64,000 bases of DNA from a virus. Lineage: Duplodnaviria; Caudoviricetes. Below the pieces are notes generated by a model, which searched no databases, had not been told where the DNA came from, and was given only the letters and a program-made list of their open reading frames with translations. The DNA lies in IMG/VR virus record IMGVR_UViG_3300020576_002947, positions 160,001 to 224,000 of that record, one strand, 5' to 3'. Of the stretch, positions 1 through 64,000 are shown piece after piece. How positions within the stretch are numbered: the first letter of the stretch is position 1; each line of letters begins with the position of its first letter. The translations under genes and the position numbers were made by a program.

Positions 1-318
1 GGCTGTCCTTCTACCAAAATAATCCTTGGCTCCCTCATTTATAATGAACTGATAAGACTCTCCTGTTTCTAAGCCACCTGATACTGTTAAAGTGGTGCAT
101 AGAGTTCTTTGATCATAAGAGTCAAAGACAGTAGTAAGACTATCTCCATTGCTGACTTTAATTAGACGGACAAGCTCATTTCTTCTTGTATCGTCGCTAA
201 ATTCAGACTGATCCATGTGGATAGACCAGTACAGATTTATATCAGGGTTCAGCCCTGAAATAATCTCATCCGCACTAGGACTAAAGTTAATCAGGTAAGG
301 GATCTTTGCTGCAGCCAT
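1..318 (-). CDS. Ig-like (Big_5-type) domain virion protein, runs off the window edge
   Basis: Not in the ORF track. Manual translation from ATG at 318: MAAAKIPYLINFSPSADEIISGLNPDINLYWSIHMDQSEF...LTVSGGLETGAVYQFIINEGAKDYFGR, which fits the Big_5-like SP...I.L.(F/W)S..MD...L..G..Y...I..G.KD..G pattern. Lies just downstream of the capsid gene. Confidence 0.6.
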   Translation of the reverse strand, partial: MAAAKIPYLINFSPSADEIISGLNPDINLYWSIHMDQSEFSDDTRRNELVRLIKVSNGDSLTTVFDSYDQRTLCTTLTVSGGLETGESYQFIINEGAKDYFGRRTA

Positions 319-351
319 AATTAATATACTCTAGAGCCGTGAAGTTACTAA

Positions 352-389
352 GAAAAAATAAAGGGAAGGTGAATAAACACCTTCCCTTT
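352..389 (-). terminator. Intrinsic terminator after the major capsid gene
   Basis: Perfect 11-bp stem AAGGGAAGGTG/CACCTTCCCTT (361-388), with a T-run on the minus strand. Confidence 0.85.
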
Positions 390-412
390 TGAGATTATCA
401 CACGTAATTAAC

Positions 413-1654
413 TTAGCTCAATGTACGAACGGTGAAGAGAGCCTGATGGTTCTCGGCCACACGAATGTTCAAAGCCTTGCTGATAGCGCGACCACCGTCC
501 TTAGTGGCTGTATCAAAGTACTTTCTGATCTTAAGAATGCTTGCATCCTTGAACCAATCCTCCATGCTGTCGATAGTGGTTGGACCCTTCTCAAGCAGCC
601 AAAGAGCATTAGCAGCGTCGATCATGTACACACTAGCCAGAGCAGCTGTAGGAGTGTATCCTGAGCCGGGGCCACCTGACAGAGCAGTAGGACCATCTGA
701 GATGTACATAGCGTAGTAGGGAACATGCATCAGATTGTAAGGCAGAGGTACGGCCTGTTCAAACTGAGGAGCAGAGTTCCAGAAGTTAGTGCCAAAGCTA
801 CCTTGATGGTAGAACTGTGCCTTCATGATCGGATCTTGAGTAAACACAGCCCAGGTCATGGGATGAGCAAGGACGTGGCTTGGCTGGTACTGGCGTGAAA
901 CCTGAATACTAACCATGCTCATAATGTCGCGGTGGTCAAGAGTATAGTTGGCATTGCCTGACACGTCCACACCTACCGTATGGTAAGTAGTATCGGTCGA
1001 GCTATTGTCAATAACTGTAACACCCTGGTCCAGCTTCTCCTTCAGCCTGCTTTCAACGAAGCGATTCATCGCATTGTTAGCAAGTCGAATATTAAGACCA
1101 ACCAAATCAAGGTTAGCTGACATTCTGGCTTCGTCACCGATAGCCATCTGCAGACCAGCCTTCTTGGCCTTCATATTTGCCGACTCAACGCTAGCGCTGA
1201 TCTTAGCTGTTGGATATTCTCCATTCAACTGAACCCAGTCAGCAGCCACAGCACCAATGTTGAACATTTCAACAGTCATGCTATTGTCGTTAGCAGGGAG
1301 AGAAACTCTCTGAGCTACCGCATTCTGGAGGAACAGACTAGGCTCCTTAGGCTCCCTAAGGATCTTAGTGACTGTCTCTTCCCAAAGAGGAAGTACGTCA
1401 ACACCCTGGAGGGCATCCTTTAGACTGCCAAGGAATCCGGGTACGTTCTCTAGACTTACGTTTAGTTGAGGAGTCTCTGTACCCTTCCTATCTGTCCCTG
1501 TCCACATAGCATGGAAGAGATCAAGAAGTCTCTCCTTAGTGTCCCAGGCCTCTTCAGGTGTTGCTGAGTTAGCAGCAGCAAACTTTTCGACAAGGGCGTA
1601 ACTCTCGGAGTTTGACTTATATTCTGTAAAGATTTTTCTTAGCTTATCGTTCAT
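413..1654 (-). CDS. Major capsid protein (probable HK97 fold)
   Basis: 413 aa; order portal-protease-decoration-capsid; K.GL...I.DE and SHVLAHP.TW segments typical of large-phage capsids; followed by a strong terminator. Confidence 0.85.
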   Translation of the reverse strand: MNDKLRKIFTEYKSNSESYALVEKFAAANSATPEEAWDTKERLLDLFHAMWTGTDRKGTETPQLNVSLENVPGFLGSLKDALQGVDVLPLWEETVTKILREPKEPSLFLQNAVAQRVSLPANDNSMTVEMFNIGAVAADWVQLNGEYPTAKISASVESANMKAKKAGLQMAIGDEARMSANLDLVGLNIRLANNAMNRFVESRLKEKLDQGVTVIDNSSTDTTYHTVGVDVSGNANYTLDHRDIMSMVSIQVSRQYQPSHVLAHPMTWAVFTQDPIMKAQFYHQGSFGTNFWNSAPQFEQAVPLPYNLMHVPYYAMYISDGPTALSGGPGSGYTPTAALASVYMIDAANALWLLEKGPTTIDSMEDWFKDASILKIRKYFDTATKDGGRAISKALNIRVAENHQALFTVRTLS

Positions 1655-1693
1655 CTTAGCTATTATCCTATTCCTTTTTATTATTCTCCAGTG

Positions 1694-3049
1694 TTAGCGT
1701 ACCCAAAGCTTGAGCTGGCCTACCACATTGGATAGATTCAAGAAGCTTGGAATACCTCTTGGGTTAGATGGAACAACTGTAGTACCGCTAACGGTGGCGC
1801 CAGCAGTCAGATTTGAACCATCAGTCAGTCCAGGAACACCAGGATCGAACTGAGCAAAAGCTGTGCGAGCATTAGTGATATAAGAGTAAGTTACTCGAAT
1901 AGCAGTCACTGTAATGTTTCCAGCAATTGTAATCAGACCGTTCGTTGGGTTCATGTCATGGAAATCGCCATTGAAGTCAGTAAGACCTGTTCTTCCTGTC
2001 GTTGGCAGAGTATACCAGTCACTTGAACTGTAGGTTGTAGAGTTTCCACTAATGTCAACCACAGTACCCTGAACTTCAACTGTCACAGGATGGTAAAGAG
2101 ATACAGGGTAGTATGCAACCCTATACTGCCGACCAGCAGTAACAGTGCTTGGAGTTTCAGCACTCACAGCAGTAACATTAAATCGAGAGCTCATCGGAGC
2201 ATAAAGACCACCATCAAGCTCATTCTTAACGAATGACATGAATGTGTCCTTGTCCTTGACTCTAGCAAGGTTCAGAACTTCGACTGCATCACCAGCAATC
2301 TGATCAGCACCCTGACCCCATTCGTACAGAACTGTCGTTACTGTAGAAGCAGGAAGAGCGGCTGTCCAAGAAGTAGAAGCCCAGGAGAGAGTCACAGAGC
2401 CAGTAACAGCAGCACCAGCGCCAGTGAACATTGCAACCACTCGAGGCTGAATACCAGGGTAAATAGCTTCTGTAAGGGCAAAAGTAGAGGCAGCGGCTGT
2501 AGCTACTGAGTAAAGCTTGCGGCCATTGAACTTAACAGGGATACCAACCTTCTTAGGATTAACTACTGAAGTGCTAGTAACAGTACCCCAGAATCCAGTA
2601 AGACGGTCGCCTGAATAAACTGTGCCATGAGCAGCGTTGTCAGCAACAATGTAAGGTACGTCAGCCCAAGCCTGCTTGGCAAAGGTAACCTGAGCACCAT
2701 CATTGGTGAAATAATTAGTCTTGGCGATGACCTTTGAAGGAGTCATACCAATAGGAAGAAGGTCGTTACCGTTGTGAAGAGTAAGAGCGGTCTGATCAGT
2801 GTTGGTAAGTGACCTTTGCCGAGAGCTGCCAGGATTAACTGCAACTCTGTTACCAACAGAGACAAACCTACCAGCGAGCATTGAAGCTCGGACTGTGGTA
2901 TCCCTCTCATCCTGATAGACAACAGGAAGGTAAGGGTCAGGCACCCATGTAAAGTTACCAGACCTGTGATCGCCCGAAATCGCTATGTCAGCATAAGACT
3001 GACCAGGATTTGGCGTTGATCCAAAAAAGTTATTGATATCGTAGCTCAT
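1694..3049 (-). CDS. Capsid decoration/cement protein
   Basis: 451 aa, Thr/Ser/Val-rich beta protein between protease and capsid genes; N-terminal PDPYLP and C-terminal PGLTDG motifs. Confidence 0.55.
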   Translation of the reverse strand: MSYDINNFFGSTPNPGQSYADIAISGDHRSGNFTWVPDPYLPVVYQDERDTTVRASMLAGRFVSVGNRVAVNPGSSRQRSLTNTDQTALTLHNGNDLLPIGMTPSKVIAKTNYFTNDGAQVTFAKQAWADVPYIVADNAAHGTVYSGDRLTGFWGTVTSTSVVNPKKVGIPVKFNGRKLYSVATAAASTFALTEAIYPGIQPRVVAMFTGAGAAVTGSVTLSWASTSWTAALPASTVTTVLYEWGQGADQIAGDAVEVLNLARVKDKDTFMSFVKNELDGGLYAPMSSRFNVTAVSAETPSTVTAGRQYRVAYYPVSLYHPVTVEVQGTVVDISGNSTTYSSSDWYTLPTTGRTGLTDFNGDFHDMNPTNGLITIAGNITVTAIRVTYSYITNARTAFAQFDPGVPGLTDGSNLTAGATVSGTTVVPSNPRGIPSFLNLSNVVGQLKLWVR

Positions 3050-3082
3050 TTGTTATTGCTGTCTCCGATGTAATGCTAGAGG

Positions 3083-4933
3083 TTAAATTAGCTGCCTCGG
3101 CTTTTCATAGCTTTTATCTCCCATAAATGAAGTAAAAGCACTACTTTGATTATTTGTAGAGGGCACTTCATGACCATTACTCTCAGGTGTTACCTTAGGA
3201 TTTTGATCATTATCAGTATTCTCTGGCTTTGGAACATCTTCTGCCTTTAGAAGAAGAGTTTCAAGACGATGATTAGGAAGAACTGAGTAAGCCTTCCCGT
3301 ATTCCTTAGCACTCTCGAAAGAGATACCAAGCTTTCTACATAAGCCAACAAGGGCTTGAAGATAATTGTGATCCTTCTGAGTATCCTTGTATTGATTAAG
3401 GAGTGCATCAGGATCAGCAGGATTCTTGTCTGACTCTTCAATCTTAGCAAGAAGCTCAGAAGAAGTTAATTCAGTAGCGTCAATAGTTTCAATACTGTCG
3501 CCTAGAATATCAGACCTTATCCATCCAGAGACCATAGTAAGATCTCTACTTACGATACCTTCCTTGCTAACCACCCAACCATGCTGGATAGTCTCCTTAG
3601 TTAGCTCGCCAACTAGAAGATCAAGATCTGAATCGGAAACACTCTTTAGAGCCTCACCGATGGTCACAGGAGCAGGAGTAGAGTCCTCAGCAGGGATTAC
3701 TGGTTCAGTAGGAACTACTGGCTCAGCAGGTACTTCTGGTGTAGACGAATCAGTTGAATCGTCTGAAGGAGTCGGAGCATAAATTGTCTTTAGCTCATCA
3801 AGATTAGCCTCAATAAGCTGCTCCAAGGTGTCAGTCGGCTGGCTTTCTAGACAATCCAAGAACCCTCTAAAGCTCTTGTTCAGTGTCTCAAGTTCAACCT
3901 CACTCTCAGGGAGTGTTAGATTTAGTTTCTCAAATAGTACTTTGATTTCCATAGTTTTATTTTCCAAAGACTCCATTATTAGTGAGGCTTCTTGTGCAAT
4001 ATTTTCGTAATCGAAAGGTATATTATAAAGCGGTGCAGAACTGCAAGAATCTTTAAATGATAAATCTGGAGCAAAAGCGGTCATTGAATCTACGTCATCT
4101 GAAGTAAATTCTACAGCACCTGTCTCAGCATCAAGCATCTCATAAGACTCTCTGCCAATCATCTTTTGGGCAAGAAGTAGTTTTACAGCACTTTCACCAA
4201 TATCTTTTACCTGAATGCCTGCAAGTTCATCAGCAGGGGTTGGTGTAAAGGAGGTCTCAATTCCTGTCCATGAAGGTATGATCCAGTAACAAAGTTGTTT
4301 CTTACCATCAACAGTAACTTCATCACCCTTCCAATGCTTAATTGGCTTGCCTTCCTTCCAGAGCTTCAGTACATCTTGTCTTGTAATACTGTCAATGATC
4401 TGATGGGCTTCAACACCAATGCTTACATTAAGCATCTCTGCAGTCAGAATTTTTCTAATAGCTTCTGGGTTTGAGATCTGGCCGATCTCATCTAAAGTAT
4501 ATGTACCTTCCCATGATCCAGGTATTCCAGCCCCTCTTCGAGGAGTTTCTGACCCAGACTTTACTTTCTTACACTTAGCTACTATAATACGGCCCTGTAC
4601 TGAGTCTGTACTATAATAGTGATCAACAAAGAGAGGCTTACCGTGAGGTGTAACCATCGACCTATAGCCTGTAGGCTCAGTAGGGTGGTTATCGCCCTTA
4701 ATAGCTTTCTCTGTGTAAAGTGTAAAGTTCTTTGTAAGTCGATCAGCATGTGATGCTACAATATAAGGATAGATCGTTAGGATACTAGAAGCAGCCGCGG
4801 TACCATCCAAAAGAGTTTTAGCCGAGCTATCTAATAGCTCAGCTTTCTCGACCTTAGGCCTATTTTCAACTATTGAAGTACAAGACTCATATAGTTTGTT
4901 ATTTATTTTTCGGTAATCATTCATTGTATTCAA
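3083..4933 (-). CDS. Prohead protease fused to scaffold-like acidic region
   Basis: P(L)FVDH...GRI, VSIG and ETSFTPTPAD motifs of the capsid-maturation protease, followed by an acidic/Pro-rich tail. Confidence 0.75.
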   Translation of the reverse strand: MNTMNDYRKINNKLYESCTSIVENRPKVEKAELLDSSAKTLLDGTAAASSILTIYPYIVASHADRLTKNFTLYTEKAIKGDNHPTEPTGYRSMVTPHGKPLFVDHYYSTDSVQGRIIVAKCKKVKSGSETPRRGAGIPGSWEGTYTLDEIGQISNPEAIRKILTAEMLNVSIGVEAHQIIDSITRQDVLKLWKEGKPIKHWKGDEVTVDGKKQLCYWIIPSWTGIETSFTPTPADELAGIQVKDIGESAVKLLLAQKMIGRESYEMLDAETGAVEFTSDDVDSMTAFAPDLSFKDSCSSAPLYNIPFDYENIAQEASLIMESLENKTMEIKVLFEKLNLTLPESEVELETLNKSFRGFLDCLESQPTDTLEQLIEANLDELKTIYAPTPSDDSTDSSTPEVPAEPVVPTEPVIPAEDSTPAPVTIGEALKSVSDSDLDLLVGELTKETIQHGWVVSKEGIVSRDLTMVSGWIRSDILGDSIETIDATELTSSELLAKIEESDKNPADPDALLNQYKDTQKDHNYLQALVGLCRKLGISFESAKEYGKAYSVLPNHRLETLLLKAEDVPKPENTDNDQNPKVTPESNGHEVPSTNNQSSAFTSFMGDKSYEKPRQLI

Positions 4934-6539
4934 GGACCGAACCTAGTAAAGATGCTATGGCCTCAATATCTGGAAAGAGATCATAAGCTCCATCCTTTAA
5001 GGCAAAATATTGACTATCAGATAGATTATAGAGGTTACTGAGGTTGCTTAAGTAGGCATCTAGCTCAGCGAAAGTGGTTGGAACGCTAAATTCTTTGGCT
5101 TTTGCTGCCTTAGCCGCTTTTGTTTCAGAACCGTTATTACTCTTTTCATCTTGACCTGCTCCTCTACTGTCAGCCTTCACTTTAAGCAATGGGATCTGAA
5201 TCACATTTAGATGAGTAAGAGCCTTGTTGGGCATTCCAGGTAGGTCTGCGTTCTTCCTAGCTTCGCTAAGATCAACCAAGCCTTTAGCATAAAGATCGGC
5301 CCAGTGGTTCCTACTCTTGATCTTTTCATCCTCATCAACCTCAATTAGCCTGATAAATACACGATCATTCTCATTAGTGTAAGGATCGAAACCCTCTTCA
5401 TATAGGATCTGGTTAATAACCCAGAAAGAGAGAAGGTTTTCAAAGTTCTTAATTACCTGCTTCTTCTTTGGAAGGGTTAGTTCTTTGGCTGCTTGAGCAG
5501 CGCCTAAAGTACCTGTCTCCATACCCATAAGGAACGGGGTTACTCCAATACCAGAAAGAACTCTATTAGTAAAGATTTTTAAAATCTCTCCCATACGCAT
5601 AGCGTGAGATTCTGACCCAAAGTAATCAAACTCGTGATTAGGACCAGTAACTACAACACCACCAACAGGACCATTTCTATGCATTTGGTCTGCCTTCTCG
5701 ATTTCAGCAGCCAGACCTCCACCACCTTGACCTGTACCTAAACCACGTAAAACTTTGTGATGAATCAGCGGGTCCATGTGGTTCTTTGACATTACAAAGG
5801 TAGCTGCTTCAAGAGCTCTCAAGGTCTTAGTAGCTTCAAGAGACGCAAAGTTCAGTCCAAAGCCCCAGCGATTCTCAGCCTGCTCTTTATAAGCGAAATG
5901 GAAAAGATCCATTCCTTCCATATACTGATGTTCTTTAATCTTGGAAGGCTCAAACTTACTAATTAAACAATCTCCTGTCAGGAGTTGCTTTGCTTTGTTG
6001 GAAATCAAATTAGTAGGCTTCTTATCTCTTCGACTCCATACATCAACGCCATCAACAGTCTCTGGCTGGAGACTGCGAGCAGAAATCACTTCAAACCCAG
6101 AAATAGCATAAGGACGATCTTCATAGACACATCTATTTGCAGGGATTGACTGGTTGCCTCTCTTGATAGCCAAGAAACCATTGCCCAGCTTCCATGTTTC
6201 ATGGAATAAAGACTCGATGATTGTAGTGTAATGCTTTCCATTAGCAAGAGAAATTCTGTTTAGTCTTTTCTTTACTGTTTCAATTGCTTTTGCATTTTCA
6301 CCATCAAATCTAAAGCCTTTATAGCATTCAGAGTACATATTAATGGCTTGAGCAATAAGACCATCGCTTCGATAGGCCTTTTCACTATCCTCCATACGTC
6401 TTTCTGTATGCTTCTCAGATGAGTCTGAAAAGTATTGATAGTCTTCATTCCTACTTTTATGAACAAAGACTCTGGAGTCAAGTTGCTCATCAAGCCCTCG
6501 ACGATCATAATTATTTGCTCTTACGACTCTATCCAACAT
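4917..6539 (-). CDS. Portal protein
   Basis: 540 aa upstream of the protease; GNGFL, FHF...WGFG, GVTPFLMG and terminal LVDLSEARK segments are portal-like. Confidence 0.8.
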   Translation of the reverse strand: MLDRVVRANNYDRRGLDEQLDSRVFVHKSRNEDYQYFSDSSEKHTERRMEDSEKAYRSDGLIAQAINMYSECYKGFRFDGENAKAIETVKKRLNRISLANGKHYTTIIESLFHETWKLGNGFLAIKRGNQSIPANRCVYEDRPYAISGFEVISARSLQPETVDGVDVWSRRDKKPTNLISNKAKQLLTGDCLISKFEPSKIKEHQYMEGMDLFHFAYKEQAENRWGFGLNFASLEATKTLRALEAATFVMSKNHMDPLIHHKVLRGLGTGQGGGGLAAEIEKADQMHRNGPVGGVVVTGPNHEFDYFGSESHAMRMGEILKIFTNRVLSGIGVTPFLMGMETGTLGAAQAAKELTLPKKKQVIKNFENLLSFWVINQILYEEGFDPYTNENDRVFIRLIEVDEDEKIKSRNHWADLYAKGLVDLSEARKNADLPGMPNKALTHLNVIQIPLLKVKADSRGAGQDEKSNNGSETKAAKAAKAKEFSVPTTFAELDAYLSNLSNLYNLSDSQYFALKDGAYDLFPDIEAIASLLGSVLEYNE

Positions 6540-7005
6540 TTAAAATTTCCTCAATTTCAGCAACAAAGGCATTGTAAACTAGAGGTTTGTACCAGTCATA
6601 GAACAAAACTTTTGTAGAGCTATTATTTTTTATTATTAGTTCAAAATCCTTTAGCAGTAGTTTTCTTTTTTCCTGAGCTTCAATCCACTGACTTTCTGTA
6701 ATACCTAAGCACAATGCTTCATCTAAGTAGGCAGACTCAGGGCCTCCTAGAATAAGATAAAAGTCGTAGTTAAAGAAATAACAGTCTACTTTTAACAAAC
6801 CATTAAAAGCACAATTCCACTTACCATCTAATGCAACATAGCTATTTTTAAATATAGGGTGCTCAGTAAGAAGTTTGGAAAGGAGGCTATCAAAAACCTC
6901 TTTTCTTTCCAGTTCTAAGCGGTCTCTGTTTGTCAATGCTTTTAGACATCGACCTAAAACAGAAGCTATCCATTTTTTTAGATTAGAAACTATTTTCGAG
7001 TACAT
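6529..7005 (-). CDS. Hypothetical protein, possibly degenerate Vsr/PD-(D/E)xK-like
   Basis: 158-aa ORF overlapping both neighbours; LKVDCYF segment. Confidence 0.45.
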   Translation of the reverse strand: MYSKIVSNLKKWIASVLGRCLKALTNRDRLELERKEVFDSLLSKLLTEHPIFKNSYVALDGKWNCAFNGLLKVDCYFFNYDFYLILGGPESAYLDEALCLGITESQWIEAQEKRKLLLKDFELIIKNNSSTKVLFYDWYKPLVYNAFVAEIEEILNVG

Positions 7006-8107
7006 TAATTATCCTTTGTAAAGTCCTGGCTTTGACGCTACCTAAACGAGCTTCTTGCTCTGATTCAAGCTTTGCTTCTTTTGCAGCTAAGTTTTTCCTG
7101 ATCTGTAAACCTAAATCTGCTGCTGCGTCACTTATTAGTTGTCTAACAAATGGCAGAGTTCTAGATTCAGATCCAGCTATATGAGAAGCAAGACCGTCTA
7201 GAAAGTCGTCTACCTCATCTCCAATACTAGAAGCCATTTTAACTAGCTGAAGAGTCATTACTTCTTCTAAATAGCCTTGAAGAGTATTACCATAAGAGAC
7301 TGTAAAAACTTGTTTAGTTGGGGTCCAAACATCTGTCTCATTCTTTAAGTAGTTTTGGAGTAGATATTGAAGAGAGTGTGGAGATCCTTCTACAGCGACT
7401 GGTATGTAGTAAGATATAAAGTCCTTTAACTCCTCAGCAATAGGGTTCTCATATTCTTTCCTAAGCCCTACTGACCATTCTAAGATATTAGTTAGCTCAG
7501 TTTTAGCCTTGCCAAGTAAGTAAGAAAGCATTCTATTATTCTGAACCTCTTTACCTGGAATCACTTTGCCTGCTTTATCACGTTCAGATACAAGTACTAC
7601 TTTACCTGCCTTATCTTTAACTACTATAGGCTCTTTTGGCTTTAGAATATCATCTATAGCTTTATTAAATAAAACATCTAAAACTTCTGCTCTTTGTAGA
7701 TGCAAAAACACAGTCTGAAGAAACGACTCTGAGTGCCTATCAGACTTAGCTACCTCTTTCTCTATATTATCGATCTCAACTGCACTAGCTGTAAAGGATG
7801 GATAAGATACTGAGTCGTCTAAAATTAGCTCAATAGGAACGTAGTTTTGTTCTACAAGCTCAGCGTATCTAGGAAAATAAGGACTCTCAGCGCCAGCTTT
7901 GATATACTTAATAGTATCGTTTAAATCTGCTCTAACTCGTGCTGCTAACTCTTTAACATCATCTAGCTCAGCAGGAATTTTGGTATACTGAGTGTCATCC
8001 TCAACAGCAAGTTTGTCGATATTGAGGGTACTTGGTTCTACACCAGTAGACCCTGCTTCAACTTTCTTCTTTACATCAAATACCTTAAATAGGTCCGAAA
8101 TCCTCAC
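6983..8107 (-). CDS. Hypothetical helical head-module protein
   Basis: 374-aa ORF between terminase and portal, overlapping both neighbours. Confidence 0.6.
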   Translation of the reverse strand: MRISDLFKVFDVKKKVEAGSTGVEPSTLNIDKLAVEDDTQYTKIPAELDDVKELAARVRADLNDTIKYIKAGAESPYFPRYAELVEQNYVPIELILDDSVSYPSFTASAVEIDNIEKEVAKSDRHSESFLQTVFLHLQRAEVLDVLFNKAIDDILKPKEPIVVKDKAGKVVLVSERDKAGKVIPGKEVQNNRMLSYLLGKAKTELTNILEWSVGLRKEYENPIAEELKDFISYYIPVAVEGSPHSLQYLLQNYLKNETDVWTPTKQVFTVSYGNTLQGYLEEVMTLQLVKMASSIGDEVDDFLDGLASHIAGSESRTLPFVRQLISDAAADLGLQIRKNLAAKEAKLESEQEARLGSVKARTLQRIINVLENSF

Positions 8108-10508
8108 TGGGCCTCCATGCTGTATGCTTTATTATATCGTAAGTTACTAGCTCTGAGTCTAGCCATAGAAAATCTTCGTTATAGCCAGGGACATGTTTCT
8201 TTAATAGGGGTATAGGTTCAGGTAAAAAGTTATTTGTACCAACTAGTACTTTCTCCTTAATATCTTCACCATGTAAGAATATAATGTACTCAATAAACAT
8301 TAAACAGTCGATATAATGCTCGTCTTTATCAGTAAATACTTGTCTACCACTAGGATTTGTTTTTGATTGATATTTTATAAGCTGTCTCTTAAGATCAAGG
8401 TACTTAAAGTCGTCAGAATCATCAGCACCGCTAGCAATTAGCTTATCTTCTTCAACACGCTTACGTAATCTTTTAACCAGATACTCTTTAGCATGTCGTT
8501 TTTCTGACATAGTGTCTGAGTTTACATTTCGTGCAATTCTAGATTGTGAAGGTTCGTTAGAGTCTACCCAAAGGACACTCTGAAGGGCTAAGAGATAAAG
8601 CATTCCGTCTACATCGAATCCTCTTCTTTCTAGCTCGTACTTAAGCTCATCATATCGATCAAAACCACCTCCACCATGGTCCATACAAACATAATCAACT
8701 GAGTACTCCCAGTGTAGCTCTAGAAGTCTATTTACAGTATCATGTAGTAGTCTATCTGTAACAGCTAAGGTTTCTTGGTGAACTACAGTTAACTTGTCAG
8801 TTAATGGCTCGTACTGTCCAATTATAACTGAAGGACCACTTTGTACTCTATCCCAGTCACAACCCATTATTCTTACATGCGCCCGATCTACTAGATGGTT
8901 ACCATAAGTATATTCTTCTTTAAAGATTTTGTCTACTATGGTTTGAGGGAAAACTGTGTTCTCGCCACCCATAGGCTTTAGTAAGAATTCAGTTTCCCAT
9001 TCTATATCATTCTTACATTCAGCTCTGAGAGCTTTAAGATCATCTTCTGTAAGGTCGATCCCTAGTCGATCAGTTACAGGAATTTTGGTAATTGTAGATT
9101 TATCAGGTGGGTTAATAAAGATGTCGTTATAAAAACGGCCTGATGGGTTCTTAATAGTCCCGATAATATAGTTGATGTTGGTGTCAAAACGACGATGCTC
9201 TCCCTGCATATCACCAATCATAAAGGGCCAGATAGCTTGCCAAGCAGCATCAGAAATATCCTGCGCTTCATCAACAATAGTCATATCAGGGGACTTACCT
9301 CTGACTTTATCTGGTCTTACCAAGGCCATACCTGTAATAGTAGAACCAGTAATAAACTTCCTAGACGGCTGACCCGTATTGGTATTACCAACCTTATGTT
9401 TCATTAATTGAATCAAAGGACTGGCTTCTGTCATCATATCTATATAGTCAAATACTTCTTTTACCTGTTGTACTGATGCTGCAAAGTAGATTATTCTAAG
9501 ATCTTTCATTGTACATAGGAAGTATAGAATATTAGCAGCAATGCCGTAAGTCTTCCCACCTCTTCTATGAGCACAGTTATGTACAACAAGGTCTGAGGCC
9601 ATAAAATTATGGTCCTCATGGTCTACTGATATATCGTAAACATTACGAAGACCAATACTTCTTACATTAATGAGCTTATCCCAACATCTGGAAGGCTTGG
9701 TCTCTGTTTGATTAACTTCTAGTCCTATAAGATTTAAGAATTCATTGATGTCATGCTTTTCACACAGGAAGATGATATTGTCGTCATTAATTCTACTATG
9801 GATACCAAATCTTTGGAGCAAGTGCTGATGATCTTCAGCCATCTCTCTGGTTCTATTAAAGAGAGCAACTAATTCTTGATCTTTTTCTAAAATTCTACCT
9901 TGATTAGCAAAGTAATACGTAAAGTAATATCTTAAACACTCTTTAGTTAAAGAAAAGATCTTGGTGTTTACTGAGGCATGTAGTTGAGAGAGATCAGAAA
10001 GAAACTCAATTCCGTCTTTAGTCTCTTCAGATGTACCAAAGATATCAGTTTTGTCTGGAGTTAGTATACAGTCTCCAATCTTAAAGTCTTTTACCTTAAT
10101 CCAGCCTGACGATTTAGTATAGATTTCATGGTCTGGTGTAAGCCTAAGTACTTTACCTGATTCAAAGACTAGTTTATAGCACTCTTTCTTTTGAGGATTT
10201 TTAATCCACTTAGCGTCACTCCAAACTACTTTATTTAAAGTGAGGTCATATAAGACTGTTTCTTTTATCCAGTCTAAGGAGTCTATCCTAACAGGACGAA
10301 GTGTCTCTGGGTCGATAACCCTAGTAGTCTCATCAACACATACGTAGTTGTACTTATTAATACCAGCTAGTAGTTGTTTTTGAAGGTAATTTAACTTTAA
10401 AGGAGCTTTTGTAGTAGGATCTACTAAAACAGACTCAATCCACGGAATAGGGCCTTGAGCAGCAAGAGAAGATAAATATTTCCTATCCTCTTCAGAGATC
10501 TGAATCAT
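8085..10508 (-). CDS. terL: Terminase large subunit containing an intein
   Basis: Q motif (LNYLQKQ), Walker A AHRRGGKT, Walker B MTIVDEAQ, RNase H-like IMGCDW, CMD and C-terminal EHYID. Confidence 0.92.
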   Translation of the reverse strand: MIQISEEDRKYLSSLAAQGPIPWIESVLVDPTTKAPLKLNYLQKQLLAGINKYNYVCVDETTRVIDPETLRPVRIDSLDWIKETVLYDLTLNKVVWSDAKWIKNPQKKECYKLVFESGKVLRLTPDHEIYTKSSGWIKVKDFKIGDCILTPDKTDIFGTSEETKDGIEFLSDLSQLHASVNTKIFSLTKECLRYYFTYYFANQGRILEKDQELVALFNRTREMAEDHQHLLQRFGIHSRINDDNIIFLCEKHDINEFLNLIGLEVNQTETKPSRCWDKLINVRSIGLRNVYDISVDHEDHNFMASDLVVHNCAHRRGGKTYGIAANILYFLCTMKDLRIIYFAASVQQVKEVFDYIDMMTEASPLIQLMKHKVGNTNTGQPSRKFITGSTITGMALVRPDKVRGKSPDMTIVDEAQDISDAAWQAIWPFMIGDMQGEHRRFDTNINYIIGTIKNPSGRFYNDIFINPPDKSTITKIPVTDRLGIDLTEDDLKALRAECKNDIEWETEFLLKPMGGENTVFPQTIVDKIFKEEYTYGNHLVDRAHVRIMGCDWDRVQSGPSVIIGQYEPLTDKLTVVHQETLAVTDRLLHDTVNRLLELHWEYSVDYVCMDHGGGGFDRYDELKYELERRGFDVDGMLYLLALQSVLWVDSNEPSQSRIARNVNSDTMSEKRHAKEYLVKRLRKRVEEDKLIASGADDSDDFKYLDLKRQLIKYQSKTNPSGRQVFTDKDEHYIDCLMFIEYIIFLHGEDIKEKVLVGTNNFLPEPIPLLKKHVPGYNEDFLWLDSELVTYDIIKHTAWRPSEDFGPI
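9576..10340 (-). mobile_element. Intein (255 aa) in TerL with a degenerate LAGLIDADG remnant
   Basis: Starts CVDETTRV; block B LRLTPDHEIY; ends VYDISV...NFMASDLVVHN followed by Cys(+1); inserted just before Walker A. Confidence 0.93.
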
Positions 10509-10511
10509 AAA

Positions 10512-10949
10512 TTAGCGTGAGTGTAGGGTTCTAGCAAAAACTCGAGCTTGGTTTCCATCAAAAGCACCGTAGGCTGATTCCATTTGCTTCTGTGCGTAAG
10601 TGTATTGGTTATAAGCTGATTGTGAAGCTTGAGACCCTTGAGAAAAAGGAACTGATAAAGTAGACTTATCAGTAATTGATGTACTAATTGCCCCGACTAG
10701 GCTTTGAGCTAGTTCAGGAGCGTAAAAAGCAGCGTTAACTAAAAGACTATAACCAAGACCTGCAACAAAGTTTTTACCTGCAGCTACCTGGGCTAAACCA
10801 TCTACAATAGATGACGCTACAGCTTTTCTCTTCTGCTCGGGGTTTTCATAATGACCACTTGCAGCCATGAAAACCCCGGTAAGAGACATACCTAGGTTCA
10901 TCATCGCACCCTTGCTCCCACCAAGGGTTGTTAGTAACTTAGTATTCAT
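10512..10949 (-). CDS. Small Gly/Ala-rich hydrophobic protein (possible internal/ejection protein)
   Basis: 145 aa with Gly/Ala-rich hydrophobic helices, between TerS and TerL. Confidence 0.5.
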   Translation of the reverse strand: MNTKLLTTLGGSKGAMMNLGMSLTGVFMAASGHYENPEQKRKAVASSIVDGLAQVAAGKNFVAGLGYSLLVNAAFYAPELAQSLVGAISTSITDKSTLSVPFSQGSQASQSAYNQYTYAQKQMESAYGAFDGNQARVFARTLHSR

Positions 10950-10966
10950 TTTTGAGTATCAGTTCG

Positions 10967-11311
10967 TTAAAAGAACTTAAGAGCCTGCTCGCCTGCGTTT
11001 AACAACGCCTTATTAACAGAACGGCTAAAATCACCAGCAGGACCAGTAGGTACACCTTTGCCGAGATTTTGAACCATTTTACCAATTCCGCTATTAATAC
11101 CTTTTCCTAGCTCTCCAGCTTTACCACCAAGAATCATTGAGGCAGCGTAAGTAGACAAGCCAAAAGCACCTACGTTAAGGGCTGCTGTAGTCATATCCCC
11201 ATAACGCATCGAATCGTATGCTGATTTAGCATGACTAAGTGCAAACATACCTGCGGTACCACCTACACCATATCTTGCAATTGGGTTTGAAGAAAGAAAT
11301 CCACCTGCCAT
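10967..11311 (-). CDS. Small Gly/Ala-rich hydrophobic protein
   Basis: 114 aa with two Gly-rich hydrophobic segments. Confidence 0.5.
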   Translation of the reverse strand: MAGGFLSSNPIARYGVGGTAGMFALSHAKSAYDSMRYGDMTTAALNVGAFGLSTYAASMILGGKAGELGKGINSGIGKMVQNLGKGVPTGPAGDFSRSVNKALLNAGEQALKFF

Positions 11312-11318
11312 TTAGTTA

Positions 11319-11753
11319 TTAACTCCCTGAAAGAATATTATATCTTTCATCACTCATACTAGAGCCCATAATTCCTCTAGCATACGCCGGACCTGCACCC
11401 ATATCATTAACATGTCTGAGATCCCCAGAACCATCATAATAAGATGAGGGCGGCGGCGCTTTAGCAGGCAGAGCAGCAGTAGCAGCTACATTTAAACCAA
11501 ATGAAGCTCCTCCGTAAAGACCCATACCTGTTGTTATCCAGCCATTCAAACCAAATCTTTTAGTCTCATCTTTTAAGTTAGGTTTAAAAGCATTAGGAAA
11601 AGCCCCTTCTAGTCTGCCAGAGATACCTTTAAAGGTACTGCTATTTCCTAGGGCTGAAGTAGCTGTTAAAGTAGCCTTTTTTATAAAGGAGTTTGACCCA
11701 ATAGCGCCTCCCACTTGGTCAATAGATTGTAGAATAGTACCTAGTAAACTCAT
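11319..11753 (-). CDS. Small Gly/Ala-rich hydrophobic protein
   Basis: 144 aa; GWITTGMGLYGGASFGLNVAATAAL segment. Confidence 0.5.
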   Translation of the reverse strand: MSLLGTILQSIDQVGGAIGSNSFIKKATLTATSALGNSSTFKGISGRLEGAFPNAFKPNLKDETKRFGLNGWITTGMGLYGGASFGLNVAATAALPAKAPPPSSYYDGSGDLRHVNDMGAGPAYARGIMGSSMSDERYNILSGS

Positions 11754-12511
11754 TTTACCTCAACGTCGATTACAACATTAGTAGGATCATCCTCTTTTGA
11801 GGAGTTCCTTAACTCTTTTAGAGCCACACCTTTAGGTCTAGCAAACAAGTCAGACAACATTTTAAACTGTCCTGCTTGAACAGCAAGGTTCGCTTTATCT
11901 TTTCTAGTAGCTACAAGCTGAGAAAGAGCATTTTGTAGTGACTTTTCTAGTAGTGCTCTATGTTTGATAATTTCATTAGCCCTTCTGTCAGTAATAGCGT
12001 CACCTTTAGCACTAACACCTACAACAGACTCACCAGCAACTCCATAAACAGCCAACTCTCTATCAATTCTGTTGATTAGCACAGTCTGTTTAACAATATG
12101 AAGGATTTGAAGTATGTCTGAAGAACTATCAGGTCTAACATCATGCTCTCTTACAAAGTTAGCTAGCCATATAGCAGCTTCTTTTACTTCTAGACGGCAG
12201 GGCTCCCCGAAAAGGGCATCAATAGCTACTTGTCTCTGTTGAGTACTATGCTTATACTTCTTTTTAATAGCACTCATAATAGGGCATACAGCAAAGTAGG
12301 GACATTCATGAGTTTTACAAGTTAAAAACCCACTATAAAATCCAGGAAGCTTTCGTTCGAAGATAGTTTCATCCCAAAAAGGTATTTCTCCTATTACTTC
12401 TAGCATTGCTTCGACGAGAGACTTACTAAAGTCGTCTACTTCTAGAAAAGGGGCAGTCTCTTCAAGACTTAAAAAACTAGTAGTCTTAGTTTGAATTGGG
12501 AAGTCACTCAT
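11750..12511 (-). CDS. Probable terminase small subunit
   Basis: Cys cluster CKTHECPYFAVCP...C followed by helical oligomerisation-like region ending L..LVATRKDK; upstream of terL. Confidence 0.55.
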   Translation of the reverse strand: MSDFPIQTKTTSFLSLEETAPFLEVDDFSKSLVEAMLEVIGEIPFWDETIFERKLPGFYSGFLTCKTHECPYFAVCPIMSAIKKKYKHSTQQRQVAIDALFGEPCRLEVKEAAIWLANFVREHDVRPDSSSDILQILHIVKQTVLINRIDRELAVYGVAGESVVGVSAKGDAITDRRANEIIKHRALLEKSLQNALSQLVATRKDKANLAVQAGQFKMLSDLFARPKGVALKELRNSSKEDDPTNVVIDVEVK

Positions 12512-12920
12512 TAAAAAGATTATTGAACTCAGTCAGTGAATGATCATTTCTTCTCATTCTTATTACTAGTACTTGCACTGTTTCACCATTATTTTGAACA
12601 TTAAATATGCTTTTATAACCATTTACACAATATTTCCAATCCTGTGTAAAAAGCTGGTCTGCGTAAGTATACTCATAACTGATCATATGAGAAGTAATTA
12701 CGTTTGTAGGCTCTAATGTAGGTGTATCTGAATCCATCTCTTCTTGTGGAACAACAAGAAAGTTTATATAATTATTTAATGAGAGTTTTAAATCAAATTC
12801 AGGTAAAAACTCAGGAATAATTAAAGTAAAGTACTCCGGTGACACTTCTACGATTCCGGCTGAACTAGGCGGAATATAGAAAGTAACATCTTTATTTAAT
12901 GAAGTGTTCTGTCGAGACAT
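12504..12920 (-). CDS. Hypothetical protein
   Basis: ORF track 12504..12938; ATG at 12920 preferred. Confidence 0.55.
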   Translation of the reverse strand: MSRQNTSLNKDVTFYIPPSSAGIVEVSPEYFTLIIPEFLPEFDLKLSLNNYINFLVVPQEEMDSDTPTLEPTNVITSHMISYEYTYADQLFTQDWKYCVNGYKSIFNVQNNGETVQVLVIRMRRNDHSLTEFNNLFNE

Positions 12921-13003
12921 CTTTACTACTAATGTCAAAAATAGTTTGACACTAGTATATTAGAGGCCTAGTCCTTGCACTCTAAGTTATATATAGAGTG
13001 TAA

Positions 13004-16000
13004 ATGTTTCCAAAACGGTCTAATGATACAGATGATTATAAGGGTCTAAGTAAGAAACAAGGCTCAATTAAAGGATTGGAGTCTATTAGATTAGATTTCA
13101 AACTAAAAGAGTTTTGGGTAACACAGAAGACTAAGGATGCTATGGCTAAAGACGTAGCTAACTCCTTAAACACCTTAAGTGGGTCAACAATTCACTATAA
13201 AACTCTTCCTGATAACTCTCGTCCTCAATGGGTTGATACCCTTAGCAATTTAAGTGATAGTCTTAATGGATTAGCTAGATTTAGTACCTCCCAAATTATG
13301 GGTGCTTTAGATAATTCAATTAATGCAACTAAAGATATGATATTAGAGGCTTCAAAAGTTTATCTAATGTTTAATCCTCAAATGCACAAACGAAACGGAG
13401 AACTAACTTTTACAGGGCAGGTAATGGGTAGGATTTATGATGTACACAAAGCATCATTCCAAACGGAAGCTACTAAAAATGCTCTTGAAGCAGCTTGGAA
13501 TTTAATGAATCCTAAGAGTGGTAAGTACGAGATGGTTAGTTTCCAAGCTAAAGTTCTTACTGTAGAAAACCCAGCACTTATAAGTGAAATGTTGTATGGT
13601 ACGAAAGGTGGTCTGAAGGATATGCCAGACTTTTCTGACTTACTAGGTACTATCGTTAAGGGAAGAGACGGTCAGCTTCTTTTTGTCACTGACGCTAGAG
13701 TATTTGCTCAGCTAGCTATTGATAATGATGGAGACGTAATTCAATTATCAGTACTAAAGAAGGTAGGGGAGTCTATCACAACATCAGCAGAGTTTGCATT
13801 CTACCAAAAATCCCCTGGTTTAAGAACAAATGGAGGCGTTAGACTATTAAACGGTCTTCTATCCCAACAATTGAGTGGTGCAGCAATAGATGCAGCAGTT
13901 ACTGACCCAGTTACAAAAAGACAACTAGAACTAAAGAGGCTTAAAGCAACAACCGACTTAACCCTTTATGCCCGCCAGAGATTCTTTGGTGCCCAATTAG
14001 ATGCTTTTGGATTAAATACTACAAATACCCCTGAAAGTCCTTATAAGGGGACAATGGATTATCGTTACAGCAAAAGTGATCTACTAAAAACTGGTGCTGG
14101 TTTAATTACTACTGGGGCCAACGGTAGATCACAATTTCCTGATATAAAAGAGATATTTGCTTTTGAGGAAGGTGGTGTAAAATTTATTGGAGATGACGCC
14201 TTATCCCCTCAAGCACTACCTTCAGGGGTAAGATCTATTTTAAGAGGAGCCTCCAGAGGAAAAGAAGTTGCCTTTTGGGAAGGTTACCGAGGAAAAGACC
14301 TATCAAACAAAATGTATGCTCAAGAGTATGCTTTTGGTGGTTATGCTAAAAAGCAGGCCATGAAAGAACTAATTCCACAAGTGCGTAGCAACAAACAGGT
14401 GGGTCTTTTAACTAATATGGTTTGGGTTAAGGAAGTCTCTGAAATCATGCAAAGCATGACAGATAAAGGGGATTTAAATAACATGATTGATCAACTGGAT
14501 ACTGCGTTTCTAAAGGCGGTAAGTGATCATGTTAGTTCAGGAGACATAGATCCTAAAGCATTAGCAAAGATTAGAGAATCTGCAGGAATGCTTGCTACGA
14601 TTACCTCAAAGTTAGGCTTAGGAGACAGACGCTTTAAAGTACTAGAGCTACAAGCACTAAAAGCAGGTATTGGAGGAAAGGCACAGACAATCGGAGCGGA
14701 CGCAAGTCTTGTTTGGGGAGAAGAGGCACAAAGAGTTTTTACTGAATCAGCCAGTTTGTACCTAACTAAATCTAAATATTTTTCTGGTATGAGCGTAACC
14801 CAGTTATCAGAAGTACTAGAAGATATGATGACGGGTAACTCTCGATACTTAAAGTCAGTAGGACCTGATTTCATTACTCAAATGACTAACCCATTTGGTA
14901 GCGTTCTATCTAGCTTTGAATCTGGCGGTGACGGAGCTGTAACTAGAGAAGTAAAACCAAGAGAATCTAAAATTAGGACCGATTATTCTAAAGCAGCTCT
15001 TGAGAAGAGAGCCCAAAGTAGACCTCTTGCTCATGTACTAGATCGTAATGGAGCAAAGAAAACCAAAGGAGCTTTAGATTATTTAATTGAAGCGGGTATA
15101 CTAGAAGTACATAGATTTGATATGAGCGCAGAGACTATAGGTGCTGAAAATTTAGGCCAACTACAGAGAATGGCTGGGCAGAATCCTGTTTCTTCAGTTA
15201 CAATTGTACAAAGGGACGCTGCGGGTGGTTATAGAAGCTGGGGAAGTAATCCTGGAATTCAAGCTACAGATACAGCAGCAAGACAAGCACAATTACTAGA
15301 AAACTCAGTATGGAGACCTACAGTAATGCTAGCGAATGCAAATGGTCTCGCTTTTGATAATACTACCCCACCTGAAGATATAATACCACTATTTCTTGAC
15401 CCCTTAGAAGCAGTAAGAAAAGCAACAGAGAATGTTTCAGGTATAATTGGTCTCGAAACTCAACAAAAAGGTGGTAAAGGAGTAAAAACACACTATAGAT
15501 TTAATATAGGTGATTTTAGTGGTGCAGCTATTAATAACGATGGTATGCCGGAAGCTAGTGGTATTACTCTTAAATCATTCAAAGACGATGAAAAGCTTCT
15601 TGAGAACGCCTTAAGAGGGTACTCCTCAAAGAAAGATTTCGATAATGGTGATATAAAGAAGATTCTTAATCTTGATGTTGAAAGCGAGATTAATAGAAAG
15701 GGTTTAATGGACTACGCAAAGAATCTATTAAACAGGGCCTTAAATGAGAACGACAAAGAAGCAGAGATTAAATTTAAAAGACTAGTCACTGGTGGGTTTA
15801 TGAGGTCTTATGCAGGACAAAGTTTTGAAAGAAAATTCAATGCAGCTGTTGCATCAGTAGCAGGAGAACTAGCACACCAAACGACACTAACTGTTCAACC
15901 AGGTGGAGGAGTAGGTTTAGGTATAAATCAAAATTCTGATGTATGGAGCAGAGGTTCTATTACTATAACAAACGAGTATGGTGATATTGTTGATGAACGA

Positions 16001-17662
16001 GACTTAGCTGATGGTATTATTATAGCACAGAAGTGGTTAAACTTAAGAATAGGTAGTAAAAAATCAGGACCACTAAATGCTGCGGCAAGAGCATTCCTCT
16101 ACGATCCGACCAAACCATCGTCTGTTGCAGATAAAAGAGGTAGTAAAATATCTAGCCAGGCTATTGCTGGCGTAGAAATAAAAGCTACGGTAGCTTACTT
16201 TATGCCAGATACTTTTCTTCAAGAACAGGGTGATGATCTTACTAAAAAGATTTTCAAAGGTAACGCAGATGAGTGGTTTGAGCACTTTTATTTAACACTG
16301 GCTGAAGACAAATCAGGTACTTACGAAGATCTATCCAATAAACAGAAGTTTCAGGGACAGGGCGAGCTTTTTCTTACCCCTGCAGGTGCAGCTAAAGTTA
16401 AAGCTCAACAAAAACTTAAAGCTGGAAAACTGATTGAGTACGAAGGAATACCACCTATGAAAGATCAGTTAAGTAGAAAAGCCCAAATGTTTTACGGCAA
16501 ATGGTATTATGTTCTTAGCGAAGAAGAGTTAGTTTCTGACGCTAAACTTGTAAATACTGCTGGCTGGTTAAAAGCTATGCCAATAGGAATTACAACTCAG
16601 TATACCATGAATCCTACTGGTGGCGGTGCAAAGCAAAACATTGATATGATGATAAGTCTTGGTGAGGTTTTTGCTAAATCCACAGGAATTAATCAACTAC
16701 TTATCCACCATGCCAATGAGCTAGGATTAACGTCAGAAGAAGTTAAAACCAAAATGGAAAAACATAGGGCTAACTTCCAAAAAGCTGTTAGCACTGGTGA
16801 TGATAAAGCCTTAAAAGGTCATATTACTGCAATGCTTGAGGACTTTGGATTAATGAAAGAAGAGGTAGAAGAAATAGATGAACAAGGGGTAGTAAGAAAA
16901 GCATCAGCTTGGGTTTTTGGCAAGCGTGATGAACGGGGTAATGCTGCGTTAGCGGATACCACAGTAATCTCACTTACAAATGTTGCAGAACACCTAGTAG
17001 CAAGAGAAACTTGGGATGAGAACTTGCAACGCTTAGTTATAAAAGGTGCTGAGTCAACCCAAGTTATGAAAGGAGGTTTAATGAGCCAGGATGTAATCAA
17101 TAAAATCTTTGGTGATGGTGCTGTTAAAGCATTTGACCTTTTCTCAGTACTTGGACGTGATGGTGAGGAAGGTTTAATAAAGAGCTTCGCAAGAGAGCTT
17201 AATCCTGGTGTGGTAACACTTACTGATAATATGATTGCACAGGCACGGCAAACACTGCAGGTTGGGTTTGTTGCAGTTGCTCAGCAGGAGTACACGGGAG
17301 CTGCGGAAAAGGCTACTGAGCACCTAAGATCGCAGCTAGGCCTATTAATGGATGCTAGACTTGAAATTCTTGATGCTATTAGTGGGGGTCAGATTATACA
17401 GGGCTTAGGTAGTATCAAAAAAGAAACTCACCAGCTACAAGCAATAGCCCATAGCATAGGCCTAGCAAGTCAAGCACAAAAACTTGGTACTATAGGTAAA
17501 GAATTAGAGGGCAAATCTGAAAACATGCTCCACTATCTAATGAAGAGTACTCCTGCTAATGGTAAGCTAGCAATAGCTATGGCCGCCACAGCAGCAACTG
17601 CTACAGCCTTTGCGATGAGAGGAAGAGTACAGGCTAAAAGAGAAGAAGCTCGTACCAGGTAG
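13004..17662 (+). CDS. Putative virion-packaged single-subunit two-barrel RNA polymerase (permuted domain order)
   Basis: DNDGD (aa 240-244), KSP (269), VGLLTN (466), ELQALKAG (548), GQGELFLT (1118), K1181-LVNTAGWL-K1190 and D1214-MMISLGEVFA-K1225, matching beta' and beta catalytic-barrel motifs; collinear with the 800-aa protein. Confidence 0.75.
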   Translation: MFPKRSNDTDDYKGLSKKQGSIKGLESIRLDFKLKEFWVTQKTKDAMAKDVANSLNTLSGSTIHYKTLPDNSRPQWVDTLSNLSDSLNGLARFSTSQIMGALDNSINATKDMILEASKVYLMFNPQMHKRNGELTFTGQVMGRIYDVHKASFQTEATKNALEAAWNLMNPKSGKYEMVSFQAKVLTVENPALISEMLYGTKGGLKDMPDFSDLLGTIVKGRDGQLLFVTDARVFAQLAIDNDGDVIQLSVLKKVGESITTSAEFAFYQKSPGLRTNGGVRLLNGLLSQQLSGAAIDAAVTDPVTKRQLELKRLKATTDLTLYARQRFFGAQLDAFGLNTTNTPESPYKGTMDYRYSKSDLLKTGAGLITTGANGRSQFPDIKEIFAFEEGGVKFIGDDALSPQALPSGVRSILRGASRGKEVAFWEGYRGKDLSNKMYAQEYAFGGYAKKQAMKELIPQVRSNKQVGLLTNMVWVKEVSEIMQSMTDKGDLNNMIDQLDTAFLKAVSDHVSSGDIDPKALAKIRESAGMLATITSKLGLGDRRFKVLELQALKAGIGGKAQTIGADASLVWGEEAQRVFTESASLYLTKSKYFSGMSVTQLSEVLEDMMTGNSRYLKSVGPDFITQMTNPFGSVLSSFESGGDGAVTREVKPRESKIRTDYSKAALEKRAQSRPLAHVLDRNGAKKTKGALDYLIEAGILEVHRFDMSAETIGAENLGQLQRMAGQNPVSSVTIVQRDAAGGYRSWGSNPGIQATDTAARQAQLLENSVWRPTVMLANANGLAFDNTTPPEDIIPLFLDPLEAVRKATENVSGIIGLETQQKGGKGVKTHYRFNIGDFSGAAINNDGMPEASGITLKSFKDDEKLLENALRGYSSKKDFDNGDIKKILNLDVESEINRKGLMDYAKNLLNRALNENDKEAEIKFKRLVTGGFMRSYAGQSFERKFNAAVASVAGELAHQTTLTVQPGGGVGLGINQNSDVWSRGSITITNEYGDIVDERDLADGIIIAQKWLNLRIGSKKSGPLNAAARAFLYDPTKPSSVADKRGSKISSQAIAGVEIKATVAYFMPDTFLQEQGDDLTKKIFKGNADEWFEHFYLTLAEDKSGTYEDLSNKQKFQGQGELFLTPAGAAKVKAQQKLKAGKLIEYEGIPPMKDQLSRKAQMFYGKWYYVLSEEELVSDAKLVNTAGWLKAMPIGITTQYTMNPTGGGAKQNIDMMISLGEVFAKSTGINQLLIHHANELGLTSEEVKTKMEKHRANFQKAVSTGDDKALKGHITAMLEDFGLMKEEVEEIDEQGVVRKASAWVFGKRDERGNAALADTTVISLTNVAEHLVARETWDENLQRLVIKGAESTQVMKGGLMSQDVINKIFGDGAVKAFDLFSVLGRDGEEGLIKSFARELNPGVVTLTDNMIAQARQTLQVGFVAVAQQEYTGAAEKATEHLRSQLGLLMDARLEILDAISGGQIIQGLGSIKKETHQLQAIAHSIGLASQAQKLGTIGKELEGKSENMLHYLMKSTPANGKLAIAMAATAATATAFAMRGRVQAKREEARTR

Positions 17663-17672
17663 TACGAGCTTC
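17645..17672. terminator. Hairpin between convergent genes
   Basis: Perfect 11-bp stem GAAGCTCGTAC/GTACGAGCTTC overlapping the stop codon. Confidence 0.6.
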
Positions 17673-17678
17673 ATTACT

Positions 17679-18113
17679 TTAAATATTAAGTCCTAATCCC
17701 CACTTGAGATTAAACTTCCTAGCAGCTTCTCGGCTAGCCTTCCACGGATCTTTATACTTCCCACTCCAGATATCCTTTGGAAACTGGAATTTACCAATAG
17801 ATTCAGCATTTGCAAGATAATTCTTTAGTACTTCTGAGTATTCAGAGATTAGTAAAGTTAGACTTAGAACCAAAGCCTTTGCCTGCTCAACTTCGCCTTT
17901 TGCGATGAGATCTGATAGTCTTAGTGCTGTTTCTAAGATCTTGTTTAAAATTGCTTTATGGAAAGCTTCAATTTTTTCTAGATCTTGGTTAAATCTCTTA
18001 GACAATTGATTAGCTGAGAACCCGCTTAAAAGCTCAGCCGCTTTAGAAAACTCCTTTTGAACTACTAGAGCATCTATTTTTGAAAAAAGATCGTTCATTT
18101 TAATACCTGCCAA
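17679..18113 (-). CDS. Hypothetical helical protein
   Basis: 144-aa ORF. Confidence 0.55.
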   Translation of the reverse strand: MAGIKMNDLFSKIDALVVQKEFSKAAELLSGFSANQLSKRFNQDLEKIEAFHKAILNKILETALRLSDLIAKGEVEQAKALVLSLTLLISEYSEVLKNYLANAESIGKFQFPKDIWSGKYKDPWKASREAARKFNLKWGLGLNI

Positions 18114-18120
18114 TAAACCC

Positions 18121-18663
18121 CTAGAGGTTTTTTATTGTATAACGTTCTTTCATTAAATTTAATATAGTATCTATTGTATTTGGTCCCACTTCTACCTCAA
18201 TAAATGGAATGTTAAATTTAATTAAAATCGTTCTAATTTCGCTATCAAGTTCGATAGCCTCAGCTTCAGACTGAGTTCTACCATACTCTAAATAAGGATG
18301 CTCTTTTAGATTCCTAACCAGAAGAATATTGAAATTATCAAACTCATTAAAGAGTTCAACCATAAGAGTCTCAAAAGCATCCCTTTGCTTATCATGCTGG
18401 TACATGATACCAGTTATAATAGGAGAGTCACTAACTATTACATCGAGCTGGTCCTTTTTAATATAAACATCCTTCCATTGAGTCATGCTTATCCAAGGTT
18501 GGCACTCATTAAGCTCCTTAAATCTATGCTCCCATGTTAGCTGCTTTGCAAACTCAGGAACTAGTTCACTAAGGACCTTTCTCTCCTTTAAATGTGTTGA
18601 TAAGGCTAAACCGTAAGTTGACTTACCAATACCAGGACCACCAAAAAAATTTACTACTACCAT
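18121..18663 (-). CDS. NadR/AAA_28-type P-loop nucleotide kinase
   Basis: VNFFGGPGIGKST Walker A, EFAK, IVSDSP, GR.Q.E.EA..LD. Confidence 0.8.
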   Translation of the reverse strand: MVVVNFFGGPGIGKSTYGLALSTHLKERKVLSELVPEFAKQLTWEHRFKELNECQPWISMTQWKDVYIKKDQLDVIVSDSPIITGIMYQHDKQRDAFETLMVELFNEFDNFNILLVRNLKEHPYLEYGRTQSEAEAIELDSEIRTILIKFNIPFIEVEVGPNTIDTILNLMKERYTIKNL

Positions 18664-18675
18664 ATAATTAATATA

Positions 18676-18975
18676 CTATACTGGAGGCTCTTCAACAGGC
18701 TCTTCTGGGACCGTAGACTGCCCAACAATAGCCATAAATTGACTAACTGAAGCCTCGCCTGCGGCAGCAGCTTGACTTCTAATCATGCTAGTAGCAACTT
18801 CACTACCCTGCTTTACAAAGAACTCTACAGCAGCTTCCATAGGATTCTGACCTTGGTAGTTTAGGTATTGGATGACGTAATAAAGGATGGCATCTGAGAT
18901 AGGTGCGGCAAGAGTAATAGTATGAGACTGCTCATTTCTATTGTCTTTGATTGTGATTTCAACTGTATCGTTCAT
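18676..18975 (-). CDS. Hypothetical protein (tail-fibre cluster)
   Basis: 99-aa ORF coupled by TAATG to the upstream gene. Confidence 0.55.
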   Translation of the reverse strand: MNDTVEITIKDNRNEQSHTITLAAPISDAILYYVIQYLNYQGQNPMEAAVEFFVKQGSEVATSMIRSQAAAAGEASVSQFMAIVGQSTVPEEPVEEPPV

Positions 18976-19139
18976 TATTGTGGTACCGTAATTGTGTTTT
19001 GAATTGACTCATGTAGTTGTTGCGGATCAAGTAGAAGACCTGTTGATTTTAAGTAGAGTATTCCAATGAGAATGCTTGCGGATATTAGCCATAATAACCA
19101 TCCAAGACTTTTCTGAGGCTTGTAGTCTGGATCATACAC
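18975..19139 (-). CDS. 54-aa single-TM membrane protein
   Basis: Not in the ORF track. GTG start, MYDPDYKPQKSLGWLLWLISASILIGILYLKSTGLLLDPQQLHESIQNTITVPQ; fills the gap exactly. Confidence 0.6.
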   Translation of the reverse strand: MYDPDYKPQKSLGWLLWLISASILIGILYLKSTGLLLDPQQLHESIQNTITVPQ

Positions 19140-19643
19140 TTAGGTCACCTGTACTCCTCTTCTTCTGGGAGTTTCTCCCCCTCCACCACCCCAATCCTCT
19201 GTTAGGAGGACATCAGAGTCGTCTAGAAGTCTAAATTCAGCCATCTTAGCCTTCTGCTCTATACACCCAAAGATCGAAGCTCTCATTGAGAATCTCCAAT
19301 ACTGAGCAGCAATCCCTGGTGTTGGATTTTTAGTTTCTCCCGTATATGTACAACCTAAAGGAGAAGGAGCCATACCCATTGAGATAGAAGTCCAAGAGCT
19401 TCCGTCACTAGAGTACTCCAAGACCCTTGTTACGGGCTCATTAAACTCAATATAAGTAGATACTGTGGCTACTGTTGGTGGTGAGGACCCAAGATTCCAT
19501 ATCGCACAGATCTCAGCGTTGTGAATCTCATCACTTTTGATGACTTCATGGTAAGTAGCATTACTACTGTCGGTTAAGACGGTACTATCTACTAGTGTTC
19601 CATTATCTACAGCTAACTGGTAGCCTTCAGCCCATTTTGGCAT
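19140..19643 (-). CDS. Tail-fibre-associated beta protein (galactose-binding-like)
   Basis: LEYSSDGSSWT and AQYWRF motifs recall F5/8-type beta sandwiches; coupled to the fibre gene. Confidence 0.45.
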   Translation of the reverse strand: MPKWAEGYQLAVDNGTLVDSTVLTDSSNATYHEVIKSDEIHNAEICAIWNLGSSPPTVATVSTYIEFNEPVTRVLEYSSDGSSWTSISMGMAPSPLGCTYTGETKNPTPGIAAQYWRFSMRASIFGCIEQKAKMAEFRLLDDSDVLLTEDWGGGGGETPRRRGVQVT

Positions 19644-22600
19644 TACTGTTCTTCAATCTCCAGGTAAACGGTGAACTTAGCATGTGTAGCATCAAGTGCG
19701 GTGAAATTAACTCTCAGCCATGCATCCGATGCTAATGTTGTTGTTGAGAAGGTTGTGGTGCTTGCTTCGTAAGTTGAGCCACCAGATAAGCTAACATCAC
19801 CACCAGTATGAATGTTGGTAGCAGAGAAAGCACCAGTTCCATTATAGTACTCACAACGTACTGTCGTAGTTCCAGCAGAAGCCGTATTAACTCTTACTCG
19901 GAGTTTCTTAGGTGTCCAGTTAGTTCCAGCATCAGCAAGCCTTGGAATAGGAATTTGAACGTCGTCTGCACCTGAAGCAGTAGGGGTATAGGCTGAGAAG
20001 AAGACAAGAGTTCTACGTTCTTTCTTAGCACTAATCTGCCCCTGTAGTTTTCCAATACCCTGTAATACTGTATCACCAGCAACTACTACTGAGTTGGATG
20101 AAGAGAGACCAGTTAATGTACAAGCTCGTACAGTTGCGTCGAAGTCACTAATCTTACTGGCTGTTAGTGTTGGAATATCTCCAGCAACCAAAGCTCTAAA
20201 TGCAGGAACTGCTGAAGCTCCTGAAACAGGACCAGCAAAGACCAGTGAGCTAGCTTGATTAGCCCAAGCTGCTGTAAGAGTTCCAGATGAGGTAACGGGA
20301 GAACCTGTTACTGAGAACTGTGCAGGAAGCGAAAGAGCAACTGATGTAACAGTTCCTGTGCCTGCGGGAGTCTGCCAAGTACCATCACCTCTTAGGAACT
20401 GGGCACTTGTACCTACTGTTAAGGCACTAAGGTTTCCTGTAGCATCAGCCAGAACAACCTTATTACCCGTACCAGTAAAACCAGTTACGTTGATTGTTCC
20501 GGTAGAGAGAATTCTCATTCTCTCAGTAAGGGTTCCTCCTGTTGCTGTATAGAATACTAGACTTGCAGCGTCTTCGTTTGTTCCAATCTGAAGTGCCTCG
20601 ATTTTTGCATTTTCCTTAGGTGCAGTTGAACCAGCCCACCATGAGATTTTTCCAATCGTGCCACCGTCAGCAATAGCATTGGAGTCAGTAAACATCTCAA
20701 GGATAGGATAGACGGACGCTGTGTTTCGAATTTGCAGTCCGTTGTAACCAGAACCTGACAGAATAGTGTTGAGGTTGAATGTGAACGATGACCCGCCAAT
20801 GATGGTGTTCATCAGCCTGGTGTTTCCAGCATTAACCCACAAACTCCAAGGATTCGTCAGTGTGACATTTGTTCCAGCAACTGGAGGACCGCTTATGTAG
20901 GTGTTTACAGCATTTGTGTAGGTGACTGCTGAGTTAGTAGCAGCCAAAACTCCACCGCCAAATGAGTTGATGGTGTTCAGGGCAACAGTTGTGCTAGATG
21001 CGGTGCTAGTATCTGTAAAGATTGCACTGCCAAACCTAGCATTGATGCCATTTGAACCCCACGCCGTGCCAGAGTTGTTCCTAGCAACAAGAAAATTGAC
21101 TGGCACGGCTGATGTTCCAATCATGACGGGATTCTGGAAAAAGTTTCTCGCCCCAATACCAACTGCGTAACCCTCATAAACGCCCCAGACGTTCGTCGGG
21201 TAGGATGCTGTACCCGTTCCGACAATCTGCAATCCATACGAGTTGGAAATTGTGAAAGTTGCTGGATTAGTAAAATCAGTTAGTACTCTGACTCCATATG
21301 AGTTAGTTACAGTACCAGAACCAGTTGCGGCACTAGAAGCACCATGAATAAAGTATCCAGAGTAGATGTTGGAGAATATTCCAGCATGGGTAGATGTAAC
21401 TATCTTACAGTCAGAGTATACCCCAGCTATTACACCAGATATAGTCTTACCGGAGGCTACAGAACTATTAGAAAGGCTAAACCATCCACCATACTGGTTA
21501 GTAGCTGAAGTATCATTATAAGTGCTATTTACGTAGCTAAGGAAGCCATAATGTGTTCGTGCTGTAGTTGTGTTGTGAGTTGGAGTGGCAGAGAACTGAC
21601 CACCAGCAACAGCTACATCAGTTCCAGAGTTACCAACAGTTAGTTTTGAGGTAGCTGAGGTGCTTCCGAGCCCAACAAAACCAGCATTATTAACCGTAAA
21701 GATACTCGTTGTATCACTATTAGTTATCCTAAGAGCATCTGTGGAACTAGTATTCCCATTTCCCTGTATCTGTACCCTATGACTTCCGCTAGGCACAAGA
21801 CCAAAGCCAGTCATTCCAGCACCATCGGTATATACTGCGTTAGCATTTGCATCTGTAGCTACATTAAATGCAATTGTATTAGTAGTTGTACCAGTGGTTG
21901 ATACTTGAAGACCGTGCCTATTACTAGTACCTCCTGAGTGTCTAATAATAGCAGCGTAGTTTGCGTCACCTGCTGTCCTGGTAGCTGTAAACTGTCCTAT
22001 TGCAGCTACTACACCATCGTTTCTACAGGTAAAGTAAGCAGCTCCTGAATCAGGCCACACTCTTAACCCAAAACCACCTGAAGTAGCATCCGTACCAGTA
22101 ATTGTTAGTCTAACACCAGAGGATAATGCCCCTCCAAAGCCAGCCTCAGTACCATTAAATTGGAAGTTTGCATTCGTACTTAGACCACTAGAAGTACTGT
22201 TATAAACAAAGCAACCATCGAGTAAGCTCGAAAGATTTAACCCTGTGATAGTTGGGGTGTTTGGAAGTGAGAACGTTAGTCCTGTGGCGTCTTCGGTAAT
22301 GGTGATTTGATCAGTAGTACCAAAGAAGTTCTTTTTGGTAAAAGTGTCAGTTCCTGTCTGAAATACAGCACCGCTTGCAGTGTCTAGACCTGCCAATGCG
22401 GTTAGTGTGGAGTCTAAGCCTTGTGCATCACTAATACCGTATCCTGCTAGAGTAGTTGGAACACCAGAAGTAATATCTCCCCATGCGTGTACATGCGAGC
22501 TAGGGGTAAATGAGGTTGGAACACTTGTTAGAGTAGACCACGGTACATCAGTAATTCCATACCCAGCAAGAGTTGTAGGAACACCCGACGTAATGTCAGA

Positions 22601-25600
22601 CCAAGCATGGACGTGTCCAGTGGCAGAAATGCCTGCTTCTGCCAAAGTATTGTTGATCCAAGCAGTACCATTCCACTTGAGGATTTCGCCCGATGAGTTT
22701 GAAGTGATCGTAACGTTGGAGTGAGAATCCAACGTATGAGCAGCGGGGGTAAAAGATGAAGGAACTGAGGTAAGCTGTGACCACGCAATACTCAAAGCCG
22801 CCTGATGCTGCGTGACGTTCGATTGAGCAATTCTTGCGTCAGCAAATGTGCCAGTTGTGATTTTAGCTGTGTCAAGGTTCGGAACGTCTCCTGAGCTGAT
22901 GGTGCTGAGGACGATATTGGTTCCGTCGCCTCTTAGGAAGCTTCCTGATGTTGCTAGCCCGTTAACTCTGAATCCAGAAACTGCGTCAACAGCAGCTCTG
23001 AATGTCATGTTTTTGTCAAAATCCCAATAAAAGTCGTCTCTTGCTCCTGCGGGATATCCTCCATACCAATCCATTCGGTAAATGTCAAGATTGTTGGAGG
23101 GATAGGTGCCGTTCCAGGTTGGAATGAAAGTGACCCTTACATATTTGTAGTGGACCCCTGGTGTTGGACTATAACGCCAAGGAATTGTCGCGTGGCTAAC
23201 GAAGAAGTGCCCTGGCCAAGTGCTTGCCGTGTTGGTGGGTCCAGCATGTGTTACCCAAGTCACATTGTCTTCTGATTTTTCAATCAGAACCGCAGCAGAA
23301 TGTCCATTCGTTGATGTGTACGCATAAAATGCATTGATATACACGTAGTTGCTTTTATAGTCGCCAGCACTTTTGCTCCACGTGAACCTGATGCCGTACT
23401 TGCCATTCGCCAATGTGATGGCGCTTCCTGTGCCGCGACCAATGACGTTGTTTTTCATAGCAGCCCCTGATGGAGAGGTTGCATGGGCGGTCCACACTGA
23501 TCCATCAGTGCTTTCTTCGATAGACATTGGGAGATGGAATTTAAGCTTGTTATCAAACTGACCGTCAACGACAGCCGCTTCTAACGCCGAAGGAGAACCT
23601 AAGTTGCCCCTCAGCAAGCTGTTGTTTACTGGAGGAATGCTCTGAGCCAAAGGCACTACGCCTGAGGTCAAGTTCGATGCGTTCAGGGCCGTGAGTGATG
23701 TGCCAATTCCTGCGAATGAGTTGGCGGTCATCGCGCCAGAAATGGTTACTGCTGATGGAAGACTAATTGTTGGGTTGCCAGAAACACCATCGCCATTCGT
23801 GATAGTGATCTGGTTGGTGGTGCCTGTTAAAGTCCTCTTGGTAAACGTATCAGTTCCAGTTTGTACAACAAGTCCTGCTGTGGTGTTCAATCCAGCCAAA
23901 GCTGTAAGAGTTGCATCAAGACCTTGTGCGTCAGTTATTCCGTACCCTGCTAAGGTTGTGGGAGTTCCTGTAGTGATATCAGACCATGCGTGAGTATGAC
24001 CAACAGCACTAATTCCTGCTTCAGCCAACGTATTATTGATCCAAGCACTTCCATTCCACTTCAGAAGCTCTCCTGAGGAGTTGGAGGTGATGGTTACGTT
24101 AGAATGACTGTCAAGAGTATGAGCCGAAGGTGTAAAATCAGCAGGAACGCTAGTAAGATCGCCCCAAGGAACACCAGTCTGCCAAGTTTTATCTCCTTTC
24201 CAATACTGCCCTGAAGTCCCAGCAGTGATAGTGCTTTCTTTATTGTCGAGCTGTCCTTGTGCTTTACCAAAGGCAGTTAGCACTGAATCAGCAGCAGTAA
24301 TAGCTGTATTGGAGGAAGCAAAACCAGTTAGTGTAGTAGCTCGTACCCGTGCGTCTGTAAAATAAAGGTTTCCACTTTCTGTTACCTGAGCAGTGGTGTA
24401 ATCTCCAGAAGAAGCTACAACTGTACCAGTTCTTCCAAAAACAGAAGAAACACCAGAGATCATCGAGGAAATATTGCCAGAAAGCTTTTGGATAGCAGAT
24501 AAGATGCTATCTGCGCTGCTTACTGTGCCACTAGCTGCTGAATAACCTGTTAGGGTTGCTGCAATAGCCCTAGCGTTAGTGAAGTAGAGATTAGTATTCT
24601 CTGGAACAGCTAGGGTATCAAGAGTCTGATTAGTTCCATCTCCTCTTACGTACTGTGCAGAAGTTCCTAGTGTGAGAGCAGAAAGATCACCAGTAGCAGA
24701 AACCTGTACGAATCTACTTCCAGTTCCAGACAATCCAGTAACATTTACTGTCCCTGTGCTGCCAATTCTTAGCCTTTCGGATAGTGTTCCACCAGTTGCA
24801 GTTCTGAAGATAATATCAGAAGCATTTTCAGTAATCCCTGCTGCAAGGAACTCAATTCTACCCATCTCAACAGGAGCGCCATAACCACCCCAAGCACTAA
24901 TCTTACCAACTACACCACCATCTGGGATAGCTGTTGTAGCCCTCCAGAATTCAAAGGTAGGTTCAATTGCTGTACCTCCTCTAATCTGAACTCCAGTAGC
25001 TCCGCTTCCTGCTAGAACATTAGTATTGGGGGTAGTGGCGTCAAAAACACTACTTGTTCCAACAAATAAATCACCACCAAATCTAGACTGCCCTGTGTAG
25101 GCATTGAATGTCCAAGGGTTTGTTATGGTTACGTTTGTACCAGAAGTAGGAGGTCCTGCGATATACAGGTTGTAAGCATGAGTGTAAGTTACTCCAGTTG
25201 CTGTAGACGCTAGTGTTGGAGTAGCGAAACTATTTGCTGCATTATGTGTTACTGTTGCACCAGCTACGGTGCTAGTGTCAGTCAGAGTACCATTTTGTAC
25301 TCTGAACAGCATTCCATTAACACTCCAAGCAGCTCCAGACATGGATTTGGAGATAACAAGTGCTGCTGATCGTGTTGTGGTTCCAATCTGAACTGGAGAT
25401 GCGAAATAATTGGCAGCATTTGCTGCTGTACCATATGCCTCGTATACACCCCAAAGGTTTGTTGGATAGCTCGTAGATCCATTGGCTACAATATGCAAAC
25501 CGTAAGAGTTAGCTATTCCCAAACTAGTAGGAGCTGCAAAGTCAGTAAGTACTCTTACTCCATAAGAAGAGGTGATCGCACCGCTACCAGTAGCTGTAGA

Positions 25601-28600
25601 TGTAGCACCATGAACAAAGTACCCACCCATCTGACTTGTTACAGTTCCAGCGTGTGAAGCAGAGGAGATTCTTGCATCACCTGCTACACCTATGACAGAG
25701 CCAGAGTTAGTGAATCCTGAAGTAGTATAGGTATCTGGTAGGGCAAAATACCCACCATATATCGAAAGTGTTGAGTTAGATGCTGTTACAATAGCAGCAT
25801 TACCCAGAACCCCATAAAAGGTTCGGGTGGTTCCATCTGAGTTTGTGGAAGTAGACGTAAAACTACCACCACCTACATAAGCATTATTAGCCGTATGCTG
25901 TACTATAAGCTTAGCAGTTGTAGAAGGTGTCGTACCAAAACTAGCGTATCCAGCATCATTAACAGTAAATAGTTGCGTAGTGGCTGAGTTAACTAAGTGT
26001 AGGGCGTTTGTGCTACTTGTACTTCCTAATCCAGAAATTAAAAGTCTTGTGTTGTTTTGGAGTGAACCAAATCCAGCAGAGCCATCATCCCTAACCTGAA
26101 GTAATTGAGTACCAGCACTATTTTCTACTCTAAATGCTTGTGTTGAGCTAGTACTACCTGAGCCCTTGACCAGGAATCTATAACTAGCTACATCTGTGGA
26201 GCCAATTGAGAAGAATCCGTTGATCCCAACTCTAAAGAGTTCAGAACTACCTGACTTCAATACAAAGGGGACTCCACCTGAAGAGTAAGAATGTGCTAAT
26301 CCCCAAACAGCATTAGTCTGGTCCACAAATAAACCCCCTCTCCTGTTATTAGTGCCATCATTAACAGCAGCACCTACAGCAGCAACTCCTGTAGTTTGCA
26401 CATTGTAGATTTGAGGTGTTACGGTGCCACTAGCACCATCAGGAATAGCTCCAGTATAGGTTAAATCACCAACTCGGATGTTATATGGAGCATGAACTGC
26501 ACCATCGTTTCTTACAGTGAATAGTCCTGAGCCAGCAGAGCTATAGACCTCAATGGAGTTCGTTGAAGACGTAGCACCTAATCCATGAATACCTAGCTTC
26601 TTAGCTACTAGTAGTCCAGGTGTAGAGGTTGGGGTGAAGAAAGTGCTATAGCCAACGTTTAGATCGTGTGCATATTCTACTGTAGGAGCTTCATCAAGCC
26701 CTATCATCTCACAACGAGCTACATCCCATTGAATAGCAGCATTGGTACCTGCTAGGTAGAAGTATCCAGTCTGAGCAAAAGATCCTCCAACACCGATTTG
26801 TTGGAGTATGAGGTATTCCTGCCAAGCACCAGTACCTATTGCTGAAGATAGCCATACGTTGGTAGAACCAGTTCCAATTGCGTTAGTTGCAAAAGAAAGG
26901 GTGTAGCCTGATGGAATCTTAGCCCAAACTCGGTATAAGATCCTCTGTCCTTCTAGGTATCCCCTACTACCTGAATTTGGAAGTGCTTTGCCTAAACCTA
27001 CATAGAAACCACCACAACCTGGGTTACAAGTAGTTCCATCGTAGTTGATTCTTAGAATATTACCAGAATGGTTTGGTGCAGTGGAATCTGCTGAGACTGA
27101 GTGTGTTACACTACCATTAACCAGGTTGTTATAAACAGTATATCCTGTGGCACCGTGTAACATGTCAGTGTTACGGTTGATTACCCTACCACGAACATCT
27201 GTAATTGGAGAAGTTGATCTTAGTCCAAACGAGGCAGAAGGGTAAATAGAGTATGGCCTATAACCAGTTACTTGAGTAAAGGAGGGGGAGGATGTTGTCC
27301 CGATATCCTGTACTGTACCGATAACAGTGTTTCCACTGACTCCATTACCATACGTTATTGTTGTTTGGTTAGCAGTTGCAGTTAAAGTACGTCTAGCAAA
27401 AGAACTAGCTCCAGTTTGTACTAGATAACCAGTCGTACTATCCAAAGCTCCAAGTGCATTTAGATAGGCGTTAGTAAGCGTTGTGTTTAGTGTTATGTTG
27501 GAAGATCCATCAACTGATGCACTTCCTGATACAGAACCACTTAGTTGAAGTGTTCTTGCTGTCTGCCAGGCATTTGCTGTTGAGGCATTTCCTTGAAGAT
27601 CAGCTACAAGAGTAGCAGTTGTGTAGCCACTTCCTCCAATATTAACTGTTGCAGATGGTTCTACTGTTAGGCCAGTGAATAATCGGTATAGATTGGAGCC
27701 CGCATCTCGGAATAATCCGCTAAACTTATCGGTTCCGTCGTTGTACTTGCCATAGAATCCAATATCAACTACATCAGCAGCATTATCAGACGCTAGTTTA
27801 ATTAATGGGTCTGAGACTGAGATGCTTGAAGCACTAATGCTGGTCAAAGCACCTGTGATAGTGACGTTACCAGCGATATTAACGTCAGCATTGATGTCGA
27901 AGGAGCTTGAGGTCTTTGTAAGGGCATCGTAGTAGCTGATGCTGTTTGTTGAGTCCCAAAAAGCTAGTTTATTGAGTACACCAGTACCAGAAACACCACC
28001 CAAACCTGTTACAGAGATCGCTTGTGTGCTTGCACTAGTGAGTCTACCCTTGCTGTCTACTGTGAAGGTAGGAATTAATGAGCTGCTACCATAAGAGCCA
28101 GAGCTAACAGTAGTGTCTGATAGGCTAAAGTTCCATGATCTATTAGCTGTTAGATCAAGAGCACTGGTATTGCTGATTGTTATATCAGGAGATCCAGATA
28201 GTTGGAGAGTACGGGAACTTATAACTCCGTCTGTTATTCCATAACCAGCTAAGGTAGTAGGTACACTAGTTAACTGTCCCCAACCAATACTAAGTAAAGA
28301 CTGGTGCTGGGTAACACTACCAGAGGAGATTCTTGCGTTAGCAAAGGTTCCAGTAGTTATCTTTGAAGCATCTAAGTCAGGTACGTCACCAGAACCAATT
28401 GTACTAAGGACAATATTAGTACCGTTGCCTCTTAGGAAGCTTCCAGAGGTAGCAACTCCTCCCAGTCTAAAGCCACTAGCTGCATTTACATAGACTGAGT
28501 TAACTATCCCACTATTAGTAACTTGGAATGAGTCAGTTCTACCATTACTAGCTGATGCAATCAGAGGATAGTCAGCAGCATCTAGATTAAGCTGCGTGAT

Positions 28601-30142
28601 TGTCTGGCCTGTGAATGCTGGAAGTGTTGAAGTGGCTGGGGTAGTTAGTGTCCATCCAGAGCTTTGGTAGTTTTGTTCACAAACAACGTAGATTGTTACA
28701 TCATAATCTACGTATACCTCAAGAATAGCACCCTGGTAAGTATCCCCTTCAACAAGACGAATCTTAGTAATTCCACCATTACTGCTATACCAGCTTCTAT
28801 TCCAAAGTGTTAGTGAGGGATTTCTTCCATAATTATACGCAGCGTAGAATGTCGTGGCACTATGTTGTCCGCTAGTTATATCATAGACCGTAAAGAACGC
28901 TGATGCTCGATTACCACTTGAGAGAGAATCAGGATTGCCATTGGTTGCGATTCTATACCAAAAACCTGAAACCGCAGGGCCAGATACTCTCTGAACTCTT
29001 GCAGCGGTAGTTGCTGCTGACCCATGTCCTGAGTCAAGATGAGCACCATCTAGATAATCAGCATTGAAGTTAGTATTAACTGTTGTTGAGGTGACAGCAA
29101 GCGGTGATGTGCCTGTAGCTTGAGAAAGTGTCTGCCGTACAAAAGTTGGTGATGCTCCTGAATGAAGATCCTGGGGTCCTGTTAGAACTATGTTCCCAGA
29201 GACACCATCTCCATTTGTAACAGTAACTCTATTGGTGGTTCCTGTTATAGATCTAGCTGTAGTAACACCAGCAGATGTTCGTACAACAATACCATTGGAC
29301 CCTGGATCATTTAACCCTCCAATAGCAGATACACTAGACCATACTGGAACTCCACCAGAGACCGTTAGAACAGTGCCACTAGCACCGATTCCTAGTCTTG
29401 CAAAGGTGTCTATGCCACTTCCATAGATCAGGTCACCACTTACCCAGTTAACTGCTGAGAGGCCTGTGAGAGCGGCGTCTAGAGGCTGTTTATTGCTAAA
29501 CTGGGTTTGGATGTTGCTTGTAACACCGTCTAGATATTGGTATTCTGTATTAGATACGCTACCATCACCGATCTTAGATGCATCAATACCGCTTGGAATA
29601 TCAGAAGCTGTGATATATCCAGCAACATAAGCAGTTCCATTACTTTTAAGAAATGATGATGAAGGTGCTGATCCATTTATCTGATATCCTAATGCTGTTA
29701 AATTGCCTGTATCATAATCCCATTCAAAATCTGTTGATTGGGCTAGCTTTTGCTCTGAATTTATAAATAAAACTGATTTGGGATTGCCTGCATAGACCAT
29801 TGTCTCATTAGCTATGAGACTTGCGGTAGAACTGGACCAATCTAAGAGACCTCCACCTAGATTTATTAATACATCGCCACTTGATCCTTGTGTTGTAGGA
29901 AGAGTTAAGGTATAACCATACGCTGGAGCAGCAGGAGGTTCTATTCTAATATTAAAAATAGAACTAAAGTCTACATGAGAGGCTGATAGTCCACTAGTAA
30001 GATTTAAACCAGATGAAGTAAAGGTAAAACTATCAGAACCTACTAGGCTACGCCCATCAGAGTATGCGACCTGACCGTCAGTTATTCTACTAGCGGAACT
30101 ACTAGAGATCGTAAGCGGTGTATATAATTCCTCTCGACGCAT
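19643..30142 (-). CDS. Giant tail fibre / receptor-binding protein (3499 aa)
   Basis: Thr/Ser/Gly-rich; repeated [28 protein letters not shown] and [11 protein letters not shown]...TLTA fibre motifs; internal duplications. Confidence 0.85.
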
Positions 30143-30152
30143 TATTTAAAGC

Positions 30153-30181
30153 AAAAAGCCCCTACTTTAAAGGTAGAGGCT
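30153..30181 (-). terminator. Intrinsic terminator
   Basis: Minus strand AGCCTCTAC...GTAGGGGCT followed by TTTT. Confidence 0.6.
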
Positions 30182-30200
30182 AACAAAAAAGCGTGTAATC

Positions 30201-30572
30201 TTACTCAGACTTCTTCTTTTTTGGCTTTACTTCGTTAGGCAATTCAGGAACAGAATTATCCCCAAGAACCTCTAGTTCCTCTTCTGAAAAAGGAATATCT
30301 TTGACCTCTGGGAGCTCTTGAAGACTAAGATTCATACAATCAGTTACGACAAGAACAACTTCGTTGCCCTGGACACACAAAAACTCTGTTTGTAGGACGA
30401 ATTTCTCACCAGCTTCATCATAATAAGTAGGTGTAATCTTCTCTTTCTTAAAACTTTCCTTTAGTCCTGAATCAACAACAGCAATAGTCAGTCTATTGCC
30501 TTCTAAACTAATTACAGGGGTGTCAACTACAATACGTTCCCCAATAATAAAATCAATTATACTCTGTTTCAT
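30201..30572 (-). CDS. Hypothetical protein
   Basis: 123-aa ORF in a tightly packed operon. Confidence 0.55.
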   Translation of the reverse strand: MKQSIIDFIIGERIVVDTPVISLEGNRLTIAVVDSGLKESFKKEKITPTYYDEAGEKFVLQTEFLCVQGNEVVLVVTDCMNLSLQELPEVKDIPFSEEELEVLGDNSVPELPNEVKPKKKKSE

Positions 30573-30574
30573 TC

Positions 30575-31078
30575 TTAACCTAACCTCAAAACCTTTGCCT
30601 TCTTATCAGCAAATACAGTTTTTAGTGCCTTTTCGGTTGTCAGTAAGGATATTAGAGCCGCAGGCTTTCCTTTTATAGCCATATCCTCAAACTTATCAGA
30701 TACACTTAGGTAGTCTAGAACCACTACTATGTTATCATCTGATTCTAGAAGTCTTTGTCCTTTTGTATTAATGATGTGTTGAACATCTAGACAATGGACA
30801 CCCTTTACCTCATTATTTGTTTGAAACAGTTTAATATCTTTGCTTGTTCCGCCAATATAAAAGATAGTTGACGGATCATAAAGTTTTGATGTCTCATAAA
30901 CAAAAGCAGGTGCTAGTATATCTGTCTTCCCTGTATTAGTCCCAGAGTCAATACGTAAATATGGATACGTATTCTCATAGTCAAAACCCAACGATACTTC
31001 TTCAAGAAACTCTCTAATCAGTTTCTTTTGTCTATTAGCCCAATTGCGGCTCATACTATTAATGTGCATGCTTTTCAA
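30575..31078 (-). CDS. Hypothetical protein with P-loop-like SGTNTGKT
   Basis: 167 aa; GKT plus VVVLD strand. Confidence 0.45.
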   Translation of the reverse strand: MKSMHINSMSRNWANRQKKLIREFLEEVSLGFDYENTYPYLRIDSGTNTGKTDILAPAFVYETSKLYDPSTIFYIGGTSKDIKLFQTNNEVKGVHCLDVQHIINTKGQRLLESDDNIVVVLDYLSVSDKFEDMAIKGKPAALISLLTTEKALKTVFADKKAKVLRLG

Positions 31079-31658
31079 AAAAGTCCCAGTACCTATTATG
31101 TGTGCTTTCTAATAATCTAAGCACCTCAGAGTCAGTAGGCTTTCTGTAATGAGGTAAGATAGTTCCTTTCCTAAGCTGGGTAATGAATCCATTAGCACTC
31201 ATAAGGTATATGCCATAGTTCTCAGGCACTTCTGCTAACGCTGTAGGAACTAAATGAGGTTCTATTAAATAACTAAATGTAGTAATTGGTATCTTTTGAG
31301 GGTGAACCCACTCTGATTTAGGTATATTCTGTAAAGTAGAAGGGTCTAAGCTAACATATTTATTGCTTTTAGGTAGGCCATTTTTTAAAAACATATGTTT
31401 ACAGACTTTACCAGAGAAATCTCTTCTAAGATCACTAATGTTATTCTTGATTTCAATCTCATGACCATAACCACTAGTAGTTATATAAAAGAAATCCATC
31501 TCCCAGGGAACTAAGTTCATGCTTCTAGGAAAACACTTATATTTATTAAGCATTCTATAAAGCCTTTTTATTGCAGCGGCTTCAGTCACAAACTTGCTAG
31601 AGGCACCAAAAAGCCCTGCCTGTAGGAGGATCTGAAAAGTACGATTCAGGAAACACAA
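31059..31658 (-). CDS. PD-(D/E)xK nuclease-like protein (MmcB-like)
   Basis: EMD...HEIEIK.NISDLRRDF..K and VP..YGI motifs. Confidence 0.6.
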   Translation of the reverse strand: MCFLNRTFQILLQAGLFGASSKFVTEAAAIKRLYRMLNKYKCFPRSMNLVPWEMDFFYITTSGYGHEIEIKNNISDLRRDFSGKVCKHMFLKNGLPKSNKYVSLDPSTLQNIPKSEWVHPQKIPITTFSYLIEPHLVPTALAEVPENYGIYLMSANGFITQLRKGTILPHYRKPTDSEVLRLLESTHNRYWDFFEKHAH

Positions 31659-31704
31659 CTCACGTACTATTAAAACAGGCAGGGCTTAGTTATTTTTTAT
31701 CCTT

Positions 31705-32043
31705 TTATGTATTACCTTTTTTTGTAGAGGGCGTTTTCTTTATAGGTTTTTGCACTTTGTGCTCTTCAATCATTCTTACATTCTGAACTTTTGGAGGACT
31801 ATCATTAGTACTAAACCTCAGCTCTGTCCCATTTCTGCGTTCGACCTTTAGATCAAACTCCCTAACCAACTCCCCTAGAGCATTTGTAATTCTTCCTTTT
31901 AGATTACCTTCAAGCATGTTCTGCTCAAACTCTGGATACAATAAATGGGCTTGATTCTCTGTTACATAGTAACATGTCTCACCCATAGCTTCAATAACAT
32001 AATTTCGTTTTAACCCAATACCAGTAACTTCTAACTTGTACAT
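31705..32043 (-). CDS. Hypothetical protein
   Basis: 112-aa ORF. Confidence 0.5.
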   Translation of the reverse strand: MYKLEVTGIGLKRNYVIEAMGETCYYVTENQAHLLYPEFEQNMLEGNLKGRITNALGELVREFDLKVERRNGTELRFSTNDSPPKVQNVRMIEEHKVQKPIKKTPSTKKGNT

Positions 32044-32420
32044 CCTATTTTTTCCATTATCTCTGCAAACTCTTCACTAATTGATGACACTTTTACATAC
32101 TCTGTAACCGGGAACTCCATTTTAGCAAGCTCTATGAACGCATCGATCTCCCCATAGCTTAGCATGTAGGTACCCTCTTCAGCAGCACAACGTATTAAAT
32201 AACTATAACTAATGAGTTGCGGTCCACCCCCATAAGTACATTGGTCCAAGTATGAAGAATACCCAGAGCCATAAGAGGCATAAGACATAGCTGATATAGG
32301 ATAGCTAGTGGAAAAACTTCCATAACTTGTGTCACGATGCATTACAAAAGCACTTTCTGGAAGTAATTCCCCTCTCTCTACAGGGTTCCAAAATTCATCA
32401 GTCTTAGTAAGAAGAATCAT
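32031..32420 (-). CDS. Hypothetical protein
   Basis: 129-aa ORF, Ser/Tyr-rich centre. Confidence 0.5.
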   Translation of the reverse strand: MILLTKTDEFWNPVERGELLPESAFVMHRDTSYGSFSTSYPISAMSYASYGSGYSSYLDQCTYGGGPQLISYSYLIRCAAEEGTYMLSYGEIDAFIELAKMEFPVTEYVKVSSISEEFAEIMEKIGCTS

Positions 32421-32433
32421 ATAATTAAAATGT

Positions 32434-32463
32434 AAAAAGGGCCCTCAACTCTGAAGGCCCTTT
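32434..32463 (-). terminator. Intrinsic terminator
   Basis: AAAGGGCC...GGCCCTTT stem with a T-run on the minus strand. Confidence 0.6.
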
Positions 32464-32466
32464 GGC

Positions 32467-32727
32467 TTACGCACGCTCTCGAATCTCGTAAGAGACTCCA
32501 GTATCATTCTCCATCTTTACCCAGCTAGAGATATTCTTATCAAGCAGGGTAAAAGTCCTCTCAGGGACTAGATCAACCCTTACTGCAGGGATAAACTCAT
32601 CATCTACAATCCTATAAAAGGTCTGTGTCTGCGGCTCATACTCGTCGTCAAAGCCTACAATAACACTCCAATTAGAAGTATGATAGATGGCTTCAATTAA
32701 TGTTTCGTACCAATTACTGTTGTTCAT
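32467..32727 (-). CDS. Hypothetical protein
   Basis: 86-aa ORF. Confidence 0.5.
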   Translation of the reverse strand: MNNSNWYETLIEAIYHTSNWSVIVGFDDEYEPQTQTFYRIVDDEFIPAVRVDLVPERTFTLLDKNISSWVKMENDTGVSYEIRERA

Positions 32728-33373
32728 AATGTTTCTTTAGTTCCTCTTCAGGTAGTGCAGTAGATCCTACTCCGCCAGAAAGAAATGTCTTATTATCTAC
32801 TAGACCGATCCTATAATCTGATATCTTTGATGATACATAGGTCATCGTGCCAAAGTTATTCTCTGCATTGAAGGTTACGGTGCTTCCTCTGTCAAAGCCA
32901 TAAGCCGCCGCTACACCCCAAGCATCTTGGTTAGCACCAAGATAAGTAAATACCCATCCTAGTTCTGTACGACCACTAATAAGTGCTGAAAGCTGATCTG
33001 ACTTAAACTCCTTACTTGCGTTCTCACAGCCATCCGTATAAGTAATAACGATAGGTGCAAGATAGTTCTTCTTCCACTCCATAGAATTAATAACTGTATG
33101 TACTGAGTCTACTAGAGCTGTCATGCCTCTTGGAACAAAGGTTTCCCTTGTTAGATCCTGTACCTTAGATGCTTCTACATCAAGGCAATATTCAAGTAGT
33201 TCATGGTCAAATAGATAAATTGAAACAAAACTCTTAACCTTTTGATCCTTTCTAAGATCAGCAAGCATTGAGTTCACTCCACCAATAACATCATTAACAA
33301 TACTACCCATCGAACCGGAACGGTCAAGGATCAAAACTACTTGCTGATTTTTAACAGGCTTTTGAATTTTCAT
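32714..33373 (-). CDS. von Willebrand factor A domain protein
   Basis: MIDAS motif LDRSGSM, PRGMTAL.D, TDG.ENAS, F.YLGANQDA. Confidence 0.9.
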   Translation of the reverse strand: MKIQKPVKNQQVVLILDRSGSMGSIVNDVIGGVNSMLADLRKDQKVKSFVSIYLFDHELLEYCLDVEASKVQDLTRETFVPRGMTALVDSVHTVINSMEWKKNYLAPIVITYTDGCENASKEFKSDQLSALISGRTELGWVFTYLGANQDAWGVAAAYGFDRGSTVTFNAENNFGTMTYVSSKISDYRIGLVDNKTFLSGGVGSTALPEEELKKHYEQQ

Positions 33374-33376
33374 TAC

Positions 33377-34414
33377 TTATAATGTAATCTCATCCTCCAA
33401 ACTTATTAGGTCCATGGCATTGCTTACTTCCGCAATAGTATTCTTATCTATCATATACTCAAAGTCCTTATAATCTACTTCTTTAATTTCTGCTAAGGTC
33501 TTAACTTGACTTTCATCTGCATTGCCAACGTATACTGAAATATTTACTCTTCCAGGTCTAAGAAGAGCTGGTGGTATATTATTAAGGTTATTTGAAGTGG
33601 CTACAATACAGAGATCGTTAGATAGATAGCCATCAAAAATCTGTAGTAGTGTGTGTAGATTCTGCTTGTTTGTATTTAAGAGTATATCCAAATCCTCAAA
33701 GACCATCAACCCATAATCTATCTCACTTACTGCCATTCTTAAGTTGCCTGGGTTCATATCTGTAGTAAATAAATAAACAGGTAGGTTTTCTTGCAGAGCT
33801 AGCAAAGTGCTAAAGGTAGTCTTGCCTGTTCCAGGAGGCCCATGAAGCAGAATTGATTTTCTTTTTTCAGCAGGAACTTTTAGTAGATTAGTTAGCTTAT
33901 CTGGAAGTGGTAGAAGATCAGGTCTTACAACACGGCTAGATGAGAACTTCCAGTTAAAATTATAGGAATAAGAACTTACTTTACTATTAGGGGAACTTAA
34001 ATTTTCTAGCCTAGCTACAAGCTCATTAATATCACCTTGTAAAACAAACAGTTCTATCCTAGACTCTCTAGAAGGTTTCTTTGGTGGCCTACCTTCAAGA
34101 GTATTCGGAACTGTATAGTAACTATTAGGCTCGAAGTACCAGAACAAATAGAAACCTTCCCAATGAAAAGCCTGCGTAGTAGGGTACTTAATCTTATCGT
34201 TATATAAACATCTAGTAGGATTTAAAGTTAAAAGGATATCAGCTAGCTTACCACCTTTATCTGAAGACAACTCTAGTACGAGCCTAGGAATGCTAAGAAA
34301 CCTTAATATTTGTGATATCCTATAAGGTGTTGCATTAATATCATCAATAGTTTTTGTTAGCGTATGGAAGTTACTGCTAAACAACGAGAACTTTCTTAAA
34401 AGATCTGGAAGCAT
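33377..34414 (-). CDS. AAA+ ATPase (BCS1-like)
   Basis: LLHGPPGTGKT, MVFEDLD, ATSN...ALLRPGR. Confidence 0.88.
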   Translation of the reverse strand: MLPDLLRKFSLFSSNFHTLTKTIDDINATPYRISQILRFLSIPRLVLELSSDKGGKLADILLTLNPTRCLYNDKIKYPTTQAFHWEGFYLFWYFEPNSYYTVPNTLEGRPPKKPSRESRIELFVLQGDINELVARLENLSSPNSKVSSYSYNFNWKFSSSRVVRPDLLPLPDKLTNLLKVPAEKRKSILLHGPPGTGKTTFSTLLALQENLPVYLFTTDMNPGNLRMAVSEIDYGLMVFEDLDILLNTNKQNLHTLLQIFDGYLSNDLCIVATSNNLNNIPPALLRPGRVNISVYVGNADESQVKTLAEIKEVDYKDFEYMIDKNTIAEVSNAMDLISLEDEITL

Positions 34415-34534
34415 TTATAGTAATGTCCTAACAACATAAAAATGCGTTAGGACCAAAAAAATTGATTTTTAAAAAAACCGAAGGTGCTAAACTCAACCTT
34501 TTAGAAGCTAGAATTCAGCACCCCGGGGTCTAAA

Positions 34535-34606
34535 TTAGCAGCCTTTTCCGCCGCCGCCTTTCTTTCCGCCGCCTGATGACCCGCCTTTCTTGTTACCTTT
34601 TGCCAT
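34535..34606 (-). CDS. 23-aa Gly/Lys-rich peptide
   Basis: Not in the ORF track. MAKGNKKGGSSGGGKKGGGGKGC, with GAGG upstream of the ATG; GC-rich codons in an AT-rich gap. Confidence 0.55.
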   Translation of the reverse strand: MAKGNKKGGSSGGGKKGGGGKGC

Positions 34607-34636
34607 GTTTGTATAGCCTCACTTTTGATAGAGGGG

Positions 34637-34927
34637 TTACACACCGCCAGTAGGAGCTAGAACATCAACTGGAATAACAGTATAAGGTGTTCTGTCAATA
34701 TAACCCATAAACTTATCTCCTACATACATAGAAGCTAGCTCAGGATATTTAATACGAAGCAGATCAAACAAAGACAACGCAGAGTATTCATGCTCAAGCT
34801 CCACAGAAATATCCATAATAAACTTCAATGATTCCAGGTTTGCATCACTCAAATTCCTCAAGTGCTCAAGAACAGTACTTAAGCCCGTATTACTCATCAT
34901 CTCCACAGTTACACTCACAAGAATCAC
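34637..34927 (-). CDS. Hypothetical protein
   Basis: ORF track; real start probably at the MMSN ATG. Confidence 0.5.
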   Translation of the reverse strand: MILVSVTVEMMSNTGLSTVLEHLRNLSDANLESLKFIMDISVELEHEYSALSLFDLLRIKYPELASMYVGDKFMGYIDRTPYTVIPVDVLAPTGGV

Positions 34928-35225
34928 AGCTACAGTTATCTTCTATCATACCCTTAAACTGATCCTGATACTCCTCCCAATCCATCAACTTAAACTCCTC
35001 AATAATATCATTGTCATTAGCATAGGCAACTAGTACTTGTCCCTGTGTAATAAGATAGCCATTAATAAAACCTAGAACAGATGCCCACCCATGAGGATCA
35101 GCTTGAACAGTAGGATGATCTTGCATACCATCACCTAAATAAACTTTCCCAAACAAGAAGTTACTAAAGGCCATAGGATTAATAGCGTTGACACTTTCCA
35201 AATACTTCAAAAAATCAGCATTCAT
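34890..35225 (-). CDS. Hypothetical protein with Cys-rich acidic tail
   Basis: ATG at 35225 overlaps the upstream stop (ATGA); ends CSCDSCECNC. Confidence 0.55.
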   Translation of the reverse strand: MNADFLKYLESVNAINPMAFSNFLFGKVYLGDGMQDHPTVQADPHGWASVLGFINGYLITQGQVLVAYANDNDIIEEFKLMDWEEYQDQFKGMIEDNCSCDSCECNCGDDE

Positions 35226-36265
35226 ATAGAGTAATGTAGCTCCCAATCCTTATGTGATTTTCTGTACCCATGAACGACCTTAGTAATAGCAGAAGGCTTA
35301 ACACCTGCCAACCTACAGAAATCAGCAATCTTAAAACAACTAACGATCTCACCGGTAACAGTATTCTTAAAAGAAATCTTAGACTGATTATCTAATGAAT
35401 ATCCTTTGTACGATTTAATCTGACCGTTAATTAAAAGACTTAACCTCTTACTAGGAATACTATACTTTTTTGAAAACTCTGAAACTGAATTAGCTTCATA
35501 CACAATACCATCAGCATCAACTAATCGAACAACTTTAGAATATTTCTTTGGTTTATTTGGTGACAAAGTGTAGCCCTTATATGAAACTTCTCTTCTAGTA
35601 ACCATAGAATAAAAAGAAGAGTGGTTTAGATTATTATCTCTGCAAAACTGAGCTATATTTGTAAGAATGATTTCATTGCCCTCAGGATCATATACAGTAA
35701 CAGTTCTACCTATAGGTGTCTTAGGCTTTATCTCTTTAGGTATCGTATTAGGAACCTCACCTAACCTATACCAACCTTTATAAAACTTCTTATTACCCCC
35801 TAGAACTTTTTGAACATCTTTATAGCCAGGAAGACTATACTCTTTACAAAATTTAGCTATATTAGAAAATTCTACAATAGTACCATCAATATGCTGAAGA
35901 GTTTTAATTTTTAGAGGAATTGAAATTTTTTCCTGTCTTTTTACTCTTTGTTTCCTTAGTAGTAAAGGACTCTCATAAAAAGTTTGATAATAGTTCTCAA
36001 GATTAGTAAGATCTTCTACAGGACATGAGGCTAGTAATTCGAAAGAAAAATCTTCCCTTCCAAAAAGACTATGAGACTTATTTAGTTCTACTATAGTGTG
36101 TCTGTTATAGTGAGCATAGACCATGTGCTGCGATATACGCTGTCTTACATCTTTAGAAGATCCTACATAGTATTGTCCTGTAGAAATAATATTAATCTTA
36201 TAAACACCAGAGCCTTTATTATTATCTCGAAACTCATTGTATGTTAGAGATTTATTGTAAACCAT
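35222..36265 (-). CDS. Free-standing GIY-YIG homing endonuclease with four tandem DNA-binding repeats
   Basis: GVY...YVGSS...R...H...E catalytic domain; four ~45-aa repeats of type G....N/S..FC/S...L....YKG(W/Y). Confidence 0.9.
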   Translation of the reverse strand: MVYNKSLTYNEFRDNNKGSGVYKINIISTGQYYVGSSKDVRQRISQHMVYAHYNRHTIVELNKSHSLFGREDFSFELLASCPVEDLTNLENYYQTFYESPLLLRKQRVKRQEKISIPLKIKTLQHIDGTIVEFSNIAKFCKEYSLPGYKDVQKVLGGNKKFYKGWYRLGEVPNTIPKEIKPKTPIGRTVTVYDPEGNEIILTNIAQFCRDNNLNHSSFYSMVTRREVSYKGYTLSPNKPKKYSKVVRLVDADGIVYEANSVSEFSKKYSIPSKRLSLLINGQIKSYKGYSLDNQSKISFKNTVTGEIVSCFKIADFCRLAGVKPSAITKVVHGYRKSHKDWELHYSI

Positions 36266-36415
36266 ATTAATAATGTAAGTCGCATTTTAGCTTTTTATGA
36301 CCTTAGACTTTTTATTTATTAACTGTAAGTATGAAAATGGGGGTATTAACTATATATATAAGGGGGTATATCTCATTTTATACCCCGGGGTCAAAAAGGC
36401 CCACTTGGAGAAAAC

Positions 36416-36664
36416 ATGAAAAACATTCTGATCGTCGTTTCATTCATCATCGTCTCAGTCATCATCATGACTGGACTCTTCTCATTCTTCAGCGGCGTTG
36501 CTCAGAAATCAGCAGCGTCGAAGCAGCTTATCCTTTGTCAGGATAAGTTGAATCATGGCGGAGTGCGATACATGGACGAGAAGCCCTCATGTGGCAATCT
36601 CGTTATTGTTGTGCGTGAGAATGACCATGTGGGTATGCCCATGTGGGCTGCTCACATGAAGTAG
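36416..36664 (+). CDS. Early membrane-anchored protein
   Basis: TGGAG ribosome-binding site; N-terminal TM helix; first gene of the plus arm. Confidence 0.6.
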   Translation: MKNILIVVSFIIVSVIIMTGLFSFFSGVAQKSAASKQLILCQDKLNHGGVRYMDEKPSCGNLVIVVRENDHVGMPMWAAHMK

Positions 36665-36670
36665 TTCAAT

Positions 36671-36748
36671 AAGGGTAGTACTGTAATAGTATTACCCTTT
36701 AATTTTACTGTAGACTACTAGGGCCAAACAAGGCCTACTGTTATAAGG
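36671..36748 (+). promoter_or_regulatory. Terminator hairpin plus repeated hairpin element, copy 1
   Basis: AAGGGTAGTACT/AGTATTACCCTT stem, then TAGACTActaGGGCC-aaacaa-GGCCTA. Confidence 0.6.
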
Positions 36749-36776
36749 TACAGTATAACTATCTTAAGAGTACACT

Positions 36777-37199
36777 ATGCAACTCACTCTCAACAGCAGC
36801 ATCACTACTCTCCTCGGAGAGGTCTCTTTCGTCAACGCTGATTACTGTGTCAAGTCCTTTGATGACATGACCAATGTGATCCGAATGTGTGTGTGGCTTG
36901 GTGAATCCAGGCTTGACAAGAACTATGTCAGCAGAAGGACCATGACCCTGTCCCAGGCCTCTGATTGGGACACTCTTAGTGCAGCATGGTCAATCCTTGA
37001 AGCTGCAAAGAAGCAGTACATGGCAGAGCTTCCTGTGTGGAGCACTGCTGCAATGGTTTCTGCTACGGTAGAGAACATTGAGGAGATCGTTGTTCTCCAG
37101 TGGCAGATCCGCTGCTGGATGGACAAGGTGTGGGAAGCAGAAAGTAATCTGAGGGCTTCGGCCTTGAATAAGCTTCTCAGTATGGAGGCTTGGATCTGA
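36777..37199 (+). CDS. Early hypothetical protein
   Basis: 140-aa ORF between repeated elements. Confidence 0.65.
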   Translation: MQLTLNSSITTLLGEVSFVNADYCVKSFDDMTNVIRMCVWLGESRLDKNYVSRRTMTLSQASDWDTLSAAWSILEAAKKQYMAELPVWSTAAMVSATVENIEEIVVLQWQIRCWMDKVWEAESNLRASALNKLLSMEAWI

Positions 37200-37200
37200 G

Positions 37201-37285
37201 TAATAAGGGTAGTATCAGTAATGGTACTACCCTTATTATTTATTATAGTCTATATGGGCTAAATAAAGCCTATAGTTTGATAAGG
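37201..37285 (+). promoter_or_regulatory. Terminator hairpin plus repeated hairpin element, copy 2
   Basis: 17-bp stem TAATAAGGGTAGTATCA/TGGTACTACCCTTATTA, then TAGTCTAtatGGGCT-aaataa-AGCCTA. Confidence 0.6.
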
Positions 37286-37316
37286 TTCTAGTGAAAAACC
37301 TTTGTCAATGGAGAAC

Positions 37317-37559
37317 ATGATGAAAATCAAGCTCAAAAGCATCAACGCAGAAATGACCCTCACTGAGGGTCCTCAACTGAGGATCTTGGCAGGTGGGACG
37401 ACGAAGAGTGAGGGTCTTCCCGCTCTTCTTGAACTCAAGAGGTGGTCAGAATACCTCGTCTCAACTCTGGGGGAAGAGCCCTTGGACTTGATCAAGGAAG
37501 ATTTGAACAGTGTTAATTCGTTGCTTCATGCAGCGATTAACATGTTGATGGCCCCTTAA
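37317..37559 (+). CDS. Early hypothetical protein (paralog of the next gene)
   Basis: TGGAG RBS; IKL.S.N..MTLT...W..YLV...K.DL..V.SL shared with 37620-37850. Confidence 0.65.
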   Translation: MMKIKLKSINAEMTLTEGPQLRILAGGTTKSEGLPALLELKRWSEYLVSTLGEEPLDLIKEDLNSVNSLLHAAINMLMAP

Positions 37560-37619
37560 AACAACCAAGTTGTCTTTGATCCTTTCCAATTAAAAGAAAG
37601 GTGTCCACTGGAGAAGAGG

Positions 37620-37850
37620 ATGAAACAGATCAAACTTGAATCAAACAACGTCACCATGACTCTCACTGCTGAGAACCTCGTCGTTCTCAACAACGGCGGA
37701 AGCTCCCGATACCTTCGAAGTGAGGACGCTCTTGGCGTTCTCATCGACTGGGTTGATTACCTTGTCGAACTGATCCCCGCCGATCCTATTGTGGTGAAGG
37801 CAGATCTGAGAAGAGTTCTTTCCCTCGTGAAAGAGTTCACTCACGTCTGA
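37620..37850 (+). CDS. Early hypothetical protein (paralog of the previous gene)
   Basis: TGGAG RBS; same motif pattern. Confidence 0.65.
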   Translation: MKQIKLESNNVTMTLTAENLVVLNNGGSSRYLRSEDALGVLIDWVDYLVELIPADPIVVKADLRRVLSLVKEFTHV

Positions 37851-37917
37851 GTAATAATTAGTGTACAGTGTCTATAACTGGGTAGCGTGTAACTCGCTTA
37901 ATCTTCTGGAGAAAGAA

Positions 37918-38127
37918 ATGAAAAAGAACAAGTTCTTTTCCGAGGCTTTGGCCTCTCTCGTCGTCGCAGTCTTGGTTGGCACGGGCTGCTTCTTCCTCAC
38001 GTTGTGGGGACTTGACCTCTTCTGGAATGGGGCTTGGGATATGGATGTCCTGAACGCCATTGCTCTCTTCAGTGCGGTGTCGTTCGGAGTTATCTCCGGT
38101 ATGCTGCGCTGGAATGTGAAGAGGTAA
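37918..38127 (+). CDS. Early two-TM membrane protein
   Basis: TGGAG RBS before ATG 37918; two hydrophobic helices. Confidence 0.6.
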   Translation: MKKNKFFSEALASLVVAVLVGTGCFFLTLWGLDLFWNGAWDMDVLNAIALFSAVSFGVISGMLRWNVKR

Positions 38128-38134
38128 TCAAATT

Positions 38135-38200
38135 GGGGCTGAGAGAAATCTTGGCCCCTTTTAATTTATAATAGTCTATAGGGGCTATTAAGCCTACTAG
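38135..38200 (+). promoter_or_regulatory. Terminator plus repeated hairpin element, copy 3
   Basis: GGGGCTGAGA/TCTTGGCCCC stem with TTTT, then TAGTCTAtagGGGCT-atta-AGCCTA. Confidence 0.6.
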
Positions 38201-38316
38201 TCGAGCCAGTTAACGACTTAAGAATAATATACTGGTTTCTGTACTTTCCTAGCTTCTTGAAGCTTCTACTAGGAACAGAATAAAACGTCGTACAAGAACT
38301 GTCCCCATGGAGTAAC

Positions 38317-38895
38317 ATGAAACTGTTCATGAACCCGATCTGGGCTTATCTGGCCCATTCCACTCTCCAGCATCTGGGCTGGAACAATCAGACCGCTTCG
38401 GTGGTCAGCGTCCCTTCGACCGTCAAGGTCACTGACAGGAAGCAGATGGAGGCTGCATCCTCTCGTCTGCACCAGAACCATAGTCTGATGCAGAAATCAG
38501 CAGCTCTTGAGGCCAAGCACGGCTTCAGGGCTGCTTGTGCAGCGTCCAGGATCGAGATTTCGGGTCTCGATGCCAATGCTGAGCGCAAGGAGTTCGTCCT
38601 TGTTCTCGGCAAGGCTCTGGGTAGCTTCTTTGCTGCTCCTACTCTCACTGCTGGTCAGATGATTCTGGCTGCAGTGGCCGGACTTGTGTGGCTTCCTCGA
38701 TTCGTTCGGGAAGTCCTCGCCAAGGTTCGCCTCTTGGTTGGCAAGATGATTCTTGCTGCCAAGAAGGCAGAAGCCATCGCCCAGGCTACCTACGTGGCCG
38801 AAGTCAAGGCAGCTAGGGTGGCTGCAGCAGAGATGGTTACAGAAGCCATCAGGAGGTGGGCCACTCCGGCTAAGAAGGTTAAGCAGGCCAAGTAA
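38317..38895 (+). CDS. Early Ala/Lys-rich protein
   Basis: 192 aa, TGGAG RBS. Confidence 0.65.
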   Translation: MKLFMNPIWAYLAHSTLQHLGWNNQTASVVSVPSTVKVTDRKQMEAASSRLHQNHSLMQKSAALEAKHGFRAACAASRIEISGLDANAERKEFVLVLGKALGSFFAAPTLTAGQMILAAVAGLVWLPRFVREVLAKVRLLVGKMILAAKKAEAIAQATYVAEVKAARVAAAEMVTEAIRRWATPAKKVKQAK

Positions 38896-38933
38896 GGGAT
38901 TTAATTCCCACGACTGCGGATAGGATAATTAAA

Positions 38934-39389
38934 ATGTCCGATCCTAAGTTGGTTGAGCTTCAGGCAGTTACTAAGGCTGCTTGGGAAGCTTATAAGGCTG
39001 CATTGTCGGCTGAGAAGACTTACCGCAAGGAAGTTGGACAGGCTGCTGCTGTGGCATGGAAGGCTGAGAGAGCCCAGCTCAATGAGACCGAGAAGGCTCT
39101 TATTGATGAGCTCACTACTGTGCTGGAGAATTCCTTCGCCCAGTGGAGAATGGCTAAGAAGACTGAGTTTGCACAGTGGAAGGCAGACTTGGCTTTGTCT
39201 GATGCCATGAAGACAGCAATTCCACCCAAACCTAAGATGGTGTGGGAAGTAGAGACTGTCGAAGGTGTTAAGCCCTCGACACTCTTGGCGGCTGCAGGCC
39301 AGGTGATTGCTAAGCACAATGAGGCTAAGATCACCAAAGGTCTTGAGCCACTGAAGGTTTCTGCTAGGATCAAGAAGGAGGCTAACTAA
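38934..39389 (+). CDS. Early helical Ala/Lys-rich protein
   Basis: 151-aa ORF. Confidence 0.65.
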   Translation: MSDPKLVELQAVTKAAWEAYKAALSAEKTYRKEVGQAAAVAWKAERAQLNETEKALIDELTTVLENSFAQWRMAKKTEFAQWKADLALSDAMKTAIPPKPKMVWEVETVEGVKPSTLLAAAGQVIAKHNEAKITKGLEPLKVSARIKKEAN

Positions 39390-39535
39390 TGTTGGCCGTG
39401 TTCCTGCTGCTGGTAGGGTTCGGAATGATTGGTTATGGAGCATTCCTCCAGACCATCAATGAGATCAAGAATTCCTGAGATTGTTGCGGCTATTTGCGTA
39501 GTCGTAGTTCTCTTGGGAGTGTTGTGGAGATAACC

Positions 39536-40789
39536 ATGAATCAATTCGAGATTCAAGCACAGAAGATCGTCAACAAGGTCTTCCCTAAGGTCATTTGTGG
39601 TGAGAAGGCCTCTGATCATCTGAGACAGATCATCGAGACCAAGCTGGCTAATGGGAGGCAAGTTACTCTGAGCATCAAACACTCAGATCATCAGAAGGCT
39701 CTCAGTAGCATTACTGGAGTTCCCTGTGTTGAGGGCTTCAGAATCAAGGACCGCCAGGTTTGGGTCGGCTATGAAGTTAAGCAAAGGCCTTTTACAGATG
39801 CAGATTGTTCTGCACCAAGACTTCGCGTGCATTCTGATGAAGATGGGTATCCTTACGTCTATCGTCTGGAGTGGGTAACTGTGAATCAGAAGCTTCTTCC
39901 TGAGATGCTGGAGGTGGTAACTGATTCAGCTTCTAAAGGACAGAAGACAAGGTTTGGTGTTGTCCAGTCAGGGATGAAGGCTAAGTCGGCTAACATGGTC
40001 GAGTATCATGTTGATACCAAGCACATGGAACGCCTGGGTATTGATATCTTCAGGGATCTGATGACAGGTCCTGGTGGGATGTATTTGGTCTACAAATGGT
40101 CTCTGGTTAACCAAATGCTTCAAAAGTTTGAGGCTCATTTGGCAATCCATGAGGATCATGAGGCTATCATGAACCACCCAGAACTGCCTGACTTTCGAAG
40201 AAAGATTAGGGCAATGCTTGGAAAGATGGGCAAGCCTGCGTTTATTTATCACAGGATGTCAATTGGATCGGCTAGTCATAGAGGTATTGACCATGCCGAC
40301 TCACTTGACTACCTGACACTCAATCAAGTGAAGACTATTCCAACGTTTGAGAGAATGTTGGAGATTGGTGCTCAGATCGAAGCTGATGAAAAGGCTAGGA
40401 GAGAGGCATTGAGATACAAGGCTCCTGCATCACCACCTAAAATGTGGGAAGACGATAGCCTGAAGGTGAAACTTCTTCGCCCAGGAATTGAGTTCATTGT
40501 CGAAGGAAGGGAAATGCACCACTGTGTTGGCGGATACAGTGGATTTAACTCCATCATTCTCGGCGTTGAGATTTATGGTGTTCGTGCCACAGTTGAGCTG
40601 AATCGTACAGGAGACATTCGCCAACTAAGAGGCGTCTGCAACGAAGGCCTTCCAATGGAAAGCCAATTCCTTTTCCGAGACTGGCTTAAGAACAATCTCA
40701 AAGAAGTTCTTGAAACAGTGGAGAATGAGGACTACTACAGTAGTGATCACACTGCTATCGTTGTAGACAACGACCCATTCGCCTGGTAA
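39536..40789 (+). CDS. PcfJ-like domain protein
   Basis: EGREMHHCVGGY...ATVEL...QLRG..N C-terminal signature; TGGAG RBS before ATG 39536. Confidence 0.8.
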   Translation: MNQFEIQAQKIVNKVFPKVICGEKASDHLRQIIETKLANGRQVTLSIKHSDHQKALSSITGVPCVEGFRIKDRQVWVGYEVKQRPFTDADCSAPRLRVHSDEDGYPYVYRLEWVTVNQKLLPEMLEVVTDSASKGQKTRFGVVQSGMKAKSANMVEYHVDTKHMERLGIDIFRDLMTGPGGMYLVYKWSLVNQMLQKFEAHLAIHEDHEAIMNHPELPDFRRKIRAMLGKMGKPAFIYHRMSIGSASHRGIDHADSLDYLTLNQVKTIPTFERMLEIGAQIEADEKARREALRYKAPASPPKMWEDDSLKVKLLRPGIEFIVEGREMHHCVGGYSGFNSIILGVEIYGVRATVELNRTGDIRQLRGVCNEGLPMESQFLFRDWLKNNLKEVLETVENEDYYSSDHTAIVVDNDPFAW

Positions 40790-40818
40790 GGCTATACGAC
40801 TAAGAACTGGAGTAAAAA

Positions 40819-41076
40819 ATGAACTATCACATGTTCAATGAGCCATCTCTTAAGGAGATGAACAGCTTCCGCCATATGGTGGATGAGGATGCAATGCTGG
40901 CTGAGCACGCAGCCTATGACTCTCACGATGGTGTGACTTTCGGATGCAATGCTGATCCGCAAGAGCCTACCACAGACGAGTGGAATGATGTCCACACACA
41001 GAGAGTTGTTGCAAGAGCACTCGCTGCTCAAAGACATCCTTACATGGCCTACCTCAGAGCCACAGGGCCAGCGTAA
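40819..41076 (+). CDS. Early hypothetical protein
   Basis: TGGAG RBS, 85 aa. Confidence 0.6.
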   Translation: MNYHMFNEPSLKEMNSFRHMVDEDAMLAEHAAYDSHDGVTFGCNADPQEPTTDEWNDVHTQRVVARALAAQRHPYMAYLRATGPA

Positions 41077-41372
41077 TGAGAGACTTGTTCTTTGACTCAG
41101 TCCTGGCTGAAAGAAGGGCTACTAAAAGCCTTCTTACGTCAGAAGAACTAGAAGACATTAAGCTACAGAAGGAGGCTGTGGCTGCTCTCAGAGCAAGAAG
41201 AAGACTTCTTCGACAGAGAGAAAAGGAGACTAAAGCGTTGGAAGATGCTTTGGAACTCCTTGATGCTAAGGATGCAATGATTGCGTCTATGGGCATTCAC
41301 GGATGGAGGTTTAGACATCTTGGATATGAGGTTGAGGTGTCTGAGAAAGGGTATAGCTTGAAATGGAATTAA
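41076..41372 (+). CDS. Early coiled-coil protein
   Basis: TAATG coupling, 98 aa. Confidence 0.6.
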   Translation: MRDLFFDSVLAERRATKSLLTSEELEDIKLQKEAVAALRARRRLLRQREKETKALEDALELLDAKDAMIASMGIHGWRFRHLGYEVEVSEKGYSLKWN

Positions 41373-41536
41373 AACTGCAAGCTGATCGGAAGCTCTTGGT
41401 CACCAAGCTTAAGACTCTTCAGTCGAAAGGCAAGTGGAAAGACTGGGATGCTATCAACAGGACGACCCAGAAGATCAATGAGATCGACTGGGAACTCCAG
41501 CGACTAAGTAAGAAGGGGGAAGATAATGAAAGTTAA
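41363..41536 (+). CDS. 57-aa hypothetical protein
   Basis: Not in the ORF track; MELKLQADRKLLV...KKGEDNES fills the gap. Confidence 0.5.
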   Translation: MELKLQADRKLLVTKLKTLQSKGKWKDWDAINRTTQKINEIDWELQRLSKKGEDNES

Positions 41537-42524
41537 GACTCCGTGTGGTCGAGAGGTCACTATCGTCAACATCAAGGACACTCCAAACTGGAAGGAGTTG
41601 TATCCTAATGGTGTGTACTGTGGCAGACCTCCTAAGAGTCAGCCTGGTATGCACCTTGGGAACTTGTTTACCCATTTGCAGCTGGATGATCCGTCAAGGA
41701 CTATCTGGGTGCCAACCAGGGAAGTTGCTGTCCAAGCCTTTGAGAGATGGCTCAAGGGTGACTACGATCCTATGTGGCCGCTTGCTAAGTTGGCTGCTGA
41801 GGAACAACGCCGTCTATGGATTCTGAAGGTGATCCCTAAGATCCAGGAGAAGGCTGAGGCATTGGCATGTTGGTGTGATCCACTAATGTGCCACACTGAG
41901 GTACTTGCTACCTTTGTGCCCACGACAGCCCCTACGACTACCACACAGGTGTTCTACACTGGTGTTGGTACCAGAGGCAGGCAAGGCTTCGATGGTGTAA
42001 GAAGACTTCCTCAACATATGACAAACCTTATTCGTAGGGTGTCAAGATGGAAGAGGGATAAAGGAGAGATCCTCAGATCAGGTCATGCTGTTGGATCTGA
42101 TCTAGCATTTGAGATGGACACTCCTGTTTGGCAGAAGGAGATCTATTTGCCAACAGAGGTATTCAACAAGGCCAGTGCATCTACCCCAGGATGTATTGTG
42201 CCTGATGAAGAACAGTTGGAAGAAGCCTTTGACTTCCTTCAGAGGATCGGTGTGCTTGAACCAAGACATGCTGCTAAACTAAAGTCAGGAACAGGCTTTG
42301 GTTGGAGAGCCCATGCTAGGAACCTATTCCAGGTTATTGGTGTGGACATCGAGAATCCACGTCCATCCAAATCTCTGTACTGCTACACAGAGGATGGAGA
42401 AGAAGTGGGTGGAACTCGTACGGCTATATTGGTCGCACGACACTTTGATGTCAAGGTGATTAACCTAGGTAATAAGGATGTTGCTGCCAAATGTGGTCAT
42501 TGGCTGGAGAAGAATGGATACTAA
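41526..42524 (+). CDS. DUF4326-like plus SLOG (DprA/YpsA-like) fusion
   Basis: N-terminal VYCGRP...GNLF...LACWCDP..CH.EVL; C-terminal YTGVGTR, RSGHAVGSD.AFE, ARN..Q..G, GGT..AI..A....V.VINLG. Confidence 0.75.
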   Translation: MKVKTPCGREVTIVNIKDTPNWKELYPNGVYCGRPPKSQPGMHLGNLFTHLQLDDPSRTIWVPTREVAVQAFERWLKGDYDPMWPLAKLAAEEQRRLWILKVIPKIQEKAEALACWCDPLMCHTEVLATFVPTTAPTTTTQVFYTGVGTRGRQGFDGVRRLPQHMTNLIRRVSRWKRDKGEILRSGHAVGSDLAFEMDTPVWQKEIYLPTEVFNKASASTPGCIVPDEEQLEEAFDFLQRIGVLEPRHAAKLKSGTGFGWRAHARNLFQVIGVDIENPRPSKSLYCYTEDGEEVGGTRTAILVARHFDVKVINLGNKDVAAKCGHWLEKNGY

Positions 42525-42948
42525 TTTCATGGTCTTGTTTGAAGAGGCGTTTCTAATCTTCAAAGAGTTTGACAAAAGTGGTGACTATGAGGCTGAGATG
42601 TATGTGACCTGTGAAGATACATCTCACTTCAATGTATCTTTTGACAGTTTGACAAACAAAGTAGTCAGTGTTTCGATTGCTTTAAACCCAATCCAAATTC
42701 AATCTGATTCAGACAACTATTTAATTCCCAGAGATGAGATTTTCTGGTGTACCTTCTATCATGAGATGGGTCACTACCATCAAGTGATGAATGGCACATA
42801 CTTTTCAAAGATCAGGGAAGTTGAAGATGACCCTAAAGTATTACTTTGGCTTGAAGAGGACGCGTGGACTTTTTACCCTAAAGCTAACAAAAGGTTTGTA
42901 GCTTATGCCTTAAGAGGCTACCGTCAATTAGCAGGCTACTATATTTGA
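42514..42948 (+). CDS. HExxH zinc-metallopeptidase-like protein
   Basis: FYHEMGH...E.DAW. Confidence 0.6.
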   Translation: MDTNFMVLFEEAFLIFKEFDKSGDYEAEMYVTCEDTSHFNVSFDSLTNKVVSVSIALNPIQIQSDSDNYLIPRDEIFWCTFYHEMGHYHQVMNGTYFSKIREVEDDPKVLLWLEEDAWTFYPKANKRFVAYALRGYRQLAGYYI

Positions 42949-43032
42949 GGACTACTGTGACTACAGAACAAATCCTTCGGTAGGGGGAACATTCGGAGTC
43001 AGGAGCCCACAGGAGTCCTGCAAAGAGTTACC

Positions 43033-43485
43033 ATGGAAATCAGCACAGTTTCACAGAACATCATCGACGGCCTCAAGGCCATCAACGTCACCCTGTCAGA
43101 GGTCAGGATTGAATTGCATCCTAACGATGCATTTGACAGCGCAGGAAAGCCCCAGCCGCATCTTCAGAGCCTCATCCTGGCAGGGTTCAGGAAGTTCGAC
43201 ATCTGCGAGTTTGAAGCAGATCAGAACAGAGCAAGCGGTGTCGGTCGCATCAACGACGGCATCAGAAAGTCCTGCATGGCTCACGCTCTCGCGTGGGGTA
43301 GCAATGCCCGAGAAGCAAAGGGACTTCTCACTTCGTTCGGACCTGACTTTTTGAGAACTGAGGTTCAGCGCTTGGTCAGGAACGGCATGACCCCCGCCAT
43401 GTTGCTTGCGGCAAGCCAGCCCAAGAAGGTGGCTTCTGCTTCAGCAGAGGTCGCTCTGGCCGATCTCGAATCCCTCTTCGAGTAG
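43033..43485 (+). CDS. Hypothetical protein
   Basis: 150 aa, C-ending codon bias, followed by a hairpin at 43498-43526. Confidence 0.65.
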   Translation: MEISTVSQNIIDGLKAINVTLSEVRIELHPNDAFDSAGKPQPHLQSLILAGFRKFDICEFEADQNRASGVGRINDGIRKSCMAHALAWGSNAREAKGLLTSFGPDFLRTEVQRLVRNGMTPAMLLAASQPKKVASASAEVALADLESLFE

Positions 43486-43643
43486 AGCGCTATAGTTTGG
43501 GAAGGGCCCCCTCAAGGCCTTTCCCTTACTTCAGGACCTTCGCCTAAAGTTTAACCACCTGTCTCTCGTAAGCTTTGTTTTAAAAGCTGAACAACTATCT
43601 GGGATTTATCCCCATGTCCGTCCGTTAAGAACAAAAGGCTATT

Positions 43644-44189
43644 ATGGCTACTAAGAACGCAAACAACCCCACGTCAACCGCCGCTCCCATCAACACCGAA
43701 AAGGTCGGCCAGCCCGCCCAGGTCAACACTCCCAGCATTGAGGACCTCCAGGCCCTCGCTGGCGTGATGAAGAGCAACACCATCTCTTCAGAGAAGCCCA
43801 GGGTGGACTTCAAGCAATTGGGAGGCGATTTCGAAAGGAATCGAACTCCACTCTCTGAGCGCTTGGAACAGCTACCATTCCTGATCAGTGCTGGAATGGT
43901 CGTGGATGGCACCAGCACCGTATGGGGCAACTGGCATCTCCAGGCCCCCAGGCAGGAAGGCAGGACTCCGGTCCTCAGCTTCCACGTTCCAAGTGAGCGT
44001 GAAGTGACTTCCACTGTCAGGGGCAAGAAGCAGACCGTTCTCGAGACGGGCTATGACAGAGTCAAGGTCAGGATCACCGAAGAGGGCATCCTCGACAACT
44101 TGCTGGATCTGGATAGGTTGCCACACTTTGGCACCCTCGCCAGTGTGCTCTGTGACAGAGGGTCCATTGTGATCCTTTGGGAAGAGTAA
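43644..44189 (+). CDS. Hypothetical protein
   Basis: 181 aa, followed by hairpin GGGAGGTCTT/AGGGGCCTCCC at 44211-44233. Confidence 0.65.
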   Translation: MATKNANNPTSTAAPINTEKVGQPAQVNTPSIEDLQALAGVMKSNTISSEKPRVDFKQLGGDFERNRTPLSERLEQLPFLISAGMVVDGTSTVWGNWHLQAPRQEGRTPVLSFHVPSEREVTSTVRGKKQTVLETGYDRVKVRITEEGILDNLLDLDRLPHFGTLASVLCDRGSIVILWEE

Positions 44190-44259
44190 TTATTAATTAA
44201 GTTATCACTAGGGAGGTCTTCAAGGGGCCTCCCACCAAAAGCCAATTGAGAGAACCAAT

Positions 44260-44619
44260 ATGAAGCGAAACTTTCTTGCCGCTGGCGTCGGAGCCTTGGC
44301 AGCCACTCTTGTCACTACTTCCGTCGGAGCCGTAAAGGCTTCTGGAAGAATGGCCGCTCAGATCCGGGACCAGTTCCAGGACACAACTGAAAGGGGGAGA
44401 AAGATCCAGTCCTATAAGGATTTGGACTTCCAGATCGAACAGGGAAACCTGGACCCCACCAAGCTCGAAAGAGCTAAGGACCTGCGCTCAAGGCTCGAGA
44501 TCATTCTCTGGCCCAAGGCACAAACTCAGAGGAAGGATCATAGCGATATTGATTCATTCCTCTCAGAGATTGAGAGAGAATTCGACTTGAGCACAGAACC
44601 TGCTCAGGTCACCGACTAG
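44260..44619 (+). CDS. Hypothetical protein with N-terminal hydrophobic helix
   Basis: 119 aa. Confidence 0.6.
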   Translation: MKRNFLAAGVGALAATLVTTSVGAVKASGRMAAQIRDQFQDTTERGRKIQSYKDLDFQIEQGNLDPTKLERAKDLRSRLEIILWPKAQTQRKDHSDIDSFLSEIEREFDLSTEPAQVTD

Positions 44620-44826
44620 GAGTTTCAGACTGCCCTTAACCAGGTAGCTGAGGAAGCGACCAATTAACCTTTAAGGGCATTGCCCATCTAACCAGATTTA
44701 AAACTGTGTTAGGTGTGTAGTGCCCTTTTTAAATGCTGAAGCCTTAGCTTCTTGCTAGTTATACAATGATAAGGAAACTAGTAAGAGGTTAAGGCTTTTT
44801 TCCAGAAATCGCCTATATTAGTACGG

Positions 44827-44851
44827 GGGAGGGGCCCCTTTAGGGGAGGGG
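44827..44851. repeat. 25-nt G-rich direct repeat, copy 1
   Basis: GGGAGGGGCCCCTTTAGGGGAGGGG, identical to 49306-49330; both intergenic. Confidence 0.9.
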
Positions 44852-44873
44852 GTGAAACCCCCAGGAAAAAAGA

Positions 44874-45164
44874 ATGAAAAAGAAGATCAACTTTGTTGAC
44901 TTACTAATATCTTTGACATGCATAGTATCATCATTGATGCTTGCATATATTGTATTCTATCCTCATATTAAAAAGCGTCCTACTTTAAGGGAGGCATATG
45001 AAATGTGTCTTGAGGATACTAAAGACTTTAATAACTCTGATGAATGTGCATATAGTGAAGTACTATACTATTACTATCCTGAGATAGGAAGAGATCGTGC
45101 TGAGCATTGGGTATATAGTCCCTCTGAAGGAAACTTTATCTATGATGGTCCTGTAATAGACTAA
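44874..45164 (+). CDS. Membrane-anchored hypothetical protein
   Basis: N-terminal TM helix. Confidence 0.55.
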   Translation: MKKKINFVDLLISLTCIVSSLMLAYIVFYPHIKKRPTLREAYEMCLEDTKDFNNSDECAYSEVLYYYYPEIGRDRAEHWVYSPSEGNFIYDGPVID

Positions 45165-45165
45165 C

Positions 45166-45393
45166 ATGCCTCCAGCACAGATAGTAAACAGCATTGTTAA
45201 CAATCCTATTACTCTATATACTATGCTTTTTATTGGACCATGTTTTATTGTCTATTACCTCAAAACTCTAGCAGATAAAGCAAAGAGAGAGTATACTCAT
45301 CCTGACGCTCCATTATTTGCTGTAGTAGAAGGAATAGTCACAATAGCTGTTATTGCTATAGTTACTATACTAAAGGTTACTAAGAACTTATAA
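45166..45393 (+). CDS. Two-TM hypothetical protein
   Basis: Hydrophobic pattern. Confidence 0.5.
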   Translation: MPPAQIVNSIVNNPITLYTMLFIGPCFIVYYLKTLADKAKREYTHPDAPLFAVVEGIVTIAVIAIVTILKVTKNL

Positions 45394-45398
45394 CGTGA

Positions 45399-45590
45399 AT
45401 GACAATGAAACAATCTCTCCAAATCATTATCCTTATATGTATGCTACTAATAGCAGCACTATGGTTAACATTTATTATTAACCTACCACCTAAGCTATCT
45501 ACTAGACAAATACTAGGCTTAGTATTATTGTTTGCAGAGTTCCTACTGTTGACAGTTTTATATTACTACGTGTATAAAACTTCACAGTAA
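45399..45590 (+). CDS. Two-TM hypothetical protein
   Basis: Hydrophobic pattern. Confidence 0.5.
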   Translation: MTMKQSLQIIILICMLLIAALWLTFIINLPPKLSTRQILGLVLLFAEFLLLTVLYYYVYKTSQ

Positions 45591-45711
45591 AAATAGTTTA
45601 TTTTTTATATCTTAAATTTAGTGCTATCAATTATACAGCATTTGATTTTATATATTAAATATTCTGATATAGAATTTACGTGTTTTGATTTCTATACTCT
45701 TAGGAACTTAA

Positions 45712-45918
45712 ATGACAATACTCACTCTACTCTCAACACAGAAGTTTACTAGTGGTATATACAATGGACACTATGTAGAAGATGTTATTCATACTAATCC
45801 CATGTATGTTTCGTAGGCTATGGATAATCTATCTAACTTTAAGATTACTAATGATCTTAAGGATCTTCTCTATGAAGTACTTAATGATCACTATCCTGAT
45901 GATCCACAGTATGATTAG
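45712..45918 (+). pseudogene. Small FGKYKG-type (exonuclease X C-terminal/DUF3820-like) gene with an internal TAG
   Basis: F.SGIYNGHYVEDVIHTNPMYVS*AMDN; the TAG at 45814 falls where the family has Trp; the frame continues to 45918. Confidence 0.55.
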
Positions 45919-46016
45919 TTAATCTATATAAGTATTCTCTATCATTCATTCTATGTTCTATATCACTACGTTATTTATTTATATACGTTGATCTTATATA
46001 TTTTGGAAGAAAGGAA

Positions 46017-46268
46017 ATGAAGAGCTGGCCCGAGATCCCTCCTATTACTGAAGAGAACCTTTATGCAGTTGTGTGTACTAAATCTAAACTAGTATGGAAC
46101 AAAACACTTCAATGTCTTGAACCACATATGCTAGCTGGTCTACACCGCAGAGTATATGTGGCTAAAGATACTAATGATCCTGATGTGCTTTCTATCTTCA
46201 TAAAACAACGCTGGGAGATGGTTAAAAGAAACCGATTTAAGTTTTCAGGTCCTATAAGGTCAGCCTAA
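46017..46268 (+). CDS. Hypothetical protein
   Basis: AAGGA RBS, 83 aa. Confidence 0.55.
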   Translation: MKSWPEIPPITEENLYAVVCTKSKLVWNKTLQCLEPHMLAGLHRRVYVAKDTNDPDVLSIFIKQRWEMVKRNRFKFSGPIRSA

Positions 46269-46322
46269 TATATACTATTATATTTATTGGAAGAAATACA
46301 TTAGATAATCATTAGTGCAACT

Positions 46323-46562
46323 ATGACACAAGAACAACTCTCAGCAACTAAGAAACTTAAAACCAGCTACCATATCTCTGGTCTAGCTATGCTGCTTGCA
46401 GCAACCTATATTCTTATTGTTACTATCAGAGTAATTATGGGATACCAGTTAGATCCAGTAACATGGATTCTACTTATCCTTAATGCTACTTTGTTCTATA
46501 TAAACCATGATAGATCTCTTAATCTTAAGAGAGATATTAAAATATTGGGAGAACAGAAATGA
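46323..46562 (+). CDS. Two-TM protein (tandem family 1/3)
   Basis: ~80 aa; two TM helices and a basic amphipathic C-terminus; ATGA coupling. Confidence 0.55.
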   Translation: MTQEQLSATKKLKTSYHISGLAMLLAATYILIVTIRVIMGYQLDPVTWILLILNATLFYINHDRSLNLKRDIKILGEQK

Positions 46563-46810
46563 ACGCACACAGAGTCATTGAACAACTTATTAATAATCAA
46601 AAGTCTCACATTAAATCAGATATTCTATTTACTATTCTATATACACTATTGCTATTTGTTACCTTAACACAGGCAATTGTTAATCCGTTTATTCTTACAA
46701 TTTCTATTTGTGCTATTAACATATTCATGTTTGGATATACTGTATATACATTTAGTAAGGATATATCTACATTGAAGACTCTTAGGCTACATGCGAAAGA
46801 TCTATTATGA
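46559..46810 (+). CDS. Two-TM protein (tandem family 2/3)
   Basis: Same architecture. Confidence 0.55.
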   Translation: MNAHRVIEQLINNQKSHIKSDILFTILYTLLLFVTLTQAIVNPFILTISICAINIFMFGYTVYTFSKDISTLKTLRLHAKDLL

Positions 46811-47049
46811 AACAGAACGATGAGCTTACTAATCACGTTATTAAACATCTTAAGATAAGTCTTCTCATTGATTCTATTATTATACTTGCCAATGCTTTAT
46901 CAATTTGTTTTTGTATCTATGATTATAACTCCTTTAGAAGTCAATACACATTTGTTATCTGTCTCAATATTATAGCTATTATTTGGTGTCTTATCACAAT
47001 CAGACAGACGCAAAAAGAATTAAGAACTGCACAAGGAGAATCTAAATGA
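46807..47049 (+). CDS. Two-TM protein (tandem family 3/3)
   Basis: Same architecture. Confidence 0.55.
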   Translation: MKQNDELTNHVIKHLKISLLIDSIIILANALSICFCIYDYNSFRSQYTFVICLNIIAIIWCLITIRQTQKELRTAQGESK

Positions 47050-47567
47050 ACCCAACCCACCCAACTATTAATGTTTCAGACCTTACAACTTGTCTGAGTC
47101 ATTTTAAACTGGCACAGCAGATTGCTAACAAATCTATGCCTCTCATTGAACAGTTCTTTACAGACTTGATTGGAACTATTACTCTTGACACATGTGAAGA
47201 CATCTGTAATGTTGTATCTGACACATGCATTAAGGAAGATTGTATTGAGTTCTCTATTAATTGGCTGGCAACAGGTATCGACGTTATGTCGATTCACGGT
47301 AAGTTCGATTCATCTAACACCGCACCTCAAATTGATAAACTTGTTTTCTTTTATGCACCAACACAATATGGTGTACCTTGGACTGGACTGTATGATAGAG
47401 AGTCACTTTTAAATGAGTATAGAAATGTTGATAAAGATAACTTCTTGGTAAGGTTTGATTGGTCAACTGATACCATGGGAATTATTACTATCGATAATAT
47501 CACTCCTGAAACTGATACTAACTGTCCCAGATTGAGGACAGTTCTTAGACAGCTTTATATTATTTAA
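47046..47567 (+). CDS. Hypothetical protein
   Basis: AAGGAG RBS, 173 aa. Confidence 0.6.
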   Translation: MNPTHPTINVSDLTTCLSHFKLAQQIANKSMPLIEQFFTDLIGTITLDTCEDICNVVSDTCIKEDCIEFSINWLATGIDVMSIHGKFDSSNTAPQIDKLVFFYAPTQYGVPWTGLYDRESLLNEYRNVDKDNFLVRFDWSTDTMGIITIDNITPETDTNCPRLRTVLRQLYII

Positions 47568-47580
47568 TTGAGAACCGTTC

Positions 47581-48108
47581 ATGAACGAGAACAGTAGTCA
47601 AAGATTAGACCTTTCTGAAATTCACAGTGATGTGATCTATCCTGCAATTGTTAATCATTTTGATACTTTGGTAAAAGGATTGTGTAATTTGTATCCCAAG
47701 CTAAATAGCGGACTCTTTACAACAGGTCTTCATAAACTTACTGTAAATTGCAATGGTATTAATGCTGTTATCGTCTTTAGACATAACAACACTAACATCC
47801 TATATCTTGATTGCAGAGTTATTGTTTATAGTAACAAACCTGCAATCATTGAGATCAATGATATCTATACTGATAGATGTTATAGTGTTCTTCATAACAA
47901 GTTTGTATCTCATCCTATCTTACCAGAGCCTTTGAACTTTAAAGACTTTCCTGAATTTAAGAAGAGACCTACTATCAATTCTACTGAACATGCAATAGGA
48001 CAATATAATATTAGTGATTTCCCAACTATCTTCTTAACAAGAAAATTCATTTTTAATCCTAGTATCCCTGACTTTGAAAAAGCAGTATTGAATATGTTAG
48101 TATTCTAA
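47581..48108 (+). CDS. Hypothetical protein
   Basis: 175 aa. Confidence 0.55.
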   Translation: MNENSSQRLDLSEIHSDVIYPAIVNHFDTLVKGLCNLYPKLNSGLFTTGLHKLTVNCNGINAVIVFRHNNTNILYLDCRVIVYSNKPAIIEINDIYTDRCYSVLHNKFVSHPILPEPLNFKDFPEFKKRPTINSTEHAIGQYNISDFPTIFLTRKFIFNPSIPDFEKAVLNMLVF

Positions 48109-48112
48109 ACTA

Positions 48113-48331
48113 ATGAACCCAAGCATTAACTTCTTACTTTGTGTTATTACTTCAATTGCTATTTGGATCTTTACTGCAATTCTTGCAGTTGTAAGTGCAA
48201 CATTTTTTAAACCTGATGTTCTACATAAAGAACATTTTATTAAGTACATGAGATTTTCTATGGTACTTTGTCTTATAGATGTTATTCTAATTTCTATCCT
48301 TTGTGTATACTTCATAATGCACACAAAATGA
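48113..48331 (+). CDS. Two-TM hypothetical protein
   Basis: Hydrophobic pattern. Confidence 0.5.
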   Translation: MNPSINFLLCVITSIAIWIFTAILAVVSATFFKPDVLHKEHFIKYMRFSMVLCLIDVILISILCVYFIMHTK

Positions 48332-48666
48332 CAATCATCCAGAGACCAGAATTTATTCTTAATCTTGAGAACATCTTTATCCTTAACGAAGTAGATGATA
48401 AAGTAACTCTTCATGTTCTCACTGCTGAAGGTCTTATTAAGAGATCATTCGATTATACTTTGGCAGACTTGCTATCATATGCACAAGTTAATGCAAATCC
48501 TAATCCTACTATGGTGTATATTGAGGGGTACTTAATAACTCCTCTTAGTAATATTATTCTAATTAAAGACACCGGTGTTGGTATTGAAATTTTCTTTACT
48601 AATAAAGGAAATCCTATGCCACTCCCATTTAAAATAACTGATATTAAACTAATGAACTTTAATTGA
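48328..48666 (+). CDS. Hypothetical protein
   Basis: ATGA-coupled start at 48328. Confidence 0.5.
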   Translation: MTIIQRPEFILNLENIFILNEVDDKVTLHVLTAEGLIKRSFDYTLADLLSYAQVNANPNPTMVYIEGYLITPLSNIILIKDTGVGIEIFFTNKGNPMPLPFKITDIKLMNFN

Positions 48667-48671
48667 GGACC

Positions 48672-49304
48672 ATGGAAAGAATCAATCTTAACTGCGAAAC
48701 ACATTTTTTATACCCAATCCTGAGAGAAGCTATGTATCGATATATGCTTAAGCAGAATTTGCTTAAGGTTACACCTATGAAGGAAATGAATCATACTTTC
48801 TCTGAGGAGAAGGGTGCATTCTTTATTGAGACTCAAGGCTATGATATTAACTATACTCTCAAGATGTATGGAGATGAAATCTCTTTAGATCTTTGGGGCA
48901 CAGTTGTTGATCAAATGACCTTTGATCTTAATGAAGAAAAGCTCCCATTTGAATGGGAAACTATTGTTTATAAATTCCTTAGCCAACCTCATTATGTAGA
49001 ACTTCCTAATAGTAAGAAAGTAATTACATCCTTGGCAACTAAAGCATTCCAACAGTATGCTGATGAACATGAAGGAACAGTTGAATATCTTCACTATTAT
49101 GGTGACGATAAAAGCTGGATTATATTAAGTAACTTTGGCAAGATCTTTATTGATCCTAACAATGAAAAGGAACGTGTCATTGTTGTCAAACCTTTTATTG
49201 ATGAAAAGAAAGTAGTACGTTATCCTGATAAGGTATCGTACACTCCTGATATGTGGATTAATATGTTCTATAATATGATTAAAACAGTTAATCAGCCTAC
49301 ATAA
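48672..49304 (+). CDS. Hypothetical protein
   Basis: GAGG RBS before ATG 48672. Confidence 0.6.
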   Translation: MERINLNCETHFLYPILREAMYRYMLKQNLLKVTPMKEMNHTFSEEKGAFFIETQGYDINYTLKMYGDEISLDLWGTVVDQMTFDLNEEKLPFEWETIVYKFLSQPHYVELPNSKKVITSLATKAFQQYADEHEGTVEYLHYYGDDKSWIILSNFGKIFIDPNNEKERVIVVKPFIDEKKVVRYPDKVSYTPDMWINMFYNMIKTVNQPT

Positions 49305-49305
49305 T

Positions 49306-49330
49306 GGGAGGGGCCCCTTTAGGGGAGGGG
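49306..49330. repeat. 25-nt G-rich direct repeat, copy 2
   Basis: Identical to 44827-44851. Confidence 0.9.
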
Positions 49331-49358
49331 CCCACTATTAAGTCCAAGGAACCAGAGC

Positions 49359-49667
49359 ATGAAAGCTTTCAACACAATCATTAATATTTTGTTTGCTGTT
49401 GCTTATTTGACAGCATTCATTCTGTTTGTTATTACAGCACAATCCAACATTGTCAATATCTTTATTGCAAGTGTGCTAGGATTTGCAGCCATTGGTCAAC
49501 TCATGGCAGCCACTATATTTTGCAAAGCAACCTATGCTTCAGCAAGAGTATATTCAAGAGCTATTGGAGAAAATCTTAAGCTCAGCGATGAACTTATTGA
49601 AGAAGCTGATCAGATCTATCAGAATGATTCTGATGATATTGATCCAAGATTTGAACGTAAACCTTAA
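49359..49667 (+). CDS. Two-TM hypothetical protein
   Basis: AAGGA RBS; hydrophobic N-terminal half. Confidence 0.55.
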   Translation: MKAFNTIINILFAVAYLTAFILFVITAQSNIVNIFIASVLGFAAIGQLMAATIFCKATYASARVYSRAIGENLKLSDELIEEADQIYQNDSDDIDPRFERKP

Positions 49668-49681
49668 CTAATTAATCACCC

Positions 49682-50137
49682 ATGACTGAAATCACTGGAA
49701 ACATTCTCAGTATTAAGAAAGGGATTATTTGTCATCAAGTAAATTGTCAAGGACGTATGGGATCTGGAATTGCACTACAGTTCCGAGAGACATACCCTAA
49801 AGTATACAAGACCTATCAAACATTATGTAGTAGTATTCCATCTGCACAGTTGTTAGGGCGTTGTCAGCTTGTTAAAATTGATGACAACCTTCTTGTTGCT
49901 AACATCTTCGGTCAAGAGTACTATGGTACTGACAAAAGATATACTGATTATGAAGCAGTAGCCAAATCATTTAAGTCACTAGAGAATTGGCGAGACTTAA
50001 AGCTAAGAACTATTCCACAGGATAAGATCTATATCCCATATAAAATGGGTTGCAACTTAGGAGGAGGCTTATGGCATACCTACCTAGAAGTTGTAACATC
50101 TATTATCCCTAACGTGACAGTTGTCAAACTACCATGA
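49682..50137 (+). CDS. Macrodomain ADP-ribose hydrolase (Poa1p/DarG-like class)
   Basis: GNI...ICHQVNCQGRMGSGIA...YP, ANIFGQ, IPYKMGCNLGGG.W. Confidence 0.9.
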   Translation: MTEITGNILSIKKGIICHQVNCQGRMGSGIALQFRETYPKVYKTYQTLCSSIPSAQLLGRCQLVKIDDNLLVANIFGQEYYGTDKRYTDYEAVAKSFKSLENWRDLKLRTIPQDKIYIPYKMGCNLGGGLWHTYLEVVTSIIPNVTVVKLP

Positions 50138-50228
50138 AGAAAAACCTTCAAACATTGCTATACATATTCATTGGAGCAGTTATTGGATTTATCTTTGCTT
50201 CTATTGGTATTGCACTATTGAGCTTCTC

Positions 50229-50630
50229 GTGAGTTTAAACGTAACAGCATCAATTATCATTATTGTTATTGAATCTAAAGAAATTGAAATCTATTACAGT
50301 AACAAACCACCTCAGGGTACTGAGGACAGAGATGTTATTGAAATTGCTACATCAAGCGGTTCTTTTAATGTTCTGAAATGTACAGACATTGAGGAAATCA
50401 AAAAGCTTGACCTTAAAAAAGTCGTTCTAAACTTTAGTGATGACGACTGGTTCACAGCATATAGCGATCTATTTGAAGCTACTATCTATGCTATAAATCA
50501 AACACCATTAATGCCTAAGCGGCAGGCTATGCAACTATTCATTGATATTACTAAGTTCTTAGAACTTAATATTAAAGCTGTTGATGAACAGCTCGACAAA
50601 TGCGCTCAGAGAATGATTGATGGTTTCTGA
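50229..50630 (+). CDS. Hypothetical protein
   Basis: GTG at 50229 overlaps the stop of a 32-aa TM peptide (50134-50232). Confidence 0.5.
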   Translation: MSLNVTASIIIIVIESKEIEIYYSNKPPQGTEDRDVIEIATSSGSFNVLKCTDIEEIKKLDLKKVVLNFSDDDWFTAYSDLFEATIYAINQTPLMPKRQAMQLFIDITKFLELNIKAVDEQLDKCAQRMIDGF

Positions 50631-51069
50631 AAAACAAACTATTATTCTTATGCATGGACTTCCTGGATCAGGTAAGTCAACAAGAGCTAATGAAATTAAA
50701 ACCTATTACACTCTCAACAATACCACTTGTGAAATCTGTTCTGCAGATTCCTATTTTATTGATGATAGGGGGAGATATAACTTTGATCCCACTAAACTCC
50801 ATCTTGCACATAAAACCTGTATCGACTCTGTTATTCATCACCTGTCAAATAAAGTAGAAATTGTTATCGTAGACAATACGAATCTTAAGAAGTCAGATAT
50901 CCAACCGTATGTTAACATTGCTGAGAGGCTAGGTATTACTATCATATCAGAAGAACCATCCACACCTTGGAAGGATGATCCTATTACATGCTCTGAGAAA
51001 ACGGTACATCAAGTACCACTTCATACCATTGAGCGTATGAAGAAGTTACAAGAAACCCCGCCATTTTAA
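50617..51069 (+). CDS. P-loop polynucleotide kinase (AAA_33/N4BP2-like)
   Basis: HGLPGSGKST, SADSYF, VIVDNTN, H.VP...I.RM. Confidence 0.85.
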   Translation: MMVSEKQTIILMHGLPGSGKSTRANEIKTYYTLNNTTCEICSADSYFIDDRGRYNFDPTKLHLAHKTCIDSVIHHLSNKVEIVIVDNTNLKKSDIQPYVNIAERLGITIISEEPSTPWKDDPITCSEKTVHQVPLHTIERMKKLQETPPF

Positions 51070-51122
51070 TTAGCAATAAAGCACAAAAAATATTAATCTA
51101 TCCATAGTGTGGAAAGGACAAC

Positions 51123-51545
51123 ATGGGTTACGCATTTTTAGGAAGCGCTTTCGTTTTATCTTGGCTGTTTGCCTATTTTGAATTGTTATTGGTTACCAAA
51201 CTAAATCTTAAAGGCCTTGCCTTAAACCTTCCACTATTTGATTTCTTTTTCTCAATCCCTATCGCAATTTTGCTAGGTATTGGCTTTAATATTAATGGTG
51301 CTGTAGCTGGAATGGCTATGACACTTGCATCATTCTGGACTCTGTTCTGGTATGCTCATTGGAAGCGTAAGGAATTCAACAGATTCTATGATGGCAAGAA
51401 GCATAAGCTATGGAAATCTACGCTTGCAAAGGAACTCGACAAGATCAGGAATGATATTGAAGAGGGAACATTTATTGGTCAAATTTTAATAGATCAGCTT
51501 AAGGAAAAGGAAGCCAAGTTGAAGAAGGAGCTTAAGTGCAAGTAA
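51123..51545 (+). CDS. Multi-TM membrane protein with coiled-coil tail
   Basis: AAGGA RBS; overlaps the start of the polymerase gene. Confidence 0.6.
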   Translation: MGYAFLGSAFVLSWLFAYFELLLVTKLNLKGLALNLPLFDFFFSIPIAILLGIGFNINGAVAGMAMTLASFWTLFWYAHWKRKEFNRFYDGKKHKLWKSTLAKELDKIRNDIEEGTFIGQILIDQLKEKEAKLKKELKCK

Positions 51546-53938
51546 ATTATCAAGAGTATGAATGGTATGGACAACCTGTTGTCATTCCGTTCAGAGTTAT
51601 TGGTGAGAAATCTGTTATTGGCAAGGATGGTAAAGTGTCAAACGTTAAGCAGATCAACGAAGGAATCAAAGCGGCAGCAGACCGTGAAGATTTCCCTAAG
51701 TTGATTGATATGCTTGAGGACCAATACTTTAAGACATTGAGAATGGTCACTGGTATTCCTGTTAAAGGACACTATGGACCTGTCTTTACATCTGCAGACA
51801 TTGCACCTGAGTATTACTTCACAACTCCAGAAGGAGGAACAGTAGTTAATGAAGATCTTATGACTTCCAGAGCTGTTGACAGTGATGGAGATCATGCTCT
51901 AAGATCTAATCTAAAAGATGCAAATGGAAAATACTTTAAGCATAGGGAAGCTATGTTTATTAAGTTTCCATTTACTAAGAAGGTTCCTGTTCTTAAGGAA
52001 CTTCCTGGTAAGTATCCATATACAACTTTCACACCTGTCCCAGAGGACAAGGAAATCGTTATTACTGATATGTCTGAGAAGTACAATCTTGATGCTCTAG
52101 TTGAAAAAGCTAAAGATGTTCTTGCTATGCCGCTTGTCGGACCAACTGACAACTACTTTGATTATAAGGAAGCAATGGCCGTTAAGGATCTTGATTCCTA
52201 TCATATGAAAGTCCAACATCTGTTTGAAGACGAAGACAGATTTCTTGCTATGGAGGGAGATATGAAAAAGGTTCGCGGAGGGAAGATGGAGAAAGTCGAA
52301 ATCCCCCGAAGGCGAAGCATTGGGACACTTCCTACATGTTGGATTTTGGGTATGGCTAGGGGCAAGTCCTATTCACTACTTCCAGAAATTAAAGATGCTA
52401 TCTATATGATGAGGTATCTTGAAGGTATGGAATTTGAAACAGTCGAATCAGCGCTCTCTCGAAGAGACGATGAGGTGTTCCCCATTCCTAAGAAACTCGA
52501 GATCAATTCTAAAGGGCACGGCATTGTTCAAAGACTTATTGATCTCAAACTTCTAACCATTGAGAAGATTCCACATGCAGTCCCAGGACTGTTTGTATCT
52601 GTTATTAGATTGTATACTCCTAGTAAAGATTACAGAACTCTTCACCCAGTTGCTGTTACAGAAACTAAGAGAGACACTTCTGTTATGACTTACTGTATCG
52701 TAGTATCACCAATCGTGGTTAACTATGATAATCAGGTTAAGATTGTTCCTATTGAGTACGCTCTTGAAGCTCATCTCAATTCAGTTATGACATTTATGCC
52801 ACTATCAGGGGGCCATTGGCCTAGTCGATTGGATCATATCCACCAGAACCCTGTTAAGTCAGCTATGCTTGAGAAAGCTCTTAGAGAATTTCTCAGTAAG
52901 TATGGCTACTTCCTATATCATAATAAGACTATGAAGACAATGGCACTAGCCGTTGCTAAGAATAAGATTGCTGTCCATTTCCAAACTAAGAATCCACATG
53001 AGAAAGCTGCTTTCATGAAAGAGCTGAACATCAAGCTTAAAGCTACCAAGCTGGCTATTGTTCCATGTGGTGGAAACAAGAAAGGAACTGAACGTGCAAA
53101 CTTCAGTATTTGTGATCCTGTAACATTCTCGCCATTGTATGCGGGCAAGTACGCTGATCCAAAGCGTTCATGTCAGATTGCTTCTCAGCTTGCTAACGCT
53201 GTACCCCTACCCAGAAAGGCTTGTCTTGTTATTACAGGACGACCAGAAGATGGGAAGGGCACTGGCGGTCAGATGTTTATGACATCAGAGGGCGCTGAAC
53301 TAAGCAAACTATCTAACGTGTTTCTAAACTCATTGGTCTATCAGAAAGATGAGAATCATCAGCAACGAACAACATTCAGAAACTTTGCTGGAGAGGAATT
53401 TGAAGGCTGGCTTGGAGACCCTCAAGCGACTTCTGAAATCCCTAAAATCCTCAGCCCAATCGGACTGAAGAACATGGCTATGAGAATCTATAATAAGATT
53501 CAAGTACAGCATAATGGATTTTGGTTTGAACCTGATTTCCTGTTATCTCTGAAAGAGATTGAGGATAAGGATGCTTGGAATTCTCTTGTTGAGCATGGTG
53601 TCGAGAGATCATTCATGAACAACAATGGAGAAATTATTCCATGCTTCATCGTTTTCATAAACCTATATCGTTCTACTAATGCTTCAGAATGTGTCAAACC
53701 AGGTAAGAAGACCAGAGTGGTCTCAGGCATGGAAGCACATGCAATTAAGGAAGTTCTTTTAAATCATAATCTTGAGATTCCAGAATCAGAGCCTGACATG
53801 GAATATCTTGAAGCTATCAGAAAGGCAGTAGCGCAGATCAGAGATATCTGCAACCTGCCATTGCCCAATGTACCGGACGGCTTGTGTGCTGTTCGGGGGG
53901 CGGCGGTGGGTTCGGCGGAGGGTGCTGTCCCCTTGTAG
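51536..53938 (+). CDS. Putative non-virion minimal single-subunit two-barrel RNA polymerase (permuted domain order)
   Basis: AAGGAG RBS and GTG start; DSDGD (aa 115-119), KFP (143), VGPTDN (201), MEGDMKK (239), GTGGQMFMT (575), K637-ILSPIGL-K645 and D667-FLLSLKEIED-K678, with the same spacing as E. coli beta K1065/K1073/D1095/R1106. Confidence 0.75.
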   Translation: MQVNYQEYEWYGQPVVIPFRVIGEKSVIGKDGKVSNVKQINEGIKAAADREDFPKLIDMLEDQYFKTLRMVTGIPVKGHYGPVFTSADIAPEYYFTTPEGGTVVNEDLMTSRAVDSDGDHALRSNLKDANGKYFKHREAMFIKFPFTKKVPVLKELPGKYPYTTFTPVPEDKEIVITDMSEKYNLDALVEKAKDVLAMPLVGPTDNYFDYKEAMAVKDLDSYHMKVQHLFEDEDRFLAMEGDMKKVRGGKMEKVEIPRRRSIGTLPTCWILGMARGKSYSLLPEIKDAIYMMRYLEGMEFETVESALSRRDDEVFPIPKKLEINSKGHGIVQRLIDLKLLTIEKIPHAVPGLFVSVIRLYTPSKDYRTLHPVAVTETKRDTSVMTYCIVVSPIVVNYDNQVKIVPIEYALEAHLNSVMTFMPLSGGHWPSRLDHIHQNPVKSAMLEKALREFLSKYGYFLYHNKTMKTMALAVAKNKIAVHFQTKNPHEKAAFMKELNIKLKATKLAIVPCGGNKKGTERANFSICDPVTFSPLYAGKYADPKRSCQIASQLANAVPLPRKACLVITGRPEDGKGTGGQMFMTSEGAELSKLSNVFLNSLVYQKDENHQQRTTFRNFAGEEFEGWLGDPQATSEIPKILSPIGLKNMAMRIYNKIQVQHNGFWFEPDFLLSLKEIEDKDAWNSLVEHGVERSFMNNNGEIIPCFIVFINLYRSTNASECVKPGKKTRVVSGMEAHAIKEVLLNHNLEIPESEPDMEYLEAIRKAVAQIRDICNLPLPNVPDGLCAVRGAAVGSAEGAVPL

Positions 53939-53943
53939 CAATC

Positions 53944-53978
53944 AGGGTCTTAGGTCAGATAACTGGCTTAAGGCCCTT
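53944..53978 (+). terminator. Hairpin downstream of the polymerase gene
   Basis: AGGGTCTTAGGTCAG/CTGGCTTAAGGCCCT stem. Confidence 0.55.
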
Positions 53979-53989
53979 AAAATTTTCTC

Positions 53990-54268
53990 ATGGACAGGTT
54001 GAAAGCATTTATTAAGAAAGTGTACGAACGCTTTAAGCAATTCACCAAAGCGATTCGTGATAGAATTGCTATGGTTCTTGTTAAAGTATATCAGTACAGT
54101 ACCGAGATTTTGCTTTTAGCTTGGTCAGGGGTACTATTCTTTTTGCTGAGAATGAATTCCAGTATCGTCTTGATCTTTATGTTCTTCATTGCATTTGTTG
54201 TTCTTTATTTTCTAGTTAAAGCCTTGCTATTAGCACAGGCAATTAAGATGTTTATGAAGACACCCTGA
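53990..54268 (+). CDS. Two-TM membrane protein
   Basis: 92 aa. Confidence 0.55.
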   Translation: MDRLKAFIKKVYERFKQFTKAIRDRIAMVLVKVYQYSTEILLLAWSGVLFFLLRMNSSIVLIFMFFIAFVVLYFLVKALLLAQAIKMFMKTP

Positions 54269-54343
54269 GGACCTTCTGACTAGTAATAGGAGGTTATCCT
54301 TGAACTTCTCATCAGCAAAGCAAAACCAAGCAAAGGAAAAACA

Positions 54344-55012
54344 ATGAGCGCAATCAAAGCCTCACTATTCACTGCCGCTATCGTTGCATCATCAGTTTTC
54401 GACTTCCTGTCAACGAGTGAAAACGCACAAGCGTTCAAGCTCGAGGATGACCATCGGAAATTGGTTATTGAAGACGCTGACATTCCGGTGCCAGCTGGTT
54501 CTCGTCGAAAGACGAAGGATGTTATGGCGACCCATGCAGTCGTCTCACTTGCGAAGATCAAGTCTCAGAACTTGGTCACGCTAAAAGCCGTCGCTGAGGG
54601 CGGCAATCACGACACGTACTACCGTGTCAATGTTGAGTTCTATGACGCCACTATTCCCGAAGAAGCCAAGATGCTCGGATCGGTTGAGGTCTGGGGTTAC
54701 AACCCCAAACGGCCCAATCAGCTCGAGATTCGTGGCGGCGTTGGCCTCCCTAAGAAGGAGAGGTCCTCGGGTGATGGCAATACAAGCACAGGCTTGTATA
54801 CCGATGATACCAAGCAGCCTGTCTGGACACAGGCAATGGTTCAACGCTTTATTGTGAATGCTATGACTGTCATTGCTGAGCAGAACCCCTCACTGGCTAA
54901 GGCCATGATTGAGGTTTGGGAATCTCAGCAGGTCCCTGAGCCCGAACAGGTGAAAGAGGAAGACACGGTCGAACAACTGGCCGCGCTTGACACCGAATTT
55001 GCCGCTCCATAG
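54344..55012 (+). CDS. Possible SpoVG-like nucleic-acid-binding protein with acidic tail
   Basis: AAGGA RBS; V.LP.K....DG....Y.D...P then a helix, resembling SpoVG FVAMPSKR..DG.F.D..HP; acidic C-terminus. Confidence 0.35.
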   Translation: MSAIKASLFTAAIVASSVFDFLSTSENAQAFKLEDDHRKLVIEDADIPVPAGSRRKTKDVMATHAVVSLAKIKSQNLVTLKAVAEGGNHDTYYRVNVEFYDATIPEEAKMLGSVEVWGYNPKRPNQLEIRGGVGLPKKERSSGDGNTSTGLYTDDTKQPVWTQAMVQRFIVNAMTVIAEQNPSLAKAMIEVWESQQVPEPEQVKEEDTVEQLAALDTEFAAP

Positions 55013-55017
55013 CAACT

Positions 55018-55053
55018 AGGGGGTATGGTTGAAAGACCATATCCCCTTTTTTT
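55018..55053 (+). terminator. Intrinsic terminator
   Basis: GGGGTATGGTT-GAAA-GACCATATCCCC followed by T7. Confidence 0.9.
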
Positions 55054-55484
55054 ATTAGCTTCGCCTAGATATTTTGCTAGTGTTTGATAGTATTTTGCTA
55101 CAATTTACTAGCCTAAATGGGCTATATCCCTATTCTACGTATGTCTACTATTCAGAAAAAACATTAAACCATTTGGTGTAGACAAAAGGTTCTAAGTCTA
55201 CTATAAAAGCAGTAGACACAATTTTATATAGTTAAAAGGGTAACATAAATCCTCAAAAGTATGTCCGTTAAGGACGGAAAAAAGGATAAAAGACGTTCTG
55301 TCTATCCCATGAGTAAAACCGAATATCGTGCTTTCAGAGCTACCTGGAACAGAAGTCCTCAGTGTGCTTCACGCTGAACAAACTTTCTAACTTTCACGTA
55401 AAGTTTCTACCTTTTAGGCCCTGGCCTTAATAGAGCGCTCTTGGTCTCAATGTGAAAAGGAGTTGAGGCCCTAACTTTTTTATT

Positions 55485-55640
55485 CGTCCATGACACCGTC
55501 AGGTGGTAAACCAACCGGATAATTAGACAGCGCCGAGCTTCCCGTACTGTCTACACGGACGCGTTATAAGGGGGTCGTTGGACTCGCAGCCTTTTCTCGA
55601 CAGTTTAGGTTTGTAGACTTTCAGCGGGCCCCCTTATTTC
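55485..55640 (+). ncRNA. Structured RNA domain(s) of unknown family
   Basis: CGTCC/GGACG enclosing TAGACAG/CTGTCTA; long hairpin closed by ATAAGGGGG/CCCCCTTAT; no ORF. Confidence 0.45.
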
Positions 55641-55644
55641 AATT

Positions 55645-56160
55645 TGCCGGCTAGAGCAAAGGTATGGAGAAATCCATAAGCGGAGGTATGTTCACACATA
55701 GCCTAAGCCAAGCACCAGCTTTCTAAGGGTCATGTAAGTGGCCTTGATAACCCTGGTATGGTAGCATAGTGAAAGTAAAGTTACCGCCATTTTTAGTTCC
55801 ATGACTTCTCGTAAGGGAAGGTAAAACACAAAGATTATAAAAGGTCTTTGTGAAAAACTTGTTGAAAGCAGCACTCGCAAGAGGCATTGCTATAGACAAG
55901 GTAATTAAGTCATAAGCATCGCTCTTGGCTTGCACGGAATCGTTTTGATTTCCCTGTAAAGGGAATTGGACACACTCGAACAGCACTAAGTACGTCCTGT
56001 AAAAGGGATACTCCTGGTGGGAAATAGGGTTGCGAAAGCATGCAGGGATGTGTCCCAGTGGGCTGATCTAACACTGAGCTGAATAGAGTACTCATTCAGT
56101 AAGATCTGTTGTCAGGCATTCGTGTCGCACAACAGAAAAACTTGATCGTCTTCTTGAATG
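55645..56160 (+). ncRNA. Large multibranched ncRNA candidate (ROOL/GOLLD size class; family not assigned)
   Basis: Six or seven GNRA-capped hairpins and long-range helices AAGCCAAG/CTTGGCTT, ATGACTT/AAGTCAT, GGACACA/TGTGTCC; no credible ORF; close to tRNAs. Boundaries approximate. Confidence 0.65.
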
Positions 56161-56239
56161 TAATGGTGTAATAGAAACACACTCTGGTAACAGAGAGTAT
56201 ACTAAGATGCAACTTCTTGGTACTGAGAGAAGACTTTTT

Positions 56240-56547
56240 TTGGACTGGATATGAAGAAATTGATACTCGCTACCCTCATAAGGTAGATAGAAGACAAACT
56301 AGGAAGGTCCAAACTTTTTTCTATGTAGTGGGTGGGAGCCCCGCGGGAGGGAGTTCCCTCTTTGTCCGAGAAGGCGTGCATAGAACCCAATTTCCGTACG
56401 GAACACCTCGGGGCAGATAGCCCTTGGGACGGAAGTGCGTAGACGTAGTACCAAGACCTACGAAATCAAAACTTGGACCCTGCTGGGTTGGAGGTTGGTT
56501 CTGATCTGGTTCTCCATGGCATGAGGGTCCTTTAATTAGGACCCTTC
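56240..56547 (+). ncRNA. Further structured RNA domain(s) ending in a hairpin
   Basis: TTGGAC/GTCCAA, CTATGTA/TGCATAG, TTCCGT/ACGGAA, CGTAG/CTACG and GGACCCT/AGGGTCC helices. Confidence 0.4.
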
Positions 56548-56640
56548 AACTCTGTTAAAAAGAGTATCCTCAGGACCCTGGCACAGTCCTTTCCAGCTAA
56601 GCTAACTGAGGACAATCTTAGATAGGACGGTATTTTTGCT

Positions 56641-56973
56641 TTGAGCGAAAGACTCCCAACACCCTTACCTTTCTTTATTACATCCCTTATGGTTCCTGGT
56701 ATCCTACTTTCACTTGCAGGCGGGCATTTTGCTTTAAAGCATACTATAAGAACTGAGTCTGTTACCATAACTGAGAAGAAAGCTATTGGTCCAGAAAGAT
56801 TTATCTATGGTAAGAACTCTAATAATGAACTTGTTGTGATGACTGTAACCAACAATTGGTTACTCTTTCAAACAAATGCTAATAGTCTTTATGATAAGCT
56901 ACAAGTTTCTAAAACATACAACCTAGAAGTAGCAGGTTATATGAGTATTAAGTCTCTTATCAATATAAAATAA
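56641..56973 (+). CDS. Membrane-anchored protein (DUF1523-like secreted phage protein)
   Basis: TM helix, then VTITEK...N...LYDKL..KTY.L.V.G; start uncertain. Confidence 0.5.
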   Translation: MSERLPTPLPFFITSLMVPGILLSLAGGHFALKHTIRTESVTITEKKAIGPERFIYGKNSNNELVVMTVTNNWLLFQTNANSLYDKLQVSKTYNLEVAGYMSIKSLINIK

Positions 56974-56991
56974 TTAGTAATTAAGGTTATT

Positions 56992-57249
56992 ATGAAGGAC
57001 CATTTTTATTTTGGTCATTTCAGGACAGAAGTAAGTTATGGACAGCTAAAACCTGAAGACATTCATGGCTACTTCAGAGGCCTAATGGTAGGTTTTTGGT
57101 GTTTCTCTTATATAAGAGAAGGTCGAGTTCTTGTAGGCACTCGTGGCAAAACATACCAGAGTGCTAGACTAGATGCTTTTGACGAATATATTAAAACTTG
57201 TAATTTTTATAGAGTTTCTCCATCTGTTACAAGAGAGGAAATCGAATAA
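56992..57249 (+). CDS. Hypothetical protein
   Basis: 85 aa. Confidence 0.55.
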   Translation: MKDHFYFGHFRTEVSYGQLKPEDIHGYFRGLMVGFWCFSYIREGRVLVGTRGKTYQSARLDAFDEYIKTCNFYRVSPSVTREEIE

Positions 57250-57255
57250 GTACAA

Positions 57256-57565
57256 GGGCCTGTAGCTCAGTGGTTAGAGCACGCGGTTCATCAAAGCTCC
57301 ACACACTTTCCTTTTATTAGGTGTGTGATAGCAGGTGCCACAAGATTGGAAACTACTTGTGGGATCTCTCCTGTTCAGGAAAACCTAAGGATCAATAAGG
57401 ATAGATCTATGGCAATCGTGAGTACTTTGTAAAGAGTATGCAGAGACTGTACGGAGAGGGCCTAAACTCAGTAATGAGTACGGTCAAGAGACAGTCCAGG
57501 GAGTCAGGAAACTGACACAAACCTGAACCGCATGGTCGTGGGTTCGATCCCCACCGGGCCCACCA
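57256..57565 (+). tRNA. tRNA(CAT), probably Ile2, split by a group I intron (exons 57256-57291 and 57526-57565)
   Basis: GGGCCTG/CGGGCCC-A-CCA acceptor; TAGCTCAGTGGTTAGAGC D arm; spliced anticodon arm CGCGG-TTCAT^AA-CCGC; GGTTCGATCC T arm. Confidence 0.9.
57292..57525 (+). mobile_element. Group I intron, 234 nt, no ORF (IC3-like)
   Basis: U before the 5' splice site and terminal G; P1 CAT^C/GGTG; P3 CTCTCC/GGAGAG; R GCAGAGACTG; S AAGAGACAGTCC. Confidence 0.9.
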
Positions 57566-57602
57566 AGTTTTTTAGTAAGTTATGGTATAATCCGAATGTT
57601 CA

Positions 57603-57896
57603 ATGGAAGACTTACGAACAACCATTATCAATACTAAACTTGAGTTATCAGATGTTAAGTCTGAGATAACTAAGCTAAGAGCTAAAGAAAAAACACTTTA
57701 TGATAAACTTACTAGACTTGCTGCTGATTGTCCTCATTCATGGGATCTTAATATAACACCACAAAAACAATATGGTGCTATTGTCATTAACGCTACAAGA
57801 AGATGTTCTATTTGTGGTAAAGAACAAAGTACTAACAATACTGAGATAGTGCAACAGTCAAATGGCAGTTATACAGTAGAACCTATTTTTAAGTAG
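57603..57896 (+). CDS. Coiled-coil plus zinc-ribbon protein
   Basis: CPH...CSICG; TGGTATAAT extended -10 upstream. Confidence 0.6.
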   Translation: MEDLRTTIINTKLELSDVKSEITKLRAKEKTLYDKLTRLAADCPHSWDLNITPQKQYGAIVINATRRCSICGKEQSTNNTEIVQQSNGSYTVEPIFK

Positions 57897-57905
57897 GTTT
57901 AAAAC

Positions 57906-58274
57906 ATGGAGTTTATTAAAAACCCTAGATTACTTTTTCCTACACACGGATACCCTATAGGTACTGAATACAGACTGTTACCTGGTGGTGGAAGACAGAT
58001 TATTATTAAGAGAATGTGTTATTCTTGTAGATGTAGTGTTGGTCCTTATAACCTAGGACACATGAAAGACAGGGAAAGACCTATACTGCTATTTATTAAG
58101 TATCATACAGAAAAAGCAGTAACAGCTTCTGATCTTCCTAAGGATGGAGAAACTAAAATTATAACTAATGGAAATAGGTATGCACTTATTTCAGGTTTTC
58201 TGGTTGAAGAGAATGGTGTATGCCTACCTCCTGAAGACCAGATTAATACCAGTAGATTAAGTAGATTCAAATGA
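57906..58274 (+). CDS. Hypothetical protein
   Basis: 122 aa. Confidence 0.5.
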   Translation: MEFIKNPRLLFPTHGYPIGTEYRLLPGGGRQIIIKRMCYSCRCSVGPYNLGHMKDRERPILLFIKYHTEKAVTASDLPKDGETKIITNGNRYALISGFLVEENGVCLPPEDQINTSRLSRFK

Positions 58275-58283
58275 GAACACCAA

Positions 58284-58457
58284 ATGGCAGAAGGGAAAAG
58301 TGGTTGTGTTTTAAGAATTGGAGGCCTGTTCTGGCTAGCAAACCTTATCTATACATGTTTGTATTGGGGAGGGTGGCATGCTCTTTTTAACATTTTTGTT
58401 CCATATGCTATTATTTTTGATTTAGTTTGGAAGTTTTCTCCTTACATCAGAGGCTAA
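58284..58457 (+). CDS. 57-aa membrane protein
   Basis: Not in the ORF track; MAEGKSGCVLRIGGLFWLANLIYTCLYWGGWHALFNIFVPYAIIFDLVWKFSPYIRG. Confidence 0.5.
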   Translation: MAEGKSGCVLRIGGLFWLANLIYTCLYWGGWHALFNIFVPYAIIFDLVWKFSPYIRG

Positions 58458-58485
58458 CATTAAGTCTATTGTTATTAGTATTCTA

Positions 58486-58707
58486 ATGTTTATACCTATT
58501 AGCTATCATCCTGTATTCTGGCATGCTCTTAAAACATTCCCCAAAGATGTTATTACAGGATACTCCTGTTCAAGGACATCAGACATTTCTTTTGACGAAT
58601 TCTGTGTTGTTATTTTAAACAACAAGGACTTAGCAGAAGTTCTTTGTGAGATGAAATCAAAGAAATGTATTACAATAGCTCGTCATGTCACACTCGACCC
58701 TAATTAG
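58486..58707 (+). CDS. Hypothetical protein
   Basis: 73 aa. Confidence 0.45.
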   Translation: MFIPISYHPVFWHALKTFPKDVITGYSCSRTSDISFDEFCVVILNNKDLAEVLCEMKSKKCITIARHVTLDPN

Positions 58708-59137
58708 AAGTGCAGAATCTTTTTTTAATTACTTTAATATAAATACTTCCATTTTGAAAAGAAAGGAGTCATTGATGCTACTTAACAATCAGATTGTGCA
58801 GCAAACTAATACTCCTGATGTTATTGTATCTGATATCATGGATTCAACTGAGTTCATAACTATTACTGATCTTAATGGAAACAAAGTTATTATTACACTA
58901 CCTATCAGTATTTATCAGTTAATCAATTCAATTAAAGCATTTAAGTCTAAGCCTATTCTTGAGGCTAATGAGTATTATCTTTGGCGACATTTTTCTGCTT
59001 ATGCACCACAAACACTTAAAAAATCTTTTAATGATACATCCTATAATGAAAAATCAAAATCTCCTTGTCCGTCAAGGGCTGATGAGCACTGTTATTTTGT
59101 AGGAGTTGGGATTGTCTTAGATGACAATGGTACCTAA
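58685..59137 (+). CDS. Hypothetical protein
   Basis: ORF track; start probably at AAGGAG-preceded MLLNN. Confidence 0.5.
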   Translation: MSHSTLIRSAESFFNYFNINTSILKRKESLMLLNNQIVQQTNTPDVIVSDIMDSTEFITITDLNGNKVIITLPISIYQLINSIKAFKSKPILEANEYYLWRHFSAYAPQTLKKSFNDTSYNEKSKSPCPSRADEHCYFVGVGIVLDDNGT

Positions 59138-59438
59138 GAGCCTTATTTTTTCAGAGCTTGAAGATACGTTTCCAGATAAGCTCGTTATTCTTCAAACTGG
59201 CAATAAACATGTGATTTACCATGCTAATCTTTCTGGTGAACAGATTGAAGGTCTTGCCTGTTTTAGTTCGGAAGCAAGGGCTAAATCCTTTGCAGATGGC
59301 TGGTGTACTGACTTAATTGCTACCTGTAAAGAAGTAACTAAAGACGAGGCAGTTGAGATAGCTTCTCAAAAGGCCAAGATTAATTGTTTACTTCTTTGTG
59401 ATAATCCTATTGATCCTAAGATGTATTTCTTTAGGTAA
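59121..59438 (+). CDS. Hypothetical protein (SseB/DUF3110-like pattern)
   Basis: GLACFSSEARAKSFA...EVT.DEA.EIA. Confidence 0.5.
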   Translation: MTMVPKSLIFSELEDTFPDKLVILQTGNKHVIYHANLSGEQIEGLACFSSEARAKSFADGWCTDLIATCKEVTKDEAVEIASQKAKINCLLLCDNPIDPKMYFFR

Positions 59439-59975
59439 TTGAAAATGGCACAACCACGATACACCTATCACAATTTTCTTAGTGACTTTATTGCTTACTG
59501 TAAAGTAAAAGGAACTGATTATATTCCTCAAGATTTTATAAATTTCTTTGCTGACAATTACAGTGATACATATTTCATAGCTCTTTCCAGATTTATGGCT
59601 GACAATGATGAATGTGGTCCTGAATTGTGCAGAATGCCAAGATATGGCTATGATGCTTTGTTCAACTGTAAACCAGAACACCAAGGAAGCTTTCTATTAA
59701 TGGTCCAAAGAAACTGGGAGTATCTTACAGGCCAAACTACTTCAATCTGTGCTCACTGCAAACAAGAGCTGGATGATGTATTGGTAGAGAGACAACCAAT
59801 TGTTGCTTACGAATTTGGACCTGTCATAAAGTTTTATGAGAACCTTTCTATGGATGGAGCAGATAGTATCGAACTTCCTTTGTGTCGAGAATGCTCTGTT
59901 AAGACTATGAAAAAGGTAATGGAAGTTGCCAGTATTAGTGAAGCAACCTGTCATGCATTACCCAGTTTTAACTAG
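59439..59975 (+). CDS. Hypothetical protein with C-terminal zinc ribbon
   Basis: CAHC...CREC. Confidence 0.55.
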   Translation: MKMAQPRYTYHNFLSDFIAYCKVKGTDYIPQDFINFFADNYSDTYFIALSRFMADNDECGPELCRMPRYGYDALFNCKPEHQGSFLLMVQRNWEYLTGQTTSICAHCKQELDDVLVERQPIVAYEFGPVIKFYENLSMDGADSIELPLCRECSVKTMKKVMEVASISEATCHALPSFN

Positions 59976-59985
59976 GACAAACTGA

Positions 59986-60216
59986 ATGAAAACCTTGTTG
60001 AATTTCATCAAAAACAACATTCAAGTAACTGTTTTTTATATCTATTTTCTTTTCATATTTACTACAGAGTTTGAAAAAGTAAGTAATACAAGTATATTTA
60101 TTTTGATATTCATTGGAATTAACGTCTTCCTTGAAACAACGCGTAATTTAGAATCATCTCTAAAAACTAAAGATATAAATAAAGACATAGATAAATTCTG
60201 TAAAGAAAAAGATTGA
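59986..60216 (+). CDS. Two-TM protein
   Basis: 76 aa. Confidence 0.5.
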   Translation: MKTLLNFIKNNIQVTVFYIYFLFIFTTEFEKVSNTSIFILIFIGINVFLETTRNLESSLKTKDINKDIDKFCKEKD

Positions 60217-60485
60217 AGAGGATGACCAAATTGTCACAATCAATTAAAAGTCTTTATAATTCTATTGTGGCAAAGATTATGTATAGATGGTTAAGGAAAC
60301 AGTTTTCTAAAAAGCTAGCTAGGTATCAAGTCCTTGCAAGTAACTATGATTGTGGCTCCTCTGTCATGCACTATATTTGTCCTGAAACTTCAATCCTATA
60401 TAATGACCTAACTGATATGCTACAAACAATCAAAGAGTTTGAAGCATACATTAATATTCCTATTGAACAAAGAATAAAACTGTAA
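60213..60485 (+). CDS. Hypothetical protein
   Basis: 90 aa. Confidence 0.5.
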   Translation: MKRMTKLSQSIKSLYNSIVAKIMYRWLRKQFSKKLARYQVLASNYDCGSSVMHYICPETSILYNDLTDMLQTIKEFEAYINIPIEQRIKL

Positions 60486-60492
60486 CGAACAT

Positions 60493-60567
60493 GGGAGGTT
60501 AGCTCAGTGGTAGAGCAACGCACTTTTAATGCGTGGGTCACGGGTTCGAGCCCCGTACCTCCTACCA
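60493..60567 (+). tRNA. tRNA-Lys(TTT)
   Basis: GGGAGGT/ACCTCCT-A-CCA; ACGCA-CTTTTAA-TGCGT; ACGGG-TTCGAGC-CCCGT. Confidence 0.95.
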
Positions 60568-60585
60568 AGTTTCAAGGAATCTAAT

Positions 60586-60816
60586 ATGGAAACACAAGAG
60601 CATACCCTTCTAACAGCTTTAAAATCTTGGATATCAGCTATAGCAACCCAGAAACATTGGATTATTGCTGATCTTCACATTCATTTTGCTGCTGCTGATT
60701 TCCTTGATGAGCATTTAGATGATCTTTACGATATTCCTATAAAACATTGGCCTAAAGTAGTTGGTATTGAATACGATGGAGACCAACTAATTATTACATG
60801 GCTTAAAACTAATTAA
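60586..60816 (+). CDS. Hypothetical protein
   Basis: AAGGA RBS before ATG 60586; the longer track ORF starts inside the tRNA. Confidence 0.55.
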   Translation: METQEHTLLTALKSWISAIATQKHWIIADLHIHFAAADFLDEHLDDLYDIPIKHWPKVVGIEYDGDQLIITWLKTN

Positions 60817-60837
60817 CATCTTAGGGGAAGCAGCATC

Positions 60838-61404
60838 ATGGTGGATGTAGAAAAAATTCTTATTGATAAAAAGCCAGATTTTTTAAAAATTGCTAGTAAT
60901 ATTGGAAGGTTCTATAGTCTGGACTCAGATGACATTCAAGATATTTATCAAGAAACTTGTATCAAGATATGGAATACAAGAGATCGTATCAACGAAGATA
61001 GTACTATTGAAAACTATTTCAGCCGTATCTGTGGTAGGGTAGCTCTTGATATTATTAGATATCGTAAGTATGTAAAAGAGAACAATCTAAGGCTAGTTAA
61101 CGACTTTAATCAAGGATCTTTTGAACTGGCTCGCTTTGTTGGTACAGATCATTGTCCATCAAACGGTTTTATATACTCAGGAGTTCGCTTTGTTCAAGAA
61201 AAAGAGCTTGATGCTATTTTCAGAGAACTAACCACGAAGGAAAGAATTGTTTTTACCCATCTGAAAGAAGAAAGAACTGCTGTAGAACTATCAAAAGTGT
61301 TAAAACTTACCACTAGTGGCACAAAAAACAGGATCTATGACCTTAGAGAATTCTTTAAAAGAAGACTAAGTTGTCCTGTTAATGAACTTATTTTCGAAAT
61401 ATGA
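60838..61404 (+). CDS. ECF-type RNA polymerase sigma factor
   Basis: Region 2 DIQDIYQETCIKIW...YFSRI....ALDIIR; region 4 LT.KER.VF...ELSKVL.LT.SG.KNRI. Confidence 0.8.
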   Translation: MVDVEKILIDKKPDFLKIASNIGRFYSLDSDDIQDIYQETCIKIWNTRDRINEDSTIENYFSRICGRVALDIIRYRKYVKENNLRLVNDFNQGSFELARFVGTDHCPSNGFIYSGVRFVQEKELDAIFRELTTKERIVFTHLKEERTAVELSKVLKLTTSGTKNRIYDLREFFKRRLSCPVNELIFEI

Positions 61405-61416
61405 AAGCGAAGGAAG

Positions 61417-61707
61417 ATGAGTACCATATCTCCAACCGAATATCATATTGTGGTAAAGAAGTTTGGTGATCTGTGTTATGCAGAAGCACCTCATCTAAAT
61501 AATAAGGATATTATAGGGGTTGGTGCAACAAAAGAGGAGGCAAAAGCTGACATATTGGCCCAAATACCTATCTATATTAGACTTTGTGAATCTAAAGGCA
61601 TCCAATATGGACTACCTTTACACCTAAGACCTGAAGAACAGATGAGTGCTGAAGACCTAGACTCAAATGCTGATGAGTTTTGGGGTGATCATTTCAACGA
61701 TGAGTAG
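61417..61707 (+). CDS. HicB-like antitoxin domain protein
   Basis: Y.I.V......YAEAP.L.....G.GATKEEA........I.......G...LP. Confidence 0.7.
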   Translation: MSTISPTEYHIVVKKFGDLCYAEAPHLNNKDIIGVGATKEEAKADILAQIPIYIRLCESKGIQYGLPLHLRPEEQMSAEDLDSNADEFWGDHFNDE

Positions 61708-61751
61708 GATAAACCAAAAATAGGTTTGACTGTCTCGTAGTCAGAAAGGTT

Positions 61752-62366
61752 ATGGAAAACTTTGATGATTTTTATTATTCAAATAAAAGTGTTTTAAGGA
61801 GCATTGCCCTTAAAGTATGGAATAAACTTCCTTCAACAGTACAGAACTTTGATAAAGCAGTCGATTTTGATGATTACTTTCAAAGATGTTTAATAAGTCT
61901 TAGTAAAGCAGATATCAAATCGGACTCTGAAACTAGTCTAGGCTATTGGAAGACTACTTGTATCACTAAGATTATCGATCTAGTTAGAAAGAACAAACGA
62001 CAGCACGAAAAAGATCTTGAATTATTCGATGCGGTTAAACTTAGTAATCCTGCTATTTACCCGATTGTGGATTTAGAGGATTCAAATGACAAGGATTTCA
62101 AGAACTTGCTAAAAGAGAACTACTTTACATTGTTAAGAAAGCAACCAGTAGATGACTCTCTTTCTTGTAAAATAGAAGAAGCGTTAAACTCTTTAAAAAG
62201 TCAGAACAAGACTCTATATGATACACTAATAAGTTATCTTGATAATGAGTTCTACTCTACACCATCAGACCTTAATCCAACAACAAAAAAGGTCAGAGTG
62301 TTTAGAGCTAAAAAACTTCTAAGAGATTGTTATGAAATGCAAGAGAAACTTGTATATTCTAAATAG
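61752..62366 (+). CDS. Second, divergent ECF-like sigma factor
   Basis: FDDFY...LR.IA...DDYFQ...I.....IIDLVRK; C-terminal T.KVRVFRAKKLLR. Confidence 0.65.
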   Translation: MENFDDFYYSNKSVLRSIALKVWNKLPSTVQNFDKAVDFDDYFQRCLISLSKADIKSDSETSLGYWKTTCITKIIDLVRKNKRQHEKDLELFDAVKLSNPAIYPIVDLEDSNDKDFKNLLKENYFTLLRKQPVDDSLSCKIEEALNSLKSQNKTLYDTLISYLDNEFYSTPSDLNPTTKKVRVFRAKKLLRDCYEMQEKLVYSK

Positions 62367-62375
62367 ATGGTACTT

Positions 62376-62424
62376 GGGCGGTTAGCTCAGTAAATAGCAA
62401 GTACAAATCCTCGGGTGGCGCCCA
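62376..62424 (+). pseudogene. tRNA remnant
   Basis: GGGCGGTTAGCTCAG tRNA 5' end with CGCCCA acceptor complement only ~45 nt later; no anticodon or T arm. Confidence 0.45.
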
Positions 62425-62455
62425 GTCCGGCCAAAGGTACCTTATAAAAAAATAT

Positions 62456-62532
62456 CCTCCCATAGCTCAACGGTAGAGCAGTGCTGTTACATAGCAAAGG
62501 TTAGTCGAGTTCAAATCTCCTTGGGAGGACCA
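62456..62532 (+). tRNA. Atypical tRNA-Val(TAC)
   Basis: CCTCCCA/TGGGAGG-A-CCA; TGCT-GTTACAT-AGCA; T arm AG(TC)GAG-TTCAAAT-CTCCT with a 2-nt bulge. Confidence 0.65.
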
Positions 62533-62535
62533 AAC

Positions 62536-62778
62536 TTATTCTTCGTATCCTTTAAAGGATCTAAGATATCTATTTCTCTTAGTATCTTTCTTCTGCTTTG
62601 ATGTAAAAGTATCAGTTTGTGTATGACAATTGGGGCATAATAGACGTAAGTTTTCTGGAAAGTTATTATCGGAATTACCGTCTATATGATCTAGTTGCAA
62701 GATTAAAGGCAACTCATTCCAAATAGTATTCTGACCACAGATTGAACAACATTCCTGATTATAATAGTTTTTAATTAT
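62536..62778 (-). pseudogene. 5'-truncated HNH endonuclease
   Basis: Not in the ORF track. CSICG...WNELPLILQLDHIDGNSDNNFPENLRLLCPNCHTQT; no ATG or GTG, and an in-frame TAA lies just upstream. Confidence 0.8.
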
Positions 62779-62880
62779 GGATTAGAATATAATGATGAAG
62801 GTACTTTAATTTATAGAGACCATGCATTTATTACTGAGCACAGTTCTTCTGGTAATGGTGGTGAGAAACTTGTTTGTGTA

Positions 62881-63123
62881 ATGCCTTTGAATAGTGATAA
62901 TCTTAACATAGATCCACCAGCTTATCTTGTTAAGCTTCACGAGCTTCTCCTACCCTTCATTTTGGAGTACATTGTTAGCTCTAAAAAGGAAATTGAAGAT
63001 TTCTCACAAAAAGTGGAGAAAGAAGAAAAGGAAGCACGTATTCATGACATTGATATTAAACTTAAAGAAGCTAAAGCAATAGTAAAAAGGCTTCAGAAAG
63101 AACTTAATCAAGCTCAGGCTTAG
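62881..63123 (+). CDS. Coiled-coil hypothetical protein, possibly 5'-truncated
   Basis: Frame stays open and protein-like upstream to ~62746 without an ATG. Confidence 0.5.
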   Translation: MPLNSDNLNIDPPAYLVKLHELLLPFILEYIVSSKKEIEDFSQKVEKEEKEARIHDIDIKLKEAKAIVKRLQKELNQAQA

Positions 63124-63174
63124 ACTATAACAAACAACGTGCCCGGATGGCGGAATGGCAGACGCAGCGGACTT

Positions 63175-63906
63175 TTAAAATTCTACACATTTTGCACTAA
63201 TTAACTGAGTCTACCTATTACATTATAGGTATGGAACAGTTGATATGCAAAGTATGTGGAAGCCCTAGAAAGAAAGGTAGGCGCTTATGCAGTAAATGCA
63301 ACAGCGATAGAATGGCTCAATATCCCAGATATACTTGGGAGAAAGAATGTGTGGCTTGTAAAGAGGTTTTCTCGGCTCTTAGAAAACGATCTATTCTATG
63401 TCCTGATTGTTATAAACAGTCTAGGAAAAAAGAGGACTTGTCCTCAAATAACTACGTACCAGGGAAACCTAATAAACGTGGTCATAGAATAATCGCAGAA
63501 AAGATCTTGGGAAGAATCTTAAGCTATAACGAAGTTGTTCACCACCTAAATGAAGATCCAAAAGATAACTCTGTAGACAACCTTTGGGTAATGTCAAGGA
63601 GAGATCATGCAAGACTTCATTCTTTTCTAGAGTTACAAAGAGTCATATGGGAGAAATCCTATACGGAGAAGAGTGTAAATTGCTGGAATATCGTTAGAGT
63701 CTTGCAAACTACAGCATGGTTGGAAACAACGGGTGCGAAAGTTCTAAAATTGCAAGAATTCGACAATCAGCAGCCAAGCCCCTAAGGAGAAATCTATGGG
63801 GAAGGTTCAGAGACTATACACACTCAACCCAAACGTGTAATGACGTGGGTTATGATATAGTCCAGCGCACAACTTGCAAGAGGATCGTGAAAGCGATAGT
63901 GTGATG
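63175..63906 (+). mobile_element. Group I intron, 732 nt, encoding an HNH endonuclease
   Basis: P1 GGACTT/GAGTCT with U.G; P3 GAGTGT/ACACTC; P AAATTGCTGGAA; Q AATCAGCAG; R TCAGAGACTA; S ATGATATAGTCC; terminal G. Confidence 0.92.
63231..63785 (+). CDS. Intron-encoded zinc-finger HNH homing endonuclease
   Basis: Four CxxC pairs, then HRIIAEKILGR.L...EVVHHLNEDPKDNSVDNL......DHARLH. Confidence 0.9.
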   Translation: MEQLICKVCGSPRKKGRRLCSKCNSDRMAQYPRYTWEKECVACKEVFSALRKRSILCPDCYKQSRKKEDLSSNNYVPGKPNKRGHRIIAEKILGRILSYNEVVHHLNEDPKDNSVDNLWVMSRRDHARLHSFLELQRVIWEKSYTEKSVNCWNIVRVLQTTAWLETTGAKVLKLQEFDNQQPSP

Positions 63907-64000
63907 AAACTCCGCAGCCACTTGTGGCATGGGGGTTCGAGTCCCCCTCTGGGCACCACAACTTTAAGGAGAAACAATGACTGATCCTCAATTTCAGGAA

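Follow-up and report, generated by a model that had tools for sequence, protein, structure and literature searches.

The 64,000-nucleotide window analyzed here belongs to the 239,691-bp record of an uncultured 240-kb wastewater phage, known from metagenomic contigs only. An open reading frame on the plus strand (13004..17662) begins with ATG, ends with TAG and codes for P0001, a protein of 1552 aa whose C-terminus, ...GKLAIAMAATAATATAFAMRGRVQAKREEARTR, is the same as that quoted in the initial annotation. This open reading frame is a real gene, since comparison with its 88%-identical relative gave a dN/dS of 0.12 overall, indicating purifying selection; the value for residues 1-290 was 0.05. 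P0001 belongs to an orphan family with three known members, as only two relatives (88% and 26% identity) were recovered among ~15 billion proteins. The sole distant match among 1.84 billion representatives covered residues 161-294 (E 8.8e-10). A second conserved region, residues 1029-1305, contains the invariant K/R residues and matches the 26%-identical relative, P0005, by BLASTP at 2e-9. P0005 retains a DxDGD motif, three downstream motif blocks, a C-terminal helix with a KR..EE.RT tail and the inverted orientation of the gene. Conservation in the family peaks around DxDGD, and residues described as invariant are based on one distant comparison given the three-member family.

P0001 had been described as the only substantial plus-strand gene in 36 kb of minus-strand genes, and we confirmed this: the other plus-strand ORFs of at least 100 aa within 1-36265 (3426-3782, 22380-22724 and 23691-23993) are all nested in longer minus-strand ORFs. 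The observation extends beyond that interval, P0001 being the only plus-strand gene in a 104-kb minus-strand late block that spans 91.9 to 196.3 kb of the record. Strand tracks module in this genome, with plus-strand genes at 0-92 kb and 196-240 kb and minus-strand genes in the late block. The gene is embedded in the structural module. On one side, PHROGs profiles identified the major head (413-1654), portal (4917-6539) and large terminase (8085-10508) genes of the minus block, as the initial annotation held; on the other side, the ‘tail fibre’ of that annotation is a 3499-aa S/T/G-rich repeat protein in the minus block (19643-30142) that is fibre-like by composition alone and had no family match. 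The layout around P0001 is the same on L002, the contig of the 88% relative, and the contig of the 26% relative retains both the inverted arrangement and the position between the terminase and fibre genes. A 188-aa phage sigma-70 region-2 protein is encoded at 60838..61404 on the plus strand (29.5-31.2 bits against a cut-off of 24), and the late block uses classic hairpin and T-run terminators; both suggest that at least part of the transcription programme relies on host RNA polymerase (RNAP).

The start of P0001 is separated from a minus-strand 144-aa ORF by a divergent intergenic gap of 65 nt (12939..13003) that is 100% identical in L002. The gap has these limits if the neighbor starts at TTG 12938, and would be 12921-13003, the interval to which a P0001 promoter had been assigned, only if the neighbor starts at ATG 12920. 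The 65-nt gap must carry promoters for both directions; the best sigma-70-like promoter match within 12939..13003 was 9/12, which did not exceed that of shuffled sequences. A 10-bp hairpin abuts the P0001 AUG on the plus strand (12975..13003; -12.9 kcal/mol, z -2.1, equaled by 6 of 200 shuffles) and would bury a weak GAG Shine-Dalgarno sequence, a minor and weakly supported feature. At the 3’-end, folding identified an 11-12-bp GC-rich hairpin (17645..17672) across the P0001 stop codon at the convergent junction, with energies of -19.9 and -21.0 kcal/mol (z -7.0 and -6.8). The structure is terminator-like in both directions, with the better T-run on the minus strand, and is kept in L002, where change is confined to the loop. 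The divergent gap and this stable hairpin support, by geometry, the status of P0001 as its own transcription unit. No promoter consensus exceeded chance. We propose that transcription of P0001 would start in the 65-nt gap and end at the hairpin (17645-17672), which may also shield the gene from antisense read-through out of the late operon.

We analyzed the conserved regions of P0001 by family alignment. An invariant P190-x-L192 (13571..13579, plus strand) follows an invariant K-V strand and aligns with the beta’ NRAPTLH element of E. coli rpoC and with RYPNL of P0006, another protein of this phage. About 50 residues downstream lies A-I-D-x-D-G-D, with an alternating hydrophobic stretch after it, within Block A (residues 232-252, RVFAQLAIDNDGDVIQLSVLK; 13697..13759, plus strand), the most conserved 50-residue window relative to the 26% relative (0.40). 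Its putative Mg-binding DNDGD (residues 240-244; 13721-13735, plus strand) is invariant in all three family members, and hhalign placed it in register with NADFDGD of E. coli in a single comparison (E 0.036). The predicted strand-loop-strand formed by P-x-L and A-I-D-x-D-G-D is like that of the beta’ barrel. A D.DGD motif alone is expected about once per genome of this size by our estimate. The motif occurs once in P0001 and differs from the pattern of EF-hand, dockerin and FG-GAP loops, where a Gly comes after the third Asp.

Three basic-residue blocks follow on the plus strand, 800-1000 residues downstream of DNDGD: Block B (residues 1042-1066, ADKRGSKISSQ...KATVAYF; 16127..16201) with invariant K1044, R1045 and K1048, Block C (residues 1116-1133, FQGQGELFLTPAGAAKVK; 16349..16402) with invariant K1131, and Block D (residues 1212-1227, NIDMMISLGEVFAKST; 16637..16684) with invariant K1225. 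The D-x10-K pattern of Block D resembles the beta D-x10-R in DIVLNPLGVPSR. The E. coli beta blocks failed to land on Blocks B-D of P0001 in a low-power test that also missed a genuine YonO-like enzyme.

The blocks recur elsewhere in the genome. P0003, an 800-aa protein encoded at 51536..53938 (plus strand) in the non-structural plus-strand arm and itself an orphan, carries DSDGD at residues 115-119 and motifs corresponding to Blocks B-D at 541, 574 and 665. Block B of P0001 matches P0003 541-565, Block C matches 574-591, and Block D matches both P0003 665-680 and P0007 332-347. With blocks defined from P0001 and P0005 alone, independently of the targets, the collinear four-block score of P0003 was 82 compared to 35.8 +/- 7.2 for shuffles, none of 5000 reaching 82, and was the highest of all proteins of at least 300 aa in the genome; with the DxDGD block left out, p was ~0.0014. 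Blocks B-D also recur in P0007, a beta-like ORF, at p ~0.005 (10 of 2000 shuffles); its partner P0006 is a beta’-like ORF with RYPNL...EGDADGD. The order P0006 then P0007 matches that of P0003, in which a second barrel, if any, would follow DxDGD because that motif lies at residue 115 of 800. BLASTP, Smith-Waterman and hhalign comparisons of P0001 with P0003 were not significant, and neither pairwise nor profile comparison linked P0001, P0003, P0006 and P0007 significantly to one another. The length difference of about 750 aa given earlier between P0001 and its paralog is arithmetically correct (1552 - 800 = 752), but the paralogy of P0003 is supported at the level of motifs only. P0003 and the P0006/P0007 pair are, by motifs only, candidates for non-virion RNAPs of this phage.

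Pfam, PHROGs and PDB sequence searches with P0001 were blank for single sequences and profiles alike, the ESM Atlas gave no usable match, and no comparison with a known polymerase was statistically significant. Across the whole genome, PF00623, PF00562 and PF05183 found nothing at E values up to 10. AlphaFold2 models of P0001 reached pLDDT values of 29.9 and 41.2, which is no evidence for any fold, a barrel included; these low-confidence models have a strand-loop-strand at DxDGD and are mostly helical overall. The proposal that P0001 is an RNAP is plausible, with the beta’-like context of DxDGD and the conserved blocks common to two other ORFs in its favor, but drew neither a profile match nor a confident fold.

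The hydrophobic C-terminal helix followed by basic residues is present exactly as previously quoted. The Ala/Thr-rich helix (residues 1521-1540; 17564..17623, plus strand) contains the top 19-residue hydrophobic window of P0001, and its Kyte-Doolittle value of 1.30 is moderate and below the 1.6 usual for a transmembrane helix. An equivalent Ala/Gly-rich segment lies at the same place in P0005 (1.49, also below 1.6). The charged tail RVQAKREEARTR (17624..17659, plus strand) has the KR..EE.RT pattern common to P0005. Helix and tail form the last 32 residues, a position that, with the tail, fits tail-anchored proteins. Conservation in P0005 argues for a functional tail, which may be a tail-anchor-like element binding a membrane or a partner.

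We compared P0001 with known phage polymerases. One close likeness is gp66 of Cellulophaga crAss-like phage phi14:2 (2180 aa; PDB 6VR4), a virion-packaged single-chain two-barrel RNAP, encoded among structural genes, that is ejected with the DNA and transcribes early genes (bioRxiv 10.1101/2020.03.07.982082). Like P0001, gp66 is a large single chain from a structural-gene setting; DxDxD is its sole clue in sequence, and homologues are undetectable over most of its length. In gp66, however, the other barrel and a ~140-residue connector precede the catalytic motif DFDID (1361-1365), whereas DNDGD of P0001 lies at 240-244 with the candidate second barrel after it. The two proteins have no detectable sequence similarity, the P0001 gene points against the late genes, and the hydrophobic C-terminal helix is a P0001 feature that the available part of the preprint (bioRxiv 10.1101/2020.03.07.982082) does not mention for gp66. 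Sequence methods likewise barely detect several genuine phage two-barrel members, gp66 for example. Thermus phage P23-45 has a virion RNAP fused to the tape measure, gp96, and a non-virion RNAP, gp64, distant paralogues recognizable almost only around DxDxD (PMC10770324). This pair of a large virion and a smaller non-virion enzyme has a parallel in P0001 (1552 aa) and P0003 (800 aa). However, gp96 lies in the tail module, whereas P0001 lies upstream of the terminase; in this myovirus, three other giants, all without D.DGD, occupy the tape-measure position. In P23-45, barrel B comes before barrel A, the reverse of the order proposed for P0001.

The nearest characterized relative, the jumbo Bacillus phage 0305phi8-36, has a capsid distantly related to that of this phage and encodes gp99, a single-chain two-barrel enzyme of the YonO/QDE-1 type (PF05183) with DTDGD at ~574 of 1218 and the other barrel before it, unlike the DNDGD of P0001 at 240. 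PF05183 found nothing in this genome, and the block test was negative for gp99 (z 0.8). Its gene is in the non-structural arm, whereas P0001 is in the structural arm, and the phage record carries no virion mass-spectrometry note for gp99, unlike many other proteins there. The phiKZ/AR9-type jumbo phages encode at least two sets of two-barrel RNAP genes, one virion and one non-virion (PMC7598289, PMC7824862); their multi-chain subunits are found by Pfam and sequence searches, whereas nothing here reaches threshold. In the current model for coliphage N4, the virion RNAP gp50 (3500 aa) is anchored in the inner membrane after ejection, which matches the role proposed here for the P0001 helix, albeit through an N-terminal membrane-spanning part (PMC13434306). 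N4 gp50 has a T7-like right-hand fold unrelated to the two-barrel type. Its gene has the same orientation as the late genes.

We favor, at even odds, the reading of P0001 as a single-chain, highly divergent member of the two-barrel (beta/beta’-type) nucleotide-polymerase superfamily, probably with the activity of a DNA-dependent RNA polymerase; its fold, catalysis and tail role are what we infer, from a gene whose orientation, conservation, motifs and collinear blocks in two other ORFs are shown. A Mg-binding barrel with P-x-L ... AIDNDGD (residues ~183-255) would come first, and a second, basic-residue barrel (1042-1066, 1116-1133 and 1212-1227) would follow ~800-1000 residues downstream. With DxDGD at residue 240 of 1552, P0001 departs from the DPBB-B, connector, DPBB-A order of the QDE-1/YonO/crAss gp66/P23-45 clade; if it is a polymerase, its order of beta’ then beta barrel would be the reverse of that in all described single-chain enzymes.

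The setting of the gene inside the structural arm and beside the packaging genes would also suit a protein of the virion, of ejection or of morphogenesis that lacks polymerase activity, in which DxDGD binds a structural metal such as Ca2+ and the Ala/Gly-rich C-terminal helix inserts into the host membrane or a partner during infection, as do hydrophobic helices of T7 and N4 ejection proteins. The large size of P0001, its mostly helical low-confidence models, the conserved hydrophobic C-terminal segment, the blank polymerase profiles and the helices carried by the N4 ejection proteins gp51 and gp52 (PMC13434306) are consistent with such a protein. It would leave unexplained the ordered blocks and basic residues in P0003 and P0007 and the orientation opposite to the other structural genes, and the single DxDGD is unlike the common metal-binding loops named above; we consider it possible though doubtful. 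A coincidental motif likeness in an enzyme or host-takeover factor of unrelated novel fold would agree with the failure of every formal homology test and with a three-member family whose ‘invariant’ residues come from one distant comparison. The four collinear blocks of P0003 (0/5000 shuffles), the P0007 result (10/2000) and the beta’ barrel spacing and context of the P-x-L and DxDGD pair speak against coincidence, which we regard as quite improbable.

The motif evidence applies equally to an unpackaged two-barrel polymerase that is expressed early or middle off its own promoter and tail-anchored to the membrane in the cell, where it could, for instance, serve one step of a multi-RNAP cascade that includes P0003 and P0006/P0007. 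The plus orientation matches the early and middle arms, P0001 has its own divergent gap and terminator, and the RNAP of 0305phi8-36 is without virion annotation; retention of the terminase-fibre position in the 26% relative, and a size twice that of the other candidates, as is usual for virion compared to non-virion RNAPs, argue the other way. We judge such an enzyme unlikely. Should P0001 be a polymerase, its packaging in the virion is in our estimate evenly poised: its structural-arm location favors packaging, while the orientation opposed to every late gene, the phage sigma factor, the helix hydropathy below the usual transmembrane threshold and the 0305phi8-36 gp99 record, which lacks a virion mass-spectrometry note, count against it. 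A packaged polymerase is unlikely overall.

The more speculative half of our proposal is that P0001 would be packaged and, once ejected, would transcribe early genes while its helix kept the enzyme tethered to the inner membrane. In its fullest form, which we rate as very unlikely, P0001, P0003 and P0006/P0007 would represent an undescribed lineage of two-barrel RNAPs, with the beta’-type catalytic barrel before the beta-type barrel and with both fused and split forms. P0001 would be the virion form, anchored by its C-terminal helix in the inner membrane after ejection, and transcription by the fixed enzyme would reel in the 240-kb genome.

The plus-strand ORF at 13004-17662 encodes a protein of 1552 aa (P0001) that ends, as quoted in the initial annotation, in a hydrophobic helix and a basic tail. 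The initial description of a lone plus-strand gene was confirmed and proved stronger than claimed, as the ORF is the sole plus-strand gene not only in window positions 1-36265 but across the entire minus-strand late block (genome 91.9-196.3 kb). Comparison of P0001 with an 88% identical relative (P0004), located on a 67.9-kb Logan contig, gave a dN/dS of 0.12 for the whole protein, falling to 0.05 in residues 1-290, showing that the ORF is a genuine, constrained gene.

We searched for further relatives with a word index (protein and family profile), by exhaustive phmmer against 1.84 billion representatives, by tblastn against 50,697 phage records (queries P0001, P0003, P0005, P0006 and P0007), and in viral, metagenome and genome contig collections and the ESM Atlas. 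P0001 produced no match in Pfam, PHROG or the PDB. Only two relatives were recovered among ~15 billion proteins, P0004 and P0005 (1328 aa, with 26% identity, from a 7.7-kb ENA contig), and the viral, metagenome and genome contig scans added none. The family therefore numbers three sequences in all, making a deep alignment impossible. P0005 retains the AIDxDGDxIQL motif with an upstream invariant K-V...P-x-L, as well as a second conserved region (P0001 residues 1029-1305) in which K1044, R1045, K1048, K1131 and K1225 are invariant. The P0005 gene is opposite in strand to five small upstream and two downstream genes on its contig, indicating that the inverted orientation is old and conserved. 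We rejected a recent inversion or an invertible segment, given that no flanking inverted repeats above chance were found around the gene and no joints in public runs.

The source is a contractile-tailed jumbo phage with recognizable tail sheath and baseplate wedge genes, and its 239,691-bp IMG/VR record, of which the window covers bases 160001-224000, has an estimated completeness of 94%. The major head (413-1654), portal (4917-6539) and large terminase (8085-10508; 807 aa) genes are all on the minus strand. A Pfam Intein_splicing match in the counterpart of the terminase on the contig of the 88% relative makes an intein in the terminase probable. The capsid shows only distant kinship, at 22-27% identity, with the capsids of Bacillus phage 0305phi8-36 and Acinetobacter phage ME3. 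Identical short contigs were found in wastewater runs from three studies; two runs labelled ‘RNA-Seq’ are probably DNA and their contigs are short and low-depth, so they are uninformative on expression. Directly downstream of the inverted gene is a 180-aa thymidylate-kinase/AAA_28-like ORF (18121-18663, minus); a position within the structural arm is unusual for a nucleotide kinase. The neighboring 3499-aa protein (19643-30142, minus) is S/T/G-rich, contains long internal duplications and matches no family, and the gene at its position in the 88% relative encodes only 1432 aa, so the length of this fiber-like giant differs greatly between near-identical phages. Its identity as an N4-type virion RNAP was rejected because the protein is repeat-rich and fiber-like. 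The late block terminates with a 347-aa ORF (35222-36265, minus) with GIY-YIG and HNH homing-endonuclease matches. The stretch from the tail sheath to the baseplate wedge genes, the expected site of a tape measure, is taken up by three giant ORFs (3257, 1786 and 2136 aa; genome 125896-149747, minus). They gave no PHROG match among those tested and lack D.DGD, and two of them are separated by a metallophosphoesterase-like ORF.

The initial annotation interpreted P0001 as a candidate virion RNA polymerase. An N-terminal element of the protein resembles the beta' double-psi barrel (E. coli VLLNRAPTLH...AAYNADFDGDQMAVH vs KVLTVENPALIS...QLAIDNDGDVIQLSV in P0001), and hhalign recovered this register between E. 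coli beta' and P0001 (E 0.036, in a single comparison). Four ungapped blocks (A-D; P0001 residues 232-252, 1042-1066, 1116-1133 and 1212-1227) were defined from P0001 and P0005 alone, and their ordered recurrence was scored among all proteins of the genome of at least 300 aa. The candidate paralog P0003 (51536-53938, plus; DSDGD at residue 115) ranked top with a score of 82, compared with 35.8 +/- 7.2 for its shuffles, none of which (0/5000) reached that value; without the DxDGD block the p-value was about 0.0014. Blocks B-D also occur in order in P0007 (p about 0.005), a 457-aa protein with GGDLFPSGQKKVG...PIDLLLDFTTLTAKG whose gene adjoins that of P0006 (368 aa), both on the plus strand at genome 42825-45513 (L003:825-3513). 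P0006 carries RYPNLGPQ...EGDADGD, a near-canonical beta' signature. The two proteins gave no match in Pfam, PHROG or the tblastn against phage records, and are a possible miniature split beta'/beta polymerase. The recurrence of the blocks in P0003 and P0007, together with the P0006 signature, gives three loci in this genome a common ordered motif set that reads as a beta' barrel followed by a beta barrel.

Every formal homology test of the polymerase reading was negative. No significant result was obtained with hhalign of the P0001 family against P0003, P0006 and P0007, hmmsearch of family sub-profiles against the genome's own proteins, Smith-Waterman with shuffles, BLASTP of P0003 against P0006 and P0007, or a PDB search with a profile built from four DxDGD regions. 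Scanning E. coli beta and beta' blocks over the candidates was likewise not significant, a powerless test that also missed a genuine YonO-like enzyme. The YonO-like enzyme gp99 of 0305phi8-36 gave no signal in our block test. AlphaFold2 models from the three-sequence alignment had a pLDDT of 29.9 (residues 140-1339) and 41.2 (residues 150-335), so fold matches of these models would be meaningless. A family of just three sequences also weighs against the reading. The motifs leave the polymerase reading plausible, with P0001 having an even chance of being such an enzyme.

To our knowledge, the described single-chain two-barrel RNAPs (QDE-1 and other RNAi polymerases, YonO, crAss gp66, P23-45) all have one domain order. 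QDE-1, crAss gp66, P23-45 and YonO-like enzymes place the basic barrel first and DxDxD in the middle or later. P0001, in contrast, has DxDGD at residue 240 of 1552, and P0003 at 115 of 800, which leaves P0003 no space for an upstream barrel; the split pair likewise runs from beta'-like P0006 to beta-like P0007. Membership of P0001 in the QDE-1/YonO/crAss clade thus fails on a defining feature, and P0001, if a polymerase, would be a new architectural variant.

The initial annotation also proposed that the gene has its own promoter. The 65-nt upstream gap is shared with a divergent minus-strand gene, and a weak hairpin adjoins the AUG. A sigma-70 consensus scan of this gap found no site above chance, and no repeated motif common to it and other intergenic regions was found. 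A GC-rich hairpin of 11-12 bp (-20 to -21 kcal/mol, z about -7) lies precisely on the convergent 3’ junction and straddles the stop codon; its T-run is better on the minus strand. The hairpin may be a two-way terminator that closes the plus transcript and blocks antisense read-through from the late operon into the gene. The divergent gap and junction hairpin therefore back an own transcription unit by geometry, but no promoter site stood out. Many late intergenic gaps carry a GC-rich hairpin and T-run, then AT-rich sequence ahead of the start codon (e.g., genome 114956-115015, 153419-153481, 160319-160412 and 190143-200), an arrangement that suggests units of termination and re-initiation as is typical for bacterial RNAP. 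The 188-aa protein at 60838-61404 (plus) has a Sigma-70 region 2 domain above the Pfam cut-off, which implies a redirected host RNAP core beside up to three candidate phage polymerases. Given this protein and the late terminators, the host core probably serves part of the programme.

Virion packaging, as initially proposed, is favored by the structural-arm position, which is kept at 26% identity, and by P0001 being double the size of the other candidates; virion RNAPs of crAss and P23-45 phages are precedents. Weighing against packaging, or neutral to it, are the orientation of the gene, opposed to all late genes and on the strand of the non-structural arms, and the phage sigma protein with classic late-block terminators. 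Also on this side, the RNAP gene of 0305phi8-36 lies in the non-structural arm, without a virion mass-spectrometry note. In N4, virion and host RNAPs coexist. Were P0001 a polymerase, the case for packaging would be roughly balanced; that it is both polymerase and packaged is unlikely.

The C-terminal helix is the most hydrophobic 19-residue window in P0001, with a Kyte-Doolittle value of only 1.30 (1.49 for the equivalent P0005 segment). Ala, Gly and Thr abound in the segment, which is 13 residues from the end in P0001 and about 22 in P0005; the latter protein also has the charged tail pattern KR..EE.RT. The helix is conserved and so functionally important. We prefer the reading that it may insert in the membrane like a tail anchor; these features would equally allow a helix that signals packaging or binds a partner. 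A 2026 model of N4 has the ejected virion RNAP remaining tethered at the inner membrane, a functional precedent for tethering, although the membrane part of the N4 enzyme is N-terminal and the P0001 helix is C-terminal (PMC13434306). If a structural-arm polymerase were anchored in the membrane by its conserved C-terminus, this would offer a mechanism by which contractile-tailed jumbo phages couple ejection to membrane tethering and to first transcription.

Should the motifs be coincidental, the gene remains a conserved, oddly oriented orphan of a barely sampled wastewater phage lineage, of modest interest. Single-chain two-barrel RNAPs serve arguments on the origin of cellular RNAPs and eukaryotic RNAi polymerases. 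If the polymerase reading is true, a lineage with the opposite order, with 1552-aa, 800-aa and split 368+457-aa forms in one genome, would mean that the two barrels were fused or permuted independently, and would supply a very small model enzyme.

Follow-up and report, generated by a model that had tools for sequence, protein, structure and literature searches.

A search of the 64-kb window (the whole stretch of DNA that was analysed, 64,000 nucleotides long) from an orphan, uncultured 240-kb phage brought out three copies of a compact intergenic element, E1-E3, which on balance are probably instances of one phage-specific promoter module. A promoter role is the most plausible one because the motif is unique in the genome, is oriented with the genes and heads the first plus-strand operons directly behind terminators. 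This reading is further supported by the lack of a host-type promoter in a phage that encodes its own polymerases, and by a 13-nt spacing to the preceding terminator that is identical although one of the three terminators is unrelated to the other two. Moreover, wherever conserved motifs in front of the early operons of polymerase-encoding jumbo phages were tested, they turned out to be the early promoters (PMC7598289). We present E1-E3 as a well-placed prediction of promoters rather than a discovery. Each module would restart transcription straight after a terminator and serve one of three consecutive units at the beginning of the plus arm, and the signal would probably be read by a phage-encoded polymerase and not by the host sigma70 holoenzyme.

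The pattern TAGWCTA-N3-GGGCY-(4-6 nt A/T loop)-RGCCTA matches the whole 239,691-bp genome exactly three times, in every case on the plus strand and between genes, and the three matches lie within 1.5 kb of one another (Table 1). An earlier sequence-only reading of this DNA had described three TAG(A/T)CTA hairpin copies with stems starting at 36721, 37256 and 38182; all three are present as described, and the whole-genome motif search that it proposed found none beyond them. In the 64-kb window the three matches compare with 0.01 expected from 100 shuffles, a comparison that is partly circular since the pattern was derived from the same three copies. The conservation covers ~45 nt, from CCCTT through GCCTA, and decays on both sides of the module. 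It comprises an A/T-rich 13-mer that is also the T-tract of the preceding terminator, the heptamer TAGWCTA, three variable bases and the GGGCY-loop-RGCCTA inverted repeat. E2 and E3 are 88% identical over a 32-nt block from CCC to GGGCTA, and differ at 2 of 23 positions in a contiguous block of ~23 nt ending CTATA(G/T)GGG.

Table 1. Features discussed in the text, numbered from the first letter of the window
Feature	Position	Strand	Description
1552-aa protein	13004..17662	+	conserved AIDNDGDVIQL at residue 240; otherwise unassignable
"Looser copy"	36388..36402	+	GGGTC-AAAAA-GGCCC, 15 nt ahead of the gene 1 ATG
Block of 16 mostly orphan genes	36416..44619	+	units: gene 1; E1 to 36777-37199; E2 to 37317-38127; E3 to 38317-44619
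T1, terminator-like hairpin	36671..36699	+	6 nt past the stop of gene 1, followed by TTTAATTTT
E1 module	36698..36740	+	13-nt A/T spacer; element TAGACTA CTA GGGCC AAACAA GGCCTA at 36711-36737, with TAGACTA 36711-36717, GGGCC/GGCCT inverted repeat 36721-36736 (loop AAACAA), then TA; conserved G at 36740
T2, terminator-like hairpin	37201..37238	+	17 bp, directly past the stop of gene 2; DNA fold -21 kcal/mol, z = -7.4
E2 module	37233..37275	+	13-nt A/T spacer; element TAGTCTA TAT GGGCT AAATAA AGCCTA at 37246-37272, with TAGTCTA 37246-37252, GGGCT/AGCCT 37256-37271 (loop AAATAA); conserved G at 37275
Possible degenerate copy before gene 5 (doubtful)	37866..37900	+	GTCTATAA-CT-GGG, then a 4-bp AGCG/CGCT repeat; without an upstream terminator
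T3, terminator-like hairpin	38135..38158	+	past the stop of gene 5; sequence unrelated to T1 and T2
E3 module	38159..38200	+	13-nt A/T spacer; element TAGTCTA TAG GGGCT ATTA AGCCTA at 38172-38196, with TAGTCTA 38172-38178, GGGCT/AGCCT 38182-38195 (loop ATTA); conserved G at 38200

As the sequence-only reading had noted, a terminator hairpin precedes each copy, and in every case exactly 13 nt separate the last C of its stem from TAGWCTA. T1-T3 have the hallmarks of intrinsic terminators, namely a GC-rich stem, a T-rich tract directly behind it and a location just past a stop codon; their efficiency is uncertain because the T-tracts are interrupted by A. Terminators of the late arm are also followed by a repeated motif, TTACATTAT, 13 nt away in the clearest case. 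Since E and TTACATTAT both stand behind terminators, the compact sequence of terminator and then signal appears to be a house style of this genome. At least three different repeated signals seem to stand at operon starts, namely E with 3 copies, a G-rich 25-mer with 2 and TTACATTAT with about 10, the last of which was also recovered by a de novo search for promoter classes that otherwise returned mainly tRNA and ribosome-site words. GCCTAYW was considered as a general promoter core and rejected, as it shows no intergenic enrichment (7 of 90 sites).

E1-E3 head the first transcription units of a ~135-kb plus-strand arm. The genes in the block behind them code for orphan small proteins, one of them a DUF4326 protein like the early gp12 of N4, and the block is a sharp composition island: its 16 genes have a GC3 of 0.40-0.71 (mean 0.57), against 0.28 +/- 0.07 in the rest of the genome. 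The search for a sigma70 -35/-10 pair gave no plus-strand match in 36274-41740, in agreement with what had been seen by eye in the sequence-only reading. Gene 1 (36416) has no copy of E, and hence at least one further promoter is needed. Three modules between four units would suit signals marking the end of a unit equally well; both observations count against promoters.

Promoter function could be realized in two ways. In option (a), TAGWCTAYW would be an upstream recognition element, transcription would start within the GGG and the inverted repeat would form a 5'-terminal stem-loop of the RNA; in option (b), a DNA hairpin would lie upstream of a start near the conserved G, which each copy has 11.5 nt away from its loop centre, a geometry like that of N4. 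We slightly favour option (a). The fifth stem pair is an invariant G.T, so that five pairs form only in the plus sense, whereas on the template strand the G.T becomes C.A and the stem has only 4 bp; the hairpins fold at -7 to -10 kcal/mol as RNA (z down to -2.9). As DNA they are weak, at -3.5 to -3.7 kcal/mol (z = -0.3 to -1.4), and the template-strand stems reach -3.0 to -3.5 kcal/mol (z = -0.2 to -1.3). The stem covariation claimed earlier holds as C-G in E1 versus T-A in E2 and E3, and thus concerns a single base pair across the three copies. The possibility that a conserved third hairpin follows each element at a putative 5' end was also considered, and was rejected on its folding (z = +1.2 to -1.0).

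With regard to the reader of the signal, the phage appears to have two or three unusual RNA polymerases of the cell type, and DxDGD proteins of 368, 800 and 1552 aa are found in its genome. A T7/N4-like polymerase was not detected in the genome by a search for PF00940, a search in which the control genomes likewise gave no signal. The 3499-aa protein has no match in PHROG or Pfam. The 1552-aa protein, in turn, has none in Pfam, PHROG, PDB (by sequence and profile) or the ESM Atlas, is not significantly similar in BLASTP to the 800-aa candidate polymerase, and gave an unusable AlphaFold model for residues 130-620 (pLDDT 33, from a 3-row alignment). It is a candidate polymerase on the strength of a single motif, AIDxDGDxIQL, which is kept in a homologue of 30% identity. 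If the composition island is the first DNA to be expressed, the polymerase that reads E may be delivered with the virion.

Alternatively, the elements might act as RNA on read-through transcripts, either as intercistronic processing or stability sites or as antitermination sites of the nut/put kind, which we consider unlikely. In the processing variant, the A/U-rich single strand between the two hairpins would be cut, leaving the upstream mRNA with a 3' hairpin and the downstream mRNA with a 5' hairpin. The succession of hairpin, 20-nt A/U-rich linker and hairpin indeed resembles RNase E-type sites, the E hairpin with its invariant G.U is clearly better as RNA, read-through is likely given the interrupted T-tracts, and no E stands before the first or after the last gene, as would be expected of intercistronic sites. 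Host RNases, however, need little sequence, yet here ~45 nt are conserved, including a heptamer that is palindromic as DNA; an Rfam search with the elements gave no match, and they are found in only three places despite the many operon junctions of the genome. As for antitermination, the order of TAGWCTA, spacer and a 5-bp stem whose loop is A-rich is reminiscent of the boxA-boxB layout of lambda. Nut sites nevertheless lie behind a promoter and ahead of the first terminator rather than 13 nt after one, and the E loops, of 4-6 nt, start with A, unlike the G-initiated, GNRA-like pentaloop of boxB.

The sequence-only reading had taken the elements for promoters of a virion RNAP: of this, promoter function survives as the most plausible explanation, whereas hairpin recognition of the N4 type and the choice of the 1552-aa protein as the enzyme find no support. 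The N4-style version is a sub-case of promoter function in which an extruded DNA hairpin would be read by the virion-packaged 1552-aa DxDGD protein, and we judge it decidedly improbable. It draws on a likeness to the early promoters P1-P3 of coliphage N4: few copies at the head of an early region, each after a terminator hairpin, with a short inverted repeat and no sigma70 promoter. At the left end of the N4 sequence, too, a gene and a terminator are followed by a promoter 35-40 nt on, a layout that also speaks for promoter function in general. The stem, with its one compensatory pair, is kept while the loop length varies. The low predicted stability of the E hairpins need not be disqualifying, as the same folding method gives similarly low values for N4 (P3 -3.1 kcal/mol, P2 -5.2 kcal/mol; about -3 to -7 kcal/mol for 41-nt segments of the promoter regions, where the P1 value includes a second, neighbouring hairpin). 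The conserved G of E recalls the conserved purine ~11 nt from the loop centre in N4; the start lies 11 nt from the loop centre in N4 and 13-14 nt in LUZ7 (PMC4496689, PMC9163698). On the other hand, in N4 and LUZ7 promoters a stem of at least 4-7 bp bears a conserved 3-nt loop whose middle base is a purine, the centre at -11 is GC-rich, conservation is confined to -17..+1, and the reader is a T7-like single-subunit enzyme (PMC4496689, PMC9163698). The N4 type also calls for a hairpin that is stable on the template strand, and for supercoiling and SSB. The E loops are instead A/T-rich and variable, their A/T-rich centre has no GC-rich loop-centred heptamer, the template stem is short, the conservation reaches ~25 nt upstream of the stem, and no T7/N4-like polymerase was detected here. 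Moreover, nothing ties the 1552-aa protein to E1-E3.

That E is part of the termination signal, a polymerase-specific terminator or pause motif backing up the hairpin, has a slim chance. There is a precedent in P23-45, in which a 26-nt conserved motif is found at seven pre-early termination sites near the left end (PMC10770324). The fixed distance of E from the terminator stems would fit such a role, and GGCT-AAATTAA-AGCC, nearly identical to the E2 hairpin, forms a terminator-like site at genome position 9622. Speaking against it, there is no T-tract behind the E hairpins, and the strong terminator that closes the gene block (44739-44805) is without E. Further, E1 and E2 are separated from the downstream ATG by only 40-48 nt, and were E nothing but a terminator, genes 2, 3 and 6 would have no space for a promoter clear of it.

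A site for a dimeric DNA-binding protein, for instance an operator for shutting down the early units or a site of partition or replication, is very unlikely. With TAGACTA and TAGTCTA being reverse complements of each other, the 7 nt of TAGWCTA are perfectly palindromic, and the whole element is an imperfect ~35-nt dyad, but the strict co-orientation with the genes and the one-sided A/T spacer point to a directional signal; none of the neighbouring genes was recognised as a DNA-binding regulator, and an operator would overlap with a promoter anyway. Finally, a functionless remnant of a local duplication of intergenic cassettes is barely credible: the block does contain paralogous genes and T1 and T2 have TAATAAGGGTAGTA in common, yet T3 and all three flanking genes are unrelated while the element and its spacing are kept, and conservation is confined to the module. 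The paralogues are the genes 37317-37559 and 37620-37850; recent local duplication could account for part of the likeness between the copies, a circumstance that counts against promoters.

Further copies were sought with one mismatch and any hairpin and with looser patterns, and a single doubtful site emerged, at 37866. The "looser copy" that the sequence-only reading had added to the family does not belong to it, because it has neither TAGWCTA nor the 13-nt spacer, and its folding is no stronger than that of shuffled sequences (z = +0.6). Beyond this genome, blastn of window positions 36200-40200 against a phage collection returned nothing. Scans of viral contigs with the E pattern gave 7 matches, all single; a metagenome scan yielded at least 120 stretches which, among the matches listed, were single except for one tandem pair. 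No cluster of E copies was thus present among the viral contigs or the metagenome matches listed, and none of the loci from the pattern scans was related to the window by tblastn. Searches for a related locus with the 431-aa and AAA proteins gave nothing. A search for homologous proteins found a single orthologue of the 431-aa protein (39494-40789), 96% identical, on a Logan contig of 7,245 bp, and the 1552-aa gene has its orthologue on another Logan contig, of 67,927 bp. The close relative is known from proteins only, and the elements are compared as three copies within one genome.

If E1-E3 are promoters, they would define the first transcription class of this phage. Matching its polymerases to the signals would give a compact, sigma-free set of promoters and polymerases, and would put to the test whether hairpin promoters evolved on more than one occasion. 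The sharp GC3 island that follows the elements hints at earliest genes adapted to being translated in a cell that the phage has yet to remodel. A more far-reaching scenario, which is a long shot, has a two-barrel virion polymerase using structured hairpin promoters that arose independently of the T7-like enzyme of N4, and switching on a small pre-early island with codons (GC3 0.57 versus 0.28) matched to the still unmodified host, ahead of the takeover by the phage tRNAs and polymerases.

Among the known systems, E3 reads CTATAGGG, which is identical to T7 -5 to +3, and the stem-loop that would start at the G run of the elements resembles the T7 phi10 leader; this likeness is no more than a lead. 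The upstream half of the E block is, however, unlike the specificity regions of the T7 group, and no T7-like polymerase gene was found. In phiKZ and AR9, which carry two-barrel polymerases, early promoters have a conserved A/T-rich core of ~10 nt centred near -10 (PMC7598289); its candidate counterpart in E is WTAGWCTAYW, conserved upstream of three operons. The promoters of phiKZ, AR9 and P23-45 differ from E in that their copies number between 14 and several dozen and are not reported to contain an inverted repeat, whereas each of the three E copies carries a GC-rich inverted repeat immediately downstream of the core. In place of many scattered copies, the 240 kb of this genome hold three and one doubtful; three are few against the dozens of early promoters in phiKZ-type phages, which counts against promoters. 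At the end of its genome that enters first, the Thermus phage P23-45 pairs the conserved motifs of its AT-rich pre-early promoters with conserved terminator motifs (PMC10770324).

A search of the whole genome with TAGWCTA-N2-4-GGGCY-N3-7-RGCCTA returned three matches, all intergenic and all on the plus strand. These are E1, E2 and E3, the three copies which the sequence-only reading had located correctly, and they exceed the 0.01 matches expected in the window, a comparison that is partly circular as the pattern was derived from the same copies. We consider that they probably serve as promoters, which is the best reading of them by analogy with other phages. A conserved stretch of about 45 columns runs from CCCTT to GCCTA and decays beyond. 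In each copy a G stands 11.5 nt from the loop centre on its 3' side, and in E3 a loop shorter by two bases is compensated by a spacer longer by one. The proposed covariation of the stem reduces to one pair, C-G in E1 against T-A in E2 and E3. The pair at the stem base is an invariant G.T. The evidence for the hairpin is thus one compensatory pair in the three copies E1-E3. The "looser copy" once listed at 36388 was dropped, as it lacks every flanking feature and its fold does not surpass that of shuffled sequence.

The three elements lie within the first 2 kb of the plus-strand arm of a single viral record (239,691 bp; 37.9% GC), of which the window covers positions 160001-224000 and which IMG/VR classes as linear and 94% complete. 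At each end the contig runs out in a long poly-C tract (genome 1-40 and 239620-239691, both beyond the window), and hence the contig break is an assembly artefact at a homopolymer rather than a physical terminus. In a crude gene map the minus-strand arm (~104 kb) carries the structural genes, namely portal, terminase, capsid and several giant proteins, and the plus-strand arm (~135 kb) starts at 36.4 kb and continues across the contig ends. A GIY-YIG/NUMOD homing-endonuclease-like gene opens the minus arm at the divergence point. The best terminase matches, Acinetobacter phage ME3 and Bacillus 0305phi8-36-like phages, are only 24% identical, and the phage is an orphan. A DNA search of the phage collection found nothing matching the E1-E3 region, and no contig related to the window is among the matches listed from the viral and metagenome scans. 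Orthologues of the 431-aa and 1552-aa proteins (96% and 91% identity, respectively) were found on Logan contigs; a close relative clearly exists.

Coordinates of the features (window positions unless marked genome)
Feature	Position	Remarks
E1	36711 (+), start	40 nt to next ATG
E2	37246 (+), start	45-48 nt to next ATG
E3	38172 (+), start	120 nt to next ATG
Terminator-like hairpins T1, T2, T3	36671-36699, 37201-37238, 38135-38158	upstream of E1, E2, E3; 1-8 nt after stop codon
Doubtful fourth copy	37866-37900	before gene 5
Homing-endonuclease-like gene	35222-36265 (-)	
Divergence point of arms	36266-36415	
Direct repeat GGGGGTAT	36339-36386	two copies
Adjacent paralogous small genes	37317-37559, 37620-37850	second early unit; 36% identity, E = 2e-8
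DUF4326/DprA-like fusion	41526-42524	Pfam E = 6e-12 (DUF4326); PHROG 768 (DprA-like)
Strong terminator	44739-44805	
GGGAGGGGCCCCTTTAGGGGAGGGG repeat	44827-44851, 49306-49330	
(T/G)TACATTAT(A/T)A, window	36278(-), 33387(-), 32435(-), 63218(+)	
(T/G)TACATTAT(A/T)A, genome	117602(-), 74491(-), 231085(+), 10268(+)	

A scan of the plus strand from 36274 to 41740 found no sigma70-like -35/-10 pair, as had been noted from the sequence. The ribosome-binding sites are of the GGAG type, and because the phage genes use them the host is not one that lacks such sites. Almost all of the 16 ORFs between 36416 and 44619 are orphans, the exceptions being a PcfJ-like protein and the DUF4326/DprA-like fusion; early gene 12 of N4 (gp12) also encodes a DUF4326 protein. 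The GC3 of these ORFs is 0.40-0.71 (mean 0.57) against 0.28 +/- 0.07 in the 298 other ORFs, falls to 0.21-0.36 directly past 44.8 kb, and has its boundary exactly at the strong terminator. This island is either a host-tuned pre-early class or a cassette gained recently.

Folded as single-stranded DNA, the hairpins give -3.5 to -3.7 kcal/mol, not significant against shuffles, and the template strand forms only four pairs. As RNA they reach -7 to -10 kcal/mol (z down to -2.9), the stronger fold arising because the G.U pair counts. The three promoter regions of the N4 left end, folded by the same procedure as 41-nt segments, gave about -3 to -7 kcal/mol, the P1 value including a second, neighbouring hairpin, so the weak DNA fold is not in itself enough to reject an N4-like mechanism.

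Between the last C of the upstream terminator stem and TAGWCTA lie exactly 13 A/T-rich nt in every copy, although the sequence of T3 bears no relation to those of T1 and T2. TAGWCTA is a perfect 7-nt palindrome (the reverse complement of TAGACTA is TAGTCTA). E2 and E3 are 88% identical across a 32-nt block from CCC to GGGCTA. The promoter reading is weakened by an ambiguous position, with three modules between four units, and the absence of a copy before gene 1 counts against it. Among the rival readings, sites of RNA processing, stability or antitermination on read-through transcripts are an unlikely explanation; a polymerase-specific terminator motif, as in P23-45, is quite improbable, an operator-type protein site very improbable, and a neutral duplicate scarcely credible.

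Operon starts in this genome carry repeated signals of three or more classes. The exact 25-nt G-rich palindrome-like repeat GGGAGGGGCCCCTTTAGGGGAGGGG has only two genome copies, each preceded by GCCTAYAT: one follows the strong terminator and opens an AT-rich block, the other heads the operon of the 800-aa polymerase candidate. It shares with E1-E3 the grammar "CTAYAT ... GGG + GC hairpin". The motif TTACATTAT, as (T/G)TACATTAT(A/T)A, occurs in both arms, placed 4-8 nt ahead of start codons lacking a Shine-Dalgarno sequence, and at the divergence point it stands in front of the first minus-strand gene. It is a candidate for a second class of promoter, one that would yield leaderless or near-leaderless mRNAs. 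Because TTACATTAT also follows terminators in the late arm (in the clearest case 13 nt from the stem), compact "terminator then signal" junctions are a habit of the genome. In the divergent region, just upstream of the 36388 hairpin and the gene 1 ribosome-binding site, the GGGGGTAT copies offer alternative pairing with a single ATACCCC arm; this may be a switch, or else a 5' structure belonging to a putative first promoter. A hairpin at genome 9611-9650 (outside the window), AAGGCT-AAATTAA-AGCCTT with a T-rich tail, is nearly that of E2 but has a terminator context.

The 1552-aa protein (13004-17662, +) had been proposed as the enzyme of these elements; only its DxDGD motif speaks for a polymerase, and nothing ties the protein to E1-E3. 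Such motifs occur in three proteins (368, 800 and 1552 aa). The 1552-aa protein has no match in Pfam, PHROG or PDB, BLASTP gives no significant alignment between it and the 800-aa protein, and its AlphaFold model, made for residues 130-620, has a pLDDT of 33. An exhaustive HMMER search of 1.8 billion representatives recovered only the 91% orthologue and one distant homologue at 30% identity, P0003 (1328 aa; 7.7-kb JGI/ENA contig), which also retains a hydrophobic C-terminal segment. Both keep AQxAIDxDGDxIQL, which places the motif under constraint; a profile from the three sequences found nothing in PDB.

If E1-E3 are promoters, the A/T spacer plus TAGWCTAYW may be the recognition element, with transcription starting in GGG and the inverted repeat becoming a 5' RNA stem-loop. 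This geometry fits at least as well as an N4-like one. It is favoured by conservation that reaches far upstream, by the invariance of the G.U pair and, as a lead only, by the resemblance of CTATAGGG of E3 to T7. Of the earlier proposal of hairpin promoters, promoter function remains the best reading, whereas the N4-specific mechanism survives only as an analogy: three of its defining features fail here, the conserved 3-nt loop, the GC-rich centre and the T7-like enzyme, and no T7-like polymerase family is detectable in the genome. Among jumbo phages that encode polymerases, the conserved motif ahead of early operons has proved to be the early promoter wherever tested (PMC7598289), and N4 and P23-45 interleave a few to 14 promoters with terminators at the first-expressed end (PMC4496689; PMC10770324).

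Follow-up and report, generated by a model that had tools for sequence, protein, structure and literature searches.

Positions 55645 to about 56241 of the window (the whole 64,000-nucleotide stretch analysed, bases 160001-224000 of a 239,691-bp IMG/VR virus record) hold a non-coding block with a large excess of tetraloop-capped hairpins on its plus strand and no match to any known RNA family. We hypothesize that the block encodes one ornate RNA molecule, and we consider it an even call that this is a stand-alone plus-strand gene whose product is a stable, extensively folded non-coding RNA of about 0.6 kb, its family not yet described. If real, the candidate would add a new family to a kind of element already known, and its phage carries a GOLLD RNA too; this pairing of GOLLD with a second ornate RNA in one phage was not found described in the literature searched. 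No function is known for GOLLD and ROOL, which rank with the largest RNAs of bacteria and phages and have recently been shown to form RNA nanocages. The candidate itself is an orphan, and its value is that of a well-defined candidate, not of an established discovery.

Genomic setting of the candidate

The record is rated 94 % complete and represents an uncultured giant phage. Genes in the window run leftward up to about 36,300 and rightward beyond, and the genes neighbouring the candidate are all on the plus strand. The candidate lies in a 1.6-kb gap (55013-56640) that, taken as a single gap after discounting an 87-aa antisense ORF, is the genome's largest without ORFs. This gap starts directly after a strong intrinsic terminator (55018-55047, plus strand) that closes the 222-aa gene upstream and consists of a 13 bp stem, a GAAA loop and T7. 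The AT-rich spacer behind the terminator contains a 21-nt tandem direct repeat (55070-55111, plus strand) that starts with TATTTTGCTA, a 10-mer found at this single site and absent from the rest of the genome. The repeat is possibly a promoter or an operator. A search for a sigma-70-like promoter for the candidate found none, and the phage's own polymerases may transcribe the locus. Two more gaps free of ORFs, each 0.5-0.6 kb long (window 45394-46016 and genome 75324-75829), have no Rfam match at gathering cut-offs.

The candidate lies at the upstream edge of an RNA island that comprises tRNAs, group I introns, Ro60 and GOLLD. Downstream of it within the island are tRNA-Lys, tRNA-Val and two tRNAs, identified by ARAGORN, that are split in the anticodon loop by group I introns: one at 57256-57565 with a 234-nt intron (57290-57523, RF00028 38.3 bits) and one at 63141-63958 with a 732-nt intron (63180-63911, RF00028 70.9 bits), the latter containing an HNH endonuclease ORF (63231-63785). 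The island extends past the window with further tRNAs and a Ro60/TROVE protein of 468 aa (L012:11643-13049, genome 235643-237049, plus strand), about 21 kb downstream of the candidate. The TROVE domain of this Ro60 homolog is matched at E 3.9e-9, and there is a weak match to the Ro60 vWA domain. Y RNA families gave no match at Rfam gathering cut-offs across the whole genome, and RtcB is absent from the phage genome. Elsewhere in the window we observed an intein (Intein_splicing, E 1e-12) with a LAGLIDADG domain in an 807-aa protein (8085-10508, minus strand), a GIY-YIG/NUMOD endonuclease (35222-36265), and a 150-aa P-loop kinase (AAA_33 / KTI12-like, E 9e-11; 50617-51069, plus strand) located two genes upstream of an 800-aa protein.

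The block is non-coding

No plus-strand frame of at least 40 aa is present across the core, which upholds the claim of the original prediction that some 500 nt lack a credible ORF. Because the phage has a tRNA with a CUA (amber-reading) anticodon (L005:3986-4058, genome 23986-24058), alternative codes were tried as well, and reading TAG as Q, TGA as W or TAA as Q opened no long plus-strand frame. Searches of ten stop-to-stop frames of the region against Pfam and PHROG returned no match. Genome-wide, long ORFs are found under the standard code despite the CUA-anticodon tRNA. Another tRNA, at L004:9017-9105, barely passes the tRNA-Sec model (49.1 bits versus a cut-off of 47).

A coding alternative would be a small protein on the minus strand (55723-55986, 87 aa, GTG start), which we find hardly credible. 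Its codon-usage score of 0.152 is between that of genes (0.248 +/- 0.10) and that of shadow ORFs (0.057 +/- 0.146), but one third of the shadow ORFs score as high. In addition, this ORF is antisense to neighbours that are all on the plus strand, has no Pfam or PHROG match, and has just three matches in 1.84 billion proteins, all of them long multi-stretch proteins and none a real relative.

Tetraloop-capped hairpins are in excess on the plus strand

Hairpins were counted if their stem had 4 bp or more, G.U pairs included, and their loop was a GNRA or UNCG tetraloop. The six GNRA hairpins named in the original prediction were each found in place on the plus strand: a 6 bp GAAA hairpin at 55663-55678 (fold P 0.95), an 8 bp GUAA hairpin with three G.U pairs at 55726-55745 (P 0.96), two further GUAA hairpins at 55805-55820 and 55950-55965, a GCAA hairpin at 55874-55883 and a second GAAA hairpin at 56031-56040. 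A UUCG hairpin at 56115-56126, also on the plus strand, was found in addition.

Under this rule the 516 nt of the originally predicted interval contain six tetraloop-capped hairpins compared to 0.51 +/- 0.72 in dinucleotide shuffles, none of 3000 of which reaches six. The excess holds for stems of at least 5 bp (five hairpins versus 0.20 in shuffles) and for the full 55645-56241 (seven versus 0.61). The genome background, taken over both strands, is 0.53 +/- 0.81 per 516 nt, and a density of six hairpins is reached by just two loci in the genome, the candidate and genome 3650-4200, where GOLLD is located. The hairpin-density measure thus recovered, with no prior knowledge of it, the phage's one certified ornate RNA together with the candidate.

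On the minus strand, the candidate shows a single tetraloop-capped hairpin. This count, together with the three G.U pairs of hairpin 55726-55745, which become C-A mismatches on the minus strand, makes the plus-strand call sound. The preference for the plus strand originally proposed from G.U pairs and GNRA loops therefore holds, with six hairpins versus one. Unpaired positions of the candidate fold are enriched 1.50x in A (97th percentile of 120 random genome windows), and the same measure gives 1.56 for the phage's GOLLD (98th percentile, 120 random windows). RNA commonly makes its tertiary and quaternary contacts through GNRA loops and A-rich linkers.

No known RNA family matches the candidate

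A scan of the window with Rfam 15 at gathering cut-offs assigns the candidate to no family; the models for OLE, raiA, HEARO, RNase P, tmRNA, 6S, group II introns and riboswitches have no match at the locus. Permissive scans (E up to 10) of 2.4 kb (54800-57200) and of 0.6 kb returned only chance-level matches to snoRNA, CRISPR-repeat and lncRNA models. ARAGORN finds no tmRNA in this phage. Resemblances to RNase P and tmRNA noticed by eye were rejected on the wrong order of elements and the absence of a model match.

The phage does carry a real GOLLD RNA (L004:4407-4801, plus strand), which matches the full length of the RF02032 model with 105.2 bits and E 2.8e-28. It was found by a permissive Rfam scan of genome 3600-4900, and since 105.2 bits is below the curated cut-off of 150, the gathering-level scan missed it. 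The GOLLD locus as a whole (genome L004:3694-4850) is outside the window and has an ORF-free, hairpin-rich 5' part (about 3735-4400). A scan for the conserved GOLLD 3' domain with RF02032 at E up to 10, of the kind that gives this GOLLD its 105.2 bits, found no match at 54800-57200. ROOL (RF03087) is an RNA of about 581 nt that forms an octameric nanocage; its model has 574 positions and a gathering score of 99.1 bits. RF03087 gave no match at E up to 10 across the whole 239,691-bp genome, a result to be read with the fact that 14 control genomes were also negative in a comparison that had no positive control.

The original prediction left a choice between a divergent GOLLD or ROOL member and a new family. 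The lack of an Rfam match agrees with the latter, while a GOLLD or ROOL relationship is not detectable. We regard a very divergent ROOL or GOLLD missed by the Rfam models as very improbable. The length of about 600 nt and the phage tRNA-island setting do agree with ROOL, which shares with the candidate the lack of an associated protein and of a known function (PMC5737381). Divergence in this lineage is also large, the phage's own GOLLD being below the gathering cut-off and without a BLAST match in 50,697 phage records. But ROOL has zero matches genome-wide at E up to 10, and the permissive scans show neither ROOL nor GOLLD at the candidate while the real GOLLD reaches 105 bits. The candidate further differs from GOLLD in having about half the length and no sequence similarity to the phage's GOLLD locus.

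Elements of the ornate phage RNA kind are defined here as non-coding, longer than 400 nt, rich in dense conserved helices and located near phage tRNA genes. The candidate is non-coding, of this size, hairpin-dense and in this setting; its helices could be compared with just one strain, which is 99.3 % identical.

Predicted fold and extent of the putative RNA

We place the putative RNA gene at 55645 to about 56241 on the plus strand (about 600 nt comprising the core, a 3' domain and a U-run) because, in the fold of 55640-56260, a closing helix at the end of the 3' domain is followed by U7. This three-hairpin domain (56148-56241) is closed by the 8-bp helix 56148-55/56227-34 (P 0.96), and with U7 at 56235-41 it has a terminator-like end.

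Upstream of this domain the predicted plus-strand fold is mostly made of local elements. The first GAAA hairpin is followed by a bulged hairpin with a UCAC loop (55684-55704, P 0.91-0.95), an ACCAG/CUGGU helix (55714-55757, P 0.74) enclosing the GUAA hairpin 55726-45, and a 6-bp hairpin with an A-rich 14-nt loop (55760-55785, P 0.91). Three adjacent hairpins then occupy 55805-55900 with P 0.95-1.0, namely the GUAA hairpin 55805-20, a 10 bp hairpin at 55827-52 and a hairpin with the GCAA tip at 55858-55900. Beyond a local hairpin at 55906-55932, a domain at 55968-56055 (P 0.92) is closed by GGACACA/UGUGUCC (55968-74/56049-55) and holds hairpins 55995-56008 and 56031-40, the latter with the GAAA loop. 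Three hairpins complete the core (56056-76, 56078-56100 and 56105-36 with the UUCG tip; P 0.90-0.97). The 9-nt loop 56085-93 in the middle hairpin contains the 8-nt palindrome GAGUACUC (56086-93), which could mediate self-association in the modelled fold, one such palindrome being well within chance.

The original prediction nested the hairpins inside three long-range helices. Complementarity exists for all three, and the GGACACA/UGUGUCC helix is supported (P 0.92); the other two are not. Forcing 55705-12/55924-31 or 55801-07/55907-13, each with perfectly complementary arms, costs 6.1 and 7.4 kcal/mol relative to the minimum free energy (MFE), and both clash with the local hairpin 55906-12/55926-32 (P 0.94). 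Long-range perfect 7-mers number 6 compared to 10.9 in shuffles and 8-mers 1 compared to 2.8; by these counts the proposed nested long-range architecture is no better than chance.

The MFE z-score of the candidate is -3.0 and that of the phage's GOLLD domain is -2.4. Random genome windows have a mean of -1.18 +/- 1.36, and since 4 of the 37 are at or below -3, we dropped the MFE z-score as evidence. When folded in isolation, several sub-domains do not outperform shuffles. A canonical 11-nt GAAA receptor was considered by eye, CCUAAG and UAUGG both being present, and was rejected as the flanking helix fails to form. The robust picture from folding is a dense chain of tetraloop hairpins with two or three closed domains, a nested global architecture not being demonstrated.

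Further hairpin modules are predicted on the plus strand around the candidate. One of these, 72 nt long, very stable and closed by a G-rich stem (55566-55637, z -3.56), may share the candidate's transcript; ARAGORN calls it neither tRNA nor tmRNA. Hairpin and T-run modules are found at 55423-81 and at 56239-56321, the latter ending in T7 and having a 3' arm that resembles the terminator-like arm 55466-81.

Homologs and a variant strain

The candidate has no paralog within the genome. Comparison with 50,697 phage records by blastn found nothing at E 1e-5 and chance matches of 20-32 nt at E 10. The phage's GOLLD locus has no blastn match in the same records either, so the missing BLAST matches say little about a wider family of the candidate. 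Hairpin-tolerant patterns with 18-23 fixed bases, run on IMG/VR, JGI metagenomes and GTDB genomes, found no homolog, and the seven loci returned are chance matches without the hairpins. A single-sequence covariance model of 55797-55917 matched only itself in a search of the phage's own genome and the distant relatives G001 and G002. Neither 5.8 billion proteins nor IMG/VR yielded a relative of the flanking proteins (222, 800 and 110 aa), and the nearest relatives of the capsid protein are 34 % identical. A literature search for newly described classes of ornate phage RNA found none that applies.

Through the 94-aa protein encoded downstream we reached two Logan contigs, one identical to the window (L044) and one variant (L043) that is 99.3 % identical over 47581-57249; the protein collection contained no third strain. 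Around the core, the variant differs on the left at 55209, 55468, 55515, 55562 and 55602 and on the right at 56136, 56223, 56235-36, 56250, 56315, 56440 and 56566. It is unchanged across 533 nt (55603-56135), compared to 12 changes in 1095 nt of non-coding flanks. The change at 56136 is one A fewer within an A-run, and the U-run 56235-41 is shortened from 7 nt to 5 (56235-36). At 55602, A to G turns a U-A pair into U.G and the pair is kept in the helix of 55566-55637. As the sole change in a confident helix it fits a plus-strand RNA, as a single case; no compensatory change can be read between the two strains.

The change-free block nearly coincides with the 55645-56160 interval of the original prediction. 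A post hoc Fisher test on the block gives p 0.008, while a change-free run of this length among the 12 gap events has p 0.11, and the pre-stated 55645-56160 interval has one change versus about 3.8 expected (p estimated at about 0.1). The coding block upstream is about equally invariant. The conservation of the core between strains is suggestive but, corrected for choosing the interval post hoc, falls short of significance (p about 0.1). The variant also has a 467-nt insertion (L043:10561-11028, at window position about 57249) upstream of the split tRNA with a 156-aa ORF that has no Pfam match, and downstream of this insertion its divergence from the window climbs to 2-3 %.

Alternative readings of the locus

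One alternative, possible if on balance unlikely, is that no single large RNA spans 55250-56640 and that this 1.4 kb instead consists of small, separate folded modules in a row. These might be terminators, small RNAs, hairpins for processing or stability, or a long leader of the downstream operon. The hairpin and T-run elements at 55423-81, 56227-41 and 56306-21, two with similar 3' arms, would be explained in this way, and it agrees with the observations that most high-probability helices are local and that long-range helices are not above chance. Against it, the 55482-56234 interval is without a terminator-like T-run, the tetraloop hairpins cluster in one 600-nt block, and two domain-closing helices have P >0.9. 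Ordinary terminators or leaders have no need of seven GNRA/UNCG caps.

We judge it unlikely that the block is a non-functional spacer, such as a decayed gene or the relic of an intron or homing element, with its hairpins left over. Decay is not expected to spare six to seven tetraloop hairpins with G.U pairs on one strand, nor to leave the candidate unchanged while its flanks change, although the strain conservation is not significant. The genome does have at least two group I introns, several HNH and GIY-YIG genes and an intein, and group I introns, including those of this phage, use GNRA-capped hairpins as the candidate does. Its 5' motif, a GAAA hairpin between CAAAG and CGGAG, resembles the P2 region of the phage's tRNA-Leu intron. 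The lack of a homolog and of a sigma-70-like promoter is also in line with a relic. Yet a genome search with RF00028 for the conserved P3-P9 core finds four sites (the two real introns and two weak ones), none overlapping the candidate, which also shows no significant similarity to the phage's introns. The only split tRNAs reported by ARAGORN with introns allowed are those at 57256-57565 and 63141-63958, so that no tRNA halves flank the candidate, and no plus-strand ORF abuts it as a flanking exon frame.

Possible relation to RNA particles of phages

If the block is indeed a single RNA, it would be transcribed rightward, as its neighbours are, and end at the helix and U-run 56227-41. Its fold would string together about 17 hairpins, with two or three closed domains of several hairpins each, and its seven GNRA/UNCG-capped hairpins and A-rich linkers would make tertiary contacts, possibly between copies.

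Small stable RNAs beside phage tRNA genes have a precedent in species 1 and 2 of phage T4, non-coding RNAs whose function is not known; these are only about 120-140 nt, unlike the candidate. Ornate large RNAs are found near phage tRNA islands (PMC5737381; bioRxiv 10.1101/2024.12.08.627333). Both GOLLD and ROOL are located in such islands and form RNA-only cages (PMC5737381; bioRxiv 10.1101/2024.12.08.627333), GOLLD (RF02032) as a 14-mer nanocage (bioRxiv 10.1101/2024.12.08.627333). In the phage studied here GOLLD is, as the candidate is predicted to be, a large hairpin-rich RNA in the tRNA island on the same strand, and both loci have too many tetraloop hairpins for chance and unpaired positions rich in A. 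If GOLLD and ROOL are a guide, the candidate may act during infection as an RNA-only scaffold or sequestering particle and not as a message or riboswitch.

Extending the analogy, the candidate might be the first of a third class of ornate phage RNAs that assemble RNA-only higher-order particles, alongside GOLLD and Ro60, a proposal that we think decidedly unlikely. The contacts in such a particle could be made by GNRA loops, perhaps together with the palindromic GAGUACUC loop 56086-93. If true, giant phages would deploy several distinct RNA machines simultaneously. A real GOLLD together with a second, unrelated and equally hairpin-dense RNA of 0.6 kb would suggest more than two classes of large phage RNA, and a single genome with split tRNAs, Ro60, GOLLD and the candidate would let their roles be compared. 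The tRNA island of the distant relative G002, whose capsid protein is 34 % identical, contains a tmRNA (L023:6189-6537, G002 46189-46537) that matches RF00023 with 120 bits and for which ARAGORN predicts the tag DKSYAFLG.
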